Part shown: positions 1 through 51,590 of the stretch, in pieces
Layout of the letters: the number at the start of each line of letters is the position of its first letter
Numbering within the stretch: position 1 is the first letter of the stretch
IMG/VR virus record: IMGVR_UViG_3300036859_000764
Span: 1-51,590 of that record
Source of the DNA: a virus
Lineage: Duplodnaviria > Caudoviricetes
Length of the DNA: 51,590 nucleotides
Reading direction: 5' to 3' (one strand)
Notes under the pieces: generated by a model
The model's database searches: none
Seen by the model: only the letters and a program-made list of their open reading frames with translations
What the model was told of the DNA's origin: nothing
Translations under genes and position numbers: made by a program

Positions 1-127
1 GGTAGCCCCACTCGGAGCGCAACACGTCCACCGCCTCCACGATTTTGTGGTCCTGATGCAGCATGCCTCCGGGCCGCGGCCATTCCGGGGTGCCGCTTGG
101 GTGGCCTGATCGAAACGGCGTCGTGGC
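1..127. repeat. 127-bp exact terminal overlap (copy 1), circular-assembly junction
   Basis: 1-127 is identical to 51464-51590. A reading frame runs through the junction, and 127 is a common assembler k-mer size. Confidence 0.95.
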
Positions 128-382
128 CAGCCACCACTCCACCGTCTCGATCGCGTCGCCGTCGTCTTCCGCCAGGATTCGAGATGGACAAACCGTGACC
201 TCTATGCGGGGCCGCTTGTCTGGCCCTATTCCTGAGCGATAGACGACTGCGGCCCGGGCGGGATCTCCGTCGCAGTTGAGGGCTCGGTCCCAGCCTCGCG
301 CTCGATGGGCGGCGCAGGAGAGACGCCACCTTCCCCCGTCACCAGACGCAGCGACGTGGAGCGCGAGGCGGAGGCGTTTCCC
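1..382 (-). CDS. Tail assembly chaperone -1 frame extension (gpT-like); continues across the junction to a stop at 51381-51383
   Basis: The -1 frame is open from slippery GGGAAAC (382-376): RLRLALHVAASG...VTVCPSRIL...EWPRPGGMLHQDHKIVEAVDVLRSEWGY...PAGR*. It lies between the chaperone and tape measure genes. Confidence 0.8.
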
Positions 383-771
383 TCTGCCCGCGTCAGCTTC
401 GACTTGTCGAACAGCTTCATCAGGAGCCAGAAGAGCAGCGCGTCGTCGGCCTCCTCCAAGAGGGCTGGCCCCGTGGTGACCAACTCGCCATCAATCTCGA
501 GGTCCTCGACGTCCTTCACGCAGGACGAGAAAAAGGCCTTGAGCTGGTCCTCGGGGATCACCTCGTAGGCCTGCGTCATGATGGCGGCCTTCTGCGTGGG
601 GGTGAGCGTGTCCCCGCGCGCCTTCTCGAACTCGGAGAAGACGGCGATCAGGACCTTGGCCAGCGGCTTCGCCTCTGCTCGCTTCAGCCGTTTCAGCTTC
701 ATGTGGATGGTCACGCCGGGCCCGGCCTCGTAGGGTTCGCGTTCCCAGCGTTTCAGACTCAGGATCGCCAT
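226..771 (-). CDS. Tail assembly chaperone (gpG-like), 181 aa
   Basis: ATG at 771 preceded by GGGAGAAAGG. Lies between tail tube and tape measure genes and contains an in-frame G GGA AAC slippery site. Confidence 0.8.
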   Translation of the reverse strand: MAILSLKRWEREPYEAGPGVTIHMKLKRLKRAEAKPLAKVLIAVFSEFEKARGDTLTPTQKAAIMTQAYEVIPEDQLKAFFSSCVKDVEDLEIDGELVTTGPALLEEADDALLFWLLMKLFDKSKLTRAEGNASASRSTSLRLVTGEGGVSPAPPIEREAGTEPSTATEIPPGPQSSIAQE

Positions 772-859
772 CGGTACCGCCTTTCTCCCGTCACGTGGAA
801 TATGGGGCGGATCGGCAACCGGATATAGGTCCAAGCTGGAACCCTTTTCGGTTGGAAAT

Positions 860-875
860 TGGCACGGTCCTTGCT
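860..875 (+). promoter_or_regulatory. Sigma-54 (-24/-12) promoter
   Basis: TGGCAC-GGTCC-TTGCT matches the RpoN consensus TGGCAC-N5-TTGCW. It is intergenic, about 90 nt upstream of the ATG at 966. Confidence 0.65.
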
Positions 876-965
876 AGTCTCTCCCCGGCGGATAGGGTCG
901 CTCCCGAAGAGCCGGTTCCGCGCCGGCCTTCCGCCTTCACTCCTCGCGGGCCCTGCGGAGGGCGC

Positions 966-1385
966 ATGGTCGACTACGAGCCGTTCGTGGATGCCTTTCT
1001 CGTGTGCCGAGAGGTTCGGCATCCCACGCCGAACGAGACGGACCTGATCGGTATCATCGACACGCACCTGGTCGGCGCCACTGGCCATCGGCGATTCAAG
1101 ATCGAGACCCACCTCTACATCGACGTCAGGCACGATGGGCGAGGGCGAGACTGGCCGCTCACGATCCGAGTCCGAATCCCGAATGGGGAGGTCTTCGATG
1201 TCTCCGTGGTGCCGTTCCACCTTGGCGCCGGCGAACGATCCGTCGGGAAGGACGTGACGATCAGCCTCAATGCGGAGCAGTTCGGAGAGCACCTTATCTC
1301 GCTCGTCTCCGCGGCCGGCGCCGTCGTCGCGCGGACGATCGTCCTCGTCGAAGAGCAGCACGCGCAGGCAGCAGGTCTCCACTGA
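966..1385 (+). CDS. Moron: DUF6941-like small beta-sandwich protein, 139 aa
   Basis: GGAGG RBS before ATG 966. The N-terminus AFLVCREVR...DLIGII resembles DUF6941. Opposite strand to the tail genes. Confidence 0.6.
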   Translation: MVDYEPFVDAFLVCREVRHPTPNETDLIGIIDTHLVGATGHRRFKIETHLYIDVRHDGRGRDWPLTIRVRIPNGEVFDVSVVPFHLGAGERSVGKDVTISLNAEQFGEHLISLVSAAGAVVARTIVLVEEQHAQAAGLH

Positions 1386-1460
1386 TGTGAATGCTCTGGA
1401 ATTGATGGCCGAGGCGAACCGACCTCACGCTGGCGGGATAGTCGACGTCGCGGGGCAGGT

Positions 1461-2039
1461 TCATCGCCCGACGTGGAACCGCGGCGGGATCGGCAGCCGC
1501 CGGAGGAGCTGCTCGCGGACCATGGTGGGGGTCCTGAACACGGCGCGGACGTAGCCCACATCGCCGGCTTGCAGCGGCTTCGCGCGGACCAAGGCGGCCA
1601 CGATCCCCAACAGTTCCCGCGCCTCGGCCTGGTGGACGCCGAGGGCGGCCAGGGCCAGCGTGGCCTCAGCGCGCCAGCCGGGAGGTCGGCCGCCGCGCGC
1701 AGGCGCCGGGAGCGGGAGCGAACGCGCCACGATCCTGACGGCCGACAGCGCCCCCCGGAGATAGCCGGGCATCTCCGCCGGGCCCGGGATCTCCATGGCC
1801 AGGACGGTCTGGAGCGCTTCCTCGAGTTTGGCCAGGGCCGTCTGCTGGTGCCGTAGCACCTCGCGGTGGCGGGCGGTGACACCGGCGACCGTTGAACGCT
1901 GCGCGCCCCAGTACGCGGCGCGCAGGGCCTCCTGGAGCCGGTCCTGGGGACAGCCACGCGCGAGGATCGGGTTGATCAGCCCGCGGACTCGCTCCGTGCC
2001 GACCGCGTGCGCCGGCAAGAGCCAGGCGAAGGGGTCCAC
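1461..2039 (-). CDS. Hypothetical helical protein (moron) inserted after the tail tube gene
   Basis: 192-aa ORF with GTG start 10 nt after the tube stop; RGGRPP motif followed by helices. Confidence 0.5.
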   Translation of the reverse strand: MDPFAWLLPAHAVGTERVRGLINPILARGCPQDRLQEALRAAYWGAQRSTVAGVTARHREVLRHQQTALAKLEEALQTVLAMEIPGPAEMPGYLRGALSAVRIVARSLPLPAPARGGRPPGWRAEATLALAALGVHQAEARELLGIVAALVRAKPLQAGDVGYVRAVFRTPTMVREQLLRRLPIPPRFHVGR

Positions 2040-2048
2040 GTTTGGGCC

Positions 2049-3242
2049 TTACAAGAAGCCCAAGGAAATTTCTGAGCCGGGAACCGTGAGCGCGTACGCG
2101 CGCCCGCTCATCTGAACCGAGACCTCGCCGTCCTGGTCTCCAGTCGGAACGGCCGGGATGAACTTCGGCGTCCGCCACGCGACGATCTTCCCGGGGAGTA
2201 CCCCGTTCTGGACGATCACGTCATACGCCGTCAGCGCGAACTGGGCATCGAAATAACCTTCCACTGTCCCCGACAGCAACAGCATGTCGAGGTTCTGCGT
2301 CACGACGATGTTGCTACCGTTCCCGGTGCGCTTGAGACCAGACGGCAGAAGCGAGCACGACTCGTTCTGGCGCAGCTCGGCCGCGTTGTCGCTCTGGAAC
2401 CCGGCCTTGACCAAACAGAGCACACCCGACGCCCCGATAAAGACCTTGGCCGCGCTGGGCAGGAGGGGCTCACCGGCCGTCACGGCCGTTGGGCGAGAGA
2501 CAGCGTGCGTTTCGATCCCCTTGCCCTCACCGGAGTATGCCCCCTCAAGAACTGGCGTGTCTGAAGAGAAGTCGGCGGAAATGTCCAGAGACTTGACACT
2601 GTTCCCGCCCGTCTTGTGGCGGAAATTGTTCCCCTCGACATAGCCCCATAGGTGGATGCTCTTGAGGGCCGGCAGCGGCGTACCGAATCGGTAAGTGGTA
2701 CCGAGGTAGACGTTGCGGCCGGACGCAGGAGCGGCCGAGAGCGCCCGATCAACGGTGATCGTGTCGGTGGCTACGATCGTAACCTGTCGCACTTCTACCC
2801 CGAAGGTGGCGTCCACATCGACGGCGATGAGATCGCCTACCGCGACACCGCTCGCCGCGCCACCGCCGGCCGTGAACACGAGAACAGTTGACGTGGACCC
2901 AGAGGTAAGCGTGGTGTTGGCCGTGGCCTTGTGCTTCGTCCCGAAGTGCGCCTCATAGAACACGTCCATATCCGGCTCGGTGGGCGTCGCAGCGTTGCCG
3001 CTCGGGATGACGTCGCTCGCGATCTGCCAGGTGGAATGCTCTTTGCCCTTCTGGGTGGAGAGGACGGAAGCTTCGTTGCCCTGGTCCTTGTCGCGATCGT
3101 AGCGAGCGATGACTGGCGTCCAAGGATTCCCGGCTCTTGCCTTGAAGGCATCGCCACCGACGAGCGCGCCGGGGGAGTTGCCGAAGACGCTTTCGAGCTG
3201 GACGAACAGCTCCCATTGCCGCGAACTGAAGGGCCCTGCCAT
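2049..3242 (-). CDS. Major tail tube protein with an inserted beta-rich domain
   Basis: 397 aa. N-terminal VQLESVFG, C-terminal WRTPKF...GDQDGEVSVQMSGRAY; follows the tail completion gene. Confidence 0.8.
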   Translation of the reverse strand: MAGPFSSRQWELFVQLESVFGNSPGALVGGDAFKARAGNPWTPVIARYDRDKDQGNEASVLSTQKGKEHSTWQIASDVIPSGNAATPTEPDMDVFYEAHFGTKHKATANTTLTSGSTSTVLVFTAGGGAASGVAVGDLIAVDVDATFGVEVRQVTIVATDTITVDRALSAAPASGRNVYLGTTYRFGTPLPALKSIHLWGYVEGNNFRHKTGGNSVKSLDISADFSSDTPVLEGAYSGEGKGIETHAVSRPTAVTAGEPLLPSAAKVFIGASGVLCLVKAGFQSDNAAELRQNESCSLLPSGLKRTGNGSNIVVTQNLDMLLLSGTVEGYFDAQFALTAYDVIVQNGVLPGKIVAWRTPKFIPAVPTGDQDGEVSVQMSGRAYALTVPGSEISLGFL

Positions 3243-3437
3243 TTACTTCTCCCGCGCCTTCGCCGGCGCCTTCTTGGCGGGCTCGTCCCGCTCGACCTTG
3301 AAGCCTTCCTGTCCGTCGAACTCGGCGGCGACCTCTTCCGGCACGATGGCCGGCATGTCGTTCGACGCATCGCCGAAGCTGCCGATCCTGAGGACGGAGC
3401 CCGGAACGGTCGTAAAGACTTTCGCCTGTCCGCCCAT
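3243..3437 (-). CDS. Small hypothetical protein before the tail tube
   Basis: GGAGG RBS; stop abuts the tube ATG. Confidence 0.6.
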   Translation of the reverse strand: MGGQAKVFTTVPGSVLRIGSFGDASNDMPAIVPEEVAAEFDGQEGFKVERDEPAKKAPAKAREK

Positions 3438-3509
3438 CACACCCTCCACGCCAGGCCCCGAGGCCCTGGCCGCCGGTTCCTCACCGCCCCCGCAACACAC
3501 GGGCGCGCC

Positions 3510-3992
3510 TCATGCGAGCTGCGTCTTCGCGGCGAACGATAGCCGCGCGTGGTGACACAGCACGCTCGACATCATCCGGTGGTCGAACTCCCCCACCGCC
3601 GGCCACTCGCCCTCGACCATCCGGACAGTCCCGCCGAGCGTCATGTCCGTCCGCAGCGCGTTGTGCAGCGCCTCGACTACCAGCAGGAACGCCTTCTCGC
3701 TGGGCATCGCTCCGCTCGGCGGCACGTCCTCGAGCGCATAGAAGCCGTGGATCTCGAAGCGATAGACGCCGTCCTGGCATCCCATCCGCTGGATGATCCG
3801 CAGCGTCTCGGTCTGCGCCGGCGAGACCCACCAGTAGTGCAGCCGGTTCTGGCCGGTGCCGACCATGACGTCCTTTATTTCCTGCTCGCTCTTCACGAGC
3901 CGGATGTAGTCGTAGACCGGGGCGATGCCGGAGATCCCCGTCACGCCTGCCACCTTGGCGCGGAGAGCGGTCCGGATCGTGGCGAGGCTCAC
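3510..3992 (-). CDS. Tail completion/terminator protein
   Basis: 160 aa with an IRTALRAKV start and the ALRTDMTLGGTV motif typical of tail terminators; synteny. Confidence 0.75.
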   Translation of the reverse strand: MSLATIRTALRAKVAGVTGISGIAPVYDYIRLVKSEQEIKDVMVGTGQNRLHYWWVSPAQTETLRIIQRMGCQDGVYRFEIHGFYALEDVPPSGAMPSEKAFLLVVEALHNALRTDMTLGGTVRMVEGEWPAVGEFDHRMMSSVLCHHARLSFAAKTQLA

Positions 3993-4486
3993 TCATGGCC
4001 CCCCAGCCGTTGCGTGACCCGGACGAGCGCCTGGGCATAGCGCGCCTCGATCGTGCCGCGTGTGGCCGCCAGCCCGTCCTTCGCCATGTTCCAGGCCCGC
4101 GTGCCTTCGCGGCTGATCTTGCGAGCCACCAGGAATCCGGTCGCGCGCGCTTCCTTGTCGCTGAGGCTGAACTTCCGCTTCGCCCAGAGGATCAGCGGCG
4201 CGATCGGTGGCCAGTGCGGACGGGACCCGGTCTCGACCGGGAGCGCGTAGCCGAGCAGGTTGAAGAGCCGCCCCAGGACCTCGTGCGATGTGCCGACTGC
4301 GTTGACCCGCGTCTGCCACGCCTGGCGCAGCAGCCCCAGGTTCGCCGGCGTGCGCGGGATGACGGCCCCGGCGAGCGCGTTGACCCCGTACTCCGTCGCG
4401 GCGACGAGCTCCTCCTGGACGACCCGCGAGCCCTCGCCGCGGAAGAGCGCCGTGTTGGGCACCGAGACCTCGATGGAGAGATCCAT
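3989..4486 (-). CDS. Neck/tail-completion protein (HK97 gp10-like)
   Basis: TPANLGLLRQAW, YALPVETGSRPHWPP and VARKISREGT motifs. Confidence 0.8.
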   Translation of the reverse strand: MDLSIEVSVPNTALFRGEGSRVVQEELVAATEYGVNALAGAVIPRTPANLGLLRQAWQTRVNAVGTSHEVLGRLFNLLGYALPVETGSRPHWPPIAPLILWAKRKFSLSDKEARATGFLVARKISREGTRAWNMAKDGLAATRGTIEARYAQALVRVTQRLGGHE

Positions 4487-5223
4487 CAGTGCGTCCTCGA
4501 GCCGTGGGTGAAGTAGTCGATCATCCCGCGGTGCCCGAAGCCGGGACGGTCGACGTCGCTCATGGAGACCGCGGCCGCGCCTGCGCTCCCGGTCTGCATC
4601 TTGGCGTCCCAGAAACTACGGTAGCGGGCCGCCATCGACCGGTAGGTGTCCGACTTCGTGCGCCGGTCCACCGCGTCGGCCGAGATCGAGGAGTCGACGT
4701 CCTTGGCGTAGAGCGCCGCCAGCATGTCGCAGCAGTTCGCCGCCGCGAGGTCCTTGAAGGCCTCCTCGTCGGCGACCGGGATCGTGCACGTGGTCGAGTT
4801 GACCGTGTGCTGGGCCGTGAACGTGACCAGGAAGAACTCGCTCGCTAGCGGCTGGTGGACCAGGAACCGGAGGAAGAGACCGAGGTCCGTGCGATAGAGG
4901 GCGTACCACTCCGAGGGCAGCGGCGCGGGGACCTGGTCCGTGAGGAGGAACGGATACTGGACCGCGAGGATCGAGGACCCGCCGTCCACGAACCCGGTGA
5001 GGGCCGTGATCGCATAGTCGAAGCCATTGTTCCCGGCGATCTTGAGCGTGACCTCGCGCGGGCGGAGCTTCTCGTATTGCTCTTTCGCGGAAAGGATGGC
5101 TCGGTCGACGTCGCACGTGAGGTCGGGCGCGATCGTCAGCGCGTTGTTGATGTCCTGGATCCGGCCGTGCTTGCCGTCGGTCCCGATGATCCCGGCCCGG
5201 ATCTCGCCGATGTTGGCTGCCAT
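4486..5223 (-). CDS. Head-tail adaptor/connector protein
   Basis: 245 aa, follows capsid accessory genes, translationally coupled to the next gene. Confidence 0.65.
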   Translation of the reverse strand: MAANIGEIRAGIIGTDGKHGRIQDINNALTIAPDLTCDVDRAILSAKEQYEKLRPREVTLKIAGNNGFDYAITALTGFVDGGSSILAVQYPFLLTDQVPAPLPSEWYALYRTDLGLFLRFLVHQPLASEFFLVTFTAQHTVNSTTCTIPVADEEAFKDLAAANCCDMLAALYAKDVDSSISADAVDRRTKSDTYRSMAARYRSFWDAKMQTGSAGAAAVSMSDVDRPGFGHRGMIDYFTHGSRTH

Positions 5224-5232
5224 CGGCGGGGC

Positions 5233-5496
5233 CTACATCACGGCGGAGAAGAGGACGCCCGCCCCCCCGAGAGTGACGTGCGGATCCTGGATGAAGAACG
5301 GCCCCTCGACGACGACGGAGTTCCCGTTGGCAGCCGCCTGCAGCGCCATGACGGTGGTCCCACCGGAGCCGCCCTCCTTGATGACGGCCGTCGCAACGGC
5401 CGCGGCCGGGGTGAGGACGACACGGTGAAGCGTGGCCGGACCGACGCTGATGTCGCCCGTGGCCGTGAAGTGCTTCGGCCGTCCCGCCTCACCCAC
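5233..5496 (-). CDS. Small beta-rich capsid decoration/spike-base-like protein
   Basis: 87 aa, GGAGAG RBS, all-beta pattern, downstream of the capsid gene. Confidence 0.55.
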   Translation of the reverse strand: MGEAGRPKHFTATGDISVGPATLHRVVLTPAAAVATAVIKEGGSGGTTVMALQAAANGNSVVVEGPFFIQDPHVTLGGAGVLFSAVM

Positions 5497-5517
5497 AATG
5501 CACTCTCCGCCGAGCCC

Positions 5518-5922
5518 TTAGATGGGCTCCCAGTCGATGGTGACCTGGCCGGATCCGATCGCCAGCCCGGTCCCGACCTTCACGAACTCGAGATTGAGCT
5601 GGTCGTCGAGCGCCATCGTGAAGGGCGCCGTCAGCGGGATCTCCTTCGGGTCGAAGGCCACGAAGTTGACGCCGGTCGTGACGACCAGCGTGCCGACGGT
5701 CGTGGTGCCGACGCCGGCCGCGCCCTTGTTCCGGATGCTGACGGTCGTGCTGTTCGTGGGGTCGCCCGTGACGGCGACGTCCGACGAGAGCAGAACCCGC
5801 CGCACGCGAAGGGGACACGGGGCAACGAAGATGCCGCGCTCCTCGGTCGCCGTGGCGGCGGCGTGCTGAACGAAGGCGACCTGGGTCGTGTTCTCTTGAG
5901 ACTCCCTGCGTCCTCCGGCCAT
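5518..5922 (-). CDS. Capsid decoration/cement protein
   Basis: 134-aa beta-sandwich pattern with a GAGGGAG RBS, immediately after the capsid gene. Confidence 0.6.
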   Translation of the reverse strand: MAGGRRESQENTTQVAFVQHAAATATEERGIFVAPCPLRVRRVLLSSDVAVTGDPTNSTTVSIRNKGAAGVGTTTVGTLVVTTGVNFVAFDPKEIPLTAPFTMALDDQLNLEFVKVGTGLAIGSGQVTIDWEPI

Positions 5923-5979
5923 GTCGTTCTCCCTCGTCTGCGGGGGCGAGCTCGGCCCGCCCCCTGGTTCCGCTCAGGT

Positions 5980-8385
5980 CTAGGCGACTCCGATGCCGCC
6001 CTGGAAGCCGCGCCAGTCCACGACCTTGCCGCCGTACTCGTGGCGGACCTTCCAGGAGAGCTTGTCGGCCGAGAAGACGCTGCCGACGTTCTCCTGGTCC
6101 TGGGTGAAGAGTGCCGGCTCCTCCTGCCCGTCGACGAAGCCCATCTCGATCGTGTTGACGATGGTCGGGTCGGCCAGGATGTAGTAGTCGCTCGGGTCGG
6201 TGACGTGCTCCAGCACGATCAGCTCGTTCAGCCCGTACCGCTGCGGGATGATGGCTGGCTCGGTCGCGTTCTGGCCCGAGACGGGCGCGACCGGGATCGA
6301 GGTCAACCGCCAGCCGATCTCCTCGAGCTCGGGCGGGACGATCAGGATCTTCGGCGACAGTCCGAGCGGCGTGTTCACGTCCCGGTCGAGCACGCGCAGG
6401 AGACGCTGGCGGGCGATGCCGACCGTCGTGGTGGAGAGGACCGCGGTCTGGATGTTGCCGGCCGAGGAGAAGCCGCGGGTGATCGCCGCCGCGAAGACCG
6501 CGACGCCGTCGTCCAGCGTGGGGTTGGTGATGAACAGGTTGAACACGAACTTGTGGAGCGTGCGCGCCGCGGCGAGAGCCAGGCGCTTCGGCAACTCCTG
6601 CGTCAGGCCCACGTCGTCGTTCTTGATCGCTTCGCGGCTGATCTCCACGATCCCGCCGCGCTTCGAGGGCGCGTAGGTGACCTTCTCGTCCGTCGGGTTG
6701 GAGAGGAGCGGGTAGGGCTGGAGCTGGGCGACCGTCCCCAGGTCCGCGAACGAACCCCAGCGCAGCCGCTCCTGGGTCCGGAAGTCCGACAGCGACGTGA
6801 TGCGCGAGCAGATCCGACGCCACCGCTGCGAGAAGTCGGTGGCCCGGTACTCGGCCAGCATCCGGCGCGTGATCGAGTCGCCCAGGAGGTTCGCGAACGT
6901 GGTCGTCTGGATGGCCTCCAGGATCCGCTGGAACCGGCGCTTCGCCGCGGCGTTGGGGATGTAGCCGGTGACGTCGCGGTCCCCGGTCACGTCCTCATAG
7001 AGCCGCTTGATCGAACGGAAGCCGTCGCGGGGGGCGTCGTGGCCGGTCAGCTTCCTGTACTCGGCCCTGACCTCCTCGGAGGCGCCGCGCATGAAGTAGC
7101 CGTCGACGGCCTCGAGGATCTTGTCGGCCTCGTCCGGGCCGGCCTCGATGGTGGTGCCGAGCCCGGAGCCGATCCGCTGGGCCCCGGCGCTGATCTTGGC
7201 GTCCATCTTCACGGTGCGCTCGACCTCGGCGGAGATGTCCGCGTCGCTCGCGCCCAGGCGCGAGTAGAGGCTCTCGCGCAGGGTCTCGAGGACGCTCGGT
7301 CGCATCGTGCGGTTCTTCAGGAATCGCTCGACCTTGGCCTCGTGGAGCGTGCGCCGGTCGCTCTCGCTCATGGTCGCGGCAGCGGCTGCGGGCTGCGCCT
7401 GGCTGTTGACCATCGCGCGGAGGGCGATCTCGGCGATTGAAGCGTTCGCCGCCGGCGTCGGGGCCGGCGTGGGCGTCGGTGCCGGTGCCGGCTGCATCGC
7501 CTCGAGCAACAGCGCGTCGACCTCGGCCTCGGTCGGCTCGGCTCCGAGCTTGGCGAACAGGTCGGGCCGTGCTTCCTTCAGCTTCGCGATCTTCTTGTCC
7601 AGCATGACGAGGTCCTCCCCGGTCTCGGAGACCGGTGACTTGAGCCCGGCCACGAGCCGCATGACGCGGCCGCCAGCCGAAGGGAACGGCACGACGTCCA
7701 CCGACTCGACGGCCTGGATCTTCTTGACCTTCTTCGCGGCTCCGTCGGCCAGGCGCACGAGGTCGTATTCGCAGGCGGCGCAGTGCGACAGACCGAGCAG
7801 GTCGGGCTTGCCGGCGTCGAACGCCTCGATGAGCTGCTCGCGGAGCTGGGCAGAGGTCACGACCATCGTGGCCAGGACCATCGCCCGCGGCGTTCCCTTG
7901 GCTCCCTCCGGGGTGAGGGTCCCGAAGCGCGCGGCCTCGAGCTGGCCGGCCACATCGCGCGGGTCGCGCATGGACGTCTTCGAGTGGTTGTAGAAGACCT
8001 TCGCGCCCTCATACAGCGGCACGGCCTCGCGCAGGACGTCGGCGGAGTAGAAGGTCCGGTTCTTCGACATCCCCTCGGCGATGGCGCAGACGAGCCACTT
8101 CGCGCCGGGCTTCCCGGAGGCCTCCTCGACGACCGGTCCGAGGATCTGCCCGTGGGCGTTCTCGCGCGAGAGGGCCAGCAGCGGACCGGTCACTTGCTTC
8201 GGCTCGCCGAGCTGGATCTCGTCGCCGACCGTCTTGAGCGGGTAACTTTCCAGCAGCTCGCCGCGCTGGACGATGGCCTCGGTGTCGAAGGCGGCGCGGA
8301 GGCGCCAGCGGGTGTCGCTGCCGATGCCGGCGGAACCGAGCCGGCCACGAAGGAGGGCGTCGACCGCCTCGAGGAGCTTCTTCAC
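5980..8385 (-). CDS. Fused prohead protease-scaffold-major capsid protein (HK97-fold, Mu gpT-like capsid domain), 801 aa
   Basis: N-terminal protease motifs (SKNRTFYS, FYNH, LGLSH, SVDVVPFPSAGG), a Pro/Ala linker, then a capsid domain (ISREAIKNDD, PKILIVPPELE, WKVRHEYGGKVVDWRG). Confidence 0.9.
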   Translation of the reverse strand: MKKLLEAVDALLRGRLGSAGIGSDTRWRLRAAFDTEAIVQRGELLESYPLKTVGDEIQLGEPKQVTGPLLALSRENAHGQILGPVVEEASGKPGAKWLVCAIAEGMSKNRTFYSADVLREAVPLYEGAKVFYNHSKTSMRDPRDVAGQLEAARFGTLTPEGAKGTPRAMVLATMVVTSAQLREQLIEAFDAGKPDLLGLSHCAACEYDLVRLADGAAKKVKKIQAVESVDVVPFPSAGGRVMRLVAGLKSPVSETGEDLVMLDKKIAKLKEARPDLFAKLGAEPTEAEVDALLLEAMQPAPAPTPTPAPTPAANASIAEIALRAMVNSQAQPAAAAATMSESDRRTLHEAKVERFLKNRTMRPSVLETLRESLYSRLGASDADISAEVERTVKMDAKISAGAQRIGSGLGTTIEAGPDEADKILEAVDGYFMRGASEEVRAEYRKLTGHDAPRDGFRSIKRLYEDVTGDRDVTGYIPNAAAKRRFQRILEAIQTTTFANLLGDSITRRMLAEYRATDFSQRWRRICSRITSLSDFRTQERLRWGSFADLGTVAQLQPYPLLSNPTDEKVTYAPSKRGGIVEISREAIKNDDVGLTQELPKRLALAAARTLHKFVFNLFITNPTLDDGVAVFAAAITRGFSSAGNIQTAVLSTTTVGIARQRLLRVLDRDVNTPLGLSPKILIVPPELEEIGWRLTSIPVAPVSGQNATEPAIIPQRYGLNELIVLEHVTDPSDYYILADPTIVNTIEMGFVDGQEEPALFTQDQENVGSVFSADKLSWKVRHEYGGKVVDWRGFQGGIGVA

Positions 8386-8393
8386 GCGCTTGG

Positions 8394-8463
8394 AGCGTGC
8401 GCGCGTGGCCGAAGTCAGATCAAGGGCGTGCTGGCCGTTGGGGTACGTCGGGGCGCATCGTCC
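8394..8463 (-). promoter_or_regulatory. Putative leaderless capsid promoter with upstream ~10-bp direct repeats
   Basis: TTGATC (8423-8418)-N18-CACGCT (8399-8394), 8 nt before GTG 8385, with no RBS. Repeat units at 8427/8436/8446/8456. Confidence 0.5.
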
Positions 8464-8477
8464 GCGACAGGGATCGC

Positions 8478-8693
8478 CTATTCCCGGAGGAACCCCGCCT
8501 CACGGGCGAACCGGACCGCCTCTTCCATCTCGACGCGGAAGTCGCGGCCGATCCGCCCGGCCCTCAGCAGGTCATTGTCGATGCACTTGTAGAGGTACTT
8601 TTTCGAGCACCCGAGGGCGGCCGCCACGTCCGAGAGAAAGAGGGGATGCTGCTCAGACTCTTGCAGGCGCGCGACGATCCTCCGCATCCCCAT
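8478..8693 (-). CDS. Excisionase/BldC-like winged-HTH DNA-binding protein (HTH_17)
   Basis: LSDVAAALGCSKKYLYKCIDNDLLRAGRIGRDFRV. Confidence 0.85.
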   Translation of the reverse strand: MGMRRIVARLQESEQHPLFLSDVAAALGCSKKYLYKCIDNDLLRAGRIGRDFRVEMEEAVRFAREAGFLRE

Positions 8694-8697
8694 CTCG

Positions 8698-9279
8698 TCA
8701 GCCCTTGATGGCTCCCCCCCGAGGGGAGAGTCCGCCCGGAAAGAAACGGGGCGTCGGGATCCGCTGCTCGCCGTCCTTCTCCGCGTCCGTCAGTTTCGCC
8801 GCCTTCGCCTCGTCGCCGGGATAGTGGAGCTTGCGCCCGCCGCGGGTCACGAGCACGACGCTCTCGATCGTCTCGCCCTTCTTCTCGCCAGCCCGCGAGG
8901 AGACCTTGTAGTCGAGCACGTTGTCGCGCTTCAGGCCGAACACCACGATGGCCTGCTGCAGGATCTCCGGGAGGTCGCTGAGGTCCTCCTCCTCGGCTTC
9001 GTCCTCCTCGTCCTCGGCGCTCTTGAAGAGCTGCGGCACGCCGAACGATGCGCACGACTCCGAGGTGCACGAGAACCCGATCGCCTCGCCGGGCGCCATC
9101 ACGGTCGCGCCCGCGACCTTCTTCTCTTCCTGCTCCCGGATCGCCACGACCGGGCCCGCACAGGTCGGGCACGCCGCCGGCATCAGCGTCGCCGCCAGTT
9201 CCTTCTTCTCCACGGCGGCGGGTGCGGCTGGTGCGGCCTGCTTCTCCGCGGCCTTTACGGACTTGCCTCGCTTCGCCAT
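8698..9279 (-). CDS. Hypothetical protein with Zn-ribbon (CPTC...CTSESC) and acidic linker
   Basis: GGAGG RBS, 193 aa. Confidence 0.7.
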   Translation of the reverse strand: MAKRGKSVKAAEKQAAPAAPAAVEKKELAATLMPAACPTCAGPVVAIREQEEKKVAGATVMAPGEAIGFSCTSESCASFGVPQLFKSAEDEEDEAEEEDLSDLPEILQQAIVVFGLKRDNVLDYKVSSRAGEKKGETIESVVLVTRGGRKLHYPGDEAKAAKLTDAEKDGEQRIPTPRFFPGGLSPRGGAIKG

Positions 9280-9288
9280 ACGTCCTCC

Positions 9289-10158
9289 CTATGAAGCCAG
9301 TCTGATCGGCGCTGGCAGCCGCACGAACAGCACGGAGGGCACGCTGCGGCACCGACACTGAATCGTCTGCTCCGCTGATCCATTGGGATCGAGCGGGTAC
9401 ATCAGCCGCTCACCGCCCACGATGAAGGCCTGGTCGACCGGGATGGGGTTGTCAGGCCCGTAGCGCCGCCCCGCCTCCGCGTGGTCCGGCCGCGTGCGGT
9501 CGTCGTCCACGGCGAGCCACCACTTCCCGAGTCCACCGCCGAGCCGCTCGTCCGATTGCTCGAGCCGGCTCTGGGTGGCGATCGAGAACGTCCGATTGAC
9601 CTCGGTCCGGATGATCACCTCGGCGCGGTTCATGGGCGTCCCGAAGACCTTCGGGTTCCTGATCATCCGCGCGATCTCGCCCATGGCCGCGAACGGGTCG
9701 GTGATCCCCAGCGCCGTCCGGCGCACGGTGGCCTTGAGGCTGGTCCCGAGCTCCGACCAGACGGACCGGATCTGGTCGTTCGTGACGTCGAGGAGCGCCG
9801 ACAGCAGCTCCGGCGAGACGTCGGCCAGTCCGCCCGCCGATGGCCCGACGGAGAAGATCGCCCCGTCCACCAGGTCGGCGCCGAGCCGGTAGGCGCGTGT
9901 CGTGGACCTCGAGGCGAGCTGCTGCGCGGCGGCGCGGCCGCGTTCGATCTCCCGGTCGATCGCCGCGAGGACTTGGCTCAGGTGGAAGAGTCGGAAGCCG
10001 GAGGCCTCGCCCAGAGCACTGAGCGTCGCGCGGCGCATCTCGGCTAGGAGCCGGAGCTGCTCGCGGATGGCCGCGTCCTCGAGGGCGTGCTGCGCGCGGA
10101 AGACCTTGAGGGCCGCCGACCGCTGCTGCGCCTTCGTGACCCGACGCTGTGGGCTCAT
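9289..10158 (-). CDS. Minor head morphogenesis protein (Mu gpF/SPP1 gp7 family)
   Basis: RAEVIIRTEV, KWWLAVDDDRTRPDH and LMYPLDP...IQCRC motifs. Confidence 0.9.
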   Translation of the reverse strand: MSPQRRVTKAQQRSAALKVFRAQHALEDAAIREQLRLLAEMRRATLSALGEASGFRLFHLSQVLAAIDREIERGRAAAQQLASRSTTRAYRLGADLVDGAIFSVGPSAGGLADVSPELLSALLDVTNDQIRSVWSELGTSLKATVRRTALGITDPFAAMGEIARMIRNPKVFGTPMNRAEVIIRTEVNRTFSIATQSRLEQSDERLGGGLGKWWLAVDDDRTRPDHAEAGRRYGPDNPIPVDQAFIVGGERLMYPLDPNGSAEQTIQCRCRSVPSVLFVRLPAPIRLAS

Positions 10159-10319
10159 GCGTCCTGTCGCGCCGGCCTCGGCTCGTCCCTGAAGTCGGTG
10201 ATCTCGACAGGGCGGATCTCCTGGTCCGGCCGGAGGTCTTTCTCGGCGGCTGCGCGGTCGAGATACACGGTGTCCATACCGTCATCGCCCTTGATCGCGA
10301 AGCACTGAAGGACCTTCAT
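10155..10319 (-). CDS. Small hypothetical protein
   Basis: MKVLQCFAIK...; start and stop overlap both neighbours. Confidence 0.5.
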   Translation of the reverse strand: MKVLQCFAIKGDDGMDTVYLDRAAAEKDLRPDQEIRPVEITDFRDEPRPARQDA

Positions 10320-10549
10320 CAGTACACCCGCCCGCGCACTTCCATCTGCGCAAGAATCCTGAGCCGTGCTCGCTCGACCCGATCCTCCCGACGCTGGTCC
10401 TCGCGACGACACCCGAGGAGGTAGGCGCTCAGCCATACACCGGCCGCCACTTCGCTGGCGAAGCCGCCCACGAAGAAGCCGCTCGAGGCAACCAGACAGA
10501 ACGTGCCGCCCACGTCCTGCGTGATAGTCCAGCCGCTGGACATCTCCAT
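10319..10549 (-). CDS. Small hypothetical protein
   Basis: TGATG coupling to the portal stop. Confidence 0.5.
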   Translation of the reverse strand: MEMSSGWTITQDVGGTFCLVASSGFFVGGFASEVAAGVWLSAYLLGCRREDQRREDRVERARLRILAQMEVRGRVY

Positions 10550-12102
10550 CACGCCGCCGACGCTCCCGCCGGCTGGCGCGTCCCCGCGTCCGGCGTCCCG
10601 TCCACCGTCTGGGGCTTCCCGTTGCCGAGCGCCTTCTTCGTCTTCTCCAGTGCCGTCGCGTTGGCCGCCGCCATGGCCTTCCGCTCGCGGTCGGCCGTCT
10701 CCGCCTGGATCTCCTTCTGCTCGTCGTCGGGATCCACCGACGTCCCGCTGATCTTCTCGATCACCTGGAGGAACACCTTCCGGGCCGTCTTCTGGGAGAT
10801 CATCTCCGCCGCGACCGCCGCCTCGAGCGCCGGTTCCAGCTTCACGGCCGCCTCCGCCGCGCGCCCCATGTCGCGCTCGCGCACGGGCGACAGGTCCGCG
10901 GTGAGCGTCACCGCACCTTCGCTCCGCTTGGGGAGGCCCATGCCCTCCTGCTTCTCGACCAGGTTGTCGTAGGCGTACCAGAGGAGCTGATTGAACATGC
11001 AGCGCGTGAGCGTCTGCCAGGCCTCGAGGGTCTTGTAGGCGACGTCCGTCTGGTCGCCGGCGGTGGATCGGTTGGCGTCGCCTCCGTTGCCGTACCAGGT
11101 CTCGGGCAGCGACTTCCCGCCCCGGATGTGGTTCGCGATCACCCGCTGGAGGTCGCCCGCGTAGTTGGTCCCGAAGCCGGGTGTGGCCGCCGTGAGCTTG
11201 CCCTTCTCGTTGTGTCCGAAGATCCCGCCGGGCTTGGCGAGCTCGGTCCGCAGCTCCTGGACCCGCTTCTTGATCGCGCCGTCGTCTCCGCCCTCGAGCA
11301 GCAGGTCCCAGACGACCTGGTTCTGGAGAAGGGCGCGGTCTACCTGGGAGAACATGAACTGGTCGTGGGAGTCGAGGAAGTCGGCCGGCGCGAGCAATTC
11401 CGACTGCCCGCGCATGGCGTTCAGCATCAGCCCGTTCCGCCAGTAGAAGCACTCGCCCTCGAGGCGTTCGGTCTCGGGGTTGATCCGGATGATCACCTTG
11501 GGCGTCGGCGGGCCCATGTTCTTCGAGATGAGGACGGTCCCTGGCACCATCGAGGACTCGCCCAGAGGGAGGACGTTGGCCACGCGCATCGAGTCGATGT
11601 AGTCGAGGGTCGGGACGCCGGTGGTTTGGTTCTCGTCGGCGATGACGAGGCAGAGCTCGCCCGTCACCATGAACGTCGCCAGGTACTCGCGCCCGCGATA
11701 CCGGATGCTGTGAGCCGGGTGATCCCAGAAGCGATCGAGCTCAGTTTTCGCCTTTGCCGCGAGGTCCTTCGCCTGCTGGGGCGACGTGCCCTCCATCTTC
11801 TCGGGGTCGAACTCGATCGAATAGCCGACCTCGGCACCGACCACCAGATCAACGCGCACGTCGACCAGCCACTTCCCGAGCGGGTTCGTCGTGTGGAGGT
11901 AGTGCGCGACCTGGGCTTGGCTTTCCTGGCTCATCGGGCTGAGGTCGCGCATGAGCTGGCCATTCTTCGTGGTCCCGGTCAGGCGCCGGTAGCCTTGGAG
12001 CTGCGGCTCGGTGCCGGTGCCCCAGTCGCCGAGGGCCGTCCCGCTCAGGGCCTCGAAGATCCGCTTCGCGATCGACTTCCGAACCTCCGCGAGGCGTCCC
12101 AT
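10549..12102 (-). CDS. Portal protein
   Basis: 517 aa between terminase and gpF; NPLGKWLVD, GQSELL and GGDANRSTA motifs. Confidence 0.85.
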   Translation of the reverse strand: MGRLAEVRKSIAKRIFEALSGTALGDWGTGTEPQLQGYRRLTGTTKNGQLMRDLSPMSQESQAQVAHYLHTTNPLGKWLVDVRVDLVVGAEVGYSIEFDPEKMEGTSPQQAKDLAAKAKTELDRFWDHPAHSIRYRGREYLATFMVTGELCLVIADENQTTGVPTLDYIDSMRVANVLPLGESSMVPGTVLISKNMGPPTPKVIIRINPETERLEGECFYWRNGLMLNAMRGQSELLAPADFLDSHDQFMFSQVDRALLQNQVVWDLLLEGGDDGAIKKRVQELRTELAKPGGIFGHNEKGKLTAATPGFGTNYAGDLQRVIANHIRGGKSLPETWYGNGGDANRSTAGDQTDVAYKTLEAWQTLTRCMFNQLLWYAYDNLVEKQEGMGLPKRSEGAVTLTADLSPVRERDMGRAAEAAVKLEPALEAAVAAEMISQKTARKVFLQVIEKISGTSVDPDDEQKEIQAETADRERKAMAAANATALEKTKKALGNGKPQTVDGTPDAGTRQPAGASAA

Positions 12103-12287
12103 CAGATGCCCGCCGGCCGCGGGTCGATGACGACCTGGTGGTTCGGGCAGACCAGCTGCCGCCCGACCTGGGTCCAGCCCCCGGGAACGATGGGGCTCGA
12201 CGTGGCCATCCCGAACGCCACCTCGGCCTGGTCCTCATGCCGCCGATCGCAGATGTCACAGACGAACCGAAGGATCTGAACGATCAC
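12102..12287 (-). CDS. Small Zn-binding protein
   Basis: CDIC...PGGW...VCPNH; coupled to both neighbours. Confidence 0.6.
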   Translation of the reverse strand: MIVQILRFVCDICDRRHEDQAEVAFGMATSSPIVPGGWTQVGRQLVCPNHQVVIDPRPAGI

Positions 12288-13777
12288 GACGCCCTCCCAT
12301 ACCGGGCCCGGAGCGGGCGCCCATAGTTGGCCCGCGTGTGGGCCACCGTCTCCGCCGATTCGGTCGCCGCGTCGATCTCTCCGGTGAGCTTGTTGAAGGC
12401 TCCGGACGCGCCGTCGATCTGATCCATGACCCCGTGCTCGCCGTCGAAGTTCTGGGCCTCGCGGAGGAACGCCTCGAGCGCCGTCACGCCCTGCGGGTCG
12501 GCTCCGAGAGGGTCGAGTAAATCGACGTTGCCGGCTTCAACCTGGGCGGACAGCGGGCCCGCGCGCGCGAGCTTCGTGCCGGTGACCCGCTCGGCGTGAA
12601 CCGTGAAGCCGGCGAGGCTGCGCACCGTGTTCTCGGCGCTCTCCTTCCCGCCGCTGCCAGGCTCCTGCTCCACCCAGATAGCCACATTCCCGCGGGGGCG
12701 GTCCGAGCGGGCCGTCTGCAGGATCACCGTCTCGCGGTTGCCGGCCGACCACTGGCCGCGGACGATGTCGGCTATCACGAACCGCCCGTTCGCGCGCTTC
12801 CCCATCAGGACGCCGGCGGAGAACTTGCCGCCGCCTTCGGTCCCGGCCTTGTCCCAATAGCGCACCCAGGACACGACATCGGACGGGATCGCACGGAGAA
12901 ACGACTTGAACCACGCCCGGTTGAAGACCTTCCCGGCGGTCGCCTTCACGTTCCAGTTTCCCCCGAGGAGCCGCTCGCGCTCGACGAGTGGCAGCGCCAT
13001 CAGCGAGGCGCGATAGCCGGGGTCGGCCAAGTCGAGCGCCGGGTTGTCCGCCAGCGTGGCCGGAATGAACGTCAGCGACTTCGGCATCGAGCCCGGATAC
13101 TGCTTCACCAGCTCGGCGCGGCTGTCACCCCAGAAGAGTTGCTCGCGCAGGCGCACGAACCACCGGATCACGCCGGATCGCTCGGGGATGGCGTAGCCTG
13201 TCCGTGGGTCGATCCACCACTGGATGAGCCGATGGAGCCAGCCCCCGATCGGATCGTCGTCGGGTACCGGGTTGCAAGTCGCGCGGATGTACGGGCGCAC
13301 GCCGGCGCGGGCCGAGCGGTTGCGGCTGAGCATGAACCAGAACTGCGGCTCCTCGAACTCCTCGAGCTGGTCGAAGCCGAGCATCGGGATCTGCGACCCG
13401 GACCAGGAGAAGCGGTCCTTCGCGTGCTGCATGTGGGAGAACTTGACTGTCATCCCACTGGGGAAGATGTATTCGAGCTCGTTCTCGCGCGGGTACGCTC
13501 CGAGGGGCGGATAGACCTCCTGGGCCTCGTCCCAGAGCCCGCCCTCGTTCGTGATCTGCGGATACGTGCGCCGGAAGATGACCGCGCCGAAGCGTGCGTT
13601 TCCGACGTGTCGGATCGGCTCGATCAGGAGGGACCACGTCTTCCCGGCGCCGGCTGCGCCTCCCCCGATCACGATGTCCGCCGTGGACGCGAGGATGGCT
13701 TCCTGCGGCCCGGGCTGCGGGCCCACGATGGTCGGCTCGGTCGCGACCTCGACCGGCTCCTCGAGGGCGGCGATCAC
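12284..13777 (-). CDS. terL: Terminase large subunit
   Basis: PQPGPQ, Walker A GGAAGAGKT, GFDQLEEF, ATCNP; nuclease motifs RYWDKAGT, EQEPGSGGK, DQIDGASGAF. Confidence 0.95.
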   Translation of the reverse strand: MIAALEEPVEVATEPTIVGPQPGPQEAILASTADIVIGGGAAGAGKTWSLLIEPIRHVGNARFGAVIFRRTYPQITNEGGLWDEAQEVYPPLGAYPRENELEYIFPSGMTVKFSHMQHAKDRFSWSGSQIPMLGFDQLEEFEEPQFWFMLSRNRSARAGVRPYIRATCNPVPDDDPIGGWLHRLIQWWIDPRTGYAIPERSGVIRWFVRLREQLFWGDSRAELVKQYPGSMPKSLTFIPATLADNPALDLADPGYRASLMALPLVERERLLGGNWNVKATAGKVFNRAWFKSFLRAIPSDVVSWVRYWDKAGTEGGGKFSAGVLMGKRANGRFVIADIVRGQWSAGNRETVILQTARSDRPRGNVAIWVEQEPGSGGKESAENTVRSLAGFTVHAERVTGTKLARAGPLSAQVEAGNVDLLDPLGADPQGVTALEAFLREAQNFDGEHGVMDQIDGASGAFNKLTGEIDAATESAETVAHTRANYGRPLRARYGRAS

Positions 13778-14232
13778 TCAGTCTTCTCCCGGCCGTTCGA
13801 CGGGATCCGGTAGAGGGTCACCTGGGCCTTCACCGGCCCACCGTCCGGGCCCTCGTGAATGTGCCGGTCCTTCAGCTTCCCGAGGGCCTTGCCTTGGCGG
13901 TGCAGCGCGGCGTCTACGTCGTGGATCATGCGGAGGATCTTGCCCTTCCCGTCGGTCTCGATCCGCGACGGGAGCTCGTAGCGTGCGATGCTGGCGTTCC
14001 GTGCTTCCCACTCCTCGCCGGACATGGCCTCCTCGGCGTATTTCTTCACGAGCTCCCGATACTCCGGATTGCGCCGCCACTCCGCCACGTCGACCCCGCC
14101 CTCGGCTCGGCGCCCAGTCTTGCCGGCGCGTCGGGCGATCTCCTTATTCGACAGGCCGAGGGCGTCGGCCTTGGCCGCACGCCGCCTCATCGCCGGTGTC
14201 ATCTTTTCGTACTTGGTCCGCTTCGTTCGCAA
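13774..14232 (-). CDS. terS: Terminase small subunit (start uncertain)
   Basis: HTH-like GLSNKEIARRAG, C-terminal HEGPDGGPV; overlaps the terL start. Confidence 0.75.
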   Translation of the reverse strand: MRTKRTKYEKMTPAMRRRAAKADALGLSNKEIARRAGKTGRRAEGGVDVAEWRRNPEYRELVKKYAEEAMSGEEWEARNASIARYELPSRIETDGKGKILRMIHDVDAALHRQGKALGKLKDRHIHEGPDGGPVKAQVTLYRIPSNGREKTE

Positions 14233-14235
14233 GGT

Positions 14236-14529
14236 TCAGTTCGCCAATATGTCCACGCCGAGGAGCATGACGAGACCGAGGACGTCCGCGCCGGGCGTCG
14301 ACGTGACGGCACAGCTCACGATGTAGCGCACGCCGTCCGTGCCGCTGCTGATCTGCACCGAGACGACGTTGCCCTCGAGCGTGGGCGAGCCGATCACCAG
14401 TCCGGACGTGAGAGATGTGACGCCGTTGATGGCGCCAACGGAGTCGCCGGGCTTGAGCTTCGTGGTGAAGTCGAAGGAGTAGGTCTGTTTCTCCGCCGGC
14501 TGCTTCACGCGCCGCGCCACTTCGCTCAT
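14236..14529 (-). CDS. Fibre-tail adaptor-like small Ig-type protein
   Basis: KQPAEKQTYSFDF...VQISSGTDGVRYIVSCAVTS matches the K-x-P-x-x-x-x-x-Y-x-F-D-[FW] adaptor pattern; GGAG RBS. Confidence 0.7.
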   Translation of the reverse strand: MSEVARRVKQPAEKQTYSFDFTTKLKPGDSVGAINGVTSLTSGLVIGSPTLEGNVVSVQISSGTDGVRYIVSCAVTSTPGADVLGLVMLLGVDILAN

Positions 14530-15029
14530 AGCTCCCTCTCGATAGCTGGCCAGCCGGAGCCCTGGATGTTGCCCCACCCGGTTCCGAAGATCGCACCCGC
14601 GCGCGTCGCGACAATCGGGTCTGCGGCCGGGGTGACGTTGCCCTCGGAGACGTCGCTCGTAAGCAGGACCACCTCGGAGAGAACCCGGTCGACCGCCTTG
14701 CTCACGACGTCGTCGAGGACCAGCGCCTCCACGAGGACCCGCACTGCAGCGATCACCCGCGAGAGGCTGTCGACCATGGTCACGACCTCGGACAGCGGCT
14801 TGGTCATGACCTTCGAGACCGCGGCGGCCAGGGTCGTCACCTCGAGGAGCGGCGCCTTCGTCATCACCTTCGTCGCGTTGGCCACGAGCGCGACCACATC
14901 AGTGAGGATCCGGGTCATGGTCGCCGTCCGGACGTCGACGAGCGCCACCGTCTCCGTGAGCTCCTGGCTGAACGCCCCGCTCGAGAAGAAGAAGAAATAG
15001 CGCTCGGCCGTGACGTTGGCGTCGTTCAT
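14526..15029 (-). CDS. Fibre scaffold-like protein with six 18-20 aa repeats
   Basis: Repeats ELTETVALVD, ILTDVVALVA, PLLEVTTLAA, PLSEVVTMVD, VLVEALVLDD, VLSEVVLLTS. Confidence 0.65.
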   Translation of the reverse strand: MNDANVTAERYFFFFSSGAFSQELTETVALVDVRTATMTRILTDVVALVANATKVMTKAPLLEVTTLAAAVSKVMTKPLSEVVTMVDSLSRVIAAVRVLVEALVLDDVVSKAVDRVLSEVVLLTSDVSEGNVTPAADPIVATRAGAIFGTGWGNIQGSGWPAIEREL

Positions 15030-15829
15030 CGACAGCCGACCCCCATGAGGCTCTGCACCTGACACGCGACGTCACGGAGTGCGAGCATCGCCGAAGCACA
15101 GTCGGCGGCCGCGTGCGTTGGATCGCTCGCTGCGGAGGTCGCCTCCGTAGCGATGCGCGACTCGCCGCGCGCGCCCATGGACGTCGCCGCCGTGCCTGTG
15201 TTCGCCGTGCTCGTGGTGGTGCTGCCGCCGAAGCCCACATAATCGGCATCAGCGGTGTAGGTCGTGACGTTCGACTCGCAGGCCGTCCCGCGGACGAACA
15301 GGTACGGAGCAGAGAGTCCGGTCGCGTCGGTCATAGAGCCGGGATCCGCACCGTCATTGGCGAGCCCGTTACTCCCAGGAGCCAGGGAGACGCTGCCATT
15401 TACCGTGATCGTGAACTCGTCGCACGTACCGGCCTTGGCGGGGGTTCCCAAGAAGTCGACGGTAACTGTTCCTCCGGACGTGAGCTGGAAACGAGCTCGC
15501 GTGTACCAGATGCTGGCACAGGCACCGTTGCGAACGACGGAGGTCTGCATGTTGCAGAACTCCATGCCCTTCTCCCAAGTGTTCCCAGCGGAGTCCGTCA
15601 CGCTCGTGAGCTGACCGTTGTCCCCGTCCGTCGTACCGGTCCCGGTCTCGTCGTGGGCGATCACGCATACACCGACGTTCCCGGCCTCCAGCGTCGCGGT
15701 CGTGGTGAAGACGATCTGGCTGTCCTGGGTGGTCTCGTTGCCAACGGCGAACGTGCCGACACGGGCCCACGTAGCCCACGCCTGAAGTGGTAGCGAGACC
15801 AGAGCGAGCGCCAGAAGAAGGCGTCTCAC
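15026..15829 (-). CDS. Exported beta-rich fibre/adhesin-like protein, 267 aa
   Basis: GTG start overlaps the previous stop. Signal peptide MRRLLLALALVSLPLQAWA; SVTDSAGNTW motif; 8 Cys; C-terminal SLMGVG. Confidence 0.75.
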   Translation of the reverse strand: MRRLLLALALVSLPLQAWATWARVGTFAVGNETTQDSQIVFTTTATLEAGNVGVCVIAHDETGTGTTDGDNGQLTSVTDSAGNTWEKGMEFCNMQTSVVRNGACASIWYTRARFQLTSGGTVTVDFLGTPAKAGTCDEFTITVNGSVSLAPGSNGLANDGADPGSMTDATGLSAPYLFVRGTACESNVTTYTADADYVGFGGSTTTSTANTGTAATSMGARGESRIATEATSAASDPTHAAADCASAMLALRDVACQVQSLMGVGCR

Positions 15830-17331
15830 GGGGTCTCGATTACGAAGCCGATGTTTCCTGAAAGCTGCGTCGCGGCTGACGTGATGATGCACAGGCTGTC
15901 CTGAACGGTCTCTGTGCGCCCGATCTCGAATCCGGCACCGCCGAGCACGATCCCTCCGCCCGCCGGGAAGTTGAATCCTTCTGCAGCAGTGACCCCGCCA
16001 AAGACGCCAGCCGAGGACGTTCCGCACGTAGCGCCGGTCCCGGCGATGAGGGTCACGTTGTTGGCCCCGGCCGTGAACAGGACCAGCGAACACACGTAAA
16101 CGTGCTGGCTCGCCACTCCCGTTGCGAGCAGCACCGTCGTAGCGGTGACGATGTCGATCGGGACGAATGTGATGTTCTCGTTGTTGCACTTGCTCCCAGC
16201 GTTCCGCACGACGAGGCCGCGGGCGGCAGTCGCTGGCGCAGAGATCGCCGAGTCGATCTTGTTCCCGGCGCTGTCTGTCAGATACGCGGACGAGACGTTC
16301 AGGCTGGCCAGAGGCGTCGACGTCGGCAGGATCTTCACCGTCAGGGTGGCGGCCCCGGTCAGGGCGGGATTCAGCCGGATCCGCACATGCGTGAGACCCG
16401 GCCAGGAGCCCAGGAAGAGCGCGTTGCCCGCGGCGACCGCGTAGTTGTTTCCGACCAACGGCTGAAGTGGCGCGGCGGCGCTATGCACGACGGCGATCAG
16501 GGCGTAGACGTAGGTGCTCCCACCGTCGTCGCTGCCCTCGAAGTTGATCGTACCGGCGGAGAAGGAGCCGCCGGTTACGTTTGCCGTCATCGTGACGTTG
16601 GAGTAGCCGAGCGCTCCGGTCGCCTGGACCAGCGTCGTGTTAGAGCCCGTGGCGCTCGTCCAGGCAGCAGAGGCCGACGTGGTGGGCCTAGCGTCGCCGG
16701 TCAGCAGGTTCCGCGAGCTATCCGTGCGGAGCGTCTGCACGTTTCCGGCGTCGTCCTTGCCGGCGATCATCACCGGCGCGGTGACTGCGGGCTGTCCGTC
16801 GGGGACCGGTCCGGCCACGGGGATCGGGTTGTTCATCACGATCACGCCCGGCGAGGTGCTCGCGGTCGTAGCCGCCATCGAGATGTTCGCTGTCCCGGAA
16901 CCAACGATCACGACACTGAGACGCAGCCGGAAATACGAGAACCCGCCGACCGGGACGTGCATCTCGAGTGGGTCCTGGTTCAGGTTGAAGCCAGTCGACA
17001 CCGTGTTGTAGAAGTCGAGCGAGCCGTGGCACGAAGCGAAGATCAGGTTGTCGTGGGCGCACTCGAAGAGCGTGGTGCCCTGCGTGATGTCCACGCCCGG
17101 GTTCGTGACTCGGAAGATGATCGCTACAGTCGAATATCCGCGTACGTCGAGATACGGGGTCGCCGCCGGCAGCGTCGTGTTCACGCCTGTCGCACTCGTC
17201 CAGGCCGCCGTCATGGAGTCCGTGGTCCGGTGAATCCCTTCTACGACTTGGTCCCCGTACCGGCCGAAGCGCTGGGCGTATGCTGGCCCGGCGACCAGGA
17301 GAGCGAGAGCGACGAGCAGAAACCTCTTCAT
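15826..17331 (-). CDS. Exported multi-domain beta-sandwich fibre/spike-like protein, 501 aa
   Basis: Signal peptide MKRFLLVALALLVAGPAYA; a duplicated AAWTSATGxNTTL domain; 6 Cys. Confidence 0.75.
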   Translation of the reverse strand: MKRFLLVALALLVAGPAYAQRFGRYGDQVVEGIHRTTDSMTAAWTSATGVNTTLPAATPYLDVRGYSTVAIIFRVTNPGVDITQGTTLFECAHDNLIFASCHGSLDFYNTVSTGFNLNQDPLEMHVPVGGFSYFRLRLSVVIVGSGTANISMAATTASTSPGVIVMNNPIPVAGPVPDGQPAVTAPVMIAGKDDAGNVQTLRTDSSRNLLTGDARPTTSASAAWTSATGSNTTLVQATGALGYSNVTMTANVTGGSFSAGTINFEGSDDGGSTYVYALIAVVHSAAAPLQPLVGNNYAVAAGNALFLGSWPGLTHVRIRLNPALTGAATLTVKILPTSTPLASLNVSSAYLTDSAGNKIDSAISAPATAARGLVVRNAGSKCNNENITFVPIDIVTATTVLLATGVASQHVYVCSLVLFTAGANNVTLIAGTGATCGTSSAGVFGGVTAAEGFNFPAGGGIVLGGAGFEIGRTETVQDSLCIITSAATQLSGNIGFVIETP

Positions 17332-17332
17332 C

Positions 17333-17677
17333 TCAGGGGACCTCGAAGTAAGAGCCCATGGCGCGCGGTGCGGTAGTGGTGTGCGCGCCATCGATCGCGA
17401 CCTGGTAGCTCTCGTCGGTCGTACCGAGCACGAACGGGTAGGTGATCGTCAGCCAGCCCTTCTCGCCCGCCGCAAGCACGAGGCCACCGGGGAGCGGAAT
17501 GTCGATCGACCCCGCCGTCTTGTGGAACCGATGCGAGAACGTGTGCAGGGCGGTGTCGAGGTTCTCGACCCAGCACGAGAGCACCTCGCGCTTGTTGCTG
17601 CCGGTCGGCGCGCCGACGACGTTGATGAACGTCGCGCCTGTCAACGTGATCGTGCCGCCATTCGCCAGCGTCGCCAT
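17333..17677 (-). CDS. Small beta-sandwich spike-base-like protein, no signal peptide
   Basis: GGAGG RBS, 114 aa, all-beta pattern. Confidence 0.65.
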   Translation of the reverse strand: MATLANGGTITLTGATFINVVGAPTGSNKREVLSCWVENLDTALHTFSHRFHKTAGSIDIPLPGGLVLAAGEKGWLTITYPFVLGTTDESYQVAIDGAHTTTAPRAMGSYFEVP

Positions 17678-17689
17678 GCCGCCCTCCGA

Positions 17690-18280
17690 TCAGTCGACGT
17701 CCACTTTCCACCTGATGAGCAGCGAGTCCCCGTTGGCCACGTTTATCGCCGAGAACACCTGGCGCGCGCCCAGCGTCCCGGCCGACGACGCATTCAGCAG
17801 GCAGCTCTCGGTCACGGCGAAGGAACCGGTGAAGTTGTAGGTCACCTCGACCTGGGCCGTGTCGTTCGTGACGTCCGTCGTCACCCGCGTCGCTGAACCG
17901 TTGGCTCGCGCTCCGCCGTTCGTGGAGATTTCCGTCTGACAAGTAGTGTCCGCAACGTTCGCGGCGGTCACACCGGTCCCGATCGCGATCCACGTGAAGG
18001 CCGCCTCACCGCCCGATCCGTTGATGCGCGATGCCACGCCCGCGGCGCCGGCGTTCGTGACGAGGTTGTGGATGTGGCGCTCGGTCTTGATCCGGCCCGC
18101 GCGGTCCTTCGCGATCAGGTCGATGTGGCCGTGGAGCTTGACCGGCTCTCTTCCTGCCGACGGCGGCTGGTCCTTGACGACTTTCCCCCGGCCCCCACTG
18201 AGGATGCTCGGGTCATACGTGCAGCCGCCGCTGGCGAGCAGCAGGGCAGCAATGGCGACCAGGATCTTGAGACGCTTCAT
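17690..18280 (-). CDS. Lipoprotein with a tail-collar/fibre-like domain
   Basis: MKRLKILVAIAALLLASGG-C20 lipobox, then HNLVTNAG...IAIGTG...VTE...GTLGARQVFSAINVANGDSLLIRW, a pattern I recognise from phage collar/fibre proteins. Confidence 0.75.
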   Translation of the reverse strand: MKRLKILVAIAALLLASGGCTYDPSILSGGRGKVVKDQPPSAGREPVKLHGHIDLIAKDRAGRIKTERHIHNLVTNAGAAGVASRINGSGGEAAFTWIAIGTGVTAANVADTTCQTEISTNGGARANGSATRVTTDVTNDTAQVEVTYNFTGSFAVTESCLLNASSAGTLGARQVFSAINVANGDSLLIRWKVDVD

Positions 18281-18507
18281 TTCCCATCCTCCGTGCCGAC
18301 CGTTTCCTCGAGGGTCAGCTCGTGCTTCTTGCCCCCGGTTGGCGGGGTTGCCGGCGGGGTTGCCGGCGGGACCGTGACTTGATCGAGAGCGCGTCGGCGC
18401 AGCAGCTCGGCGATGAGCCGGAGGACGATCGTCGTCCGCCCGGGAGGGGCCTTCGCCAATTCCCGCTTCTGCAGGTCCTCGAGCTCGGCGTCGGTCAGAT
18501 CTCTCAT
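18277..18507 (-). CDS. Small protein with PPAT linker and a C-terminal fibre-repeat-like motif
   Basis: ATGA overlaps on both sides; ends HELTLEETVGTEDGK. Confidence 0.6.
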   Translation of the reverse strand: MRDLTDAELEDLQKRELAKAPPGRTTIVLRLIAELLRRRALDQVTVPPATPPATPPTGGKKHELTLEETVGTEDGK

Positions 18508-19085
18508 CGTGGCCTTGTGGGTGACGGGAGAAGCAGCGCCATGGAGAGGGCGACGAGGGACGTCGGCGAGCCCTTCCGGAGCTTGGCGCCGGCCAGGAGC
18601 CTGATACCCTTGGCCACCGGCGTCGGCTTCTCGTTCAGCCAGTTCTGGAACACGACCGGGGTGGGAGTCGGGCCATCCTCGACCCACACGGTCGCGCAGA
18701 TCTCCACGCCGAGCGGTTCGCCGGGCTTGGCCCACCCGGCAGCGAAGCACCACACGGTGGCCCCGATCGGGATCAGCTGGCCTGGGCCTGGCAGAGCTAT
18801 CTCCTTGTGCATCTCCTTTGCCCCGCTGACGGACCCGTGGTAGTTGCCGATGACGACCCGGTGCGCGCCGTCGATGGTCGTCATGACGAGCTGGCAGAGG
18901 AGTTCATGGACCGACGCCTTCGCGGCGGATTGGAAAGAGAGGCCACGCGCGACCGCGCCGGCGGGGAAGGTGGCGGCCGAGATCCCGTTGCTCGCGGGCG
19001 CGGATGGCCCGGCGGAGATCCACGGGATCCGGCCTGGAATCGGGTGCCACTCGGCGTTCAGATGGACCGGCTTCAACGTGCTCAT
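18504..19085 (-). CDS. Hypothetical protein
   Basis: 193 aa, coupled to both neighbours. Confidence 0.65.
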   Translation of the reverse strand: MSTLKPVHLNAEWHPIPGRIPWISAGPSAPASNGISAATFPAGAVARGLSFQSAAKASVHELLCQLVMTTIDGAHRVVIGNYHGSVSGAKEMHKEIALPGPGQLIPIGATVWCFAAGWAKPGEPLGVEICATVWVEDGPTPTPVVFQNWLNEKPTPVAKGIRLLAGAKLRKGSPTSLVALSMALLLPSPTRPR

Positions 19086-19822
19086 CGTGGCCTCTCGCCC
19101 GCCTTCTCAAGCGCGCTCACCGCGTCGCCGTCCTCGTTGAACAGCCGTTCGAGGGTGCCGAAGTCGATCAGGAAGTGGCCGGGCCGCACGTGCGCGCGGA
19201 CCCATCGACCGGTCGCGGCCGCATTCCAGTCCGGGCCCCAGGAGTTGACGGCCAAGGCAACGCCGCGCTTCATGTCGACCCCGCGCAGCAACCACTCGTG
19301 GCCGCCGGCGATCGGGCTCGTCGAGCCGATCTTCACGAAGCCCTCCGGCGTCGGCTTGAACATGGACCGATACCAGTTGGTCCCGATCATCACCGGCCCG
19401 CGCGTGAGGACCCACAGCAGCGCGTCGCGCATCTCGGCCGCCCAGAGGTACTCGCTGATCAGGCCGCGCTTCTCGATGGCCTTCGCGACGCCGGTCCCGC
19501 TCGAGCCGGCCTGGAGCTTCTGGTTATCGGCCTCCGTCGACTCGATGTCGTTCTCGAGGTACTCGTCAAAGAGCACGACCTCGCGGTAGAGCTGCCACGG
19601 GTTTAGGAAGCCGCGGTGCCGGATCGGCGCGGCGTGGATCATGTGTGCGCCGGCGTGCGCGGTGCACGTCGCGGTCTTGCCCTGGTCGAGCGGTTCGCCG
19701 AGGAAGTCCCACGTCTTCAGGTCCGGGACCGGGAGGGTCGGCGGGGGCTCGGCTAGTAGCCGCCGCATCGGGTGTGCGGAGTTGCGTCTGTCGATCGACG
19801 GGAGACGGCCGAGGCCTGGCAT
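19082..19822 (-). CDS. Papain-like (C1) cysteine peptidase
   Basis: DQGKTATCTAHA (Gln/Cys), GGHEWLLRG (His) and NSWGPDW (Asn); GGAGG RBS. Confidence 0.9.
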   Translation of the reverse strand: MPGLGRLPSIDRRNSAHPMRRLLAEPPPTLPVPDLKTWDFLGEPLDQGKTATCTAHAGAHMIHAAPIRHRGFLNPWQLYREVVLFDEYLENDIESTEADNQKLQAGSSGTGVAKAIEKRGLISEYLWAAEMRDALLWVLTRGPVMIGTNWYRSMFKPTPEGFVKIGSTSPIAGGHEWLLRGVDMKRGVALAVNSWGPDWNAAATGRWVRAHVRPGHFLIDFGTLERLFNEDGDAVSALEKAGERPR

Positions 19823-20064
19823 CAGCACTCCCTCCACACGCCGCGCTCGAGGTAGCCGTGCCAGACCGTCGTGCCGCCCTCATCCTCCGACGTGATCAGG
19901 ATCGACGGCGACACCGTGATCGTCCCGTCTTCGTGTTCGGTGACGGTGTGGTTCGCGAGGCCACCGAGATTTCCCTTCGGCGGGCGTGCATGCCAGATAC
20001 CGCGGACCTTTCCGTAGTCGCCCGGGGCGAAGCTGCTGTCGTCTGGCCGGCGACGGCCGATCAT
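19822..20064 (-). CDS. DUF6527-like small protein
   Basis: DGTITVSPSIL...WHGYLERGVW. Confidence 0.7.
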   Translation of the reverse strand: MIGRRRPDDSSFAPGDYGKVRGIWHARPPKGNLGGLANHTVTEHEDGTITVSPSILITSEDEGGTTVWHGYLERGVWREC

Positions 20065-20198
20065 CGGTTCTTCCTCCGGCTACGTCGGCTCCGCTTCGCA
20101 CGCTGAGCACGTCGGACATGCGCATTCCGTCTCTTCGACTCCCGCGGCCGGCTGTGCCGTACCGCACGCGGGATATCGATGGCGACCTCGACGGTCAC
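20061..20198 (-). CDS. Small, very basic protein (45 aa)
   Basis: GTGA/ATGA overlaps on both sides; Arg-rich. Confidence 0.45.
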   Translation of the reverse strand: MTVEVAIDIPRAVRHSRPRESKRRNAHVRRAQRAKRSRRSRRKNR

Positions 20199-20509
20199 GG
20201 CTTCTCCGTCGCATTGGAGCCCGCGCCTCCGCCGGGCGGCGCCTTCGCCGCGGTCACGGCAGCCGGTGCCGCCCTCGTGAACCCGAACACGCCCGCGGCC
20301 GACGTAGACACCGCGATCCAACCTGCGAAGTAGGCGAAGGCCTGGGTGCGCTCGAACGTCCCGACGGAGTAGCCCCAAAAGGCCACGCCGAAGAGCGCCA
20401 AGCCGAGGACGGCGACCGGGCCCCAGGTGTCCCGCAGGCCCGCCCATTTCAACAATTGCACGAGGGCAACGACGGCCGCCGATACGCTGATGATGGCCTG
20501 GCCGTCCAT
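20195..20509 (-). CDS. Holin
   Basis: 104 aa with about three hydrophobic segments (VVALVQLLKWAGL...), in the lysis region; GAGG RBS. Confidence 0.75.
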   Translation of the reverse strand: MDGQAIISVSAAVVALVQLLKWAGLRDTWGPVAVLGLALFGVAFWGYSVGTFERTQAFAYFAGWIAVSTSAAGVFGFTRAAPAAVTAAKAPPGGGAGSNATEKP

Positions 20510-20727
20510 CAGTCCGTGTCCTCGGTGTAGCGACGGCCGAGCTCTGCCATGAGCGCGTCGGCCCAGGCAACGGCCGCCCGCGCGTTGCTTTGCGGATCCA
20601 TCTCCACGACCGAACCGCGGGTGGCCGTCGCGAATCCGGCCAGGATGTCGAGGGCGTAGCGTTCCCTGGTCAATGCCCGAGTGTCTCGTTTCGGCCGCGG
20701 CGGCGGCGGCATCAATGGGGCGCCCAT
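20509..20727 (-). CDS. Small conserved phage protein
   Basis: LTRERYALDILAG...AVAWADALMAEL pattern. Confidence 0.65.
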   Translation of the reverse strand: MGAPLMPPPPRPKRDTRALTRERYALDILAGFATATRGSVVEMDPQSNARAAVAWADALMAELGRRYTEDTD

Positions 20728-20978
20728 CAGGGCTTCCGCTCCGCGAGCATCTTGTCGACGCGCTCATCGCACGCCTTCCGGCCATCCGCCTCGGCTTGGT
20801 TGAGACTCCTGGCCATCGAATCCGTCGCGGCGCTTTCGGTGACGAGCTTCGCCTCGCACGCCGCGAGCTTCTCCGTCACCTCCACAGGCGTCGGCTCACG
20901 ACGCGCGAGAAAGACGCCGGCCCCCACCCCCAGGAGGCCGGCGAGGACCCAATGGACCCACGGTGCAAGCCGCTTCAT
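20727..20978 (-). CDS. Membrane-anchored coiled-coil protein (i-spanin-like)
   Basis: N-terminal TM helix, coiled coil and two Cys; close to the holin. Confidence 0.5.
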   Translation of the reverse strand: MKRLAPWVHWVLAGLLGVGAGVFLARREPTPVEVTEKLAACEAKLVTESAATDSMARSLNQAEADGRKACDERVDKMLAERKP

Positions 20979-21520
20979 CGTTTCTCCTCGCCTCCGACGG
21001 TCGCGTTCCACGCGGGGCCGCACTGAACGTCCGGCGTGTAGTCGCCGCCGAACACGACGCCGTAGGCCGCCGGTTCTCCGCCGACGCGGACGACTACCTC
21101 GTAGCGCCTGAGCAGCACGGCCAGCGCCACGCGCCAGCCCTTGGGTCGGATCGTCGAGCGAATGAACGGATCGTCGATCGTCTGCCCGGAGATTTTCGTG
21201 AGCGGGCCGTGGCGCCCCTGCATTCCTTCGCTGATCGTCACGTGGTACTGGCCGCAGTTGTCCTTTCTGGCCGTGTCCGCGATGGTCTCGGCGACCGACG
21301 GCAGCAACGGCTGGAGCGCCTGGTTGAAGGTGTACACCTGGAGGAAGACGTCGGCGCCGGAGCCGATCCGCTTCCGCTCTTCGGCGGTGAATCGCCAGCG
21401 CGTCATCACGCGGCCGTCGGCGTGCTTCAGCGAAGGCAGCGGCAGATACTCTGGCTGGTCCTTGGCATAGACCACCGGGGACCAGCCCTCGAGCTCGAGG
21501 TCGACTGCGACAGGCTCCAC
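20975..21520 (-). CDS. Hypothetical protein
   Basis: AKDQPEYLPLP...TRWRFTAEER motif; 181 aa. Confidence 0.7.
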   Translation of the reverse strand: MEPVAVDLELEGWSPVVYAKDQPEYLPLPSLKHADGRVMTRWRFTAEERKRIGSGADVFLQVYTFNQALQPLLPSVAETIADTARKDNCGQYHVTISEGMQGRHGPLTKISGQTIDDPFIRSTIRPKGWRVALAVLLRRYEVVVRVGGEPAAYGVVFGGDYTPDVQCGPAWNATVGGEEKR

Positions 21521-21523
21521 GGC

Positions 21524-22435
21524 CTACGCCCCGCGACCCACGCGCAGGAACTCGATCGGCGTCCCGTCGCGCAGCGTGAGCGGGACGACGGCCGGGCCCT
21601 CGCCGTCATCGTAGTCGGGCCCGACGATCCGCGGATTCATGATCTTGATCCCCTGCCCCGGGTCGGTGCGTCCTCGGAAACGCGGGCTGCAGCCCTTGTT
21701 CGCCTTGCGGTACTCGCGCGAGATGTCGACGGACCACTCGCCGTGTCCCGCCTGGTCCGGATCGGGCCCGGCCTCGAAGAGTGGCGAGCAGGGCGCGATG
21801 TCGGGCTGGCCCTGGTCGTTGGCCGCGGCCGACTTCGCGGTGTCGTTGGGCGGCTCTTCCCACGACGGGTCGTTGGGGCCGAACGCCTTCCCGTTCTGAT
21901 CCTTCGGCGTGAAGTCGGTCTCGAAGCGGATGTCGTCGACCTGCTTCTGCTTCAGCGGCGTCCCGCTGTCGTCGCCGGCGAGCCACCGCAGGCTCGCCTC
22001 GCCCACGCGCGGGCCGAGCGGTCCGCCGACGGTCGCGCCGGTGAGGATGTAACGGCCGTCGCGGATGAACCGCAGTTCACTCGGCGGCTTCGGCGGTTTC
22101 ACCGGAGGCGCGGGCGGGACGGGCGGCGCGCCGGGCTCGGGAACGGGCACGGGTACCGGAGCGGGCGCGGGAGGCTTCGGTCCGAACTGCCCCATCACGA
22201 ACGCAATCAGCAGCGCCCACTGCTCGGGCGTCAGCGACAGGCCGCGGACTGGCGACGCGCCGCGCCGCTTGCGCTGCCGCTCGAGGATGTCCTCGACCAT
22301 GTCCTCCGCGCGATTTACGATCTTGCGCTGCGCTGGATCGCGGACGTCGAGTCCCATGAGCTTCGCGAAGTCGACGCCCTTCGTCGCCGGCGCTGCCGTC
22401 GCGCGATTCGTGCTGGCCTTGGCCTTCTTCTTCAT
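21524..22435 (-). CDS. Protein with a hydrophobic segment, Pro-rich linker and C-terminal domain
   Basis: GGAGG RBS; PKPPAPAPVPVPVPEPGAPPVPPAPPVKPPKPP. Confidence 0.7.
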   Translation of the reverse strand: MKKKAKASTNRATAAPATKGVDFAKLMGLDVRDPAQRKIVNRAEDMVEDILERQRKRRGASPVRGLSLTPEQWALLIAFVMGQFGPKPPAPAPVPVPVPEPGAPPVPPAPPVKPPKPPSELRFIRDGRYILTGATVGGPLGPRVGEASLRWLAGDDSGTPLKQKQVDDIRFETDFTPKDQNGKAFGPNDPSWEEPPNDTAKSAAANDQGQPDIAPCSPLFEAGPDPDQAGHGEWSVDISREYRKANKGCSPRFRGRTDPGQGIKIMNPRIVGPDYDDGEGPAVVPLTLRDGTPIEFLRVGRGA

Positions 22436-22445
22436 CACGCCTCCT

Positions 22446-22763
22446 TCAAGATTCGCGAATGAACTCGAACCTCGCCGCCGACGCCCCGTCCTTCCGGAAC
22501 TCGGCACCGAGCATCACGGACCACGTTCCCTTCCCGTCCTTGTCCAAGACGCGGAGCCCTACCGCCAGCGTGGCCACGTCCTTCTGGACCGTGACGTTGG
22601 CGCGGAAGCTGGTCCTGTCGGGCGGGAACTTCTCGATGTGCCGGTCGATAAGATCGGCTATCGACTCGCCGCTGCCGAGGAGCGTGCGGAAGAAGCCGGG
22701 GACCGGGCGGTGCAGCTCGTAGAGCTTCCCGGCGGCGTCGGCCCGGAAGTAGCGGTTACTCAC
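22446..22763 (-). CDS. Hypothetical protein
   Basis: 105 aa, GGAG RBS, GTGA overlap. Confidence 0.65.
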   Translation of the reverse strand: MSNRYFRADAAGKLYELHRPVPGFFRTLLGSGESIADLIDRHIEKFPPDRTSFRANVTVQKDVATLAVGLRVLDKDGKGTWSVMLGAEFRKDGASAARFEFIRES

Positions 22764-23137
22764 CGTTTGTTCTCCAGAATGTCGAGCCGCATACCGCTCA
22801 TCGCTGCGAGGTCCTCGACCCTGCCGAGCCGGACGTGGTCACTGTCGTACTTTGAAAAAAGAGTCTGTGTGTCGCGCGTCAGGACTGCGATGCGCTCGCT
22901 CAGATCGCTGATCCGACGGAGCTCGCGCGCCAGGTCATCGAGGGAATCCTGGGACGGGATCCTCCTGAGAGCCTCGTTCACGTCGCTAAACCATTTGGGT
23001 TCTGGGATTCGCTCGACACTGGCCAGGATTCGGTTCAGCTCACGCTTGCCGAGCATGGTCACGAGTCCCAAGAGCAGCACTCCGGCGACGAGCGCCGTGC
23101 CGTTGATCTGCTGGGTGGCTTCCGCGATCTTGTCCAT
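22760..23137 (-). CDS. Membrane protein with coiled coil (lysis accessory, holin-like)
   Basis: One TM helix (ALVAGVLLLGLVTML) followed by heptad repeats. Confidence 0.6.
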   Translation of the reverse strand: MDKIAEATQQINGTALVAGVLLLGLVTMLGKRELNRILASVERIPEPKWFSDVNEALRRIPSQDSLDDLARELRRISDLSERIAVLTRDTQTLFSKYDSDHVRLGRVEDLAAMSGMRLDILENKR

Positions 23138-23273
23138 CAGACCGCCCACTCGTCGCTCGGTTCAGCGTCGGCGCAGGAGAGGCCCTCGACCACGCGCTCA
23201 GCGTTCTCGATCACGTCGGGGCTTTGCGCCGAGCTCGCGCAGGATCTCGATCTGGTGGACGACCGTCTCGATC
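23137..23273 (-). pseudogene. Remnant of a small gene interrupted by the HNH cassette
   Basis: IETVVHQIEILRELGAKP and DVIENAERVVEGL...WAV* read as one peptide if one C is removed from a CCCC run; the stop is coupled to ATG 23137. Confidence 0.4.
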
Positions 23274-23384
23274 CCTCGGGTCGAGGCGGTGCGGTATCGT
23301 GGTTGCACGGCGCGGGGTCGTGCCAATAACAAGAACGCTCCATCAGGCGGTCCCCACGCGCCCGGCTCTCGCGTATGCTTCGGC

Positions 23385-23852
23385 ATGCCGAATCCACGCC
23401 CACTGGTCGAGCGCTTCTGGGAGAAGGTCGACCGTCGCGGGCGGGACGAGTGCTGGCCGTGGAAGGCGTCGACGTGCGGCCTGGGTTATGGCCACATCGA
23501 CAACGGCGGCCGGGCCGTCCTGTCGCACCGGTTGGCGTGGAGATTCGCGAACGGTCCTATCCCGAAGGGCCTCCTGGTTTGCCACCACTGCGACAACCCG
23601 CCGTGCTGCAACCCGGCCCATCTGTTCCTTGGGACGAAGGTCGACAATGGACTGGACATGTCCCGGAAGGGACGACAGCACCGCGTCTCGCTCCCCGGCG
23701 AGATCAACCCGCGTGCCAAGCTTACCGAGGAGAAGGTGGCCAGCATCCGGCGTCTGGCCGGCGGGCTCTCGCATGTCGACATAGCCCACCTGTTCGGCGT
23801 GGACCGATCTACGATCTGGGGCATCGTGAACCGCGAATACTGGAGTTCCTGA
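23385..23852 (+). CDS. Free-standing HNH homing endonuclease with C-terminal HTH
   Basis: RFWEKVD...CWPW...SHRLAW...VCHHCDNPPCCNPAHLFLGT..DN. TATGCT -10 box ends 5 nt before the ATG (leaderless). Confidence 0.92.
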   Translation: MPNPRPLVERFWEKVDRRGRDECWPWKASTCGLGYGHIDNGGRAVLSHRLAWRFANGPIPKGLLVCHHCDNPPCCNPAHLFLGTKVDNGLDMSRKGRQHRVSLPGEINPRAKLTEEKVASIRRLAGGLSHVDIAHLFGVDRSTIWGIVNREYWSS

Positions 23853-23860
23853 CCGCTCGA

Positions 23861-24448
23861 TCACGAGACGCCCCGTCGATCCGCCCGCGCGATCTCGCAG
23901 TGCTCCGCGACGCGGTCCACGTAGGCGCGGAGCCGGATGTCCCCGTTCACGATCGCGTCCCCGGTCGGCCCGCCGTTGTACCTGGCCAACGCGCGCACCA
24001 GCAGCTCCTGCTCGGTCTCGTGCGGGTGCTGGTGGTAGACCGCCGCCCGCTCCGCCGTGAGGATCCGCAGCCCGAGCGCGATGTTGATCTGCGGCAGGAA
24101 CAGGAACCCGAAGCGCATCGGCGTCCCGGGCGGGACCCCACAGAGGACGCGAGCATTCGTCCCCATGACCTGCATGACGCCGTATGAGGCGTCGTCCTCG
24201 AGCTCGCCGTCGTCCTGGTCCGCGACGTCTGGATCCTTCGCGGCGTCCGTCCTGGTCGCGCGGTCCTGGTGTGGCTCGTAGCGGCGCGCCCGCGGATTCC
24301 CGGCGCTCTCGCCGAGGATCAGGCCCTCGAGGAGCTCGCCCGGCGTGAAGCCGCGGCCGCGGTACTGGAAGGGAGGGAGCGCGACCATGCCAGCCGCGGC
24401 GTCGATGAAGGCGCGGAGGCGGGGCTCGGCGGTGCGCAGCTCGTTCAC
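23861..24448 (-). CDS. Endolysin, soluble lytic transglycosylase (SLT) family
   Basis: ESAGNPRARRYEP, SYGVMQVMGTNAR and ALARYNGG motifs. Confidence 0.88.
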   Translation of the reverse strand: MNELRTAEPRLRAFIDAAAGMVALPPFQYRGRGFTPGELLEGLILGESAGNPRARRYEPHQDRATRTDAAKDPDVADQDDGELEDDASYGVMQVMGTNARVLCGVPPGTPMRFGFLFLPQINIALGLRILTAERAAVYHQHPHETEQELLVRALARYNGGPTGDAIVNGDIRLRAYVDRVAEHCEIARADRRGVS

Positions 24449-24507
24449 TCAGTTCCTCGAGGTGTCCGGAGGGCGGCCTGGTGCCACCCCCCGGACGGGT
24501 GAAGCAG

Positions 24508-24846
24508 TCAGCAGAGCAGCGGGAACCGGACAGCGGATGGCCGCGCGTTGTAGTCGAGCAGCAGCACGAGCGCGATCCGTCTACCGACACCGGAGCTGGC
24601 GCTCTCGTACCTCACGGGCTGGAAGGGCGTGGCGAAAAATTCGGGGGGCGCGAAGGCCTCGCCCGTGACTTCGATGGGCGCGAGCGTCGCCGGCGACAGG
24701 TCCGCCGGATGGCTCGTGAGCGCGATCGGAGGGCCGGTGTCGACGGCCATGATCACGGGCGCGAAGAGAGAGGCGAAGGCGATCAGCAGGCACAGGGCAC
24801 AGAGCGCGAGAACCAGGAGGTCCCTCGCGCGTCGAAAGTTCGTCAT
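24508..24846 (-). CDS. First late gene; signal/anchor-bearing small protein
   Basis: AAGGAG RBS; long N-terminal hydrophobic helix. Confidence 0.6.
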   Translation of the reverse strand: MTNFRRARDLLVLALCALCLLIAFASLFAPVIMAVDTGPPIALTSHPADLSPATLAPIEVTGEAFAPPEFFATPFQPVRYESASSGVGRRIALVLLLDYNARPSAVRFPLLC

Positions 24847-24865
24847 GCGGTGAGCTCCTTTAGGC

Positions 24866-24920
24866 AAAAGAAAAAGCCCCGGGCGCCGCGAGTGGATCTG
24901 ATCTCGCGACATCCGAGGCT
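24866..24920 (-). terminator. Intrinsic terminator in the late leader
   Basis: AGCCTCGG-a-TGTCGCGAG / CTCGCGGCG-c-CCGGGGCT stem followed by TTTTCTTTT. Confidence 0.8.
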
Positions 24921-24996
24921 CTGAACTCTGGCCGGGGTCTCAGCCCGGCCTCAGGACCGCCCGCTTCGCTACCGTCCGCGGGCCCGAAAGCGTCTA

Positions 24997-25026
24997 AGCG
25001 TGCGCTTTCTAACCGCTACGTGTCAA
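24997..25026 (-). promoter_or_regulatory. Late promoter (pR-prime-like)
   Basis: TTGACA (25026-25021)-N18-CACGCT (25002-24997); GAAAGCG-N10-CGCTTTC palindrome at 24986-25009. Confidence 0.6.
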
Positions 25027-25037
25027 GAATACTCCGT

Positions 25038-25250
25038 TCAGCCGTCCGACCAGTCGTAACGCCGCCAGACCTTGACGCCGAGGACGCAGCCCGTCAGCTC
25101 GTCCAGCTCGAGGACGATGTTGATCTCGCGCGGCGCGTGCTTTCCTGCCTTTGCGCGGCGTTTCAACTCCTCGATGACCGCGACCAGGTGCGCGAGCCCG
25201 GCCCGCGGGATCTCCTCGGCGACGCGGTCGGAGATGGTCGGCGCGCTCAG
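25038..25250 (-). CDS. 70-aa protein with a CTG start, last early gene; candidate late regulator
   Basis: GGAGG 8 nt before CTG; CTGA overlap with the upstream stop; strong GC3 bias; absent from the ORF track. Confidence 0.65.
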   Translation of the reverse strand: MSAPTISDRVAEEIPRAGLAHLVAVIEELKRRAKAGKHAPREINIVLELDELTGCVLGVKVWRRYDWSDG

Positions 25251-25435
25251 CGGTGCGCCCTCCGCATCCAGAGCCCGCGCCGACGGTAGCGGCGTAGGTA
25301 CTCGAACCGGCGTATGGCGGCATCGAAGCCGCGGATCGCTGCGACGTAGTGCGCGGCCGCTTCCCCGAGACGTCGGAACGCGATCGCGAGCCGCCCCATC
25401 TGGGACACGATGAGCGCCGGCGGCAGGCTATCCAC
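25247..25435 (-). CDS. Small hypothetical protein
   Basis: Coupled ORF. Confidence 0.5.
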   Translation of the reverse strand: MDSLPPALIVSQMGRLAIAFRRLGEAAAHYVAAIRGFDAAIRRFEYLRRYRRRGLWMRRAHR

Positions 25436-25727
25436 GCTCGGCCTCGGCCTTCAGTCGCTCGCGCACGTCGTCGTCGATCATGGACGAGCCTTCCGCCTCC
25501 TCGGCCCCATCTATCTCGCGGTAGGCGTCGCGCGCGAGCTGGCGCAGCCGTCGGACCTCGGCCACGAGGCGGTCGATCGCTGATGGCCACCGGTCGCCCT
25601 CAACCCCCAGCAGCCTCGCCTGCGAGATTAGCTTCGGGGCCGTGCGGCTGTAGTCGCGGTAGATCTCGAGGTCGCGCTCGATCTCGGCCAGTTCGTCGTC
25701 GGTGAGCGGCTTCGGCTCGTCGGTCAT
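25428..25727 (-). CDS. Hypothetical phage protein
   Basis: LTDDELAEIE...LVAEVRRLR pattern. Confidence 0.7.
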   Translation of the reverse strand: MTDEPKPLTDDELAEIERDLEIYRDYSRTAPKLISQARLLGVEGDRWPSAIDRLVAEVRRLRQLARDAYREIDGAEEAEGSSMIDDDVRERLKAEAERG

Positions 25728-25963
25728 GGCTTCCCCTTCCAGTCCACCGGCGCCAGCGGCGGCTCACATATAGCACGCGCCGCGGCCAGGTTGTCGAGGC
25801 AGACGTCGAGGCGCACGTCCGTGTCCTCGCGCAGTTTCTTCTGGTCCCAGGAGTACAGCGCGGCAGGTCGCCAGCGCATCGCCGCTATCGTGTGACCGGC
25901 GGTGAAGGCGATCGCCGCGACGGTGGCCAGGAGGAAGAGCAGCGCGGCGAGGGAGAGCTTCAT
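25724..25963 (-). CDS. Small membrane-anchored protein (start may be at 26119)
   Basis: MKLSLAALLFLLATVAAIAF TM helix; two Cys. Confidence 0.55.
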   Translation of the reverse strand: MKLSLAALLFLLATVAAIAFTAGHTIAAMRWRPAALYSWDQKKLREDTDVRLDVCLDNLAAARAICEPPLAPVDWKGKP

Positions 25964-26136
25964 CGCCGGTTGATGGCCGTCGTGGCGCCGATGCGTTCCT
26001 CGCTCTCCGCGCGAGCCTTCTTCGCACATTCCGGGCCACGCCGGCGAGGGCCAGCCGCGCCTGTCATGAGCTCGGCGGCAGAGAATGCCTCGCTGGGTGC
26101 CGTCCGGTCCTCGTCTCATCGCGACCCTCCACGGGT

Positions 26137-26346
26137 TTACGGGTTTTTACTGGTCAACGGTTCGCTCTGGGATAGAGCTCGGGTTCGCACCCACGCCTCC
26201 TCGCTCGGCCCCTCGGGACGCTCTCCCAACTCTGCCGTGACGTAGGGCCAATGCCCTTTCACGTTCAGGCCGCACGTGCCGCCTGCGCACGTCATGCATG
26301 ATCCGCTTGTATTCGACAGGCGAGCCCAACAGCATTGGCAGATCAT
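26137..26346 (-). CDS. Small Cys-rich protein
   Basis: CQCC...CMTC...C; GGAGAGGGG RBS. Confidence 0.55.
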   Translation of the reverse strand: MICQCCWARLSNTSGSCMTCAGGTCGLNVKGHWPYVTAELGERPEGPSEEAWVRTRALSQSEPLTSKNP

Positions 26347-27065
26347 CCCCTCTCCCCCTTCGGCTTCGTGCTCAGCGCCCGGATTGCCTCGGCTGATTCG
26401 GTCAGTGCTGTCACGCGGTCGTTGAAGCCACACCGCTCGACCTCTCGCGCCGCCTCCTCCAGCCCCGCCTTCCTGCCCTCCTCGCGGGCCTGGGCCACTT
26501 TGGACAACAGATACCGCGCATGCTCCAACCACACGCCAGCCGCATAGGCTGGTCCCGGCCAGTCCCTCAGCGGCTTAGCGAGATCGTCAAATTCATAGTC
26601 ACACTCCGCACAGATGCAGCCCGATCCATGAAGCTCTTTGCCTACCGGCTGGCGGTTCCAGTGTGCTTGGTTGCATTGATCGCAGGCATGCATGTACGGT
26701 GCCTCATCGCTGTTGCTCACCGGGGGCTGGCTCACCGGCTCCCGATCCCACGGCGTCTTGCCATAACAGAGGCGCCCAACGCTCTTGCACGCTGGGCAGG
26801 GCTCGCTCTCGTCAGCCGCCGGAGGGGCCTCCCCCACCCTCGTCTCGATCAACCATCGCTCACAGGTGCACGTGCCGCAGAACATGGCTACTGGCGTCTT
26901 GTCCTCGCGCACGCGATAGAGCATCGAGCAGCGGCACGCTGGGCAAACGTCGTATTTGTCGATGAAACCACCAGTCGCAACGTAAATCCACGGAAGCATG
27001 GCCTCATAACCGGGCGTGCCCCCGCTCTTGGGCTGGTCCGCGCTCACCGGCTTGTCGTTGCTCAT
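26343..27065 (-). CDS. Cys-rich mosaic protein
   Basis: Several CxxC pairs; C-terminal GLEEAARE...AEAIRAL. Confidence 0.65.
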   Translation of the reverse strand: MSNDKPVSADQPKSGGTPGYEAMLPWIYVATGGFIDKYDVCPACRCSMLYRVREDKTPVAMFCGTCTCERWLIETRVGEAPPAADESEPCPACKSVGRLCYGKTPWDREPVSQPPVSNSDEAPYMHACDQCNQAHWNRQPVGKELHGSGCICAECDYEFDDLAKPLRDWPGPAYAAGVWLEHARYLLSKVAQAREEGRKAGLEEAAREVERCGFNDRVTALTESAEAIRALSTKPKGERG

Positions 27066-27631
27066 CAGACCTCCTCCACCTCGAGCCCTTGGCAGGCCAG
27101 GACGAGGCGCTTCTTGATCGCGAACACTGGGGTCCGGTATCCCTTCGGGTCGTGGATGCGCTTCCGGCCGTGCTCGTCCAGGAACGTGTAGTCCGCGATG
27201 TAGTCGCAGACGTGGTGCCGCGCGCGGCGGAGATCCTTCACGAGCCGCTCGAGCCGAACGCGATCGCCGGCGCCGACGACCCAGCCTTCCGGATCGACCG
27301 ACATCTCGAACTCGATCCCGCCTTCGAGGAACTCCAACAACGCCTCCACCGCCTGGGTCGAGAACACGTCCAACCGGAACCGCTCCTGGTACTGGAGCTC
27401 CGACAGGAGTCCGGCGTTCCGCATCGCGAGGAGGACGGGCTCGTGCGCACGCTCGCGCTTCGACTGGAAGATTCGGCCGGTGCCGTGCTTGGACGCTTCA
27501 GGGACGTTCTTGAACTTCGATGCCGAGGGCTCTACTCGCTCCCGGCACACGAGGCATCGGGAGTGGCCGACCGGCCGGTCCTCGTTGCACTTCGTGCAGA
27601 AGGCGACGCGGATCTTCGCCTGGCGGTTCAT
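27065..27631 (-). CDS. DUF1064-family PD-(D/E)XK nuclease with N-terminal Zn ribbon
   Basis: SKFKNV, FQSKRE, LQYQERFRL, YIADYTF, IHDPKGYRTPVFAIKKRL. Confidence 0.85.
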   Translation of the reverse strand: MNRQAKIRVAFCTKCNEDRPVGHSRCLVCRERVEPSASKFKNVPEASKHGTGRIFQSKRERAHEPVLLAMRNAGLLSELQYQERFRLDVFSTQAVEALLEFLEGGIEFEMSVDPEGWVVGAGDRVRLERLVKDLRRARHHVCDYIADYTFLDEHGRKRIHDPKGYRTPVFAIKKRLVLACQGLEVEEV

Positions 27632-27828
27632 GGGGTGCGCTTCCATCCGTGACCCCTTCGGGCCGTGGGTCCTCCCCCGAGGTGGTATCCAGCGCAGGCA
27701 CGGCAGGGGAACACGTCGAGTTTCGAGCCGTAGGGTAGGTGGGCGCGCGCCTTCATGGCCTGCTCGCGGGTCTCGTACCGGATCTTCCCGCCGCACCACG
27801 GGTGCGCCTTCGTGGCCGTCGTGCTCAC
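27628..27828 (-). CDS. Small Zn-binding phage protein
   Basis: CGGKIRYETREQA...FPCRACAGYHL. Confidence 0.7.
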   Translation of the reverse strand: MSTTATKAHPWCGGKIRYETREQAMKARAHLPYGSKLDVFPCRACAGYHLGGGPTARRGHGWKRTP

Positions 27829-28607
27829 CGGCGCCTCGGTGGGAGGGGGGCGATCGAGCGGCCTTCGGCCTTCATGGCGTCGAGCTCGGAGCGGATCCGG
27901 TCGATCTGGTACCCCATGAGTACCCACTGGCGCATCTCCCGGCGGTCGCGGCGGGTGGGTCGGAAGCCGATCTCGACGGCATAGACCCTGGCCGCCTCGG
28001 CTCTGGCGGTGACCTCCCGCCGTCCGTGGCCGTTGCCTCCCGGTCCGGTGTGTTCGAGGTCTGGAGGGAGATCGAATGGCCCCCCTGCGTCAGCAGGAGG
28101 GGTCGGGGGGGTATTCGTTACCGGAGGGATCCGCAGAACAGCAGGAACAGCAGAACAGGTACTTGGTATATGCCTATCTTTATGTATAGGCGTAGACCTA
28201 CCCTTAGACTTACGCGCCAGCATAGCCGTCTCGACGAACCGGCAACTCCTTCTGTGTGTATGGCTTGAGCCTGGAGAGTCCGGGCATCGGTGGTAGCGAC
28301 GCTGGGACTCTGCCGCCCCCATGTAGTTCGTCCACTCGGCCCAGACGGCGCCTTCCGCGAGGTAAAGCGTGAGCAACCCGTGCTTCTCGTACAGGGCCAG
28401 CCACCGGGAGACCATTTCCTCCGTCACTTCATTACGCTGCTCGTAGGCGTCGCCGAGGATGGCGCGGGGGCTCAACTTGAACCGGCCCCAGTCGTCCCCG
28501 ACGCCGGCCATGAGCCAGGCGTACTCGGCGACGGCCTGTGGGTTCTCATCGTGAACGGCCGCGAGCTTACCGCTCTGGTAGAGGCGCTTCCCCTTGACGA
28601 TGGCCAT
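27825..28607 (-). CDS. Replication initiator-like protein
   Basis: N-terminal winged-helix pattern (DDWGRF...GLLTLY), an internal low-GC repeat tract, and TPPTPP linker. Confidence 0.65.
   Translation of the reverse strand: MAIVKGKRLYQSGKLAAVHDENPQAVAEYAWLMAGVGDDWGRFKLSPRAILGDAYEQRNEVTEEMVSRWLALYEKHGLLTLYLAEGAVWAEWTNYMGAAESQRRYHRCPDSPGSSHTHRRSCRFVETAMLARKSKGRSTPIHKDRHIPSTCSAVPAVLRIPPVTNTPPTPPADAGGPFDLPPDLEHTGPGGNGHGRREVTARAEAARVYAVEIGFRPTRRDRREMRQWVLMGYQIDRIRSELDAMKAEGRSIAPLPPRRR
28133..28215. promoter_or_regulatory. Putative replication origin within the initiator gene
   Basis: GCAG(G)AACA x3, GCCTAT-N8-ATAGGC, TAGACYTAC x2; AT-rich for this genome. Confidence 0.5.
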
Positions 28608-28699
28608 TCAGGCGGTCTCCTGTTGTGACACTCGAAAAAGCCGAACAACCGTCACGTCGTGGCGCGCGGTGGCGTTCAAGATGTGGGAAGCGTCGAGAG

Positions 28700-29050
28700 T
28701 CATGTCCTGAGTGGCCGCACCTTGAAAAAGGGTGGCTCGCCGAGCTCCGGGACGTCGGCCATCAGGCGGCGAGAGAGTCGGCTCGTGATGTGGTCGTTGA
28801 TCTTGTAGCCGTCCGCGTCCGGGCCCACACGCACGCCGGCATCGAAGCGGATCGCGTGGCAGATAGCGTCGATGCTGTAGTGGTGGTACCCGCGCCCCTT
28901 CAGGAGTAGGGCGCGCCGTAGTGCCTCGCGGTAGACCGTCTTGCCATCGTCGGAGGTGAGCCACGCCTCGAACTCCTGCTGCGGATCGAGCGGGCGGCGC
29001 GGCCCGCAGGCGATCTCGGCCGGCGTGAAGTCGAGGGAACCCTGCTCCAT
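28700..29050 (-). CDS. Conserved phage protein
   Basis: HYSIDAICHAIRF...YKINDH...SRRLM pattern. Confidence 0.7.
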   Translation of the reverse strand: MEQGSLDFTPAEIACGPRRPLDPQQEFEAWLTSDDGKTVYREALRRALLLKGRGYHHYSIDAICHAIRFDAGVRVGPDADGYKINDHITSRLSRRLMADVPELGEPPFFKVRPLRT

Positions 29051-29059
29051 GGCCTTGGG

Positions 29060-29296
29060 TCAGTGCGGGTCTTTGGGTCCGAATACGAATGGGGCGGGCG
29101 TAGCTCGGGCTAGGGCCATGCCCGCCCCACCGTCCGCGCATCGCCCAGGATTGGGCGGTCGCGTCTGTGCCGGTTCCTCCGGCCCGTCGTTGTACTTGTT
29201 GAGGCAGGACGTGCGCCCACAGAGAGGATGGCGCGGACCATCTCGGCCCGAGAAGAGGATCGGGCGCTCGCGCACGCCGGCCGGCGCGGTGCTCAC
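29060..29296 (-). CDS. Hypothetical protein, possibly a gene remnant
   Basis: Begins with the common RERPILFSG motif but is short. Confidence 0.35.
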   Translation of the reverse strand: MSTAPAGVRERPILFSGRDGPRHPLCGRTSCLNKYNDGPEEPAQTRPPNPGRCADGGAGMALARATPAPFVFGPKDPH

Positions 29297-29724
29297 GCCG
29301 GTAACTCCATCGCGAATGACCCGTCCTCCTCGCGCACCCTGGTCATGGCGTGGTGGCGCCCGTGCTCCGACGCCGTCAACCGCTCAAGGTTCTCCAGCCG
29401 GTTGTCGGTCTTGTCCTCGTTCTTGTGGTGGACCAACTCGCCGGGACCGAGCGGTCCGTTGGCCGCGACCCATACGATGTCGTGCTCGTAGGCGTAGCCG
29501 TTCCCGAACGCTAGGGGGTGACCAGCTCCGACCCGGACGAGGACGTAGCCGTGAGACGAGAGCATCCGCCCCTCGTTCCACCGTCCGTTCGCCGCGCCTC
29601 GCGCGTGGTTTCCGTGCCGGCCGCGGAGATCCACTCCGATCGACTCCGGCCCATACTTCGCGGCCTTCATTCGCTCCCGGTGCCGCCTCTTTCGGGCGCG
29701 CGCCTTCTCGGGATCACGAGGCAT
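29293..29724 (-). CDS. HNH endonuclease
   Basis: GYAYEHDIVW...VHHKNEDKTDNRLENLE...EHGRHH. Confidence 0.88.
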   Translation of the reverse strand: MPRDPEKARARKRRHRERMKAAKYGPESIGVDLRGRHGNHARGAANGRWNEGRMLSSHGYVLVRVGAGHPLAFGNGYAYEHDIVWVAANGPLGPGELVHHKNEDKTDNRLENLERLTASEHGRHHAMTRVREEDGSFAMELPA

Positions 29725-30724
29725 CGGGAAACTCTCGAATCTGAAGATCAGGCGGAAAGCACTCGAAGTGTCCGCCCTTGGAGTTGTGGACGCAGCGGTT
29801 CGACGCGCCTCCCTGTTTGTAGAAGCACGCCACGCCGGCGGCCTTACACTGCCTGACCGTGGATCGCGCCCACGCCACGTCGAAGGGCCGCGCGCCGGGC
29901 CCGCTCTCGCCGCCGACGATGACCCAGTCGAGGATCGGCTCGTCGTGCGGTTCCTCCGGCCGAGAGCAGTCACAGTCGCAGCGGTAGAACCATCCGGTGA
30001 AGTCCACGCCAGCGAGCGCGGGCTCGTAGGACACGAAGCGCTTCGCGGCGGGCGTCTGTAGCAGGAGCGGGATCCGCGCGTCGGCCGTGGCCTGGTCCTC
30101 GACGGAGGTGCCGAGCCAGACGTTCGGAAGCGGCCACGGTTGGACGTGGCTCAGGTGTCTCTCGTCCTTCGTCCAGAAGCGGTCTTGGTCGCCCAGTGGG
30201 CCCGCGAGGATCTTCTCGGCCGCCATGAGCACCTGGTCCTGGCGGTCCTCGCCCTCCGTCTCCGCTGGCATGTCGACCTGTATCTCGTCCACCTTGAAGG
30301 TCTGCGCCGCTGCCGGTTGCCAGCGCTCGAGCATGTACGCCCGCATCCGCTCCGGGCGCTTCGTGAGCACCTGATACGTGTGCCATGGCGAGAGGGCCAT
30401 CACGGCGAAGACCTGGTCGATGGCCTCGTCTGGGAGCGACTCGTGGAAGAGGTCGCTCATGCTGTTGACGAAGATCCGGCGCGGCTTCTTCCAGCGCAGC
30501 GGGACGTCGAGCATCTTCGGGATCAACTCCGCCTTGCCGGTCCATCGCGGGCCGTGCGGCGTGGCTTGAGCGAACGCCTTGCCGGTGGTCGGCGAGCGCA
30601 TCTCCGGAAGGTTCCGCGCCGCCAGCCGCTCCGCGTAGCAGTTGCGGCAGCCTTCCGAGACGCGAGTACATCCCCGCGTCGGATTCCAAGTCGCGTTGGT
30701 CCACTCGATCGAGGTCTCGCTCAC
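29714..30724 (-). CDS. DUF5131 (phage Gp37/Gp68) radical-SAM-like protein
   Basis: IEWTNATWNPTRGCTRVSEGCRNCYA (CX6CX2C), FVNSMSDLFH, LTKRPER, WVIVGGESG. Confidence 0.92.
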   Translation of the reverse strand: MSETSIEWTNATWNPTRGCTRVSEGCRNCYAERLAARNLPEMRSPTTGKAFAQATPHGPRWTGKAELIPKMLDVPLRWKKPRRIFVNSMSDLFHESLPDEAIDQVFAVMALSPWHTYQVLTKRPERMRAYMLERWQPAAAQTFKVDEIQVDMPAETEGEDRQDQVLMAAEKILAGPLGDQDRFWTKDERHLSHVQPWPLPNVWLGTSVEDQATADARIPLLLQTPAAKRFVSYEPALAGVDFTGWFYRCDCDCSRPEEPHDEPILDWVIVGGESGPGARPFDVAWARSTVRQCKAAGVACFYKQGGASNRCVHNSKGGHFECFPPDLQIREFPDAS

Positions 30725-30882
30725 CGCGTCCGCCTCTCGTATTCCTTGAGGCAGTCCGGACAAGTCGCCTCCCCGTTAATCCGCACCATGAGATTCAGCG
30801 CTGCCCGCGGACCCTTCTTCGCGCAGACGGGCGCTTCGCACAGCCATAACCACATGGCGGGCTCCATCTCCGCGAGCTTCAT
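30721..30882 (-). CDS. Small Zn-finger protein
   Basis: CEAPVC...CPDC; coupled to both neighbours. Confidence 0.5.
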   Translation of the reverse strand: MKLAEMEPAMWLWLCEAPVCAKKGPRAALNLMVRINGEATCPDCLKEYERRTR

Positions 30883-31232
30883 CCGTGCTTGACCGACCAC
30901 GGCTTGCCGTGGATGCGGGCCCACTGGAGGGCGTTGTCGGTCCCGTGCGTGATGTGGCGGCCGCGCTCCTCGGTGCACGCCTTCTTGTGGCAGTCGACGG
31001 CGAAGGCGGCAACGCGATCGCTGGCGGCCACGAGACGACCGTTCCGCTCGTAGGCGCGCTTGCCGAACTCCCGTCGTGACTCCTCGGTGCCGTACTCGGG
31101 GAGCCCGACCCGGTCGACGTTGAAGCTGGTCACCTTCCGGCCGGTCGCGAGGCAGTAGTTATAGGCGGTGCGGTCGACGCCGCCGGCGTCCCCCGTGAGG
31201 ACCTCGTCCTCGGGCGGGGCCACTCCCGACAC
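30879..31232 (-). CDS. SLOG-superfamily (YspA/DprA-like) protein, N-terminus apparently damaged
   Basis: VLTGDAGGVD, AYERNGRLV, VAAF, HGTDNALQWA; lacks the usual N-terminal GSR strand. Confidence 0.6.
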   Translation of the reverse strand: MSGVAPPEDEVLTGDAGGVDRTAYNYCLATGRKVTSFNVDRVGLPEYGTEESRREFGKRAYERNGRLVAASDRVAAFAVDCHKKACTEERGRHITHGTDNALQWARIHGKPWSVKHG

Positions 31233-31254
31233 CGCTCCTTCTGCCGTTCGGGCG

Positions 31255-31518
31255 TCATGTCGTAGCCTTGCGCTCCGCCATCTCGGCCCCTACCGTGGCC
31301 CGATGTGGTCGGCAGTAGTCCTTCTCGACTCGTGGGCTCCACGTGCAGCGGTAGCACATGGGGACGTCGCACGTCTGGCCCGCCTTGGGGCCGGTGAGTG
31401 GGAAATCGCAGAGCCGGTTCGACGGGGCGCCGCAGTAGGCGCACTTCTTCGGCCGGCGGCTACCACTGCTGCAGACGATTCCGGTGAAACCGTCACCCTT
31501 GATCGGCGTGCAGGGCAT
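31255..31518 (-). CDS. Cys-rich phage protein
   Basis: CAYC...LCDFP...TCDVPMCYRC...DYCRPH. Confidence 0.75.
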   Translation of the reverse strand: MPCTPIKGDGFTGIVCSSGSRRPKKCAYCGAPSNRLCDFPLTGPKAGQTCDVPMCYRCTWSPRVEKDYCRPHRATVGAEMAERKATT

Positions 31519-31829
31519 CAGCGCACCTTCCTGTACGGATCGTCGCTGTCCCCAACCTCTGGTCGGAAGCGGAATCCTCGCGAGAGGTTCTTCAGCAAGA
31601 CGCCGATGTCGGCCCCTGGCGAAATGAGGGCCTTGACTTCCGCGTCAGTCGCGTAGCCGATGACGACGTCGTGCAGCAGGCGAGCCTTCGCGATCTCGGA
31701 CGATGCTGCGATCTTGGTGACGACTACTTCGGCCGGGTCGTAAGCCTTCATCCGATCTAGGTTGTCCTCCTGCAAGATGACGAAGATGCTGTATTCGGTG
31801 GCGGAGATGGTGAATGGGATCACGAGCAT
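31518..31829 (-). CDS. Hypothetical protein
   Basis: GGAGG RBS; TGATG coupling. Confidence 0.65.
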   Translation of the reverse strand: MLVIPFTISATEYSIFVILQEDNLDRMKAYDPAEVVVTKIAASSEIAKARLLHDVVIGYATDAEVKALISPGADIGVLLKNLSRGFRFRPEVGDSDDPYRKVR

Positions 31830-34309
31830 CACGCGGCCTCCGGAGTGATGCGCCCGTCCGCCACCATCAGACGCACGTCCGCGCGCTCCCAGACCTCCGG
31901 TGAGTGCGCCACGAAGAGGCACTGCTCGAAGCCCCCGAGATCCATCGCCCGGCGCAGCATCTCGATGTAGTGCTGGGCGTTCTCGGGGTCGAGGGCGCCG
32001 GCGGTCTCGTCACGCCAGAGGGTTCGGTACTGGATGCTGTTCTTGCGTGCATTGAAAATGCTGAGACCCAGGCCGATGGCCTCGGCCACGATGACGCCCT
32101 CGCCACCGGACAGGCCCTCGATCTTCTGGTGGGCGATCCCGCGGTCGGCGTCGTACACCCGGATCTCGAACGTCTCTGCGAACTCCCCCGGCGCCGTCTT
32201 CTTCTCCCGGAGCGTCTCCAGGTGGACGCTGAACCGCGGCCCGTAGCAGGCCGTCAGGAGGTCGTTGCAGAGGCGGGAGACCTCGGGGCCGGCGGCGTCG
32301 ATTTCGAGGGCCTGCACGCCATCCCGGCCGAGGGCGCGCTCGAGGATCGTCCAGTCGGAGAGGTGGAGGGCGGCCTCGTCCAGGCCCTTACGCGCCTCCT
32401 CCAACTCCTTGCCCATGGTGGCGGCGTGCTCGACGGCGGCGGCCAGTTTCCCGCGGTTCTCGTCGGCGGTGCGCAGGCTGGCCTCGGCACTGCTGCGCTG
32501 TCTGGCCCAGTCATTGACCCTGGCGAACTCGATGCCGACGCTCAGTCCGCCGAGGCTCTCGGCCGCCTCGTGCTCCTTCGTCGCGTCCGCGAGCCGCTTC
32601 TGGGACTCCCGTAGGCGCTCCTTGGCGGCCTTCACCTTCTCGTCCGCGTCGAGTAGCGCCTCGGTGAGGTCCTGCTGGATGCTGGCCGTCTCGGCGTCGA
32701 TCTGCTTCCGCAACCCCTCGGCGGCCTGGACGTCCGCCTCGAGCGCGCGGTCGAGGGAGGTCCGCTCGGCGTCGGTCTCCCGCAGTTGCCGCGCCGCGGT
32801 GGCGAGGACTTCGGCCAGAGCCGCGGTCCGCTGCGCCGTGGGGATGCGGAACACGATCTGGCCGAGGCGGGCCGCGGCCTCGTCTTCCTCCGTGTGGATC
32901 CGCGCTACGCGGTCGTCGAGGGCGGCCGCCTTCTGCCGCGCCTCCTCCGTCTGGGCGATGGTGGCGGGGTCGACCCTCACGTCGGCGATCGCCAGCTTCG
33001 CGTCCCGGGCGCCCTTCAGGAGAGGGCATCTCGCCGACAGGTCAACGTTGATCTTGTGTGGTATGCCCGCGGAGGATCCGGCACCTGTCCACGTCAATGA
33101 CTCCGAGCACGGGGCTTGGTCGATGAGCCCGGCCTGCTTCCGCAGTTCCCGGATCCGCGCGAGGGCCGCGTTCTCCGCGTCTTCGAGGCGCCGCTCCGCC
33201 CCGGCGAGTTCCGCCGCCGCCACGTCCTTCTGCTGGTGGAGGGCGGTGTACCCCTGGATCCTGGCCTTGACGCTGGCCTCCTCGGCGCGGAGGTCGGTGA
33301 TCTCCTGCTCGGCGGCCTGGACCGCGGGGGCCTCGTCCATCGTCTTTCTCAGGTCGTCGACGCGCTTCGAGAGGGCCTTCGCCGCCTCGTCGTGGCGCTC
33401 CTGTGCCCGCTGCCGCATCACGTCGGGGTCCCGGCTCCCGATGGCCTGCCGGCGCTTCAGGGCGGTACCTTGGGCCACCGCGCCCAGGGACTCCGCGGCG
33501 CTCAGGGCGTCCCGGGCTGCGGCGTACTCGCGCGTGGCGGACTGGCGGGCCATCTCGAGCCGCACAAGCCGCTCCTGGGCGCCCTTGGCGCGCTCCAGTG
33601 CCGAGATGGCTGCGGCCTCTTCCTCACGGGCGGTCTGGAGGGCGCCGGCCGCCTTCTCGGCATCCTCCCGAGCGCGCTCGAGCTCGGCGGTCAGGGCCGG
33701 GAGTTGCCCCACCTCCTCCTCCCGGATAGACACCTCGCGGCGCAGGGCGGCCAGGGCGGTCTCAATCTTCTGGCGCCGCTCCTTCGCCCGGCCGGCCAGC
33801 GCTTCGAGGTGGCCGAGGCCCAGGAGTTCCGCGAACAGCTTCTTCCGCTCGGACGGCTTCGCCCCGATGAGGCTGCCAACTTTCGACTGAGCCGAAAAGA
33901 CGCTCGCGAGGAAGAGGTCCTCCGTGCCGAACAGCCGCCGAATCTCCTTCTCGTAGTCGTCCGCCTTCCCGTTGGTGACCGGCTCCCCGTTCCGGAACAC
34001 GTACCCTTCGGTCTTCTCGCGCGCGGCGTCCACCTGCAGGCGGACCTTCAGGAAGTCGGGGGGCGAGCCGCCGTCCACGAAGTCCGCCTCGATGAACGAG
34101 TCCCCGTGCGTCCAGTTGTAGAGGGACCCCGGGCGGGTCGGGAACGCCTTGTAGAGGAGTGCGGGGGTCGCTTCCAAGGCGGTGCTCTTGCCCGCGCCGT
34201 TGCGCCCCACGAGCGCGATGAGCCCCGGGCCGAGTTGGTCGAAGTCGATGCGGACCGGCTCCCCGTTGAAGCGCGTGAGCCCGGCGAACGCCAGCTTGCG
34301 GAGCCTCAC
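31829..34309 (-). CDS. sbcC: SbcC/Rad50-like SMC ATPase
   Basis: Walker A GRNGAGKST, long coiled coil, central Cys pair, signature LSGGE, Walker B LWRDE, H-loop VAH. Confidence 0.92.
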   Translation of the reverse strand: MRLRKLAFAGLTRFNGEPVRIDFDQLGPGLIALVGRNGAGKSTALEATPALLYKAFPTRPGSLYNWTHGDSFIEADFVDGGSPPDFLKVRLQVDAAREKTEGYVFRNGEPVTNGKADDYEKEIRRLFGTEDLFLASVFSAQSKVGSLIGAKPSERKKLFAELLGLGHLEALAGRAKERRQKIETALAALRREVSIREEEVGQLPALTAELERAREDAEKAAGALQTAREEEAAAISALERAKGAQERLVRLEMARQSATREYAAARDALSAAESLGAVAQGTALKRRQAIGSRDPDVMRQRAQERHDEAAKALSKRVDDLRKTMDEAPAVQAAEQEITDLRAEEASVKARIQGYTALHQQKDVAAAELAGAERRLEDAENAALARIRELRKQAGLIDQAPCSESLTWTGAGSSAGIPHKINVDLSARCPLLKGARDAKLAIADVRVDPATIAQTEEARQKAAALDDRVARIHTEEDEAAARLGQIVFRIPTAQRTAALAEVLATAARQLRETDAERTSLDRALEADVQAAEGLRKQIDAETASIQQDLTEALLDADEKVKAAKERLRESQKRLADATKEHEAAESLGGLSVGIEFARVNDWARQRSSAEASLRTADENRGKLAAAVEHAATMGKELEEARKGLDEAALHLSDWTILERALGRDGVQALEIDAAGPEVSRLCNDLLTACYGPRFSVHLETLREKKTAPGEFAETFEIRVYDADRGIAHQKIEGLSGGEGVIVAEAIGLGLSIFNARKNSIQYRTLWRDETAGALDPENAQHYIEMLRRAMDLGGFEQCLFVAHSPEVWERADVRLMVADGRITPEAA

Positions 34310-34557
34310 GACCGGTTCTCGGTGAGCGGGATGCTGTGGCGGATCATGGGCGCGACGTGCGTGGGCGCCTCGGACTGGTACGTTCGGTAGCGCTCCTCGT
34401 GCCCTGATGCATCGCAGTCCGTGCGGCGGCACCGCACTGCTTCGAGCGTGCGCACCTCGTAGAGCCCAGGCTTGACCATCCGGTACTCGTGAGCCTGAGG
34501 CTCGTCCACCATGACGGCCCACGAGTGGAGACCGATGACACAGAGGGGGTTACGCAC
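34306..34557 (-). CDS. Small hypothetical protein between sbcD and sbcC
   Basis: LCVIGLHSW...CRRTDC; GGAGG RBS. Confidence 0.6.
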   Translation of the reverse strand: MRNPLCVIGLHSWAVMVDEPQAHEYRMVKPGLYEVRTLEAVRCRRTDCDASGHEERYRTYQSEAPTHVAPMIRHSIPLTENRS

Positions 34558-35719
34558 CTGACGCCTCCCGCTCGATCTCGTCGAGCTTCTCGTTCAGCCG
34601 CTCCACCGTCGCCGGCGGCAGGACCTCTCCCTTCGCCTCGAAGTACGAGGCGACCTTCTCCTGCGTGGTGCGGGCCTCGGCGATGCTCGCGCTTCGGACG
34701 TGCGCCTGGTGCTCGACGACGACCTCGAGCTTCACGTCGGCGGCGCCCGCCTCTTCCAGCAGTTTCCGGAGCGCGCCCTCGTCGATGCTCCCGAGGTCCT
34801 GCGATCGGACCTTGTAGCGGAGACGGACGAGGGCCCCCGCGAGGCTCAGCGCGCTCGTGTCAGTACCGAGCACGTCGGCCGTGTCGCCGGTGGTGAAGTC
34901 AGCTTCGAGGAGAACGATCGCGCGCGCGGGCAACTCGCGGAACTCGTTGCTCACGAACTTGCCCGCATCATCGAAGGTGACGAGCCGCCATCCCTTCTGC
35001 TCGGGCTCTCCGAAGTTGTGGCGGATCGGGCTCCCGGAGTAGGCCACGCGCCCGTCCATCCACTCCTGCGTCTTGTGGACGTGACCCAGAGCAGCGTACT
35101 CGGCACCGATCTCCTGAATGGCGTAGGGCGAGAGTTCCACCGTCGTTCCCTGGATCACCTGGCCCGTGCTCATGACGGAACCCTGGACCATCGCGTGGGA
35201 GACGAAGATGGGGATGAGCCCTGCGTTGCGGACGCTGGCGGCCTCGGTGCGGAAGCCGATCAGGAGGTCCTCGGCGGTCTCGATCGTGGCCCGGCGCGTC
35301 GTCTCCGTGTCGACCACGGCGTCGAGGCCGGCGACGAGGTGCGCCTTGTCGAACCACGGCAGGGCCAGCATGGCGAACGGGCCCATCCGCGTTGACGTGC
35401 CGGGCCGGGTGGGCCGGTCCACGATCACGATGGGCGAGTCCGTCTGCAGCATGTTGAAGAGCGAGAGGTCGCCCGCGATGTCGTGGTTGCCCTTCACGCC
35501 AAACACGGGGGCGATGTCTGATGCGCTCATGAGGAAGCTGGCCAGGGCGATGCGGTCCGCCGGCGTGGAACGGCGGTCGAAGAAGTCGCCCGCGTGGACG
35601 ATGGCGTTGACCTTCTCATCGGCGGCCTGCTCGATGAAGGCGTCGAGGACGCGGGCGAGGTCCTGCGGCCGGCGCTGGTCGCAGAAATGGGTGTCGGAGA
35701 TGTGGGCGAGGCGGATCAC
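34550..35719 (-). CDS. sbcD: SbcD/Mre11-like nuclease
   Basis: HISDTH, AGDFFD, GNHD, SHAMV, ALGHVHKTQ and YSGSP metallophosphoesterase motifs. Confidence 0.93.
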   Translation of the reverse strand: MIRLAHISDTHFCDQRRPQDLARVLDAFIEQAADEKVNAIVHAGDFFDRRSTPADRIALASFLMSASDIAPVFGVKGNHDIAGDLSLFNMLQTDSPIVIVDRPTRPGTSTRMGPFAMLALPWFDKAHLVAGLDAVVDTETTRRATIETAEDLLIGFRTEAASVRNAGLIPIFVSHAMVQGSVMSTGQVIQGTTVELSPYAIQEIGAEYAALGHVHKTQEWMDGRVAYSGSPIRHNFGEPEQKGWRLVTFDDAGKFVSNEFRELPARAIVLLEADFTTGDTADVLGTDTSALSLAGALVRLRYKVRSQDLGSIDEGALRKLLEEAGAADVKLEVVVEHQAHVRSASIAEARTTQEKVASYFEAKGEVLPPATVERLNEKLDEIEREASGA

Positions 35720-36861
35720 TTGGAGCCGCCCGGGGTTGCCGCCGCCCACTTCGCGCGTACCTCGTCCGCCGTGAGGGTGGGCCAGCGCGGGATGCCGAGG
35801 CTCTTCAGCGTCTTGTGCGCCTCGTAGTCGAACGTGCGGCTCGGATAGCAACTCTCCGGGCACCGGATCACGCCGCCGAGCTTCGCCTTCGACTTCTCGG
35901 CGTCGCCCGGGGTAACCTCACGCTGACAGCCGCAGGCGCAACCGCATACGACGAGGCTCGGCGTGTCGAAGTCGGGCAGTTCCTCGTCGAGCGGGGCACT
36001 AGTCTGTTGAATCTCGGCGTCCTTCTTGGGTGGCTCCGCTGCCTTGGTGGTGGTCGGCGGTGGCGGTGGCGTCTTGTCGCCGTTCGCTTCCGACAGTTCC
36101 GGCACCGTGACCATCGACCGCTCTGCCGGAGGGAGCGCACCGAAGAGGCGACCCTCGTTGGCGAGCGTCTGCTGGATGGCGGCGCGCTTCTGGTCGGGGT
36201 CGCTGATGTCCCACACCTGGACGAGCTTGGGGACGATGAAGGGCTTGCGCTTGAGGTCGCTGACGTTGTAGCTGCCCAGGATCGCGAACAGATTGCGCAC
36301 GGCGGCCTCGATCGCGAGCGTCTGCACCTTGGCGTTGAGGAAGTGCCGGTCGATGGCGAGCCGTGCCGGGCTCATCCCTTTGATCTCGTCGGAGCCCTCG
36401 GACAGGTCGAGGTCGCGGTGTCCCGGGTACTGGCGCATCGCGCCGTCGAAGTCCTGGTGGTACAGGATGGCTTCGTAGTCGCGGTAGTGCGGGCGCGACT
36501 GGTCATCCTGACGGCGCAAAACCGGATTCGCGCCCGCCGCGGCCAGCAGCGCCAGCAGACCGCCCTTGCCCAGGGAGACCACGCCCTTCTTGACGTCGCC
36601 GTGGTACTTCTTGCTGAAGTAGCAGTGCGGGCCGTGGCCGCTGTATTCGTCGACCATCGCAATGGTCGGGTCGATCCAGACCGACCGAAGGCTGATCTGG
36701 TGGAAGGGTTTGACGAAGTCGACGCGCGCCACGGGAGTGAGGACGAAAGCGGCGTCCTCTGTCCGGAGTCGCTCGAGGATTTGCGAGAGCTCGGCCAGGT
36801 CGCCGAGCGGCCGTGCTGGGACGATGTCCCCCGCGGCCTTGACTACGATGGACTGAGACAT
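35716..36861 (-). CDS. Putative single-strand annealing/recombination protein with C-terminal Cys cluster
   Basis: GGAGG RBS; directly upstream of sbcD; SLGKGGLLALLAAAG motif; CGCACGC...C...C. Confidence 0.45.
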   Translation of the reverse strand: MSQSIVVKAAGDIVPARPLGDLAELSQILERLRTEDAAFVLTPVARVDFVKPFHQISLRSVWIDPTIAMVDEYSGHGPHCYFSKKYHGDVKKGVVSLGKGGLLALLAAAGANPVLRRQDDQSRPHYRDYEAILYHQDFDGAMRQYPGHRDLDLSEGSDEIKGMSPARLAIDRHFLNAKVQTLAIEAAVRNLFAILGSYNVSDLKRKPFIVPKLVQVWDISDPDQKRAAIQQTLANEGRLFGALPPAERSMVTVPELSEANGDKTPPPPPTTTKAAEPPKKDAEIQQTSAPLDEELPDFDTPSLVVCGCACGCQREVTPGDAEKSKAKLGGVIRCPESCYPSRTFDYEAHKTLKSLGIPRWPTLTADEVRAKWAAATPGGSK

Positions 36862-36872
36862 ACGTACGCCTC

Positions 36873-37031
36873 CTATCGCTCCGTGCGGAGCTCCTTGAAT
36901 TTCTCGGGGCTGACGTGTTCGCTCTTGGACGTGTGGTCGAGGTCGCCCTGGAAGACGCGCCAGACGATCCCGGCCGCGATCAGGATGAGGAACGCCACGA
37001 GCCGGTAGACGAACCACTCGAGCGCGCTCAT
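36873..37031 (-). CDS. Small membrane protein
   Basis: One TM helix. Confidence 0.55.
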   Translation of the reverse strand: MSALEWFVYRLVAFLILIAAGIVWRVFQGDLDHTSKSEHVSPEKFKELRTER

Positions 37032-37225
37032 CGGCGCTCCCGGTCGAGGCGGTGCAGTTCTTCCGCGGCGTCCCACAGGATCAAGACGACGGCCACGGTG
37101 GCGCTCACGGCCAGCACGACCATTGCGGCGATTTGCAGCGGAGTGCACTTGCCGAGGTACCCGACCATGCCAAAGATCAGCGCGGCGGCGAAGGCCGCCA
37201 GCGAGAGCGTGAGTGGGCGGGTCAT
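37028..37225 (-). CDS. Small two-TM membrane protein
   Basis: Two hydrophobic helices; ATGA overlaps. Confidence 0.6.
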   Translation of the reverse strand: MTRPLTLSLAAFAAALIFGMVGYLGKCTPLQIAAMVVLAVSATVAVVLILWDAAEELHRLDRERR

Positions 37226-38580
37226 GCCGTCATCTCCAACCGCAGACGGCCCGCAAGAGTGCGGAATGCGAGGCCAGCCACGAGCGGAACGACCCCGTTT
37301 CCAGCGGCGCGCAGGCGCTCCACCCGGTGGGCCATCCCATCAGCCAGTCCACGAACGACGGATTCAGGCGCAGCGTGTCGCCCGGTTCGCGTACCTGTCT
37401 GATGAGGCCCCGGTTCGACGCGGGCGTCTGTTTGTCGCCCATGTCGCCCACCGTTGGCGTTTGCCACTGCTGGCGCGAGGTCGGGTCGGGCGGCGAGGAC
37501 GGCGGCCCATCCGGCGGCGTCTCCGGGCCCGGGCGGAAAAGGTGGGAGGTCTCGACCATCGCGTCGAGTTGCCTGCGCCGCTGGCCCGGACGTGCCGCGC
37601 CCTTCCAGTCGTTCGCGCCGGGCGTCGGGAAGAGGAGCGCCGCTTCCTGAAGCGAGGACGGCCCCTTCACCGTGTTCGTGTTCTTGTTCGGGGCTTGCGG
37701 ATTCGTGGCTGGAGTCGGCCAAGCGGTGCATTCCTTCGTGCCGTGCACCGAACCACCGGCAGACTGGAGTTGCGCACGGGCCACGGCCGATTGGAGCGTC
37801 GCGCCGCCCGGACCCTTGCAGCCCGCGGTCGGGGTCGGCCACTCCTTGATCGCACCCGATAGGTCGTGCGCCCGATGGTGCCGATCCGCGAGGGTCGCGC
37901 TCTCGCTCCGACCCGTGCCGTCCGCGTCGTGGGCGTTCGGTGTCGGCCACGCCGCCGCCGACGAGGAGAGATCGTCCGACAGCATCCCCGCCCGGTTGAC
38001 CGCTCCGCGCCCCACCTTCCGGCGCCACGCCTCCGTGACCGGCCGGGTCGGTGCTCTCCGCGGGTCGCCATCCCGCGCCGATACGGTGGGCCAGGATGAA
38101 GAGCCGCTCGCGCTTGTGCGGCGCTCCCACGTCGCTCGCTCGAAAACTGTCCCACTCCGCATCGAACCCGAGCGAGGCAAGGTCTTCCAGCACGAGGGCG
38201 AGGCCATGCCGGAGGAGCCCGGGGACGTTCTCGAGGAAGACGAGGGCGGGGTCGACCTCTCGGATGATCCGGGCGATGTCGGGCCACAGCCACCGGTCGT
38301 CGCTGGTCCCGCCGCGCTTTCCTGCGACCGACCACGGCTGACACGGGAAGCCCGCAGTGACGATATCCACGACTCCACGCCACGGCTCGCCTGCGAAGGT
38401 AAGCACGTCGTCCCAGACAGGAGCGAGATCCAGGGCCTTGTCTTCCATCCGCGCCACGAGGACGGCCGCTGCATAGGCTTCCCGCTCGACGTGCACCACG
38501 GTGCGATAGGACTCTCCGAGAGCGAGCCGGAGCCCCAGATCGAGCCCACCGACCCCCGAACAGAGAGCCAAGCCATTCAC
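37222..38580 (-). CDS. C5 cytosine DNA methyltransferase, alpha polypeptide (motifs I-VIII and X)
   Basis: LCSGVGG, AGFPCQ, FLENVPG, HKRERLF, RLRAAGNGVVP. Confidence 0.92.
   Translation of the reverse strand: MNGLALCSGVGGLDLGLRLALGESYRTVVHVEREAYAAAVLVARMEDKALDLAPVWDDVLTFAGEPWRGVVDIVTAGFPCQPWSVAGKRGGTSDDRWLWPDIARIIREVDPALVFLENVPGLLRHGLALVLEDLASLGFDAEWDSFRASDVGAPHKRERLFILAHRIGAGWRPAESTDPAGHGGVAPEGGARSGQPGGDAVGRSLLVGGGVADTERPRRGRHGSERERDPRGSAPSGARPIGCDQGVADPDRGLQGSGRRDAPIGRGPCATPVCRWFGARHEGMHRLADSSHESASPEQEHEHGEGAVLASGSGAPLPDARRERLEGRGTSGPAAQATRRDGRDLPPFPPGPGDAAGWAAVLAARPDLAPAVANANGGRHGRQTDARVEPGPHQTGTRTGRHAAPESVVRGLADGMAHRVERLRAAGNGVVPLVAGLAFRTLAGRLRLEMTA
37230..38576 (-). CDS. Overlapping +1-frame methyltransferase beta polypeptide (WPTP repeats and motif IX)
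   Basis: 448 open codons; six [WF]-[PQ]-T-[PV] repeats; C-terminal LRLNPSFVDWLMGWPTGW. Confidence 0.8.
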   Translation of the reverse strand: MAWLSVRGSVGSIWGSGSLSESPIAPWCTSSGKPMQRPSSWRGWKTRPWISLLSGTTCLPSQASRGVESWISSLRASRVSRGRSQESAAGPATTGGCGPTSPGSSERSTPPSSSSRTSPGSSGMASPSCWKTLPRSGSMRSGTVFERATWERRTSASGSSSWPTVSARDGDPRRAPTRPVTEAWRRKVGRGAVNRAGMLSDDLSSSAAAWPTPNAHDADGTGRSESATLADRHHRAHDLSGAIKEWPTPTAGCKGPGGATLQSAVARAQLQSAGGSVHGTKECTAWPTPATNPQAPNKNTNTVKGPSSLQEAALLFPTPGANDWKGAARPGQRRRQLDAMVETSHLFRPGPETPPDGPPSSPPDPTSRQQWQTPTVGDMGDKQTPASNRGLIRQVREPGDTLRLNPSFVDWLMGWPTGWSACAPLETGSFRSWLASHSALLRAVCGWR

Positions 38581-38696
38581 CGCGCCAGTTCCGGCGGCGG
38601 AGGGTAGGGGCCCTCGTGGTAGCGGCGCCCCCCGCCGGAGGCCATCACGAGGGTCGCGAGGATCAGGAGGAGGAGGAACGTGAGAATCCGCCTCAT
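38577..38696 (-). CDS. 39-aa signal-peptide-bearing peptide
   Basis: GGAGG RBS; MRRILTFLLLLILATLVMA-SGGGRRYHEGPYPPPPELAR; overlaps both neighbours by 4 nt. Confidence 0.6.
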   Translation of the reverse strand: MRRILTFLLLLILATLVMASGGGRRYHEGPYPPPPELAR

Positions 38697-39274
38697 CGCG
38701 CCCTCCACGCCCGACCGAACGCGATCTGGCTGTACGTGCCGAAGCGCCGCTGCCCGGAGTAGTCCACCGACGACACCCCCGACAGCAGCGCCCGCACGAA
38801 GAACCCCGCCCCGATGTCCCGCCGCCCGATCAACTCAAGGGCGCGGACGCGGTTCGATTGCGCGGAGCGCGTGAAGAGTTCGTGGCGGTAGACGATGGCA
38901 CTCTGGCCCGCGGCGAGTCCGGCCCGCGCGAAGCCCACGTCCTTGACCCACGTCCCGCCGTTGCGGTGCCGGTAGTCGGCGCCCACGATCAGCCACGGCG
39001 TCGCGTGCAACTCCAGGTCGAGGCCGCCGATCCAGCCGCGGCCGTTCTCCACCTTGTGGGAGTAATCGAACGTGCCGGCCAGGAGGAGACGGCCGGTCGA
39101 ACCGGAGAGGCGCGCGAGGGGCGAGTACGCGCCCTCGCCGAGACCACTGGAGGCTGTCCCTCCCACGGATAGCGTGACCTCGTCGCTGCACGCGCGGTCG
39201 ATGAGGACGAGAGTCGTTACGCCCAGGAGGGCGACGATGAGCGCGGCCCGCAGGCTCCGGCCGTTGCGGGTCAC
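38693..39274 (-). CDS. Putative outer-membrane beta-barrel protein
   Basis: Signal peptide, about ten amphipathic strands with alternating hydrophobic residues, terminal SQIAFGRAW. Confidence 0.6.
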   Translation of the reverse strand: MTRNGRSLRAALIVALLGVTTLVLIDRACSDEVTLSVGGTASSGLGEGAYSPLARLSGSTGRLLLAGTFDYSHKVENGRGWIGGLDLELHATPWLIVGADYRHRNGGTWVKDVGFARAGLAAGQSAIVYRHELFTRSAQSNRVRALELIGRRDIGAGFFVRALLSGVSSVDYSGQRRFGTYSQIAFGRAWRAR

Positions 39275-39468
39275 TGGCGCACCGTGCGCAGGTCAGTCGC
39301 GCGAAAACCCCACAGCCCACCTGACGGCACGCGCACCATGACCTCGGCGTCCCCGTTGCCGGTGGGCGTGACCTCCTCCACTCGCCCCTTGATGACCTTG
39401 GCGCGAGGGCCGGCGAAGGCAGGGCCGGACACGACCTTGACGAAGTCACCAACCCGAGGGGCGCTCAC
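39271..39468 (-). CDS. Small SH3/KOW-like protein
   Basis: VGDFVKVVSGP...GRVEEV. Confidence 0.55.
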   Translation of the reverse strand: MSAPRVGDFVKVVSGPAFAGPRAKVIKGRVEEVTPTGNGDAEVMVRVPSGGLWGFRATDLRTVRQ

Positions 39469-39836
39469 TGGCGGGCCTCAGCCTTCTCGGCCCTGCCGAA
39501 TGCGGCTTCTTCGTCGGGGCTCAGGGTGGCGCACTGCTCGGGCGTGAGAAGTCGACGGCACGCCCGCGAGATCAGAGCGAGGTCGGCGGCCATCGTCGGC
39601 GCGGCGGCGATCAGGCGGGCGTTGGCGAAATGCTCATAACTGCGGGTGTAATCGTGGCCCCCTTCGGCGTTCGGGGCCCCGTTGTCCCGCCCATCCGGGG
39701 GCAGGATGTGCAAGTCGTGCGGCCGGTGCGGTTCCACGAGGTACGCGAGCGGCTCGCCGTTCCCTTCGGCGAAGATCCCGTAGTACGGGCCGTCGCCGTT
39801 GTCGCAGACCCACGGCCCCGGCGTGTGGGCGCTCAC
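39465..39836 (-). CDS. Conserved phage protein
   Basis: HTPGPW...ANARLIAAAP pattern. Confidence 0.75.
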   Translation of the reverse strand: MSAHTPGPWVCDNGDGPYYGIFAEGNGEPLAYLVEPHRPHDLHILPPDGRDNGAPNAEGGHDYTRSYEHFANARLIAAAPTMAADLALISRACRRLLTPEQCATLSPDEEAAFGRAEKAEARQ

Positions 39837-40051
39837 TTGGCCTCGCGCAGCCCACCATTGCCGAGGCAGACGGGGCAGGGATTCATGTACTGCTCGCCCG
39901 GCACCTCCGACAACGTGCCGTCCTCGTGCTCGACGAATCGAGAGAGCGTCCAATTGATGGGCTGTTTCGGGTCGGCCCCGCTGCCACCGCAGGCTGAGCA
40001 GGCGTGGACGGTCAGCGCGTCCGTGACCGGCATGTACTGAGGGGCGCTCAC
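39833..40051 (-). CDS. DnaJ-type Zn-finger small protein
   Basis: CSACGGSG...CPVCLGNG. Confidence 0.7.
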   Translation of the reverse strand: MSAPQYMPVTDALTVHACSACGGSGADPKQPINWTLSRFVEHEDGTLSEVPGEQYMNPCPVCLGNGGLREAK

Positions 40052-40800
40052 TGGACCAACTCCGCCAGCGGCGAGTCCTCGGATAGAACCGTGTCGCCGT
40101 TCTCCTCCTCGGCGTCATAGACGGTGCCCTGATGGTCCTTGTCGTTGTCGGGGACAATGACCGGAGTCAGGCCACGCTTCGCCAGCTTGGCCATGTAGTC
40201 CCCCTCGTCTTTCGACTGACTCTCGGTGACGAGGACTTCGATGCGCTCGGGCTTGAACGCGCGGAAGATGCCAGGCGTCGGCTCGGGTCGCCCCTCGAGC
40301 GGATCCCTGCCCGTCTCAACGGTCACGATTTCGCGGACGGTCTGATTGGTCAGGACGCCCGGGGCCGTACCGGGGAGCATGGACCAGTGAGGCACCGCCT
40401 TCGGATGAGCCAGCAGCACCCACGTCTCCCCGATCTTCAGGTCCTTGGGGACGGTGGAGATGCGGCGGCTGATGCCGAGGTCGTGTGCCTCCTGGGCGAA
40501 GTCGGCGGGCGTCTTGTAGAACCGCTCGCCGATCCAGAGCAGCCCGGCCTTGTGGCTGTCGTCCTTGCCTGCACACATGACACAGCCGGGGTAATCGACA
40601 CAGGGTTCGTGCGGGCCGCCGGTCAATGCGGCGAGATCAACCCACGTCCATCCACGCGCCTGTTTGATGCCGGCGCTGCACGTCGGGCAGACCGTCAGCG
40701 GGAATGGCATCCGGTCGCACGGCAGGCCGATGCCGCTCGAAACGAGATAGATTCCGCCGACCTTCCGATAGCCGCATCCGCGGCGCGCTTCGACGCTCAC
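40048..40800 (-). CDS. Conserved Cys-rich phage protein
   Basis: EARRGCGYRKVGGIYL, LLWIGERFY, GISRRI. Confidence 0.75.
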   Translation of the reverse strand: MSVEARRGCGYRKVGGIYLVSSGIGLPCDRMPFPLTVCPTCSAGIKQARGWTWVDLAALTGGPHEPCVDYPGCVMCAGKDDSHKAGLLWIGERFYKTPADFAQEAHDLGISRRISTVPKDLKIGETWVLLAHPKAVPHWSMLPGTAPGVLTNQTVREIVTVETGRDPLEGRPEPTPGIFRAFKPERIEVLVTESQSKDEGDYMAKLAKRGLTPVIVPDNDKDHQGTVYDAEEENGDTVLSEDSPLAELVQ

Positions 40801-41006
40801 GGGCGGGCCTCGCGCAGGGCAGGGACGGCGCGGAAGGCGGCGTTGCGGGCCATCTCGGCGTATTCGGCCCAATACTCCGGCCATGCCAGCTTCAGCCGGT
40901 CGAGGTTCTGCGGATCAGCCTTGCCAGCAGCGGCGGCCAGAGCCTTCACGAAGCCGCCACCGAATCGCTCCATCGCTGCGATGATCTGGACGTCGCTCTC
41001 GCTCAC
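40797..41006 (-). CDS. Conserved small phage protein
   Basis: MERFGGGFVKALA...ADPQNLDRLKLAWPEYW; GGAGG RBS. Confidence 0.75.
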   Translation of the reverse strand: MSESDVQIIAAMERFGGGFVKALAAAAGKADPQNLDRLKLAWPEYWAEYAEMARNAAFRAVPALREARP

Positions 41007-41422
41007 CTTAGCCTCCATGAAGCGCGCTCGGCCGTAGCGCAGGGCGCGCAGATTCCGTGGGTGGCTGGCTCGATGCCCTCGCTCATCACGGAGGGCGGCA
41101 CGCACCAGGAGCAGACGCGGCGGTGGGCCTTGAGCTCGAGCGGCCTGAAGAACTCGGCCGAGGGCCCGATGTGCCAGCCGGAGGCGGGGGCCTGCGCGAA
41201 GTCGTCCGGCTTGGGCCGGACTTCGCCCGACGAGGCGCGGGGGGCGCGAGCAATGCGCAGAACTTCCCGCGCCCAGGCGATCTGTGGCGCGGCTAAAGCG
41301 CTGGGAAGCCTATGGCGAGCCCGGCCCTTGTGAGGGGCTTGCGAAGCGAGTTGTCCTGCGGGGGTATCCGATGCGCTCCGTCGATCATGCGGGACCAGCG
41401 TCTTTGCGGCACGGGCTGCCAT
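41003..41422 (-). CDS. First early gene, C-terminal Zn finger
   Basis: GGAG RBS; VCSWC...THGICAPC. Confidence 0.6.
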   Translation of the reverse strand: MAARAAKTLVPHDRRSASDTPAGQLASQAPHKGRARHRLPSALAAPQIAWAREVLRIARAPRASSGEVRPKPDDFAQAPASGWHIGPSAEFFRPLELKAHRRVCSWCVPPSVMSEGIEPATHGICAPCATAERASWRLR

Positions 41423-41501
41423 CTGGCTCCACCCTCGACCCCCCGTGCTAGTTCATGACCTACTTGGCGCCGGCCTGGGGGTCCTGACGACCGACGCCGG
41501 G

Positions 41502-41530
41502 AATATAGGGCCGTTGTGCGTACATGTCAA
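41502..41530 (-). promoter_or_regulatory. Early lytic sigma-70 promoter
   Basis: TTGACA (41530-41525)-N17-TATATT (41507-41502). Confidence 0.85.
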
Positions 41531-41557
41531 GCCAAAAGTGGAGCCCTTGCTTTCCCC

Positions 41558-41586
41558 TTGTGCGTAGACGCCGAGGGGAGTATATT
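41558..41586 (+). promoter_or_regulatory. Divergent leaderless promoter
   Basis: TTGTGC-N17-TATATT, 7 nt before ATG 41594. Confidence 0.7.
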
Positions 41587-41593
41587 CCCGCCG

Positions 41594-41755
41594 ATGGCAC
41601 GCAAGGACCGCACCGCCCAGAACATGGCCCGGAAGCGCTGGAACAAGGCAACCGCCGAGCAGCGTCTGGAGACCGGGCGCCGGCTCGCGGAAGCGAGGGC
41701 GCTGGCGAAGCAGCGGCGTGAAGCCGCCGCTCAGGCCGAGGCCGAGGTCGCCTAG
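41594..41755 (+). CDS. 53-aa basic helical protein at the repressor position
   Basis: MARKDRTAQNMARKRWNKATAEQRLETGRRLAEARALAKQRREAAAQAEAEVA; has its own promoter; stop overlaps the integrase stop. Confidence 0.7.
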   Translation: MARKDRTAQNMARKRWNKATAEQRLETGRRLAEARALAKQRREAAAQAEAEVA

Positions 41756-42936
41756 CCCTTCTTCAGTGGGACCACCTTCGGGATCTGGCCCTCCCGCTTC
41801 GCCCGATCCGCGTCCAGCCTCTCCGCGAATGCCTTCAACGAGTCCGGATCCCCGCCGATGTACCCGGCGTGCGTGGCCTGGTCGTCGTGGCCCGCGGCCG
41901 CCATCCGGACCGCGAGCGGCGCGCCGAGCGCATCCCACCGCCGGAGCACCGTGCGGCGGATATCGTGCGGGACCTTCGCCCCGGACCACGGCCCGGACCG
42001 ACCCTCGAGCTTTCCGAAGCCGGCCCGCCGGCAGGCCGAGGACCAGGCGCGCCGCATGTCCCCGAGCGGCGACCCGTTCATGCGGCAGAACACCCAGGGG
42101 ATGATCCTCCCCGCGTCCTGCTCGAGGACGTCGATCCATAGCCGCTGGTCGATGAGCAACGACCGGAGACGCTCCGTGAAAGGGAAGACCCGCGCCTTGC
42201 CGCTCTTCGAGTGTCCCGGGTCAAGGTGCAGCCACCCGCCCTCGAAGTCCACGTCCGTCCACTTCCGCGTCTTCAACTCCGACTGCGCGCGCCACCCGAC
42301 CTCATCGGCCACGAGGTAGAACTGGCACCACCACGTGGGGAGCTGCGCGAGGATCCCTTGCAGCTCGTCCGGCCGGATCGTCTGCTGGCGCCGCTCGACG
42401 TGGATCACGGGAAACTTCGGAATCGCCACGATAAGCCCCTGCTCGTGCGCAAGCCCCATCGCCCGGCGCAGACAGCGAAGGTCGAGCGCGATCGTCGAGT
42501 CTCGGTAGGGATGCGCGCGCTGATGCTCTACGTATTCGAGGATGCGCGAACGGTTGATTCTCCCGGCCAGGTCATCCTTCAGGAAGGGGCGCAGCCGGTC
42601 GAACGCCGTCTTGTAGACGAGTTGGGTGTGAGGCTTCAAGACGGCGCACTCCGCGATGGCGACGCGCTCCAAGACCGAGAACATGGTGCGCCGCGGGTCC
42701 TCCTCGAGTCCGGCCAGGACTTCGCCGCGTCGTTTGTCCCCGGCGTCTCGGGCCTCTCTCTGTGTCCTATAGCCGCCGGGCTTCTCGTGTGATCCGCTAC
42801 CGCTGTGCGTCTTGCCGCGGAACGTGAACCGCCAGCTCCAAGTGCCCGCCGTGCGCAGCCGACGCTTCCCGGGATTGTCCGGATCGGGCTCGGTCCAGGT
42901 GGCCCGGAAGACGTGCGTGATTCCTCGGTCGCTCAT
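41752..42936 (-). CDS. int: Tyrosine integrase
   Basis: Arm-binding N-terminus; catalytic R (GWRAQSEL), K (HSKSG), HDIRR, AGH and Y (HAGYI). Confidence 0.92.
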   Translation of the reverse strand: MSDRGITHVFRATWTEPDPDNPGKRRLRTAGTWSWRFTFRGKTHSGSGSHEKPGGYRTQREARDAGDKRRGEVLAGLEEDPRRTMFSVLERVAIAECAVLKPHTQLVYKTAFDRLRPFLKDDLAGRINRSRILEYVEHQRAHPYRDSTIALDLRCLRRAMGLAHEQGLIVAIPKFPVIHVERRQQTIRPDELQGILAQLPTWWCQFYLVADEVGWRAQSELKTRKWTDVDFEGGWLHLDPGHSKSGKARVFPFTERLRSLLIDQRLWIDVLEQDAGRIIPWVFCRMNGSPLGDMRRAWSSACRRAGFGKLEGRSGPWSGAKVPHDIRRTVLRRWDALGAPLAVRMAAAGHDDQATHAGYIGGDPDSLKAFAERLDADRAKREGQIPKVVPLKKG

Positions 42937-42947
42937 GGGCTGAGATT

Positions 42948-43403
42948 TCAGCGCACATCGTACTTGCGCCCACGGGCCCTTGTCATGGTACCGGCGCTGT
43001 CACATCCGCAGGCCCCCGTCATGTGCTCGCGGATCCCCGTGAGTGACACGCGGAAGCCGTGCCCGCTGATCTGAGGCTTGCAGAAGTGCAGCCCTCGCCA
43101 GTGCCGACCGAGCGTTCTGGCGCTCGTCTGGAGCATGGGCGCCGCCTCGCGGGCGGAGAGCCATCTCTCTTCTACTGGCGGGGCCATCGGCAGGCTGAGC
43201 TGCCGTAGCCCGAGCCGCCGGTCAATCTCATCGTCCGCCTCCCGCGCGTAGGACGCGCACACGCAGGACAGAGAGGCGAGCGCCCCCAGCCCCGGCGACG
43301 TCTTGGCCGCGCTCAACATCGCGCGGAGGATGCGGGCGAGTGGATCCTCGCCACGGTCATCTACGAGAGGGTCACGTGCCGGGCCCGTCAGCGTGGTGGA
43401 CAT
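42948..43403 (-). CDS. Excisionase-like protein with C-terminal winged HTH
   Basis: WLSAREAAPMLQTSARTLGR...GFRVS; directly upstream of int. Confidence 0.65.
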   Translation of the reverse strand: MSTTLTGPARDPLVDDRGEDPLARILRAMLSAAKTSPGLGALASLSCVCASYAREADDEIDRRLGLRQLSLPMAPPVEERWLSAREAAPMLQTSARTLGRHWRGLHFCKPQISGHGFRVSLTGIREHMTGACGCDSAGTMTRARGRKYDVR

Positions 43404-43520
43404 TGCCCTGGCCCCGGGTGACCCGAGCGTAGATATACGACGGCCGCAGCGGAAGGTTCCGACCGCCAACCTACCGAGCGGTAGGAAGGAATTAAATGTA
43501 CGGTTGCCGTCGCTTTTCTC

Positions 43521-43549
43521 TTGACAATGCGCCGGAGTCCGCCTATATT
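43521..43549 (+). promoter_or_regulatory. Strong leaderless sigma-70 promoter
   Basis: TTGACA-N17-TATATT, 6 nt before ATG 43556. Confidence 0.85.
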
Positions 43550-43555
43550 GGGTGC

Positions 43556-43789
43556 ATGAAGAATAGCTACTACGTAATCCAGCCGATCATGAGCCTCGAC
43601 CAGCCAGACTGGGCCGAGTCCGCCACGATCATCAGCCGCCACCGTAGCCAGGCAGCGGCCGATCTCAAGATCGCCCGGGCCACCGCTAGACTCCGCCGGC
43701 AGCCCGGTCAGGCTCAGTCCTGGCTCGACTGGCATGTTGTGGAGGCCGATCGGCTCAGCGCCAAGAAGCGCGCCCGATTCGCGGCCTAG
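43556..43789 (+). CDS. Hypothetical protein, 77 aa
   Basis: ATG at the predicted transcription start. Confidence 0.7.
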   Translation: MKNSYYVIQPIMSLDQPDWAESATIISRHRSQAAADLKIARATARLRRQPGQAQSWLDWHVVEADRLSAKKRARFAA

Positions 43790-43975
43790 ATGGCTACTCT
43801 GCTCTGTCCCGCCTGCGGAGTCTCCATCGAACCGCAGTTGCACCGCTGTCTCCGCTGCCGTGCGCGGTTTCGCGCGCTCGCCCCGCCCGCCCGTTGCCCT
43901 CGATGCGACTCCCGGTACTGGCGCGTCTCTCGAGGGACGCTGCGGCGCGGCCGGCCGCCGATCGCGCGCGGGTAG
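43790..43975 (+). CDS. Zn-ribbon protein, 61 aa
   Basis: CPAC, HRCLRC, PARCPRCDSRYW, RRGRPP; abuts the previous stop. Confidence 0.7.
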   Translation: MATLLCPACGVSIEPQLHRCLRCRARFRALAPPARCPRCDSRYWRVSRGTLRRGRPPIARG

Positions 43976-44007
43976 CATCCGACTCGGGAGACCCGCTCTG
44001 AAACGCC

Positions 44008-46785
44008 TTACCAGCCGTCCGTGACGCCGACCAGGACCTCGGCCGCCTCGACCTCGCTCACCCAGGTGGACCAGTTGTCCCGCTTCCGGATGATCCGCGC
44101 CACCACCTGAGGCCCGCCGAGCATAGTCGTCCGGTTGAGGCGGACCTTGTCGCCGATGATCAGGTTCATGGCCGAGCCCTTCGCGGCGAACCGGAAGCGG
44201 TACCGCGGCGTCGTGCTGTTGACGATCAGCTCGTCGATGTAGGCGACGCCGCCGGGCAAATACGTGCGGAACGACTTGCTCTTGTCGCGGCCGAGACGTA
44301 GCTTGGCCGCCCCGCAGAGCGCGGCAAGGGTTGGGTTGGAATGGGTTTCACTCACCGTGCCGGAACGCATTTGCCCGGTGCTGGGATCCTGGTCGCCCTC
44401 GACCCGCACGATGCACGCAAGGTCGTCGTCCTCGACCCAGCCCTCGAAGCTCAGGAAGTCCCGGTCGTAAAGGTCGAGTATGTTGGCGGGAATCGAGTTG
44501 TCCCGCTTGCGAAAGAAGAACCGTTCGCCGTCGTGGAGCATCTCGATACCGTTGCTGTTCTCCACCCACTCCACGATCTGGCCGAACTCGTGCACCTCGT
44601 CCCCGATCACCCCGAGGTACATCGAGAGCTCGTCGGCGCCAGAGCGCACCGCCACGACGGAGGCCAGGTCGATGTCCGCGGCCGGGACGTTGAACACGCG
44701 CTGCAGGATGAAGTTCAGGATGTCGCCGGGCAGCACGATGGGGCTGAGCGGCGTACCCGTGTAGTCACCGCCGGCGCCGTCCACGTATCCCTGTGTGGAG
44801 CAGCGGACGACGTGGTCGGAGTCGACGTCCAGGAAGATCGGGTCGTCGGCGGTGTAGGCGAGGGCGCCCGTCCGGTCGGTGTTGCCCGTGAACCCCAGCA
44901 TCGGCCACAGCGAGCGGTCGCGGTTCGCGGCCGCCGAAGTGAGCCGGATGTTGAAGGTCGTGGCGGGCGCGGTCTGTGTCACCGTGATCTTGTGGGTGCT
45001 GTTGCTGTAGGTGACGGTATAGGTCCCCCCAGCCGCATCCAGCGCAGTTTTCACGGCCTCGACAAGATCGGTGATGTTGGCCCCGGTCGCCGGATATCGA
45101 CCCGCGGCCACGACCGCAAGGAGCGCCCCTCCACCCTCGTCGAAGTCGAGGAGGTTGTTTTCCCCGGTTACCACGACGCGCGGCTTGACGTCCTCAAGGA
45201 TCTCGAAAGAACCGGCGCTGAAGTCGACCGAGTCAATCGTGAGATCGACCTTGGCGGCAGGGTCCTCCTTCGCTGCCGACTGCTCGTCCACGTACGACTG
45301 CAACGTCAGGAAGAGGAAGCCAGCGTAGGTCGGGTCGAGCAGCTCGTAGATCCCGTAGCCGGTGGTTCCGTCCTTGTCCACCCTCGCCGGCCGGATGTGC
45401 TGCATGTCCGAGGAGAAGATGAGGGCCCGAGGCCGCCCCTCGTCTACGACCGCCATGTTTGTGAACTCGTCCGGATCGAGGGTCTTGTTGGGCAGTAACT
45501 CGTTGAAGATGGATCGCTGGTCGTCGAGATCGAGGAGCGCCTCGCCGTCGCGCACCGTGACGCGCCGGATCAGCCACCGCTTGACCTTCATCCCACCGGC
45601 CAGGATCTCGTTGCCGCCGCCGGCGAAGCGACCGCCCAGGCTCACGAACAGCTCGCGGCTCGTCCATTCGTAGGCGCCGAAAAGCTCCTCTGCCCAGCCC
45701 TCGCCGTTGAGGATCCGCAGGGCGCCATGACCGATGGCCCAGCGGTCGAAGAAGATCCCCAGCCGGCCCTCGTCGACGGTCGGCAGCGACTCGATGTCCA
45801 GGCGCGGCTCGTGGTACTCGTGGCGATAGACCCGCTGCAGCTTGATCCCGTCGAACCAGACCCGGCCGAATCCACCTCCCGCAGCGGCATCGCATCTCAC
45901 ATAGAGGCGCATCGCGAGGGTCGTGCTGGGCGCGATGGCGTAGAAGGCAAACCGCTGCCACTCGTCGTTGGTGTTGACTAGCAGCATCTGTTGGGCGGTG
46001 GCCACTACCGAGCGCCCGTCCTCGGCAAGGAACTCGCTGGCCCCGGTCCCCTTCAGGCCCAAGCGCGCCGTGATGCCAGGGGCATTGGCGTGCTCGGTCC
46101 GGTACCAGCCCGAGACGAGATACTCCGCCCCCGCGATCGTGGCCGGGGCATTCGCGTCGTTGTCGATTCGCAGCCTACCGCCCGGGTCGAAGAACCCCTC
46201 GAGACGCGCCGCGAATGCCCCCTCCGCGACTATCGTCGCATCCTTGTTCAGCGAGGCGCCCGTAGCCAGGGAGCTCGTCGTGGTCCAGTTCGTGAGGGCG
46301 GTCGGCGAGGACCAGACGTTGAGACCGCCGTCGGTGAGCTTGTCGGGCCCGAGTGTCGGCTGCACCACGCCGACGGTCCCGACGTAGAAGCCGAAGATCG
46401 CGAAGACCGGTTGATCGCCGGGGTCGCTGCTGTCGCCCAGGCGTACATAGAGCAGCGAGGCGGCGCCCGCCTGCGGATCGAAGAAGAACGTCCCGGCGAC
46501 GACATCGGCGATCGCTTCGACCCGGGTGAGCGTCTCGTTGCTGAGCCGGACCTGGACGACGTCGAGGCGCCGGCCGCGGAAGACCTCGTCGACCGCGAAC
46601 GAGGACTTGTAGACGCTCCCGCTGTGGACATCCCAGAACGCGATGAGCTTCGCCCCGCGCAGCTCGACGAAGGCGTGCTTCTGGCAGTCGGACTCGCGGG
46701 TGAGGACATCGAAGGTCCGGAGTCCGCTGCGCAGCCCGAGCTGGCCGTGCCCAATCTCGGAGGCTGTAGGCGCGAGGAGGGGCAT
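44008..46785 (-). CDS. Tail tip/hub protein with carbohydrate-binding-like insertion, 925 aa
   Basis: Last gene of the tail module; CBM4/9-like segment (KLTDGGLNVW...VWFDGIKLQRV); C-terminal LIIGDKVRL barrel pattern. Confidence 0.75.
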   Translation of the reverse strand: MPLLAPTASEIGHGQLGLRSGLRTFDVLTRESDCQKHAFVELRGAKLIAFWDVHSGSVYKSSFAVDEVFRGRRLDVVQVRLSNETLTRVEAIADVVAGTFFFDPQAGAASLLYVRLGDSSDPGDQPVFAIFGFYVGTVGVVQPTLGPDKLTDGGLNVWSSPTALTNWTTTSSLATGASLNKDATIVAEGAFAARLEGFFDPGGRLRIDNDANAPATIAGAEYLVSGWYRTEHANAPGITARLGLKGTGASEFLAEDGRSVVATAQQMLLVNTNDEWQRFAFYAIAPSTTLAMRLYVRCDAAAGGGFGRVWFDGIKLQRVYRHEYHEPRLDIESLPTVDEGRLGIFFDRWAIGHGALRILNGEGWAEELFGAYEWTSRELFVSLGGRFAGGGNEILAGGMKVKRWLIRRVTVRDGEALLDLDDQRSIFNELLPNKTLDPDEFTNMAVVDEGRPRALIFSSDMQHIRPARVDKDGTTGYGIYELLDPTYAGFLFLTLQSYVDEQSAAKEDPAAKVDLTIDSVDFSAGSFEILEDVKPRVVVTGENNLLDFDEGGGALLAVVAAGRYPATGANITDLVEAVKTALDAAGGTYTVTYSNSTHKITVTQTAPATTFNIRLTSAAANRDRSLWPMLGFTGNTDRTGALAYTADDPIFLDVDSDHVVRCSTQGYVDGAGGDYTGTPLSPIVLPGDILNFILQRVFNVPAADIDLASVVAVRSGADELSMYLGVIGDEVHEFGQIVEWVENSNGIEMLHDGERFFFRKRDNSIPANILDLYDRDFLSFEGWVEDDDLACIVRVEGDQDPSTGQMRSGTVSETHSNPTLAALCGAAKLRLGRDKSKSFRTYLPGGVAYIDELIVNSTTPRYRFRFAAKGSAMNLIIGDKVRLNRTTMLGGPQVVARIIRKRDNWSTWVSEVEAAEVLVGVTDGW

Positions 46786-46789
46786 GCTC

Positions 46790-48631
46790 CTAGTCGAGTG
46801 CCTCTACGAGCTGCAGCGGGATGTCCCAATAGGGGAACCCTGTGGACATGTTGAAGCGAGCGGGCTCCCGCCGGAACACGAAGTTGATGTCGGTGGGCGC
46901 TCCGGTGGGATCCCAGGCGATGAAGAAATTGGCGCCGGCCTTCATGGACCTGGCGAGCGTTTCGAACAGCACTCGGTCGGCGTCGAGAACTTGGCTCCAC
47001 TCGAGTTGCCAGATCCAGCGCTGCGGGCGTTCGTCGCGGAAGTGGCTCCCGTGCGTCCCGTACGCGATCTCGCTCAGCTCGTCGAGCACCTTGCTGAAAG
47101 CATCGCTGTGACAAAATGCCGGCGCAACGTAGGTACCGAGGTCCCAGATTCCCACCTCGGAATAGCCGGCCTGGTTCGTGGGGTCGTCGATCACCAGCCT
47201 CCACCAGCGCTGCGACGAAGCGCTCCAGTATCCGAGCCTCTTCTCCGCATCCCCGGTGAGGACCTGGGTAAAGGCAGGCGCAATCCAGACATCGGCGGCA
47301 TTGCCCTGAACTTCCAGGACGCCCGCGGAAGCACCCGCGTTGTGATCGAGCGCAACGCCGAATGTCAGCGCCGCCGCCGCCCCCAGATCGACCGTCAGAG
47401 AGTGCGAACCCTGGTACACAGCGTTTTCGGCGAGATAGCTGGAGGCGCCGAGGTGGTCCGACGAAACGGTGAAGCCGAGATCCTTGAAGGCAGCATTGAC
47501 CTTGAGGATCCCCGTTGAGGTGTAGAGCGTGACGTTTCCGGCGCCGGAGGTCCGCGCGAGCGTGAACTGGTGGGTCGCGCCATCGTAGGTTGCGGTGACG
47601 ACGTCGGTCCACGTCGGGGCGGTCGTGGCGTCGTTCGCGGCCAGCGAGGGATAGCGCTGGCGAAGGTAGTAGGTCAGCTTCCGGCGTTGTGCCTCGGTCA
47701 GCGCAGTGGGCCAGACGATGGCCTCGACGATGTATCCCTTGAGTAAGTCTGTGGCGGTGGACCCAAGCCCAAATGGCGCGCCGAGAATGTCCGCATGGAG
47801 CGCTCCGGTCATCGCCGTGTTGGCTGCCGCGGCGTCGTCCGCGTCGTCGGCAAACGCGCTCAGGTTGGTCTGATCGTATCTCCACCAGCCGTGGTGCCAA
47901 TTCGCTACCGCCGCGCCCGGTGTCTTGTTCGCGAGCTTCTGCGATGAGTCGAACGCTTCGGCTCTCAGGTTCGCGGAGCCGGTCCAGTACAGGGCGGCGA
48001 AGTGCCCGCTCGATCCGGCACTGAACAACATGTCGTTGGCCGAAGCATCGGAGTCCAGCCGGAACACGATCACGACTGTCCCGACACCGTTCGCTCCGAG
48101 GAACGCGCTCATGTTCGCTGATGAGGGCAGGTTCTGACTCGCGGTGACGCCATCGAAATACATCCCCGGGCGACCATCGAGCGCGTTCGCCACCCAGAGA
48201 GGACGCAGCCCAGCAGTTGCCTGCGTGCGGTGGCGTCCGTTCCCGCTGAGATCGGTCAGCTGTGAGACCTTTCCATCCGCGTCGAGCACGACCGAATCGG
48301 CGCGCCACCAGCCGGTGGTGTTCAGGGGATTCAGCGGGCTCGCGCCGGCCGCGGCCATCGCCGTGGTGACGGCCGTCGCGTAAGCCGCGCCGGTGGCGTA
48401 GTAGCCGGGGGCGATGTGCGCGACCCGCGGGTTCAAGTCCGAGTTCGTGAGGAAGTGGATCTCGTCGCGGAAGCCGCGGACCACGGTCCAGCCCGTCTTG
48501 CTGCGCCAGACCTTGCTGCGGAGCTGGTCCTTCAGGTTCGCCGCGGGAAAGCCGACCTCTTCGCTGGAGGCTGAGATGATCGTCCCGCCAGCGCGAACGG
48601 AGCTTGGGTAAAGGAATCGCGGGATGGCCAT
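46790..48631 (-). CDS. Distal tail-like protein with inserted LamG/ConA-like domain, 613 aa
   Basis: TGATG coupling to the tape measure stop; FPAANLKD...KVWRS; WWRADS...LTDLSGNGRH...LKGYIVEAIVWPTAL. Confidence 0.75.
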   Translation of the reverse strand: MAIPRFLYPSSVRAGGTIISASSEEVGFPAANLKDQLRSKVWRSKTGWTVVRGFRDEIHFLTNSDLNPRVAHIAPGYYATGAAYATAVTTAMAAAGASPLNPLNTTGWWRADSVVLDADGKVSQLTDLSGNGRHRTQATAGLRPLWVANALDGRPGMYFDGVTASQNLPSSANMSAFLGANGVGTVVIVFRLDSDASANDMLFSAGSSGHFAALYWTGSANLRAEAFDSSQKLANKTPGAAVANWHHGWWRYDQTNLSAFADDADDAAAANTAMTGALHADILGAPFGLGSTATDLLKGYIVEAIVWPTALTEAQRRKLTYYLRQRYPSLAANDATTAPTWTDVVTATYDGATHQFTLARTSGAGNVTLYTSTGILKVNAAFKDLGFTVSSDHLGASSYLAENAVYQGSHSLTVDLGAAAALTFGVALDHNAGASAGVLEVQGNAADVWIAPAFTQVLTGDAEKRLGYWSASSQRWWRLVIDDPTNQAGYSEVGIWDLGTYVAPAFCHSDAFSKVLDELSEIAYGTHGSHFRDERPQRWIWQLEWSQVLDADRVLFETLARSMKAGANFFIAWDPTGAPTDINFVFRREPARFNMSTGFPYWDIPLQLVEALD

Positions 48632-51183
48632 CAGCGCCTCACCGATCCCGTCTTGATCGGCAGCCGGCCGGACTCGTTCATTCGAATGATGGCCTCGCCT
48701 ATGGAGCGGCCGTCGAGTAGCACGGTCGCTTGCATCTGGGATCCGCCGCCGGTGCTGGCCATGGCGAGGCCTACCGCCTTTCCGACCGCGGCATCGACGA
48801 TCGCGCCGAGCTGGTCTCCACGGAGGACGTACTCGGGGTTGGCCTGCGTCCCGTGCAGCATGGCCGGGACACCCCACTGCGTGATCTTTCCCCAGCCGGT
48901 GGCGAAGTCTTCGCCGCGTCGGCGACGTCGACCGCCTCCTTCCTGAACGCCCGGCTTGTTCTCGCCACCGCTCAGGATGTCGTCCGGATCGTTCACGTGG
49001 ACGTTCACGTTCACGTCCTTGTCTGGGATCCCCAGCAGCGCGTTCACCAGCCTCTCGATCTCTTTGATCAGCTTGCCGATCCCCTCGGTCAGCGTCTCCG
49101 CGAAGTGCAGCCCCTTGTATTCCTCCTCGGTGAACGCCTCGCCGTTCTCATGGACGAGCTTTCCCTGTTTGTAGAGTTCGTCGATGATCGGCCTCATCGC
49201 CTCCGGGATCGTGGCGCCGGCCTTGATCGCGGTGTTCACGTACTCGTTGATGGTCGGCCCCATGCGCTCGATGATGGCCAGGTGGTCGATGCCGGCGGCG
49301 TTCAGGAGCTGCCAGTCCTCGAAGAGCTGCCCGAACTGCTCGTCGAGCTTCTGCTGCGAGAGCCGCGGGCCCAGTTCGTCGATCGTGAACCCGTACCGCT
49401 CGATGGCTTCGTTGAGCTTCCTCTCCGCCTCGCCCTGGAGATCGAAGGCGGCGGTCAGCTCGTCGATCGCGGCCTGGTAGTCTTTGACGTTTTTCGCGTC
49501 GAGGAGGCGGTCGAGGGTGAGGCCGGCTTTCTGGGCCGCCTTGTCCAGCTCGGTGATCCCGCCCGCGGCGGCTACGAAGTCGTCGCGCAGGTCGTTGACC
49601 TTCTCCCACTCGCTGTCGGTGAACAGGCTCTTGAGGGTGCCGATCACGACTGACAGACCGGAGATGCCGGCGCGAATCATTCCAAAAAGATCCCTCTTCG
49701 CGAAGGCAGACATGAAGTCGCCGGCCGCGTTGGCGATGTTGGAGAAGCCGTCCGCGAGCTTCACGAAGAATGAGTCGGCGTCGCCACCGAGCTGGACGAA
49801 GATGTCGCCGACGGTCGTGAGGGAGGCGCCCAGGTCCTGTAAGCCCCGCGCGATTCTCTCGCGGTGTTCCTCCTGTTCCTTGGCCGTGTCCTCGAGGGCC
49901 TTCTGTCCGGACTTGATTCTCTCCAGCATCTGTTTGGCGCGATCGGACGCGATGCGCTCTTGGTTCTTGAAGAAGTCCTCGAGCGATTTGTCGGCTGCTT
50001 TGGTACTCGCTGCAATCAGCAGGATCAGCTTGGTCTCGTCCTGCGCGGCCTTCTTGGCCTGCTCCGCGATCTTCGCCAGGGCCTTGGCCTCGCTCTCGGC
50101 GTAATTCGTGGCCAACCTGGTGCCTGCGATGAACTCGTCGTGGTCGGCCTTCAGCGCCCTCAATGCGGCCTTGCGATCGATGAGCCCCCTATTCCCGGTG
50201 TCCAGACCGTTCGCAAACTTCTGTAGGTTGCCAGCAGCGACGGCAGCTTGGTCGCTCTGCTCTCTCATCTCGGCGGCCGCGGCGTTCAGGTTCGTAGCGT
50301 AGGACCGCAGGAATTCCGCCTGTTCCCGATACTGCTTCCCGACGATCGGCAGCTTTGCCAGCTGCTCGAAGAGTGCGGCCAAGAGATTTGCAGCCGACGC
50401 CGTGGTCTCGGCGAAGATGGCGCGCGCCTCACCAAGGGCGATCACCATGTCGACACCGAACAGCTTCGCGAGCGCAAACCCGACCTCGACCAATCCGGAG
50501 AAGGGCTTTTCCGCACCGACCACCTGACCGATCAGCTTCCCGAGTCCCTCCTCGGCCTCGTTCATCGCGTTGTGCATCTGCTGGAGAGAGCCTGTGTAGG
50601 TGTTCGTGGCCGCGGCAGCCGAACCACCGAACCGTTTCTCAAGCTGGGCGATAACCGCGTCGAACTTCTGGTGCTTGTCGAGGCTCTGGTCGACGATGAT
50701 CCCGTAGCGGCTCAACGCCGTCGTGTTCCCAGCGTAGGCTTTCCCGAGCAGGTCAATCGCTGATTGCAGGTCGCGTCCGGTGGCCGCGGCGAAGTCCGCC
50801 GCTGCGGCGGTCGTCTTCTTGATCTGCTCCTCGTTCATCCCGAACGAAGCGAGGGTGGCCATCCCAGCAACAACGACCTCGTCGCTGAATGTAGTGGTCT
50901 GCTGTAGCGCCGCGGCGTACTCCTGGAGTCGCTCGCTCGTCCCGCCGACGAGATGGCCCTGGTTCGCCAGCGCCAGGTTGAGCTTGTTGATGGCCGCCTC
51001 CTGCTCGGCCTGGGCCTTCAGCGCATCCGTTACGACGTCGAAGACCTTTGTCGCGACCTCGTAGGCCACCGCCAGAGAGAGGACCTGCGTCTTCGTCTTC
51101 TCGATCGAGTCGGTGACTTGCTTGAAACCGGCGGCGGTCTCATTGCGGGCCCGCAGCAGGATTTCGAGGGCTTGGTCGGCCAT
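48631..51183 (-). CDS. Tape measure protein, 850 aa
   Basis: LEILLRARNET start, long Ala-rich helical protein, C-terminal PAMLHG...EYVL and VLLDGRSI. Confidence 0.92.
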   Translation of the reverse strand: MADQALEILLRARNETAAGFKQVTDSIEKTKTQVLSLAVAYEVATKVFDVVTDALKAQAEQEAAINKLNLALANQGHLVGGTSERLQEYAAALQQTTTFSDEVVVAGMATLASFGMNEEQIKKTTAAAADFAAATGRDLQSAIDLLGKAYAGNTTALSRYGIIVDQSLDKHQKFDAVIAQLEKRFGGSAAAATNTYTGSLQQMHNAMNEAEEGLGKLIGQVVGAEKPFSGLVEVGFALAKLFGVDMVIALGEARAIFAETTASAANLLAALFEQLAKLPIVGKQYREQAEFLRSYATNLNAAAAEMREQSDQAAVAAGNLQKFANGLDTGNRGLIDRKAALRALKADHDEFIAGTRLATNYAESEAKALAKIAEQAKKAAQDETKLILLIAASTKAADKSLEDFFKNQERIASDRAKQMLERIKSGQKALEDTAKEQEEHRERIARGLQDLGASLTTVGDIFVQLGGDADSFFVKLADGFSNIANAAGDFMSAFAKRDLFGMIRAGISGLSVVIGTLKSLFTDSEWEKVNDLRDDFVAAAGGITELDKAAQKAGLTLDRLLDAKNVKDYQAAIDELTAAFDLQGEAERKLNEAIERYGFTIDELGPRLSQQKLDEQFGQLFEDWQLLNAAGIDHLAIIERMGPTINEYVNTAIKAGATIPEAMRPIIDELYKQGKLVHENGEAFTEEEYKGLHFAETLTEGIGKLIKEIERLVNALLGIPDKDVNVNVHVNDPDDILSGGENKPGVQEGGGRRRRRGEDFATGWGKITQWGVPAMLHGTQANPEYVLRGDQLGAIVDAAVGKAVGLAMASTGGGSQMQATVLLDGRSIGEAIIRMNESGRLPIKTGSVRR

Positions 51184-51256
51184 GGCTTAGGACGCTCCCG
51201 AGAGCATCACAGATCGGGTGGCCTGGGGATTCAGGCGGCGGTAGACTCGTTGCCTT

Positions 51257-51454
51257 ATGAGCCTGACCAAGCCGGCCGGATGCGCGCTGCAAGTCCTCGG
51301 ATTGGCGCTCCTCTGTGGGGGCTGCCTCATGGTGAGCAGCGCCCTACATCCAGGCAGCGATTCAAGCTCCATTCCGGGGTTCATCGTCCTGCTGGTCGGC
51401 GCCGCGATGATGGCGTCGGGCGGGATGCGGGCGCGGCAGAAGCCTCCGGCCTGA
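51257..51454 (+). CDS. Moron: 65-aa two-TM membrane protein
   Basis: Two hydrophobic helices; TAGACT -10 box at 51242-51247; antisense, between the chaperone and tape measure genes. Confidence 0.6.
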   Translation: MSLTKPAGCALQVLGLALLCGGCLMVSSALHPGSDSSSIPGFIVLLVGAAMMASGGMRARQKPPA

Positions 51455-51463
51455 CGCGCGGGA

Positions 51464-51590
51464 GGTAGCCCCACTCGGAGCGCAACACGTCCACCGCCTC
51501 CACGATTTTGTGGTCCTGATGCAGCATGCCTCCGGGCCGCGGCCATTCCGGGGTGCCGCTTGGGTGGCCTGATCGAAACGGCGTCGTGGC
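51464..51590. repeat. 127-bp exact terminal overlap (copy 2)
   Basis: Identical to 1-127. Confidence 0.95.

Follow-up and report, generated by a model that had tools for sequence, protein, structure and literature searches.

Why would a phage place export signals on proteins made of virion fibre and tail domains? To our knowledge, no tailed phage has a Sec-exported particle protein. The question arises from the window, a stretch of 51,590 nucleotides that represents a complete temperate phage of 51.6 kb, in which seven translationally coupled genes (A to G, all on the minus strand) lie between the lysis genes and terS (Table 1). Genuine-looking export signals on three proteins of fibre or tail type, namely B, D and E, make work in the host cell envelope probable. 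Hence, we tentatively read the module as a late cassette of virion fibre and tail domains in which B, D and E would be translocated and act in the envelope, rather than serve as stable parts of the particle, and we assign this reading a probability of about 0.4.

Table 1. Positions of the module genes, their predicted signals and the bordering genes
Feature	Position	Strand	Remarks
Peptidase-like gene, 251 aa	19082..19837	-	phrog_16701 'peptidase', E 9.9e-29
193-aa protein, hydrophobic C-terminal stretch	18504..19085	-	coupled on both sides; GC3 0.87
A, 76 aa, no export signal, no family	18277..18507	-	GC3 0.81 from 18507 against 0.57 upstream
B, 196-aa lipoprotein precursor	17690..18280	-	signal and lipobox, ~35-residue linker, C-terminal GP4 'fibre I' (Gp80)-type domain
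B signal peptide and lipobox, residues 1-20, ...LLASGG-C	18221..18280	-	read from sequence
C, 114 aa, no export signal, small domain	17333..17677	-	
D, 501-aa predicted Sec-exported protein, XepA/YomS-like	15826..17331	-	
D Sec signal peptide, residues 1-19, ...AGPAYA before Q	17275..17331	-	
E, 267-aa predicted Sec-exported protein	15026..15829	-	
E Sec signal peptide, residues 1-19, ...PLQAWA before T	15773..15829	-	GTG start within GTGA overlap
F, 167-aa repeat protein, no export signal	14526..15029	-	
G, 97-aa Gp77-type (fibre-tail adaptor) domain protein, no export signal	14236..14529	-	
terS, small terminase gene	13774..14232	-	downstream module border; directly upstream of large terminase gene

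A previous, sequence-only reading of this DNA had described seven tightly coupled genes upstream of terminase. We found the coupling as described and the chain to be longer. ATG starts overlap the preceding TGA (ATGA) at the A/B, E/F and F/G junctions, D and E share a GTGA overlap, C and D are separated by 1 nt, and B and C by 12 nt with a GGAGGG motif. Since further ATGA overlaps join the peptidase-like gene to that of the 193-aa protein, and the latter to A, the coupled chain begins two genes before the module, at the peptidase-like gene. This gene may code for an endolysin or a processing enzyme, has no Pfam match at E<=0.01, and belongs to the context rather than to the finding proper; PHROG and Pfam scans gave nothing for the 193-aa protein. 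The adjoining lysis region includes a holin gene (phrog_1299, E 7e-4) and codes for a membrane-anchored coiled-coil protein (20727-21023), and the large terminase gene (12284-13777) was identified by tblastn. Within each of the seven genes, GC at third codon positions (GC3) is 0.79-0.90, whereas the in-frame sequence upstream of D, E and A has only 0.53-0.60, so the earlier start calls stand. The starts of F and G (15029 and 14529) are not those of the longest ORFs.

The N-termini read MKRLKILVAIAALLLASGG-C in B, MKRFLLVALALLVAGPAYA before Q in D and (GTG)RRLLLALALVSLPLQAWA before T in E. In all three, a positively charged n-region precedes an h-region free of charges, and the residues at -3/-1 are small; the Ser at -3 of the B lipobox is unusual. 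When a lipobox rule was run on every minus-strand start codon, B was the sole match. A strict Sec rule run on 60 minus-strand ORFs flagged six of them. Besides D and B, these were a membrane protein resembling spanins and three ORFs read from internal starts. E is missing from this list because a long upstream ORF extension caused it to be filtered out. The lipoprotein signal of B and the Sec signals of D and E, as proposed earlier, are canonical, they recur in relatives, and they are very unlikely to be artefacts of true starts lying downstream, as the starts are fixed by GC3 and coupling.

In D, the signal peptide is followed by a beta-sandwich domain (~60-150) and, after a middle part that modelled poorly, by a conserved jelly-roll domain with four cysteines at the C-terminus (~380-501), in which residues 388-498 are the main part common to its 38 homologues. 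The AF2 model has a pLDDT of ~90 over 380-501, and the best PDB chains found with Foldseek were YomS (6i5o_A, E 1.2e-4) and XepA (6i56, E 2e-3 to 6e-3). In agreement with this, the nearest named Atlas cluster is 'XepA domain-containing' and precomputed PF27453 is present on 4/38 homologues. Profile searches of D against PDB sequences found nothing, and Pfam scans gave no XepA match. A signal-like leader occurs in 33 of the 39 proteins of the D family, and 23 of the 39 (two of them doubtful) show a small-x-small pattern followed by Gln. Among the 17 D genes in viral contigs, 14 have the leader, one is doubtful, and two are without it, both cut by the contig end. The C-terminal domain has exactly four cysteines in 33/38 rows.

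E combines an all-beta two-sheet domain, rich in invariant acidic residues, with a C-terminal L-x-G-V-G-C tail, and has 123 homologues. At E<=1e-3, its AF2 model (pLDDT 92.5, pTM 0.90) matches 48 BFVD entries, which where named are mostly 'minor tail protein', and no PDB entry. An N-terminal extension is present in 36 of 89 aligned family rows (31 of these signal-like by eye), and the predicted mature end of E coincides with the start of the other 53. Leaderless homologues start M-A-W/F-x-x-V-G, and the predicted cleavage site corresponds to their residue 2. The same domain is found at the N-terminus of other leaderless proteins (647-1205 aa) and internally in one of 1589 aa.

B matches phrog_5417 (8.2e-15) and phrog_4176 'tail fiber protein' (1.2e-8), and its Atlas structure reaches TM 0.76-0.78 against viral clusters. 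Nine of the 16 aligned family members match PF23140 (Gp80); B itself has no Pfam match at E<=1. Lipoboxes stand at the same position in the relatives P0161-P0163, P0165, P0169, P0207 and P0215, and leaders occur in 20 of the 120 nearest homologues (12 of lipobox type, 8 of Sec type). The mature parts of these leader-bearing proteins have two or four cysteines in 16/20 cases, whereas leaderless homologues have at least two in 7/100 and none in 68/100. This contrast may reflect relatedness, as no more than 4 and 5 pairs were usable in the independent-pair tests, with a median p of 1. In contig L025, the B-type protein has a transmembrane anchor instead of a lipid anchor, so that the domain occurs with three export devices (lipobox, Sec leader and membrane anchor). 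The leader label changes at least five times on the B tree and at least eight times on the E tree, four of the latter changes being forced by supported branches. Judging from these sequences, export signals appear to have been gained or lost several times within both families, which suggests that the same domain works by either route.

Among the leaderless proteins, G matches PF23148 (Gp77; E 1.2e-13, 51.8 bits against a cut-off of 27), PDB 8jou_D (E 0.004) and phrog_4137 (6.1e-9), in keeping with its former description as adaptor-like. F gave four staggered tblastn matches in the repeat part of a 1033-aa L004 protein and one in L005, which bears out the term repeat scaffold; PHROG and Pfam searches were without match. 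The domain of C (41 representatives at E<=0.001, no match in PHROG or Pfam) is also found in tandem in giant proteins, with 20 matched stretches in one of 1937 aa. For A, the PHROG search was empty. The label spike-base-like found no support in any search. Altogether, virion-type mature domains were found as anticipated: Gp77-like in G, Gp80-like in the B family and with a minor-tail-protein fold in E.

A survey of relatives for co-occurring signals, as had been suggested, revealed that the predicted exported D-E pair recurs in many other viral contigs. In L054, L055 and L057 the pair lies between the portal and scaffold/capsid genes, and in MW202554.1 D follows the portal gene. L004 and MW202796.1 have B-type genes flanked by capsid genes on one side and connector genes on the other. 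The whole set is present in one contig, L025, where the Gp80-type and Gp77-type genes are adjacent, both above cut-off, and a repeat protein occupies the position corresponding to F. The recurrent pair, the extension of the chain into the lysis region, the temperate nature of the phage and the repeated gain or loss of signals are additions to the sequence-only reading.

According to the reading that we favour, D and E would be exported by Sec, processed by signal peptidase I and released into the periplasm, and the lipoprotein pathway would carry B to what is probably the outer membrane. After folding there, probably with disulfide bonds, the three proteins would work on or within the infected cell's envelope, their closest counterpart in behaviour being XepA of the Bacillus element PBSX. 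In this sense, domains that meet the cell surface from outside when carried on virions would here meet it from inside, at lysis. They might aid release, or they might mask or destroy receptors and thereby keep both progeny and newly arriving phages from adsorbing to the dying cell. The position of the module, which abuts the lysis genes and is coupled to them, supports this role, as does the resemblance of D to XepA, a late phage protein reported to be exported beyond the cytoplasmic membrane and not to be found in mature particles (PMC6834076). Like D, XepA (PBSX) and YomS (SPbeta) of Bacillus subtilis prophages (PF27453) are encoded beside lysis genes and have beta-sandwich domains. Unlike them, D begins with an explicit Sec leader that ends in an A-x-A site before Q, and has a long variable middle, a four-cysteine C-terminal domain and a second predicted exported protein, E, as its partner, and its phage is of high GC with a probably diderm host. 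There is no sequence-level match to XepA, which forms a pentameric dumbbell and is cytotoxic; the likening of D to it runs through fold and precomputed hits only, which weighs against action in the envelope. So does the result that enzymatic or binding activity was identified for no module member.

On the other hand, B, D and E could be particle parts that are exported to fold oxidatively and then join virions built in the cytoplasm through G and F, either in the interval between the opening of the inner membrane by the holin and the failure of the outer membrane, or just after lysis. We regard this account, one of two possible readings offered earlier, as doubtful and favour action in the envelope over it. 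It is supported by the kinship with minor tail proteins and with the Ralstonia podophage GP4 (PDB 8jou), whose gp77 fibre-tail adaptor (PF23148) and gp80 fibre I (PF23140) are particle proteins. G belongs to PF23148 above the curated cut-off and the B family reaches PF23140; however, the Gp80-type proteins of the window and L025 have a lipoprotein signal or a membrane anchor, and this phage, unlike the podovirus GP4, has a tape-measure-type tail. The leaderless proteins that contain the E domain also speak for particle parts, and so do the B-type genes between capsid and connector genes. Likewise, the D-E pair or D near portal and capsid genes argues against the envelope, because such places usually hold particle or assembly genes. 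Moreover, in both the window and L025, which are divergent phages, G and F have no leader and yet remain neighbours of a B that has an export tag. This is expected if they still bind B, which would be possible only after compartments mix. Finally, the phage has no fibre gene outside the module and no leaderless paralogues of B, D or E. As noted before, the tail module (a protein with a weak tape-measure match, then a virion structural protein and one of 925 aa) ends without one, being followed by two small ORFs and the integrase gene. Nevertheless, a limited literature search found no precedent for a Sec-exported particle protein, a lipid or transmembrane anchor is ill-suited to a free virion part since it would bind particles to membrane debris, and XepA, the nearest studied relative of D, is reported to be absent from particles.

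The other earlier possibility, a lipid-anchored surface structure, we consider improbable in the form of a conversion cassette that would equip the lysogen with such an adhesin or with an exclusion device. The phage is temperate (integrase match to phrog_1, E 4.8e-27), the lipoprotein gene bor of lambda occupies the same slot between lysis genes and terminase, and T5 Llp is reported to be a phage lipoprotein that blocks a receptor and protects progeny. Yet neither sigma-70-like promoters nor an excess of terminators were found across 13500-22600, coupling is unbroken from the lysis region into terS, module GC3 resembles that of neighbouring genes, and the D-E pair lies within head gene clusters of other contigs, all of which point to late, lytic expression. 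Cor of phi80 and N15, and Lom and Bor of lambda, are phage lipoproteins or outer-membrane proteins that act on the host envelope by blocking receptors and protecting progeny, and their genes lie near receptor-binding or lysis genes. With Llp, they share with the present proteins export, predicted for the latter, and a place among late or tail genes; thus, in view of them and of the link of D to XepA and YomS, the claim of an undescribed system is right in part only. However, these are small single proteins without fibre-domain likeness, whereas the three predicted exported proteins of the module have 196-501 aa, consist of fibre or tail domains and belong to a coupled chain with leaderless proteins of adaptor type; Pfam and PHROG scans gave no Llp or Cor family match.

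It is very improbable that the hydrophobic N-termini arise from wrong start calls or serve particle proteins as buried segments for attachment or membrane insertion, as known from ejection proteins: the unusual Ser of the B lipobox and the D-domain protein of L033, without leader at its called start, would fit, but the upstream extensions are non-coding by GC3, downstream starts would break coupling, the n-regions, h-regions and -3/-1 residues are signal-like, Gln is found repeatedly at +1 in the D family, leaderless E homologues begin in register with the predicted cleavage site, and one B domain is found with three different devices.

For proteins translocated to act in the envelope, further parallels exist. 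Virion-associated lysins and signal-peptide or SAR endolysins illustrate, as mentioned in PMC6834076, one kind of envelope-acting domain delivered either on the particle or by Sec. In PHROG, Pfam and structure searches, B, D and E matched no known cell-wall hydrolase fold or family. The tail-fibre-like PblA and PblB of the Streptococcus mitis phage SM1 end on the bacterial surface; they are not known to have signal peptides, arrive there through permeabilisation by holin and lysin, and are also particle proteins. Spanins of the Rz/Rz1 type pair an inner-membrane-anchored periplasmic protein with an outer-membrane lipoprotein, both late and encoded beside holin and endolysin genes, and here the coding strand offers B as its sole lipoprotein candidate, accompanied by the coiled-coil protein of the lysis region. 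Outer-membrane spanin subunits are small and encoded in or beside the gene of the inner-membrane subunit, whereas B has 196 aa, a folded fibre-type domain and a gene 2.4 kb from that of the coiled-coil protein.

The seven genes of the module (A to G in order of transcription, followed by the small terminase gene, terS) are real. Their third-position GC is 0.79-0.90; it falls to 0.53-0.60 where the frames of A, D and E are extended upstream of their starts, and these stretches are non-coding. Neighbouring genes in the chain either overlap (ATGA or GTGA) or are separated by 1-12 nt, and the coupling reaches upstream via a 193-aa gene to a peptidase-like gene (phrog_16701). Hence, nine genes are chained into terS. 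Between 13500 and 22600, no promoter-like sites were found and terminator-like sites are not in excess.

Export-type N-termini can be read on B, D and E, and were absent on reading from A, C, F and G. A Sec (signal peptidase I) signal was defined by a positive n-region, an uncharged h-region of 7-15 residues, small residues at -3/-1 and location at the true N-terminus. Both D, whose N-terminus is MKRFLLVALALLVAGPAYA/Q, and E, which starts at GTG and runs (GTG)RRLLLALALVSLPLQAWA/T (leader, MRRLLLALALVSLPLQAWA), read as such signals, with their starts fixed by GC3 and coupling. D is also flagged by a crude leader rule, and D and B are among the 6 ORFs, out of 60, that pass a strict Sec rule; E is absent from this list of 60 because a long upstream ORF extension lowered its GC3. 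In Pfam, residues 3-27 of D weakly match the model of the TraW N-terminus, a leader (below cut-off; E 0.015). The lipobox criterion (signal peptidase II) was [LVI][ASTVI][GAS]C after the h-region. B, with the N-terminus MKRLKILVAIAALLLASGG-C, is the sole minus-strand ORF picked out by a lipobox rule run on the strand; its box, A-S-G-G-C, departs from the stated pattern in having Ser at -3 instead of Leu/Val/Ile, and those of close relatives are V-G-G-C, V-S-A-C and I-S-G-C. The N-termini thus read agree with the sequence-only reading, which had predicted export signals on B, D and E and none on the adaptor-like G or the repeat protein F.

The survey of homologous loci for signal peptides that had been proposed found leaders recurring in all three families. 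D has 38 homologues, which share mainly the last ~110 residues, and the crude leader rule is passed by 33 of the 39 family members, D included. Among the exceptions, P0011 has a leader by eye, P0007 has one after an N-terminal extension, and P0019 is leaderless and fused to another N-terminal domain. A small-x-small motif followed by Gln occurs in 23 of the 39, two of them doubtful. On viral contigs, 14 of 17 D genes have a clear leader, and the doubtful one and both leaderless ones are cut by a contig end; the D-domain protein of contig L033 has no leader at its called start. For E we found 123 homologues, and the alignment holds 89 rows drawn from the best 120. An N-terminal extension of at least 14 residues is present in 36 rows, of which 31 look signal-like by eye and 5 do not; the remaining 53 rows start with M-A-W/F-x-x-V-G, exactly at the predicted mature end of the leader forms, so the predicted cleavage site of E is in register with the starts of its leaderless homologues. 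Among the best 120 of the 731 homologues of B (E<=0.001), 20 start with a hydrophobic segment, which carries a lipobox cysteine in 12 and is of Sec type in 8, and the B-type protein of contig L025 has a transmembrane anchor of ~20 residues in place of a leader. When leader presence is mapped on maximum-likelihood trees computed with the leader columns left out, it has to change at least five times in B and at least eight times in E, where four changes are forced by well-supported branches and the five doubtful extensions may inflate the count. Altogether, it can be stated that B, D and E carry predicted export devices kept and re-invented by selection.

Cysteine counts agree with export, in a suggestive manner only. 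In 33 of 38 rows, the C-terminal domain of D has exactly four cysteines. The median count is six in the cores of leader-bearing E proteins and three in leaderless cores, and the count is even in 33 of 36 of the former and in 24 of 53 of the latter (Fisher p 4.6e-6, on related rows). Similarly, 16 of 20 leader-bearing B forms have two or four cysteines; 68 of 100 leaderless forms have none and 7 of 100 have at least two (p 2.9e-11 for at least two cysteines, again on related rows). Independent-pair tests on the trees had just four and five usable pairs, with a median p of 1, and the contrast may rest on few clades. We therefore dropped these counts as proof of export, given the related rows and the too few independent pairs.

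As for the mature proteins, it can be stated that those of B, D and E are of virion type. B matches phrog_5417 and phrog_4176 'tail fiber protein'. The family of GP4 'fibre I' (PF23140, Gp80) is matched by 9 of 16 aligned B relatives (best E 1e-5) and by the relative in L025 (29.4 bits, cut-off 27), and not by B itself at E<=1; four aligned relatives are 54-58% identical to B. The Atlas model of B aligns with viral clusters at TM 0.76-0.78, one of the clusters being partly Gp80. Moreover, B-type genes lie between capsid and connector/collar genes in isolated or annotated phages (L004, MW202796.1 and Achromobacter phage CF418P1), and in L004 the B-type gene is followed by that of a 1033-aa protein whose repeat region is similar to F. 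G matches Pfam PF23148 (Gp77) with 51.8 bits (gathering cut-off 27; E 1.2e-13; model positions 1-74 of 84) and, weakly, PDB 8jou_D (E 0.004); its family is that of gp77, the fibre-tail adaptor of Ralstonia podophage GP4. A complex prediction for three B (residues 40-196, alignment A3) and G scored 0.00, which carries no weight either way for binding. The small domain that makes up C has 41 representatives, and one giant protein has 20 tandem copies of it.

The fold searches that had been called for placed D and E as follows. D, well modelled solely at ~60-150 and 380-501, is predicted to share its beta-sandwich fold with YomS (6i5o_A, best PDB match, E 1.2e-4, TM 0.67 on target) and XepA (6i56, E 2e-3 to 6e-3), a fold that is not very specific, since generic jelly-rolls follow closely. 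Sequence-level searches did not confirm this kinship: D has no match to the XepA model PF27453 in the local Pfam copy, which may lack the model, and the precomputed assignment is found on 4 of 38 D homologues and not on D. The nearest named Atlas cluster to D is 'XepA domain-containing'. The model of E (pLDDT 92.5, pTM 0.90) found no PDB fold at E<=1e-3 and 48 matches in BFVD at that threshold, with query TM up to 0.65 between predicted models on both sides. Most of the named matches are called 'minor tail protein' and belong to Mycobacterium and Gordonia phages (among them Hawkeye, Gaia, PP, Tonenili and Tweety), the names coming from annotation. A leaderless E domain is also found at the N-terminus of larger proteins (647-1205 aa) and internally in one of 1589 aa. 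Invariant residues in the E alignment are D60, D68, D79, N83, N93, D159, D162, R180, E185, E223 and D243. A double-jelly-roll/GH172 likeness of E, seen in weak PDB rows, was not built on (TM <=0.25). PDB-sequence profile searches with the D and B alignments gave no match, and tblastn against isolated phages returned nothing for E, F and G and one record only for D.

Two further features of D and E were seen. E (window 15026-15065) and remote leader-bearing homologues (L045, L054, L056, L057) share the C-terminal tail L-x-L-x-G-V-G-C, and another cysteine often stands a few positions ahead of it; this tail may serve for docking or disulfide formation. The last strands of D also resemble the first strands of mature E (15838-15930 and 15662-15751; 42% over 31 residues, E about 0.04-0.07).

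D and E can be stated to be a functional pair. All five E loci with a leader-bearing E have a D-type gene directly upstream. In L024 and L025 its product is a leader plus the D domain; in L033 the D domain is present and a leader was not seen; in L023 and L026 it is a large leader-bearing protein with another C-terminal domain, judged by reading only. In the remaining 12 E loci, E is leaderless and the D domain is absent from the DNA fetched. Conversely, a leader-bearing protein of ~260 aa follows D in L045, L054, L055, L056 and L057, and is a remote E homologue (hhalign probability 96.5%, E 7.7e-10, 230 columns, with a common L-x-G-V-G-C tail). The D-E pair occurs in 6 of 19 D loci, counting L047, the same contig as L025. 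It lies between portal and scaffold/capsid genes in L054, L055 and L057, and in the podovirus record MW202554.1 the portal gene overlaps at its end with a D gene. L025 holds a whole set upstream of terminase: D and E, both with leaders, a 474-aa repeat protein, a Gp80-type protein with the membrane anchor and a protein of Gp77 type (30 bits). In the window, none of the module proteins has a leaderless paralogue, and the viral-contig scan returned no relatives of G. Among 185,579 species genomes, E was found once, at a locus of an Anaerolineales MAG, which did not suffice to name a host.

The 51,590-bp window is the whole IMG/VR record (estimated completeness 100), with a GC content of 65-71%, every confident gene on the minus strand and no tRNA genes found. 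The integrase gene indicates that the phage is temperate. As had been noted from sequence, the tail module has no stand-alone fibre gene: its 925-aa gene is followed by two small ORFs and the integrase.

Predicted genes surrounding the module, with their positions in the window
Feature	Position	Strand	Remark
Small terminase	13774-14232	-	terminase start of gene order along transcription
Large terminase	12284-13777	-	best tblastn match 48%, Rhizobium phage
Portal	10549-12102	-	
Mu-F-like head protein	between portal and protease-capsid in listing	-	
Fused protease-capsid protein, 801 aa	5980-8385	-	phrog_29592, 1.7e-115
Tape-measure, weak match	48631-51183	-	E 3.7e-4; reached across the record's ends
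Virion structural protein	46790-48877	-	
925-aa protein	44008-46785	-	
Integrase	41752-42936	-	phrog_1, 4.8e-27; beyond tail block
Holin candidate	20195-20500	-	phrog_1299, E 7e-4
Spanin-like protein (by eye), N-terminal membrane helix and coiled coil	20727-21023	-	

The outer-membrane subunit of a spanin is a small lipoprotein whose gene lies within or adjoins that of the inner-membrane subunit. On the whole minus strand, where B is the sole lipobox ORF, no small lipoprotein fit for this role was found. B itself was ruled out, as it has 196 aa and a fibre-type folded domain and lies 2.4 kb from the spanin-like gene.

We favour, with a probability of about 0.4, the reading that B, D and E act in the envelope of the infected cell; the events after export we infer. 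B would be tethered by its lipid in this phage and by a helix in L025, and the domains would recognise a component of the envelope, met from outside when carried on a particle or from inside when delivered via Sec. This reading is preferred because the sole studied relative, XepA, behaves in this manner, because B has a tether, because the module is joined to the lysis block, and because a domain usable from either side makes the repeated switching of leaders easy to understand. XepA of PBSX is reported to be encoded in the lytic cassette, to appear late, to form a pentameric disc or dumbbell, and to be exported and not in particles, its role being still a hypothesis (PMC6834076).

The main rival, which we consider unlikely, is that B, D and E are true particle parts, joined to virions once the holin connects cytoplasm and periplasm. 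It would account for the leaderless adaptor and repeat proteins kept beside B, for the absence of another fibre gene in the phage and for the D-E pair amid head genes elsewhere; it has no known precedent, and our literature search found no tailed phage with exported particle proteins or with an exclusion protein of fibre-like kind. The accepted view is that tailed phages build their particles entirely in the cytoplasm, and a signal peptide is used as an argument against a structural role of a protein. It is likewise doubtful that, in some tailed phages, fibre or decoration proteins are exported via Sec or as lipoproteins, disulfide-bonded in the periplasm and loaded after holin opening and before the outer membrane breaks, with the repeated acquisition of leaders by virion-type domains in two families as the genomic mark. 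A structure on the lysogen surface would agree with the temperate lifestyle; it is at odds with the translational coupling and the lack of promoters, and we regard it as improbable. It is very improbable that the leaders are something other than export signals, a reading with which few of the data agree.

The locus had been put forward as an undescribed system. This stands, to our knowledge and by these searches, for the export-tagged GP4-type fibre I and minor-tail-protein folds, for the widespread exported D-E pair in morphogenesis clusters, and for a full fibre-like module with part of its subunits exported. It does not extend to exported late phage proteins (XepA) or to envelope-acting lipoproteins encoded beside fibre genes (Llp), kinds that are already known. 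GP4 fibre I, the minor-tail-protein fold and the XepA-like sandwich each occur in leaderless and export-tagged forms, the tag having been switched several times, and the exported two-gene pair travels within head/packaging clusters of many uncultivated phages. If the envelope reading is true, a class of envelope-acting late proteins may be widespread and made from recycled fibre parts, and XepA, so far a lone and unexplained example, would gain a family and a testable role. If the proteins belong to the particle, assembly would have a periplasmic branch and the annotation of phage structural genes would change. On either reading, these families are concrete targets for particle proteomics and export assays.

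Several minor observations were made along the way. The window carries a 127-bp exact direct terminal repeat (1-127 and 51464-51590), which may be a circular assembly overlap instead of physical ends. The 801-aa protein has PHROG matches to both 'head maturation protease' and 'major head protein', as well as to phrog_4523 'major head and protease protein', and its gene is a protease-capsid fusion. In tblastn, the large terminase matches two Rhizobium phages best; two archaeal Methanoculleus viruses are among the next matches (46.7% identity, 93% of the protein aligned). The top terminase match, Rhizobium phage RHph_TM3_3_3, was rejected as a wider relative, having nothing else of note in common with the window. 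A leaderless protein of ~150 aa (MADS/MAV...) precedes D in L023 (3921-4391), L024 (5828-6319), L026 (6333-6761) and L056 (6673-7137), and in P0019 a protein of this type is fused to a leaderless D C-terminal domain. C occupies the pre-D position in the window, with no detectable similarity to the MADS/MAV-type protein, and comparisons of C with the pre-D protein of L023 and with the D alignment showed no relation. Around the leader-bearing E of L033 (7693-14790) lie at least four further leader-like ORFs, including a 96-aa cysteine-rich one and one of 1022 aa. In L043 (4195-11651), three more leader-bearing ORFs (828, 791 and 87 aa) flank D, and this locus looks like another exported-protein cluster on a viral contig.
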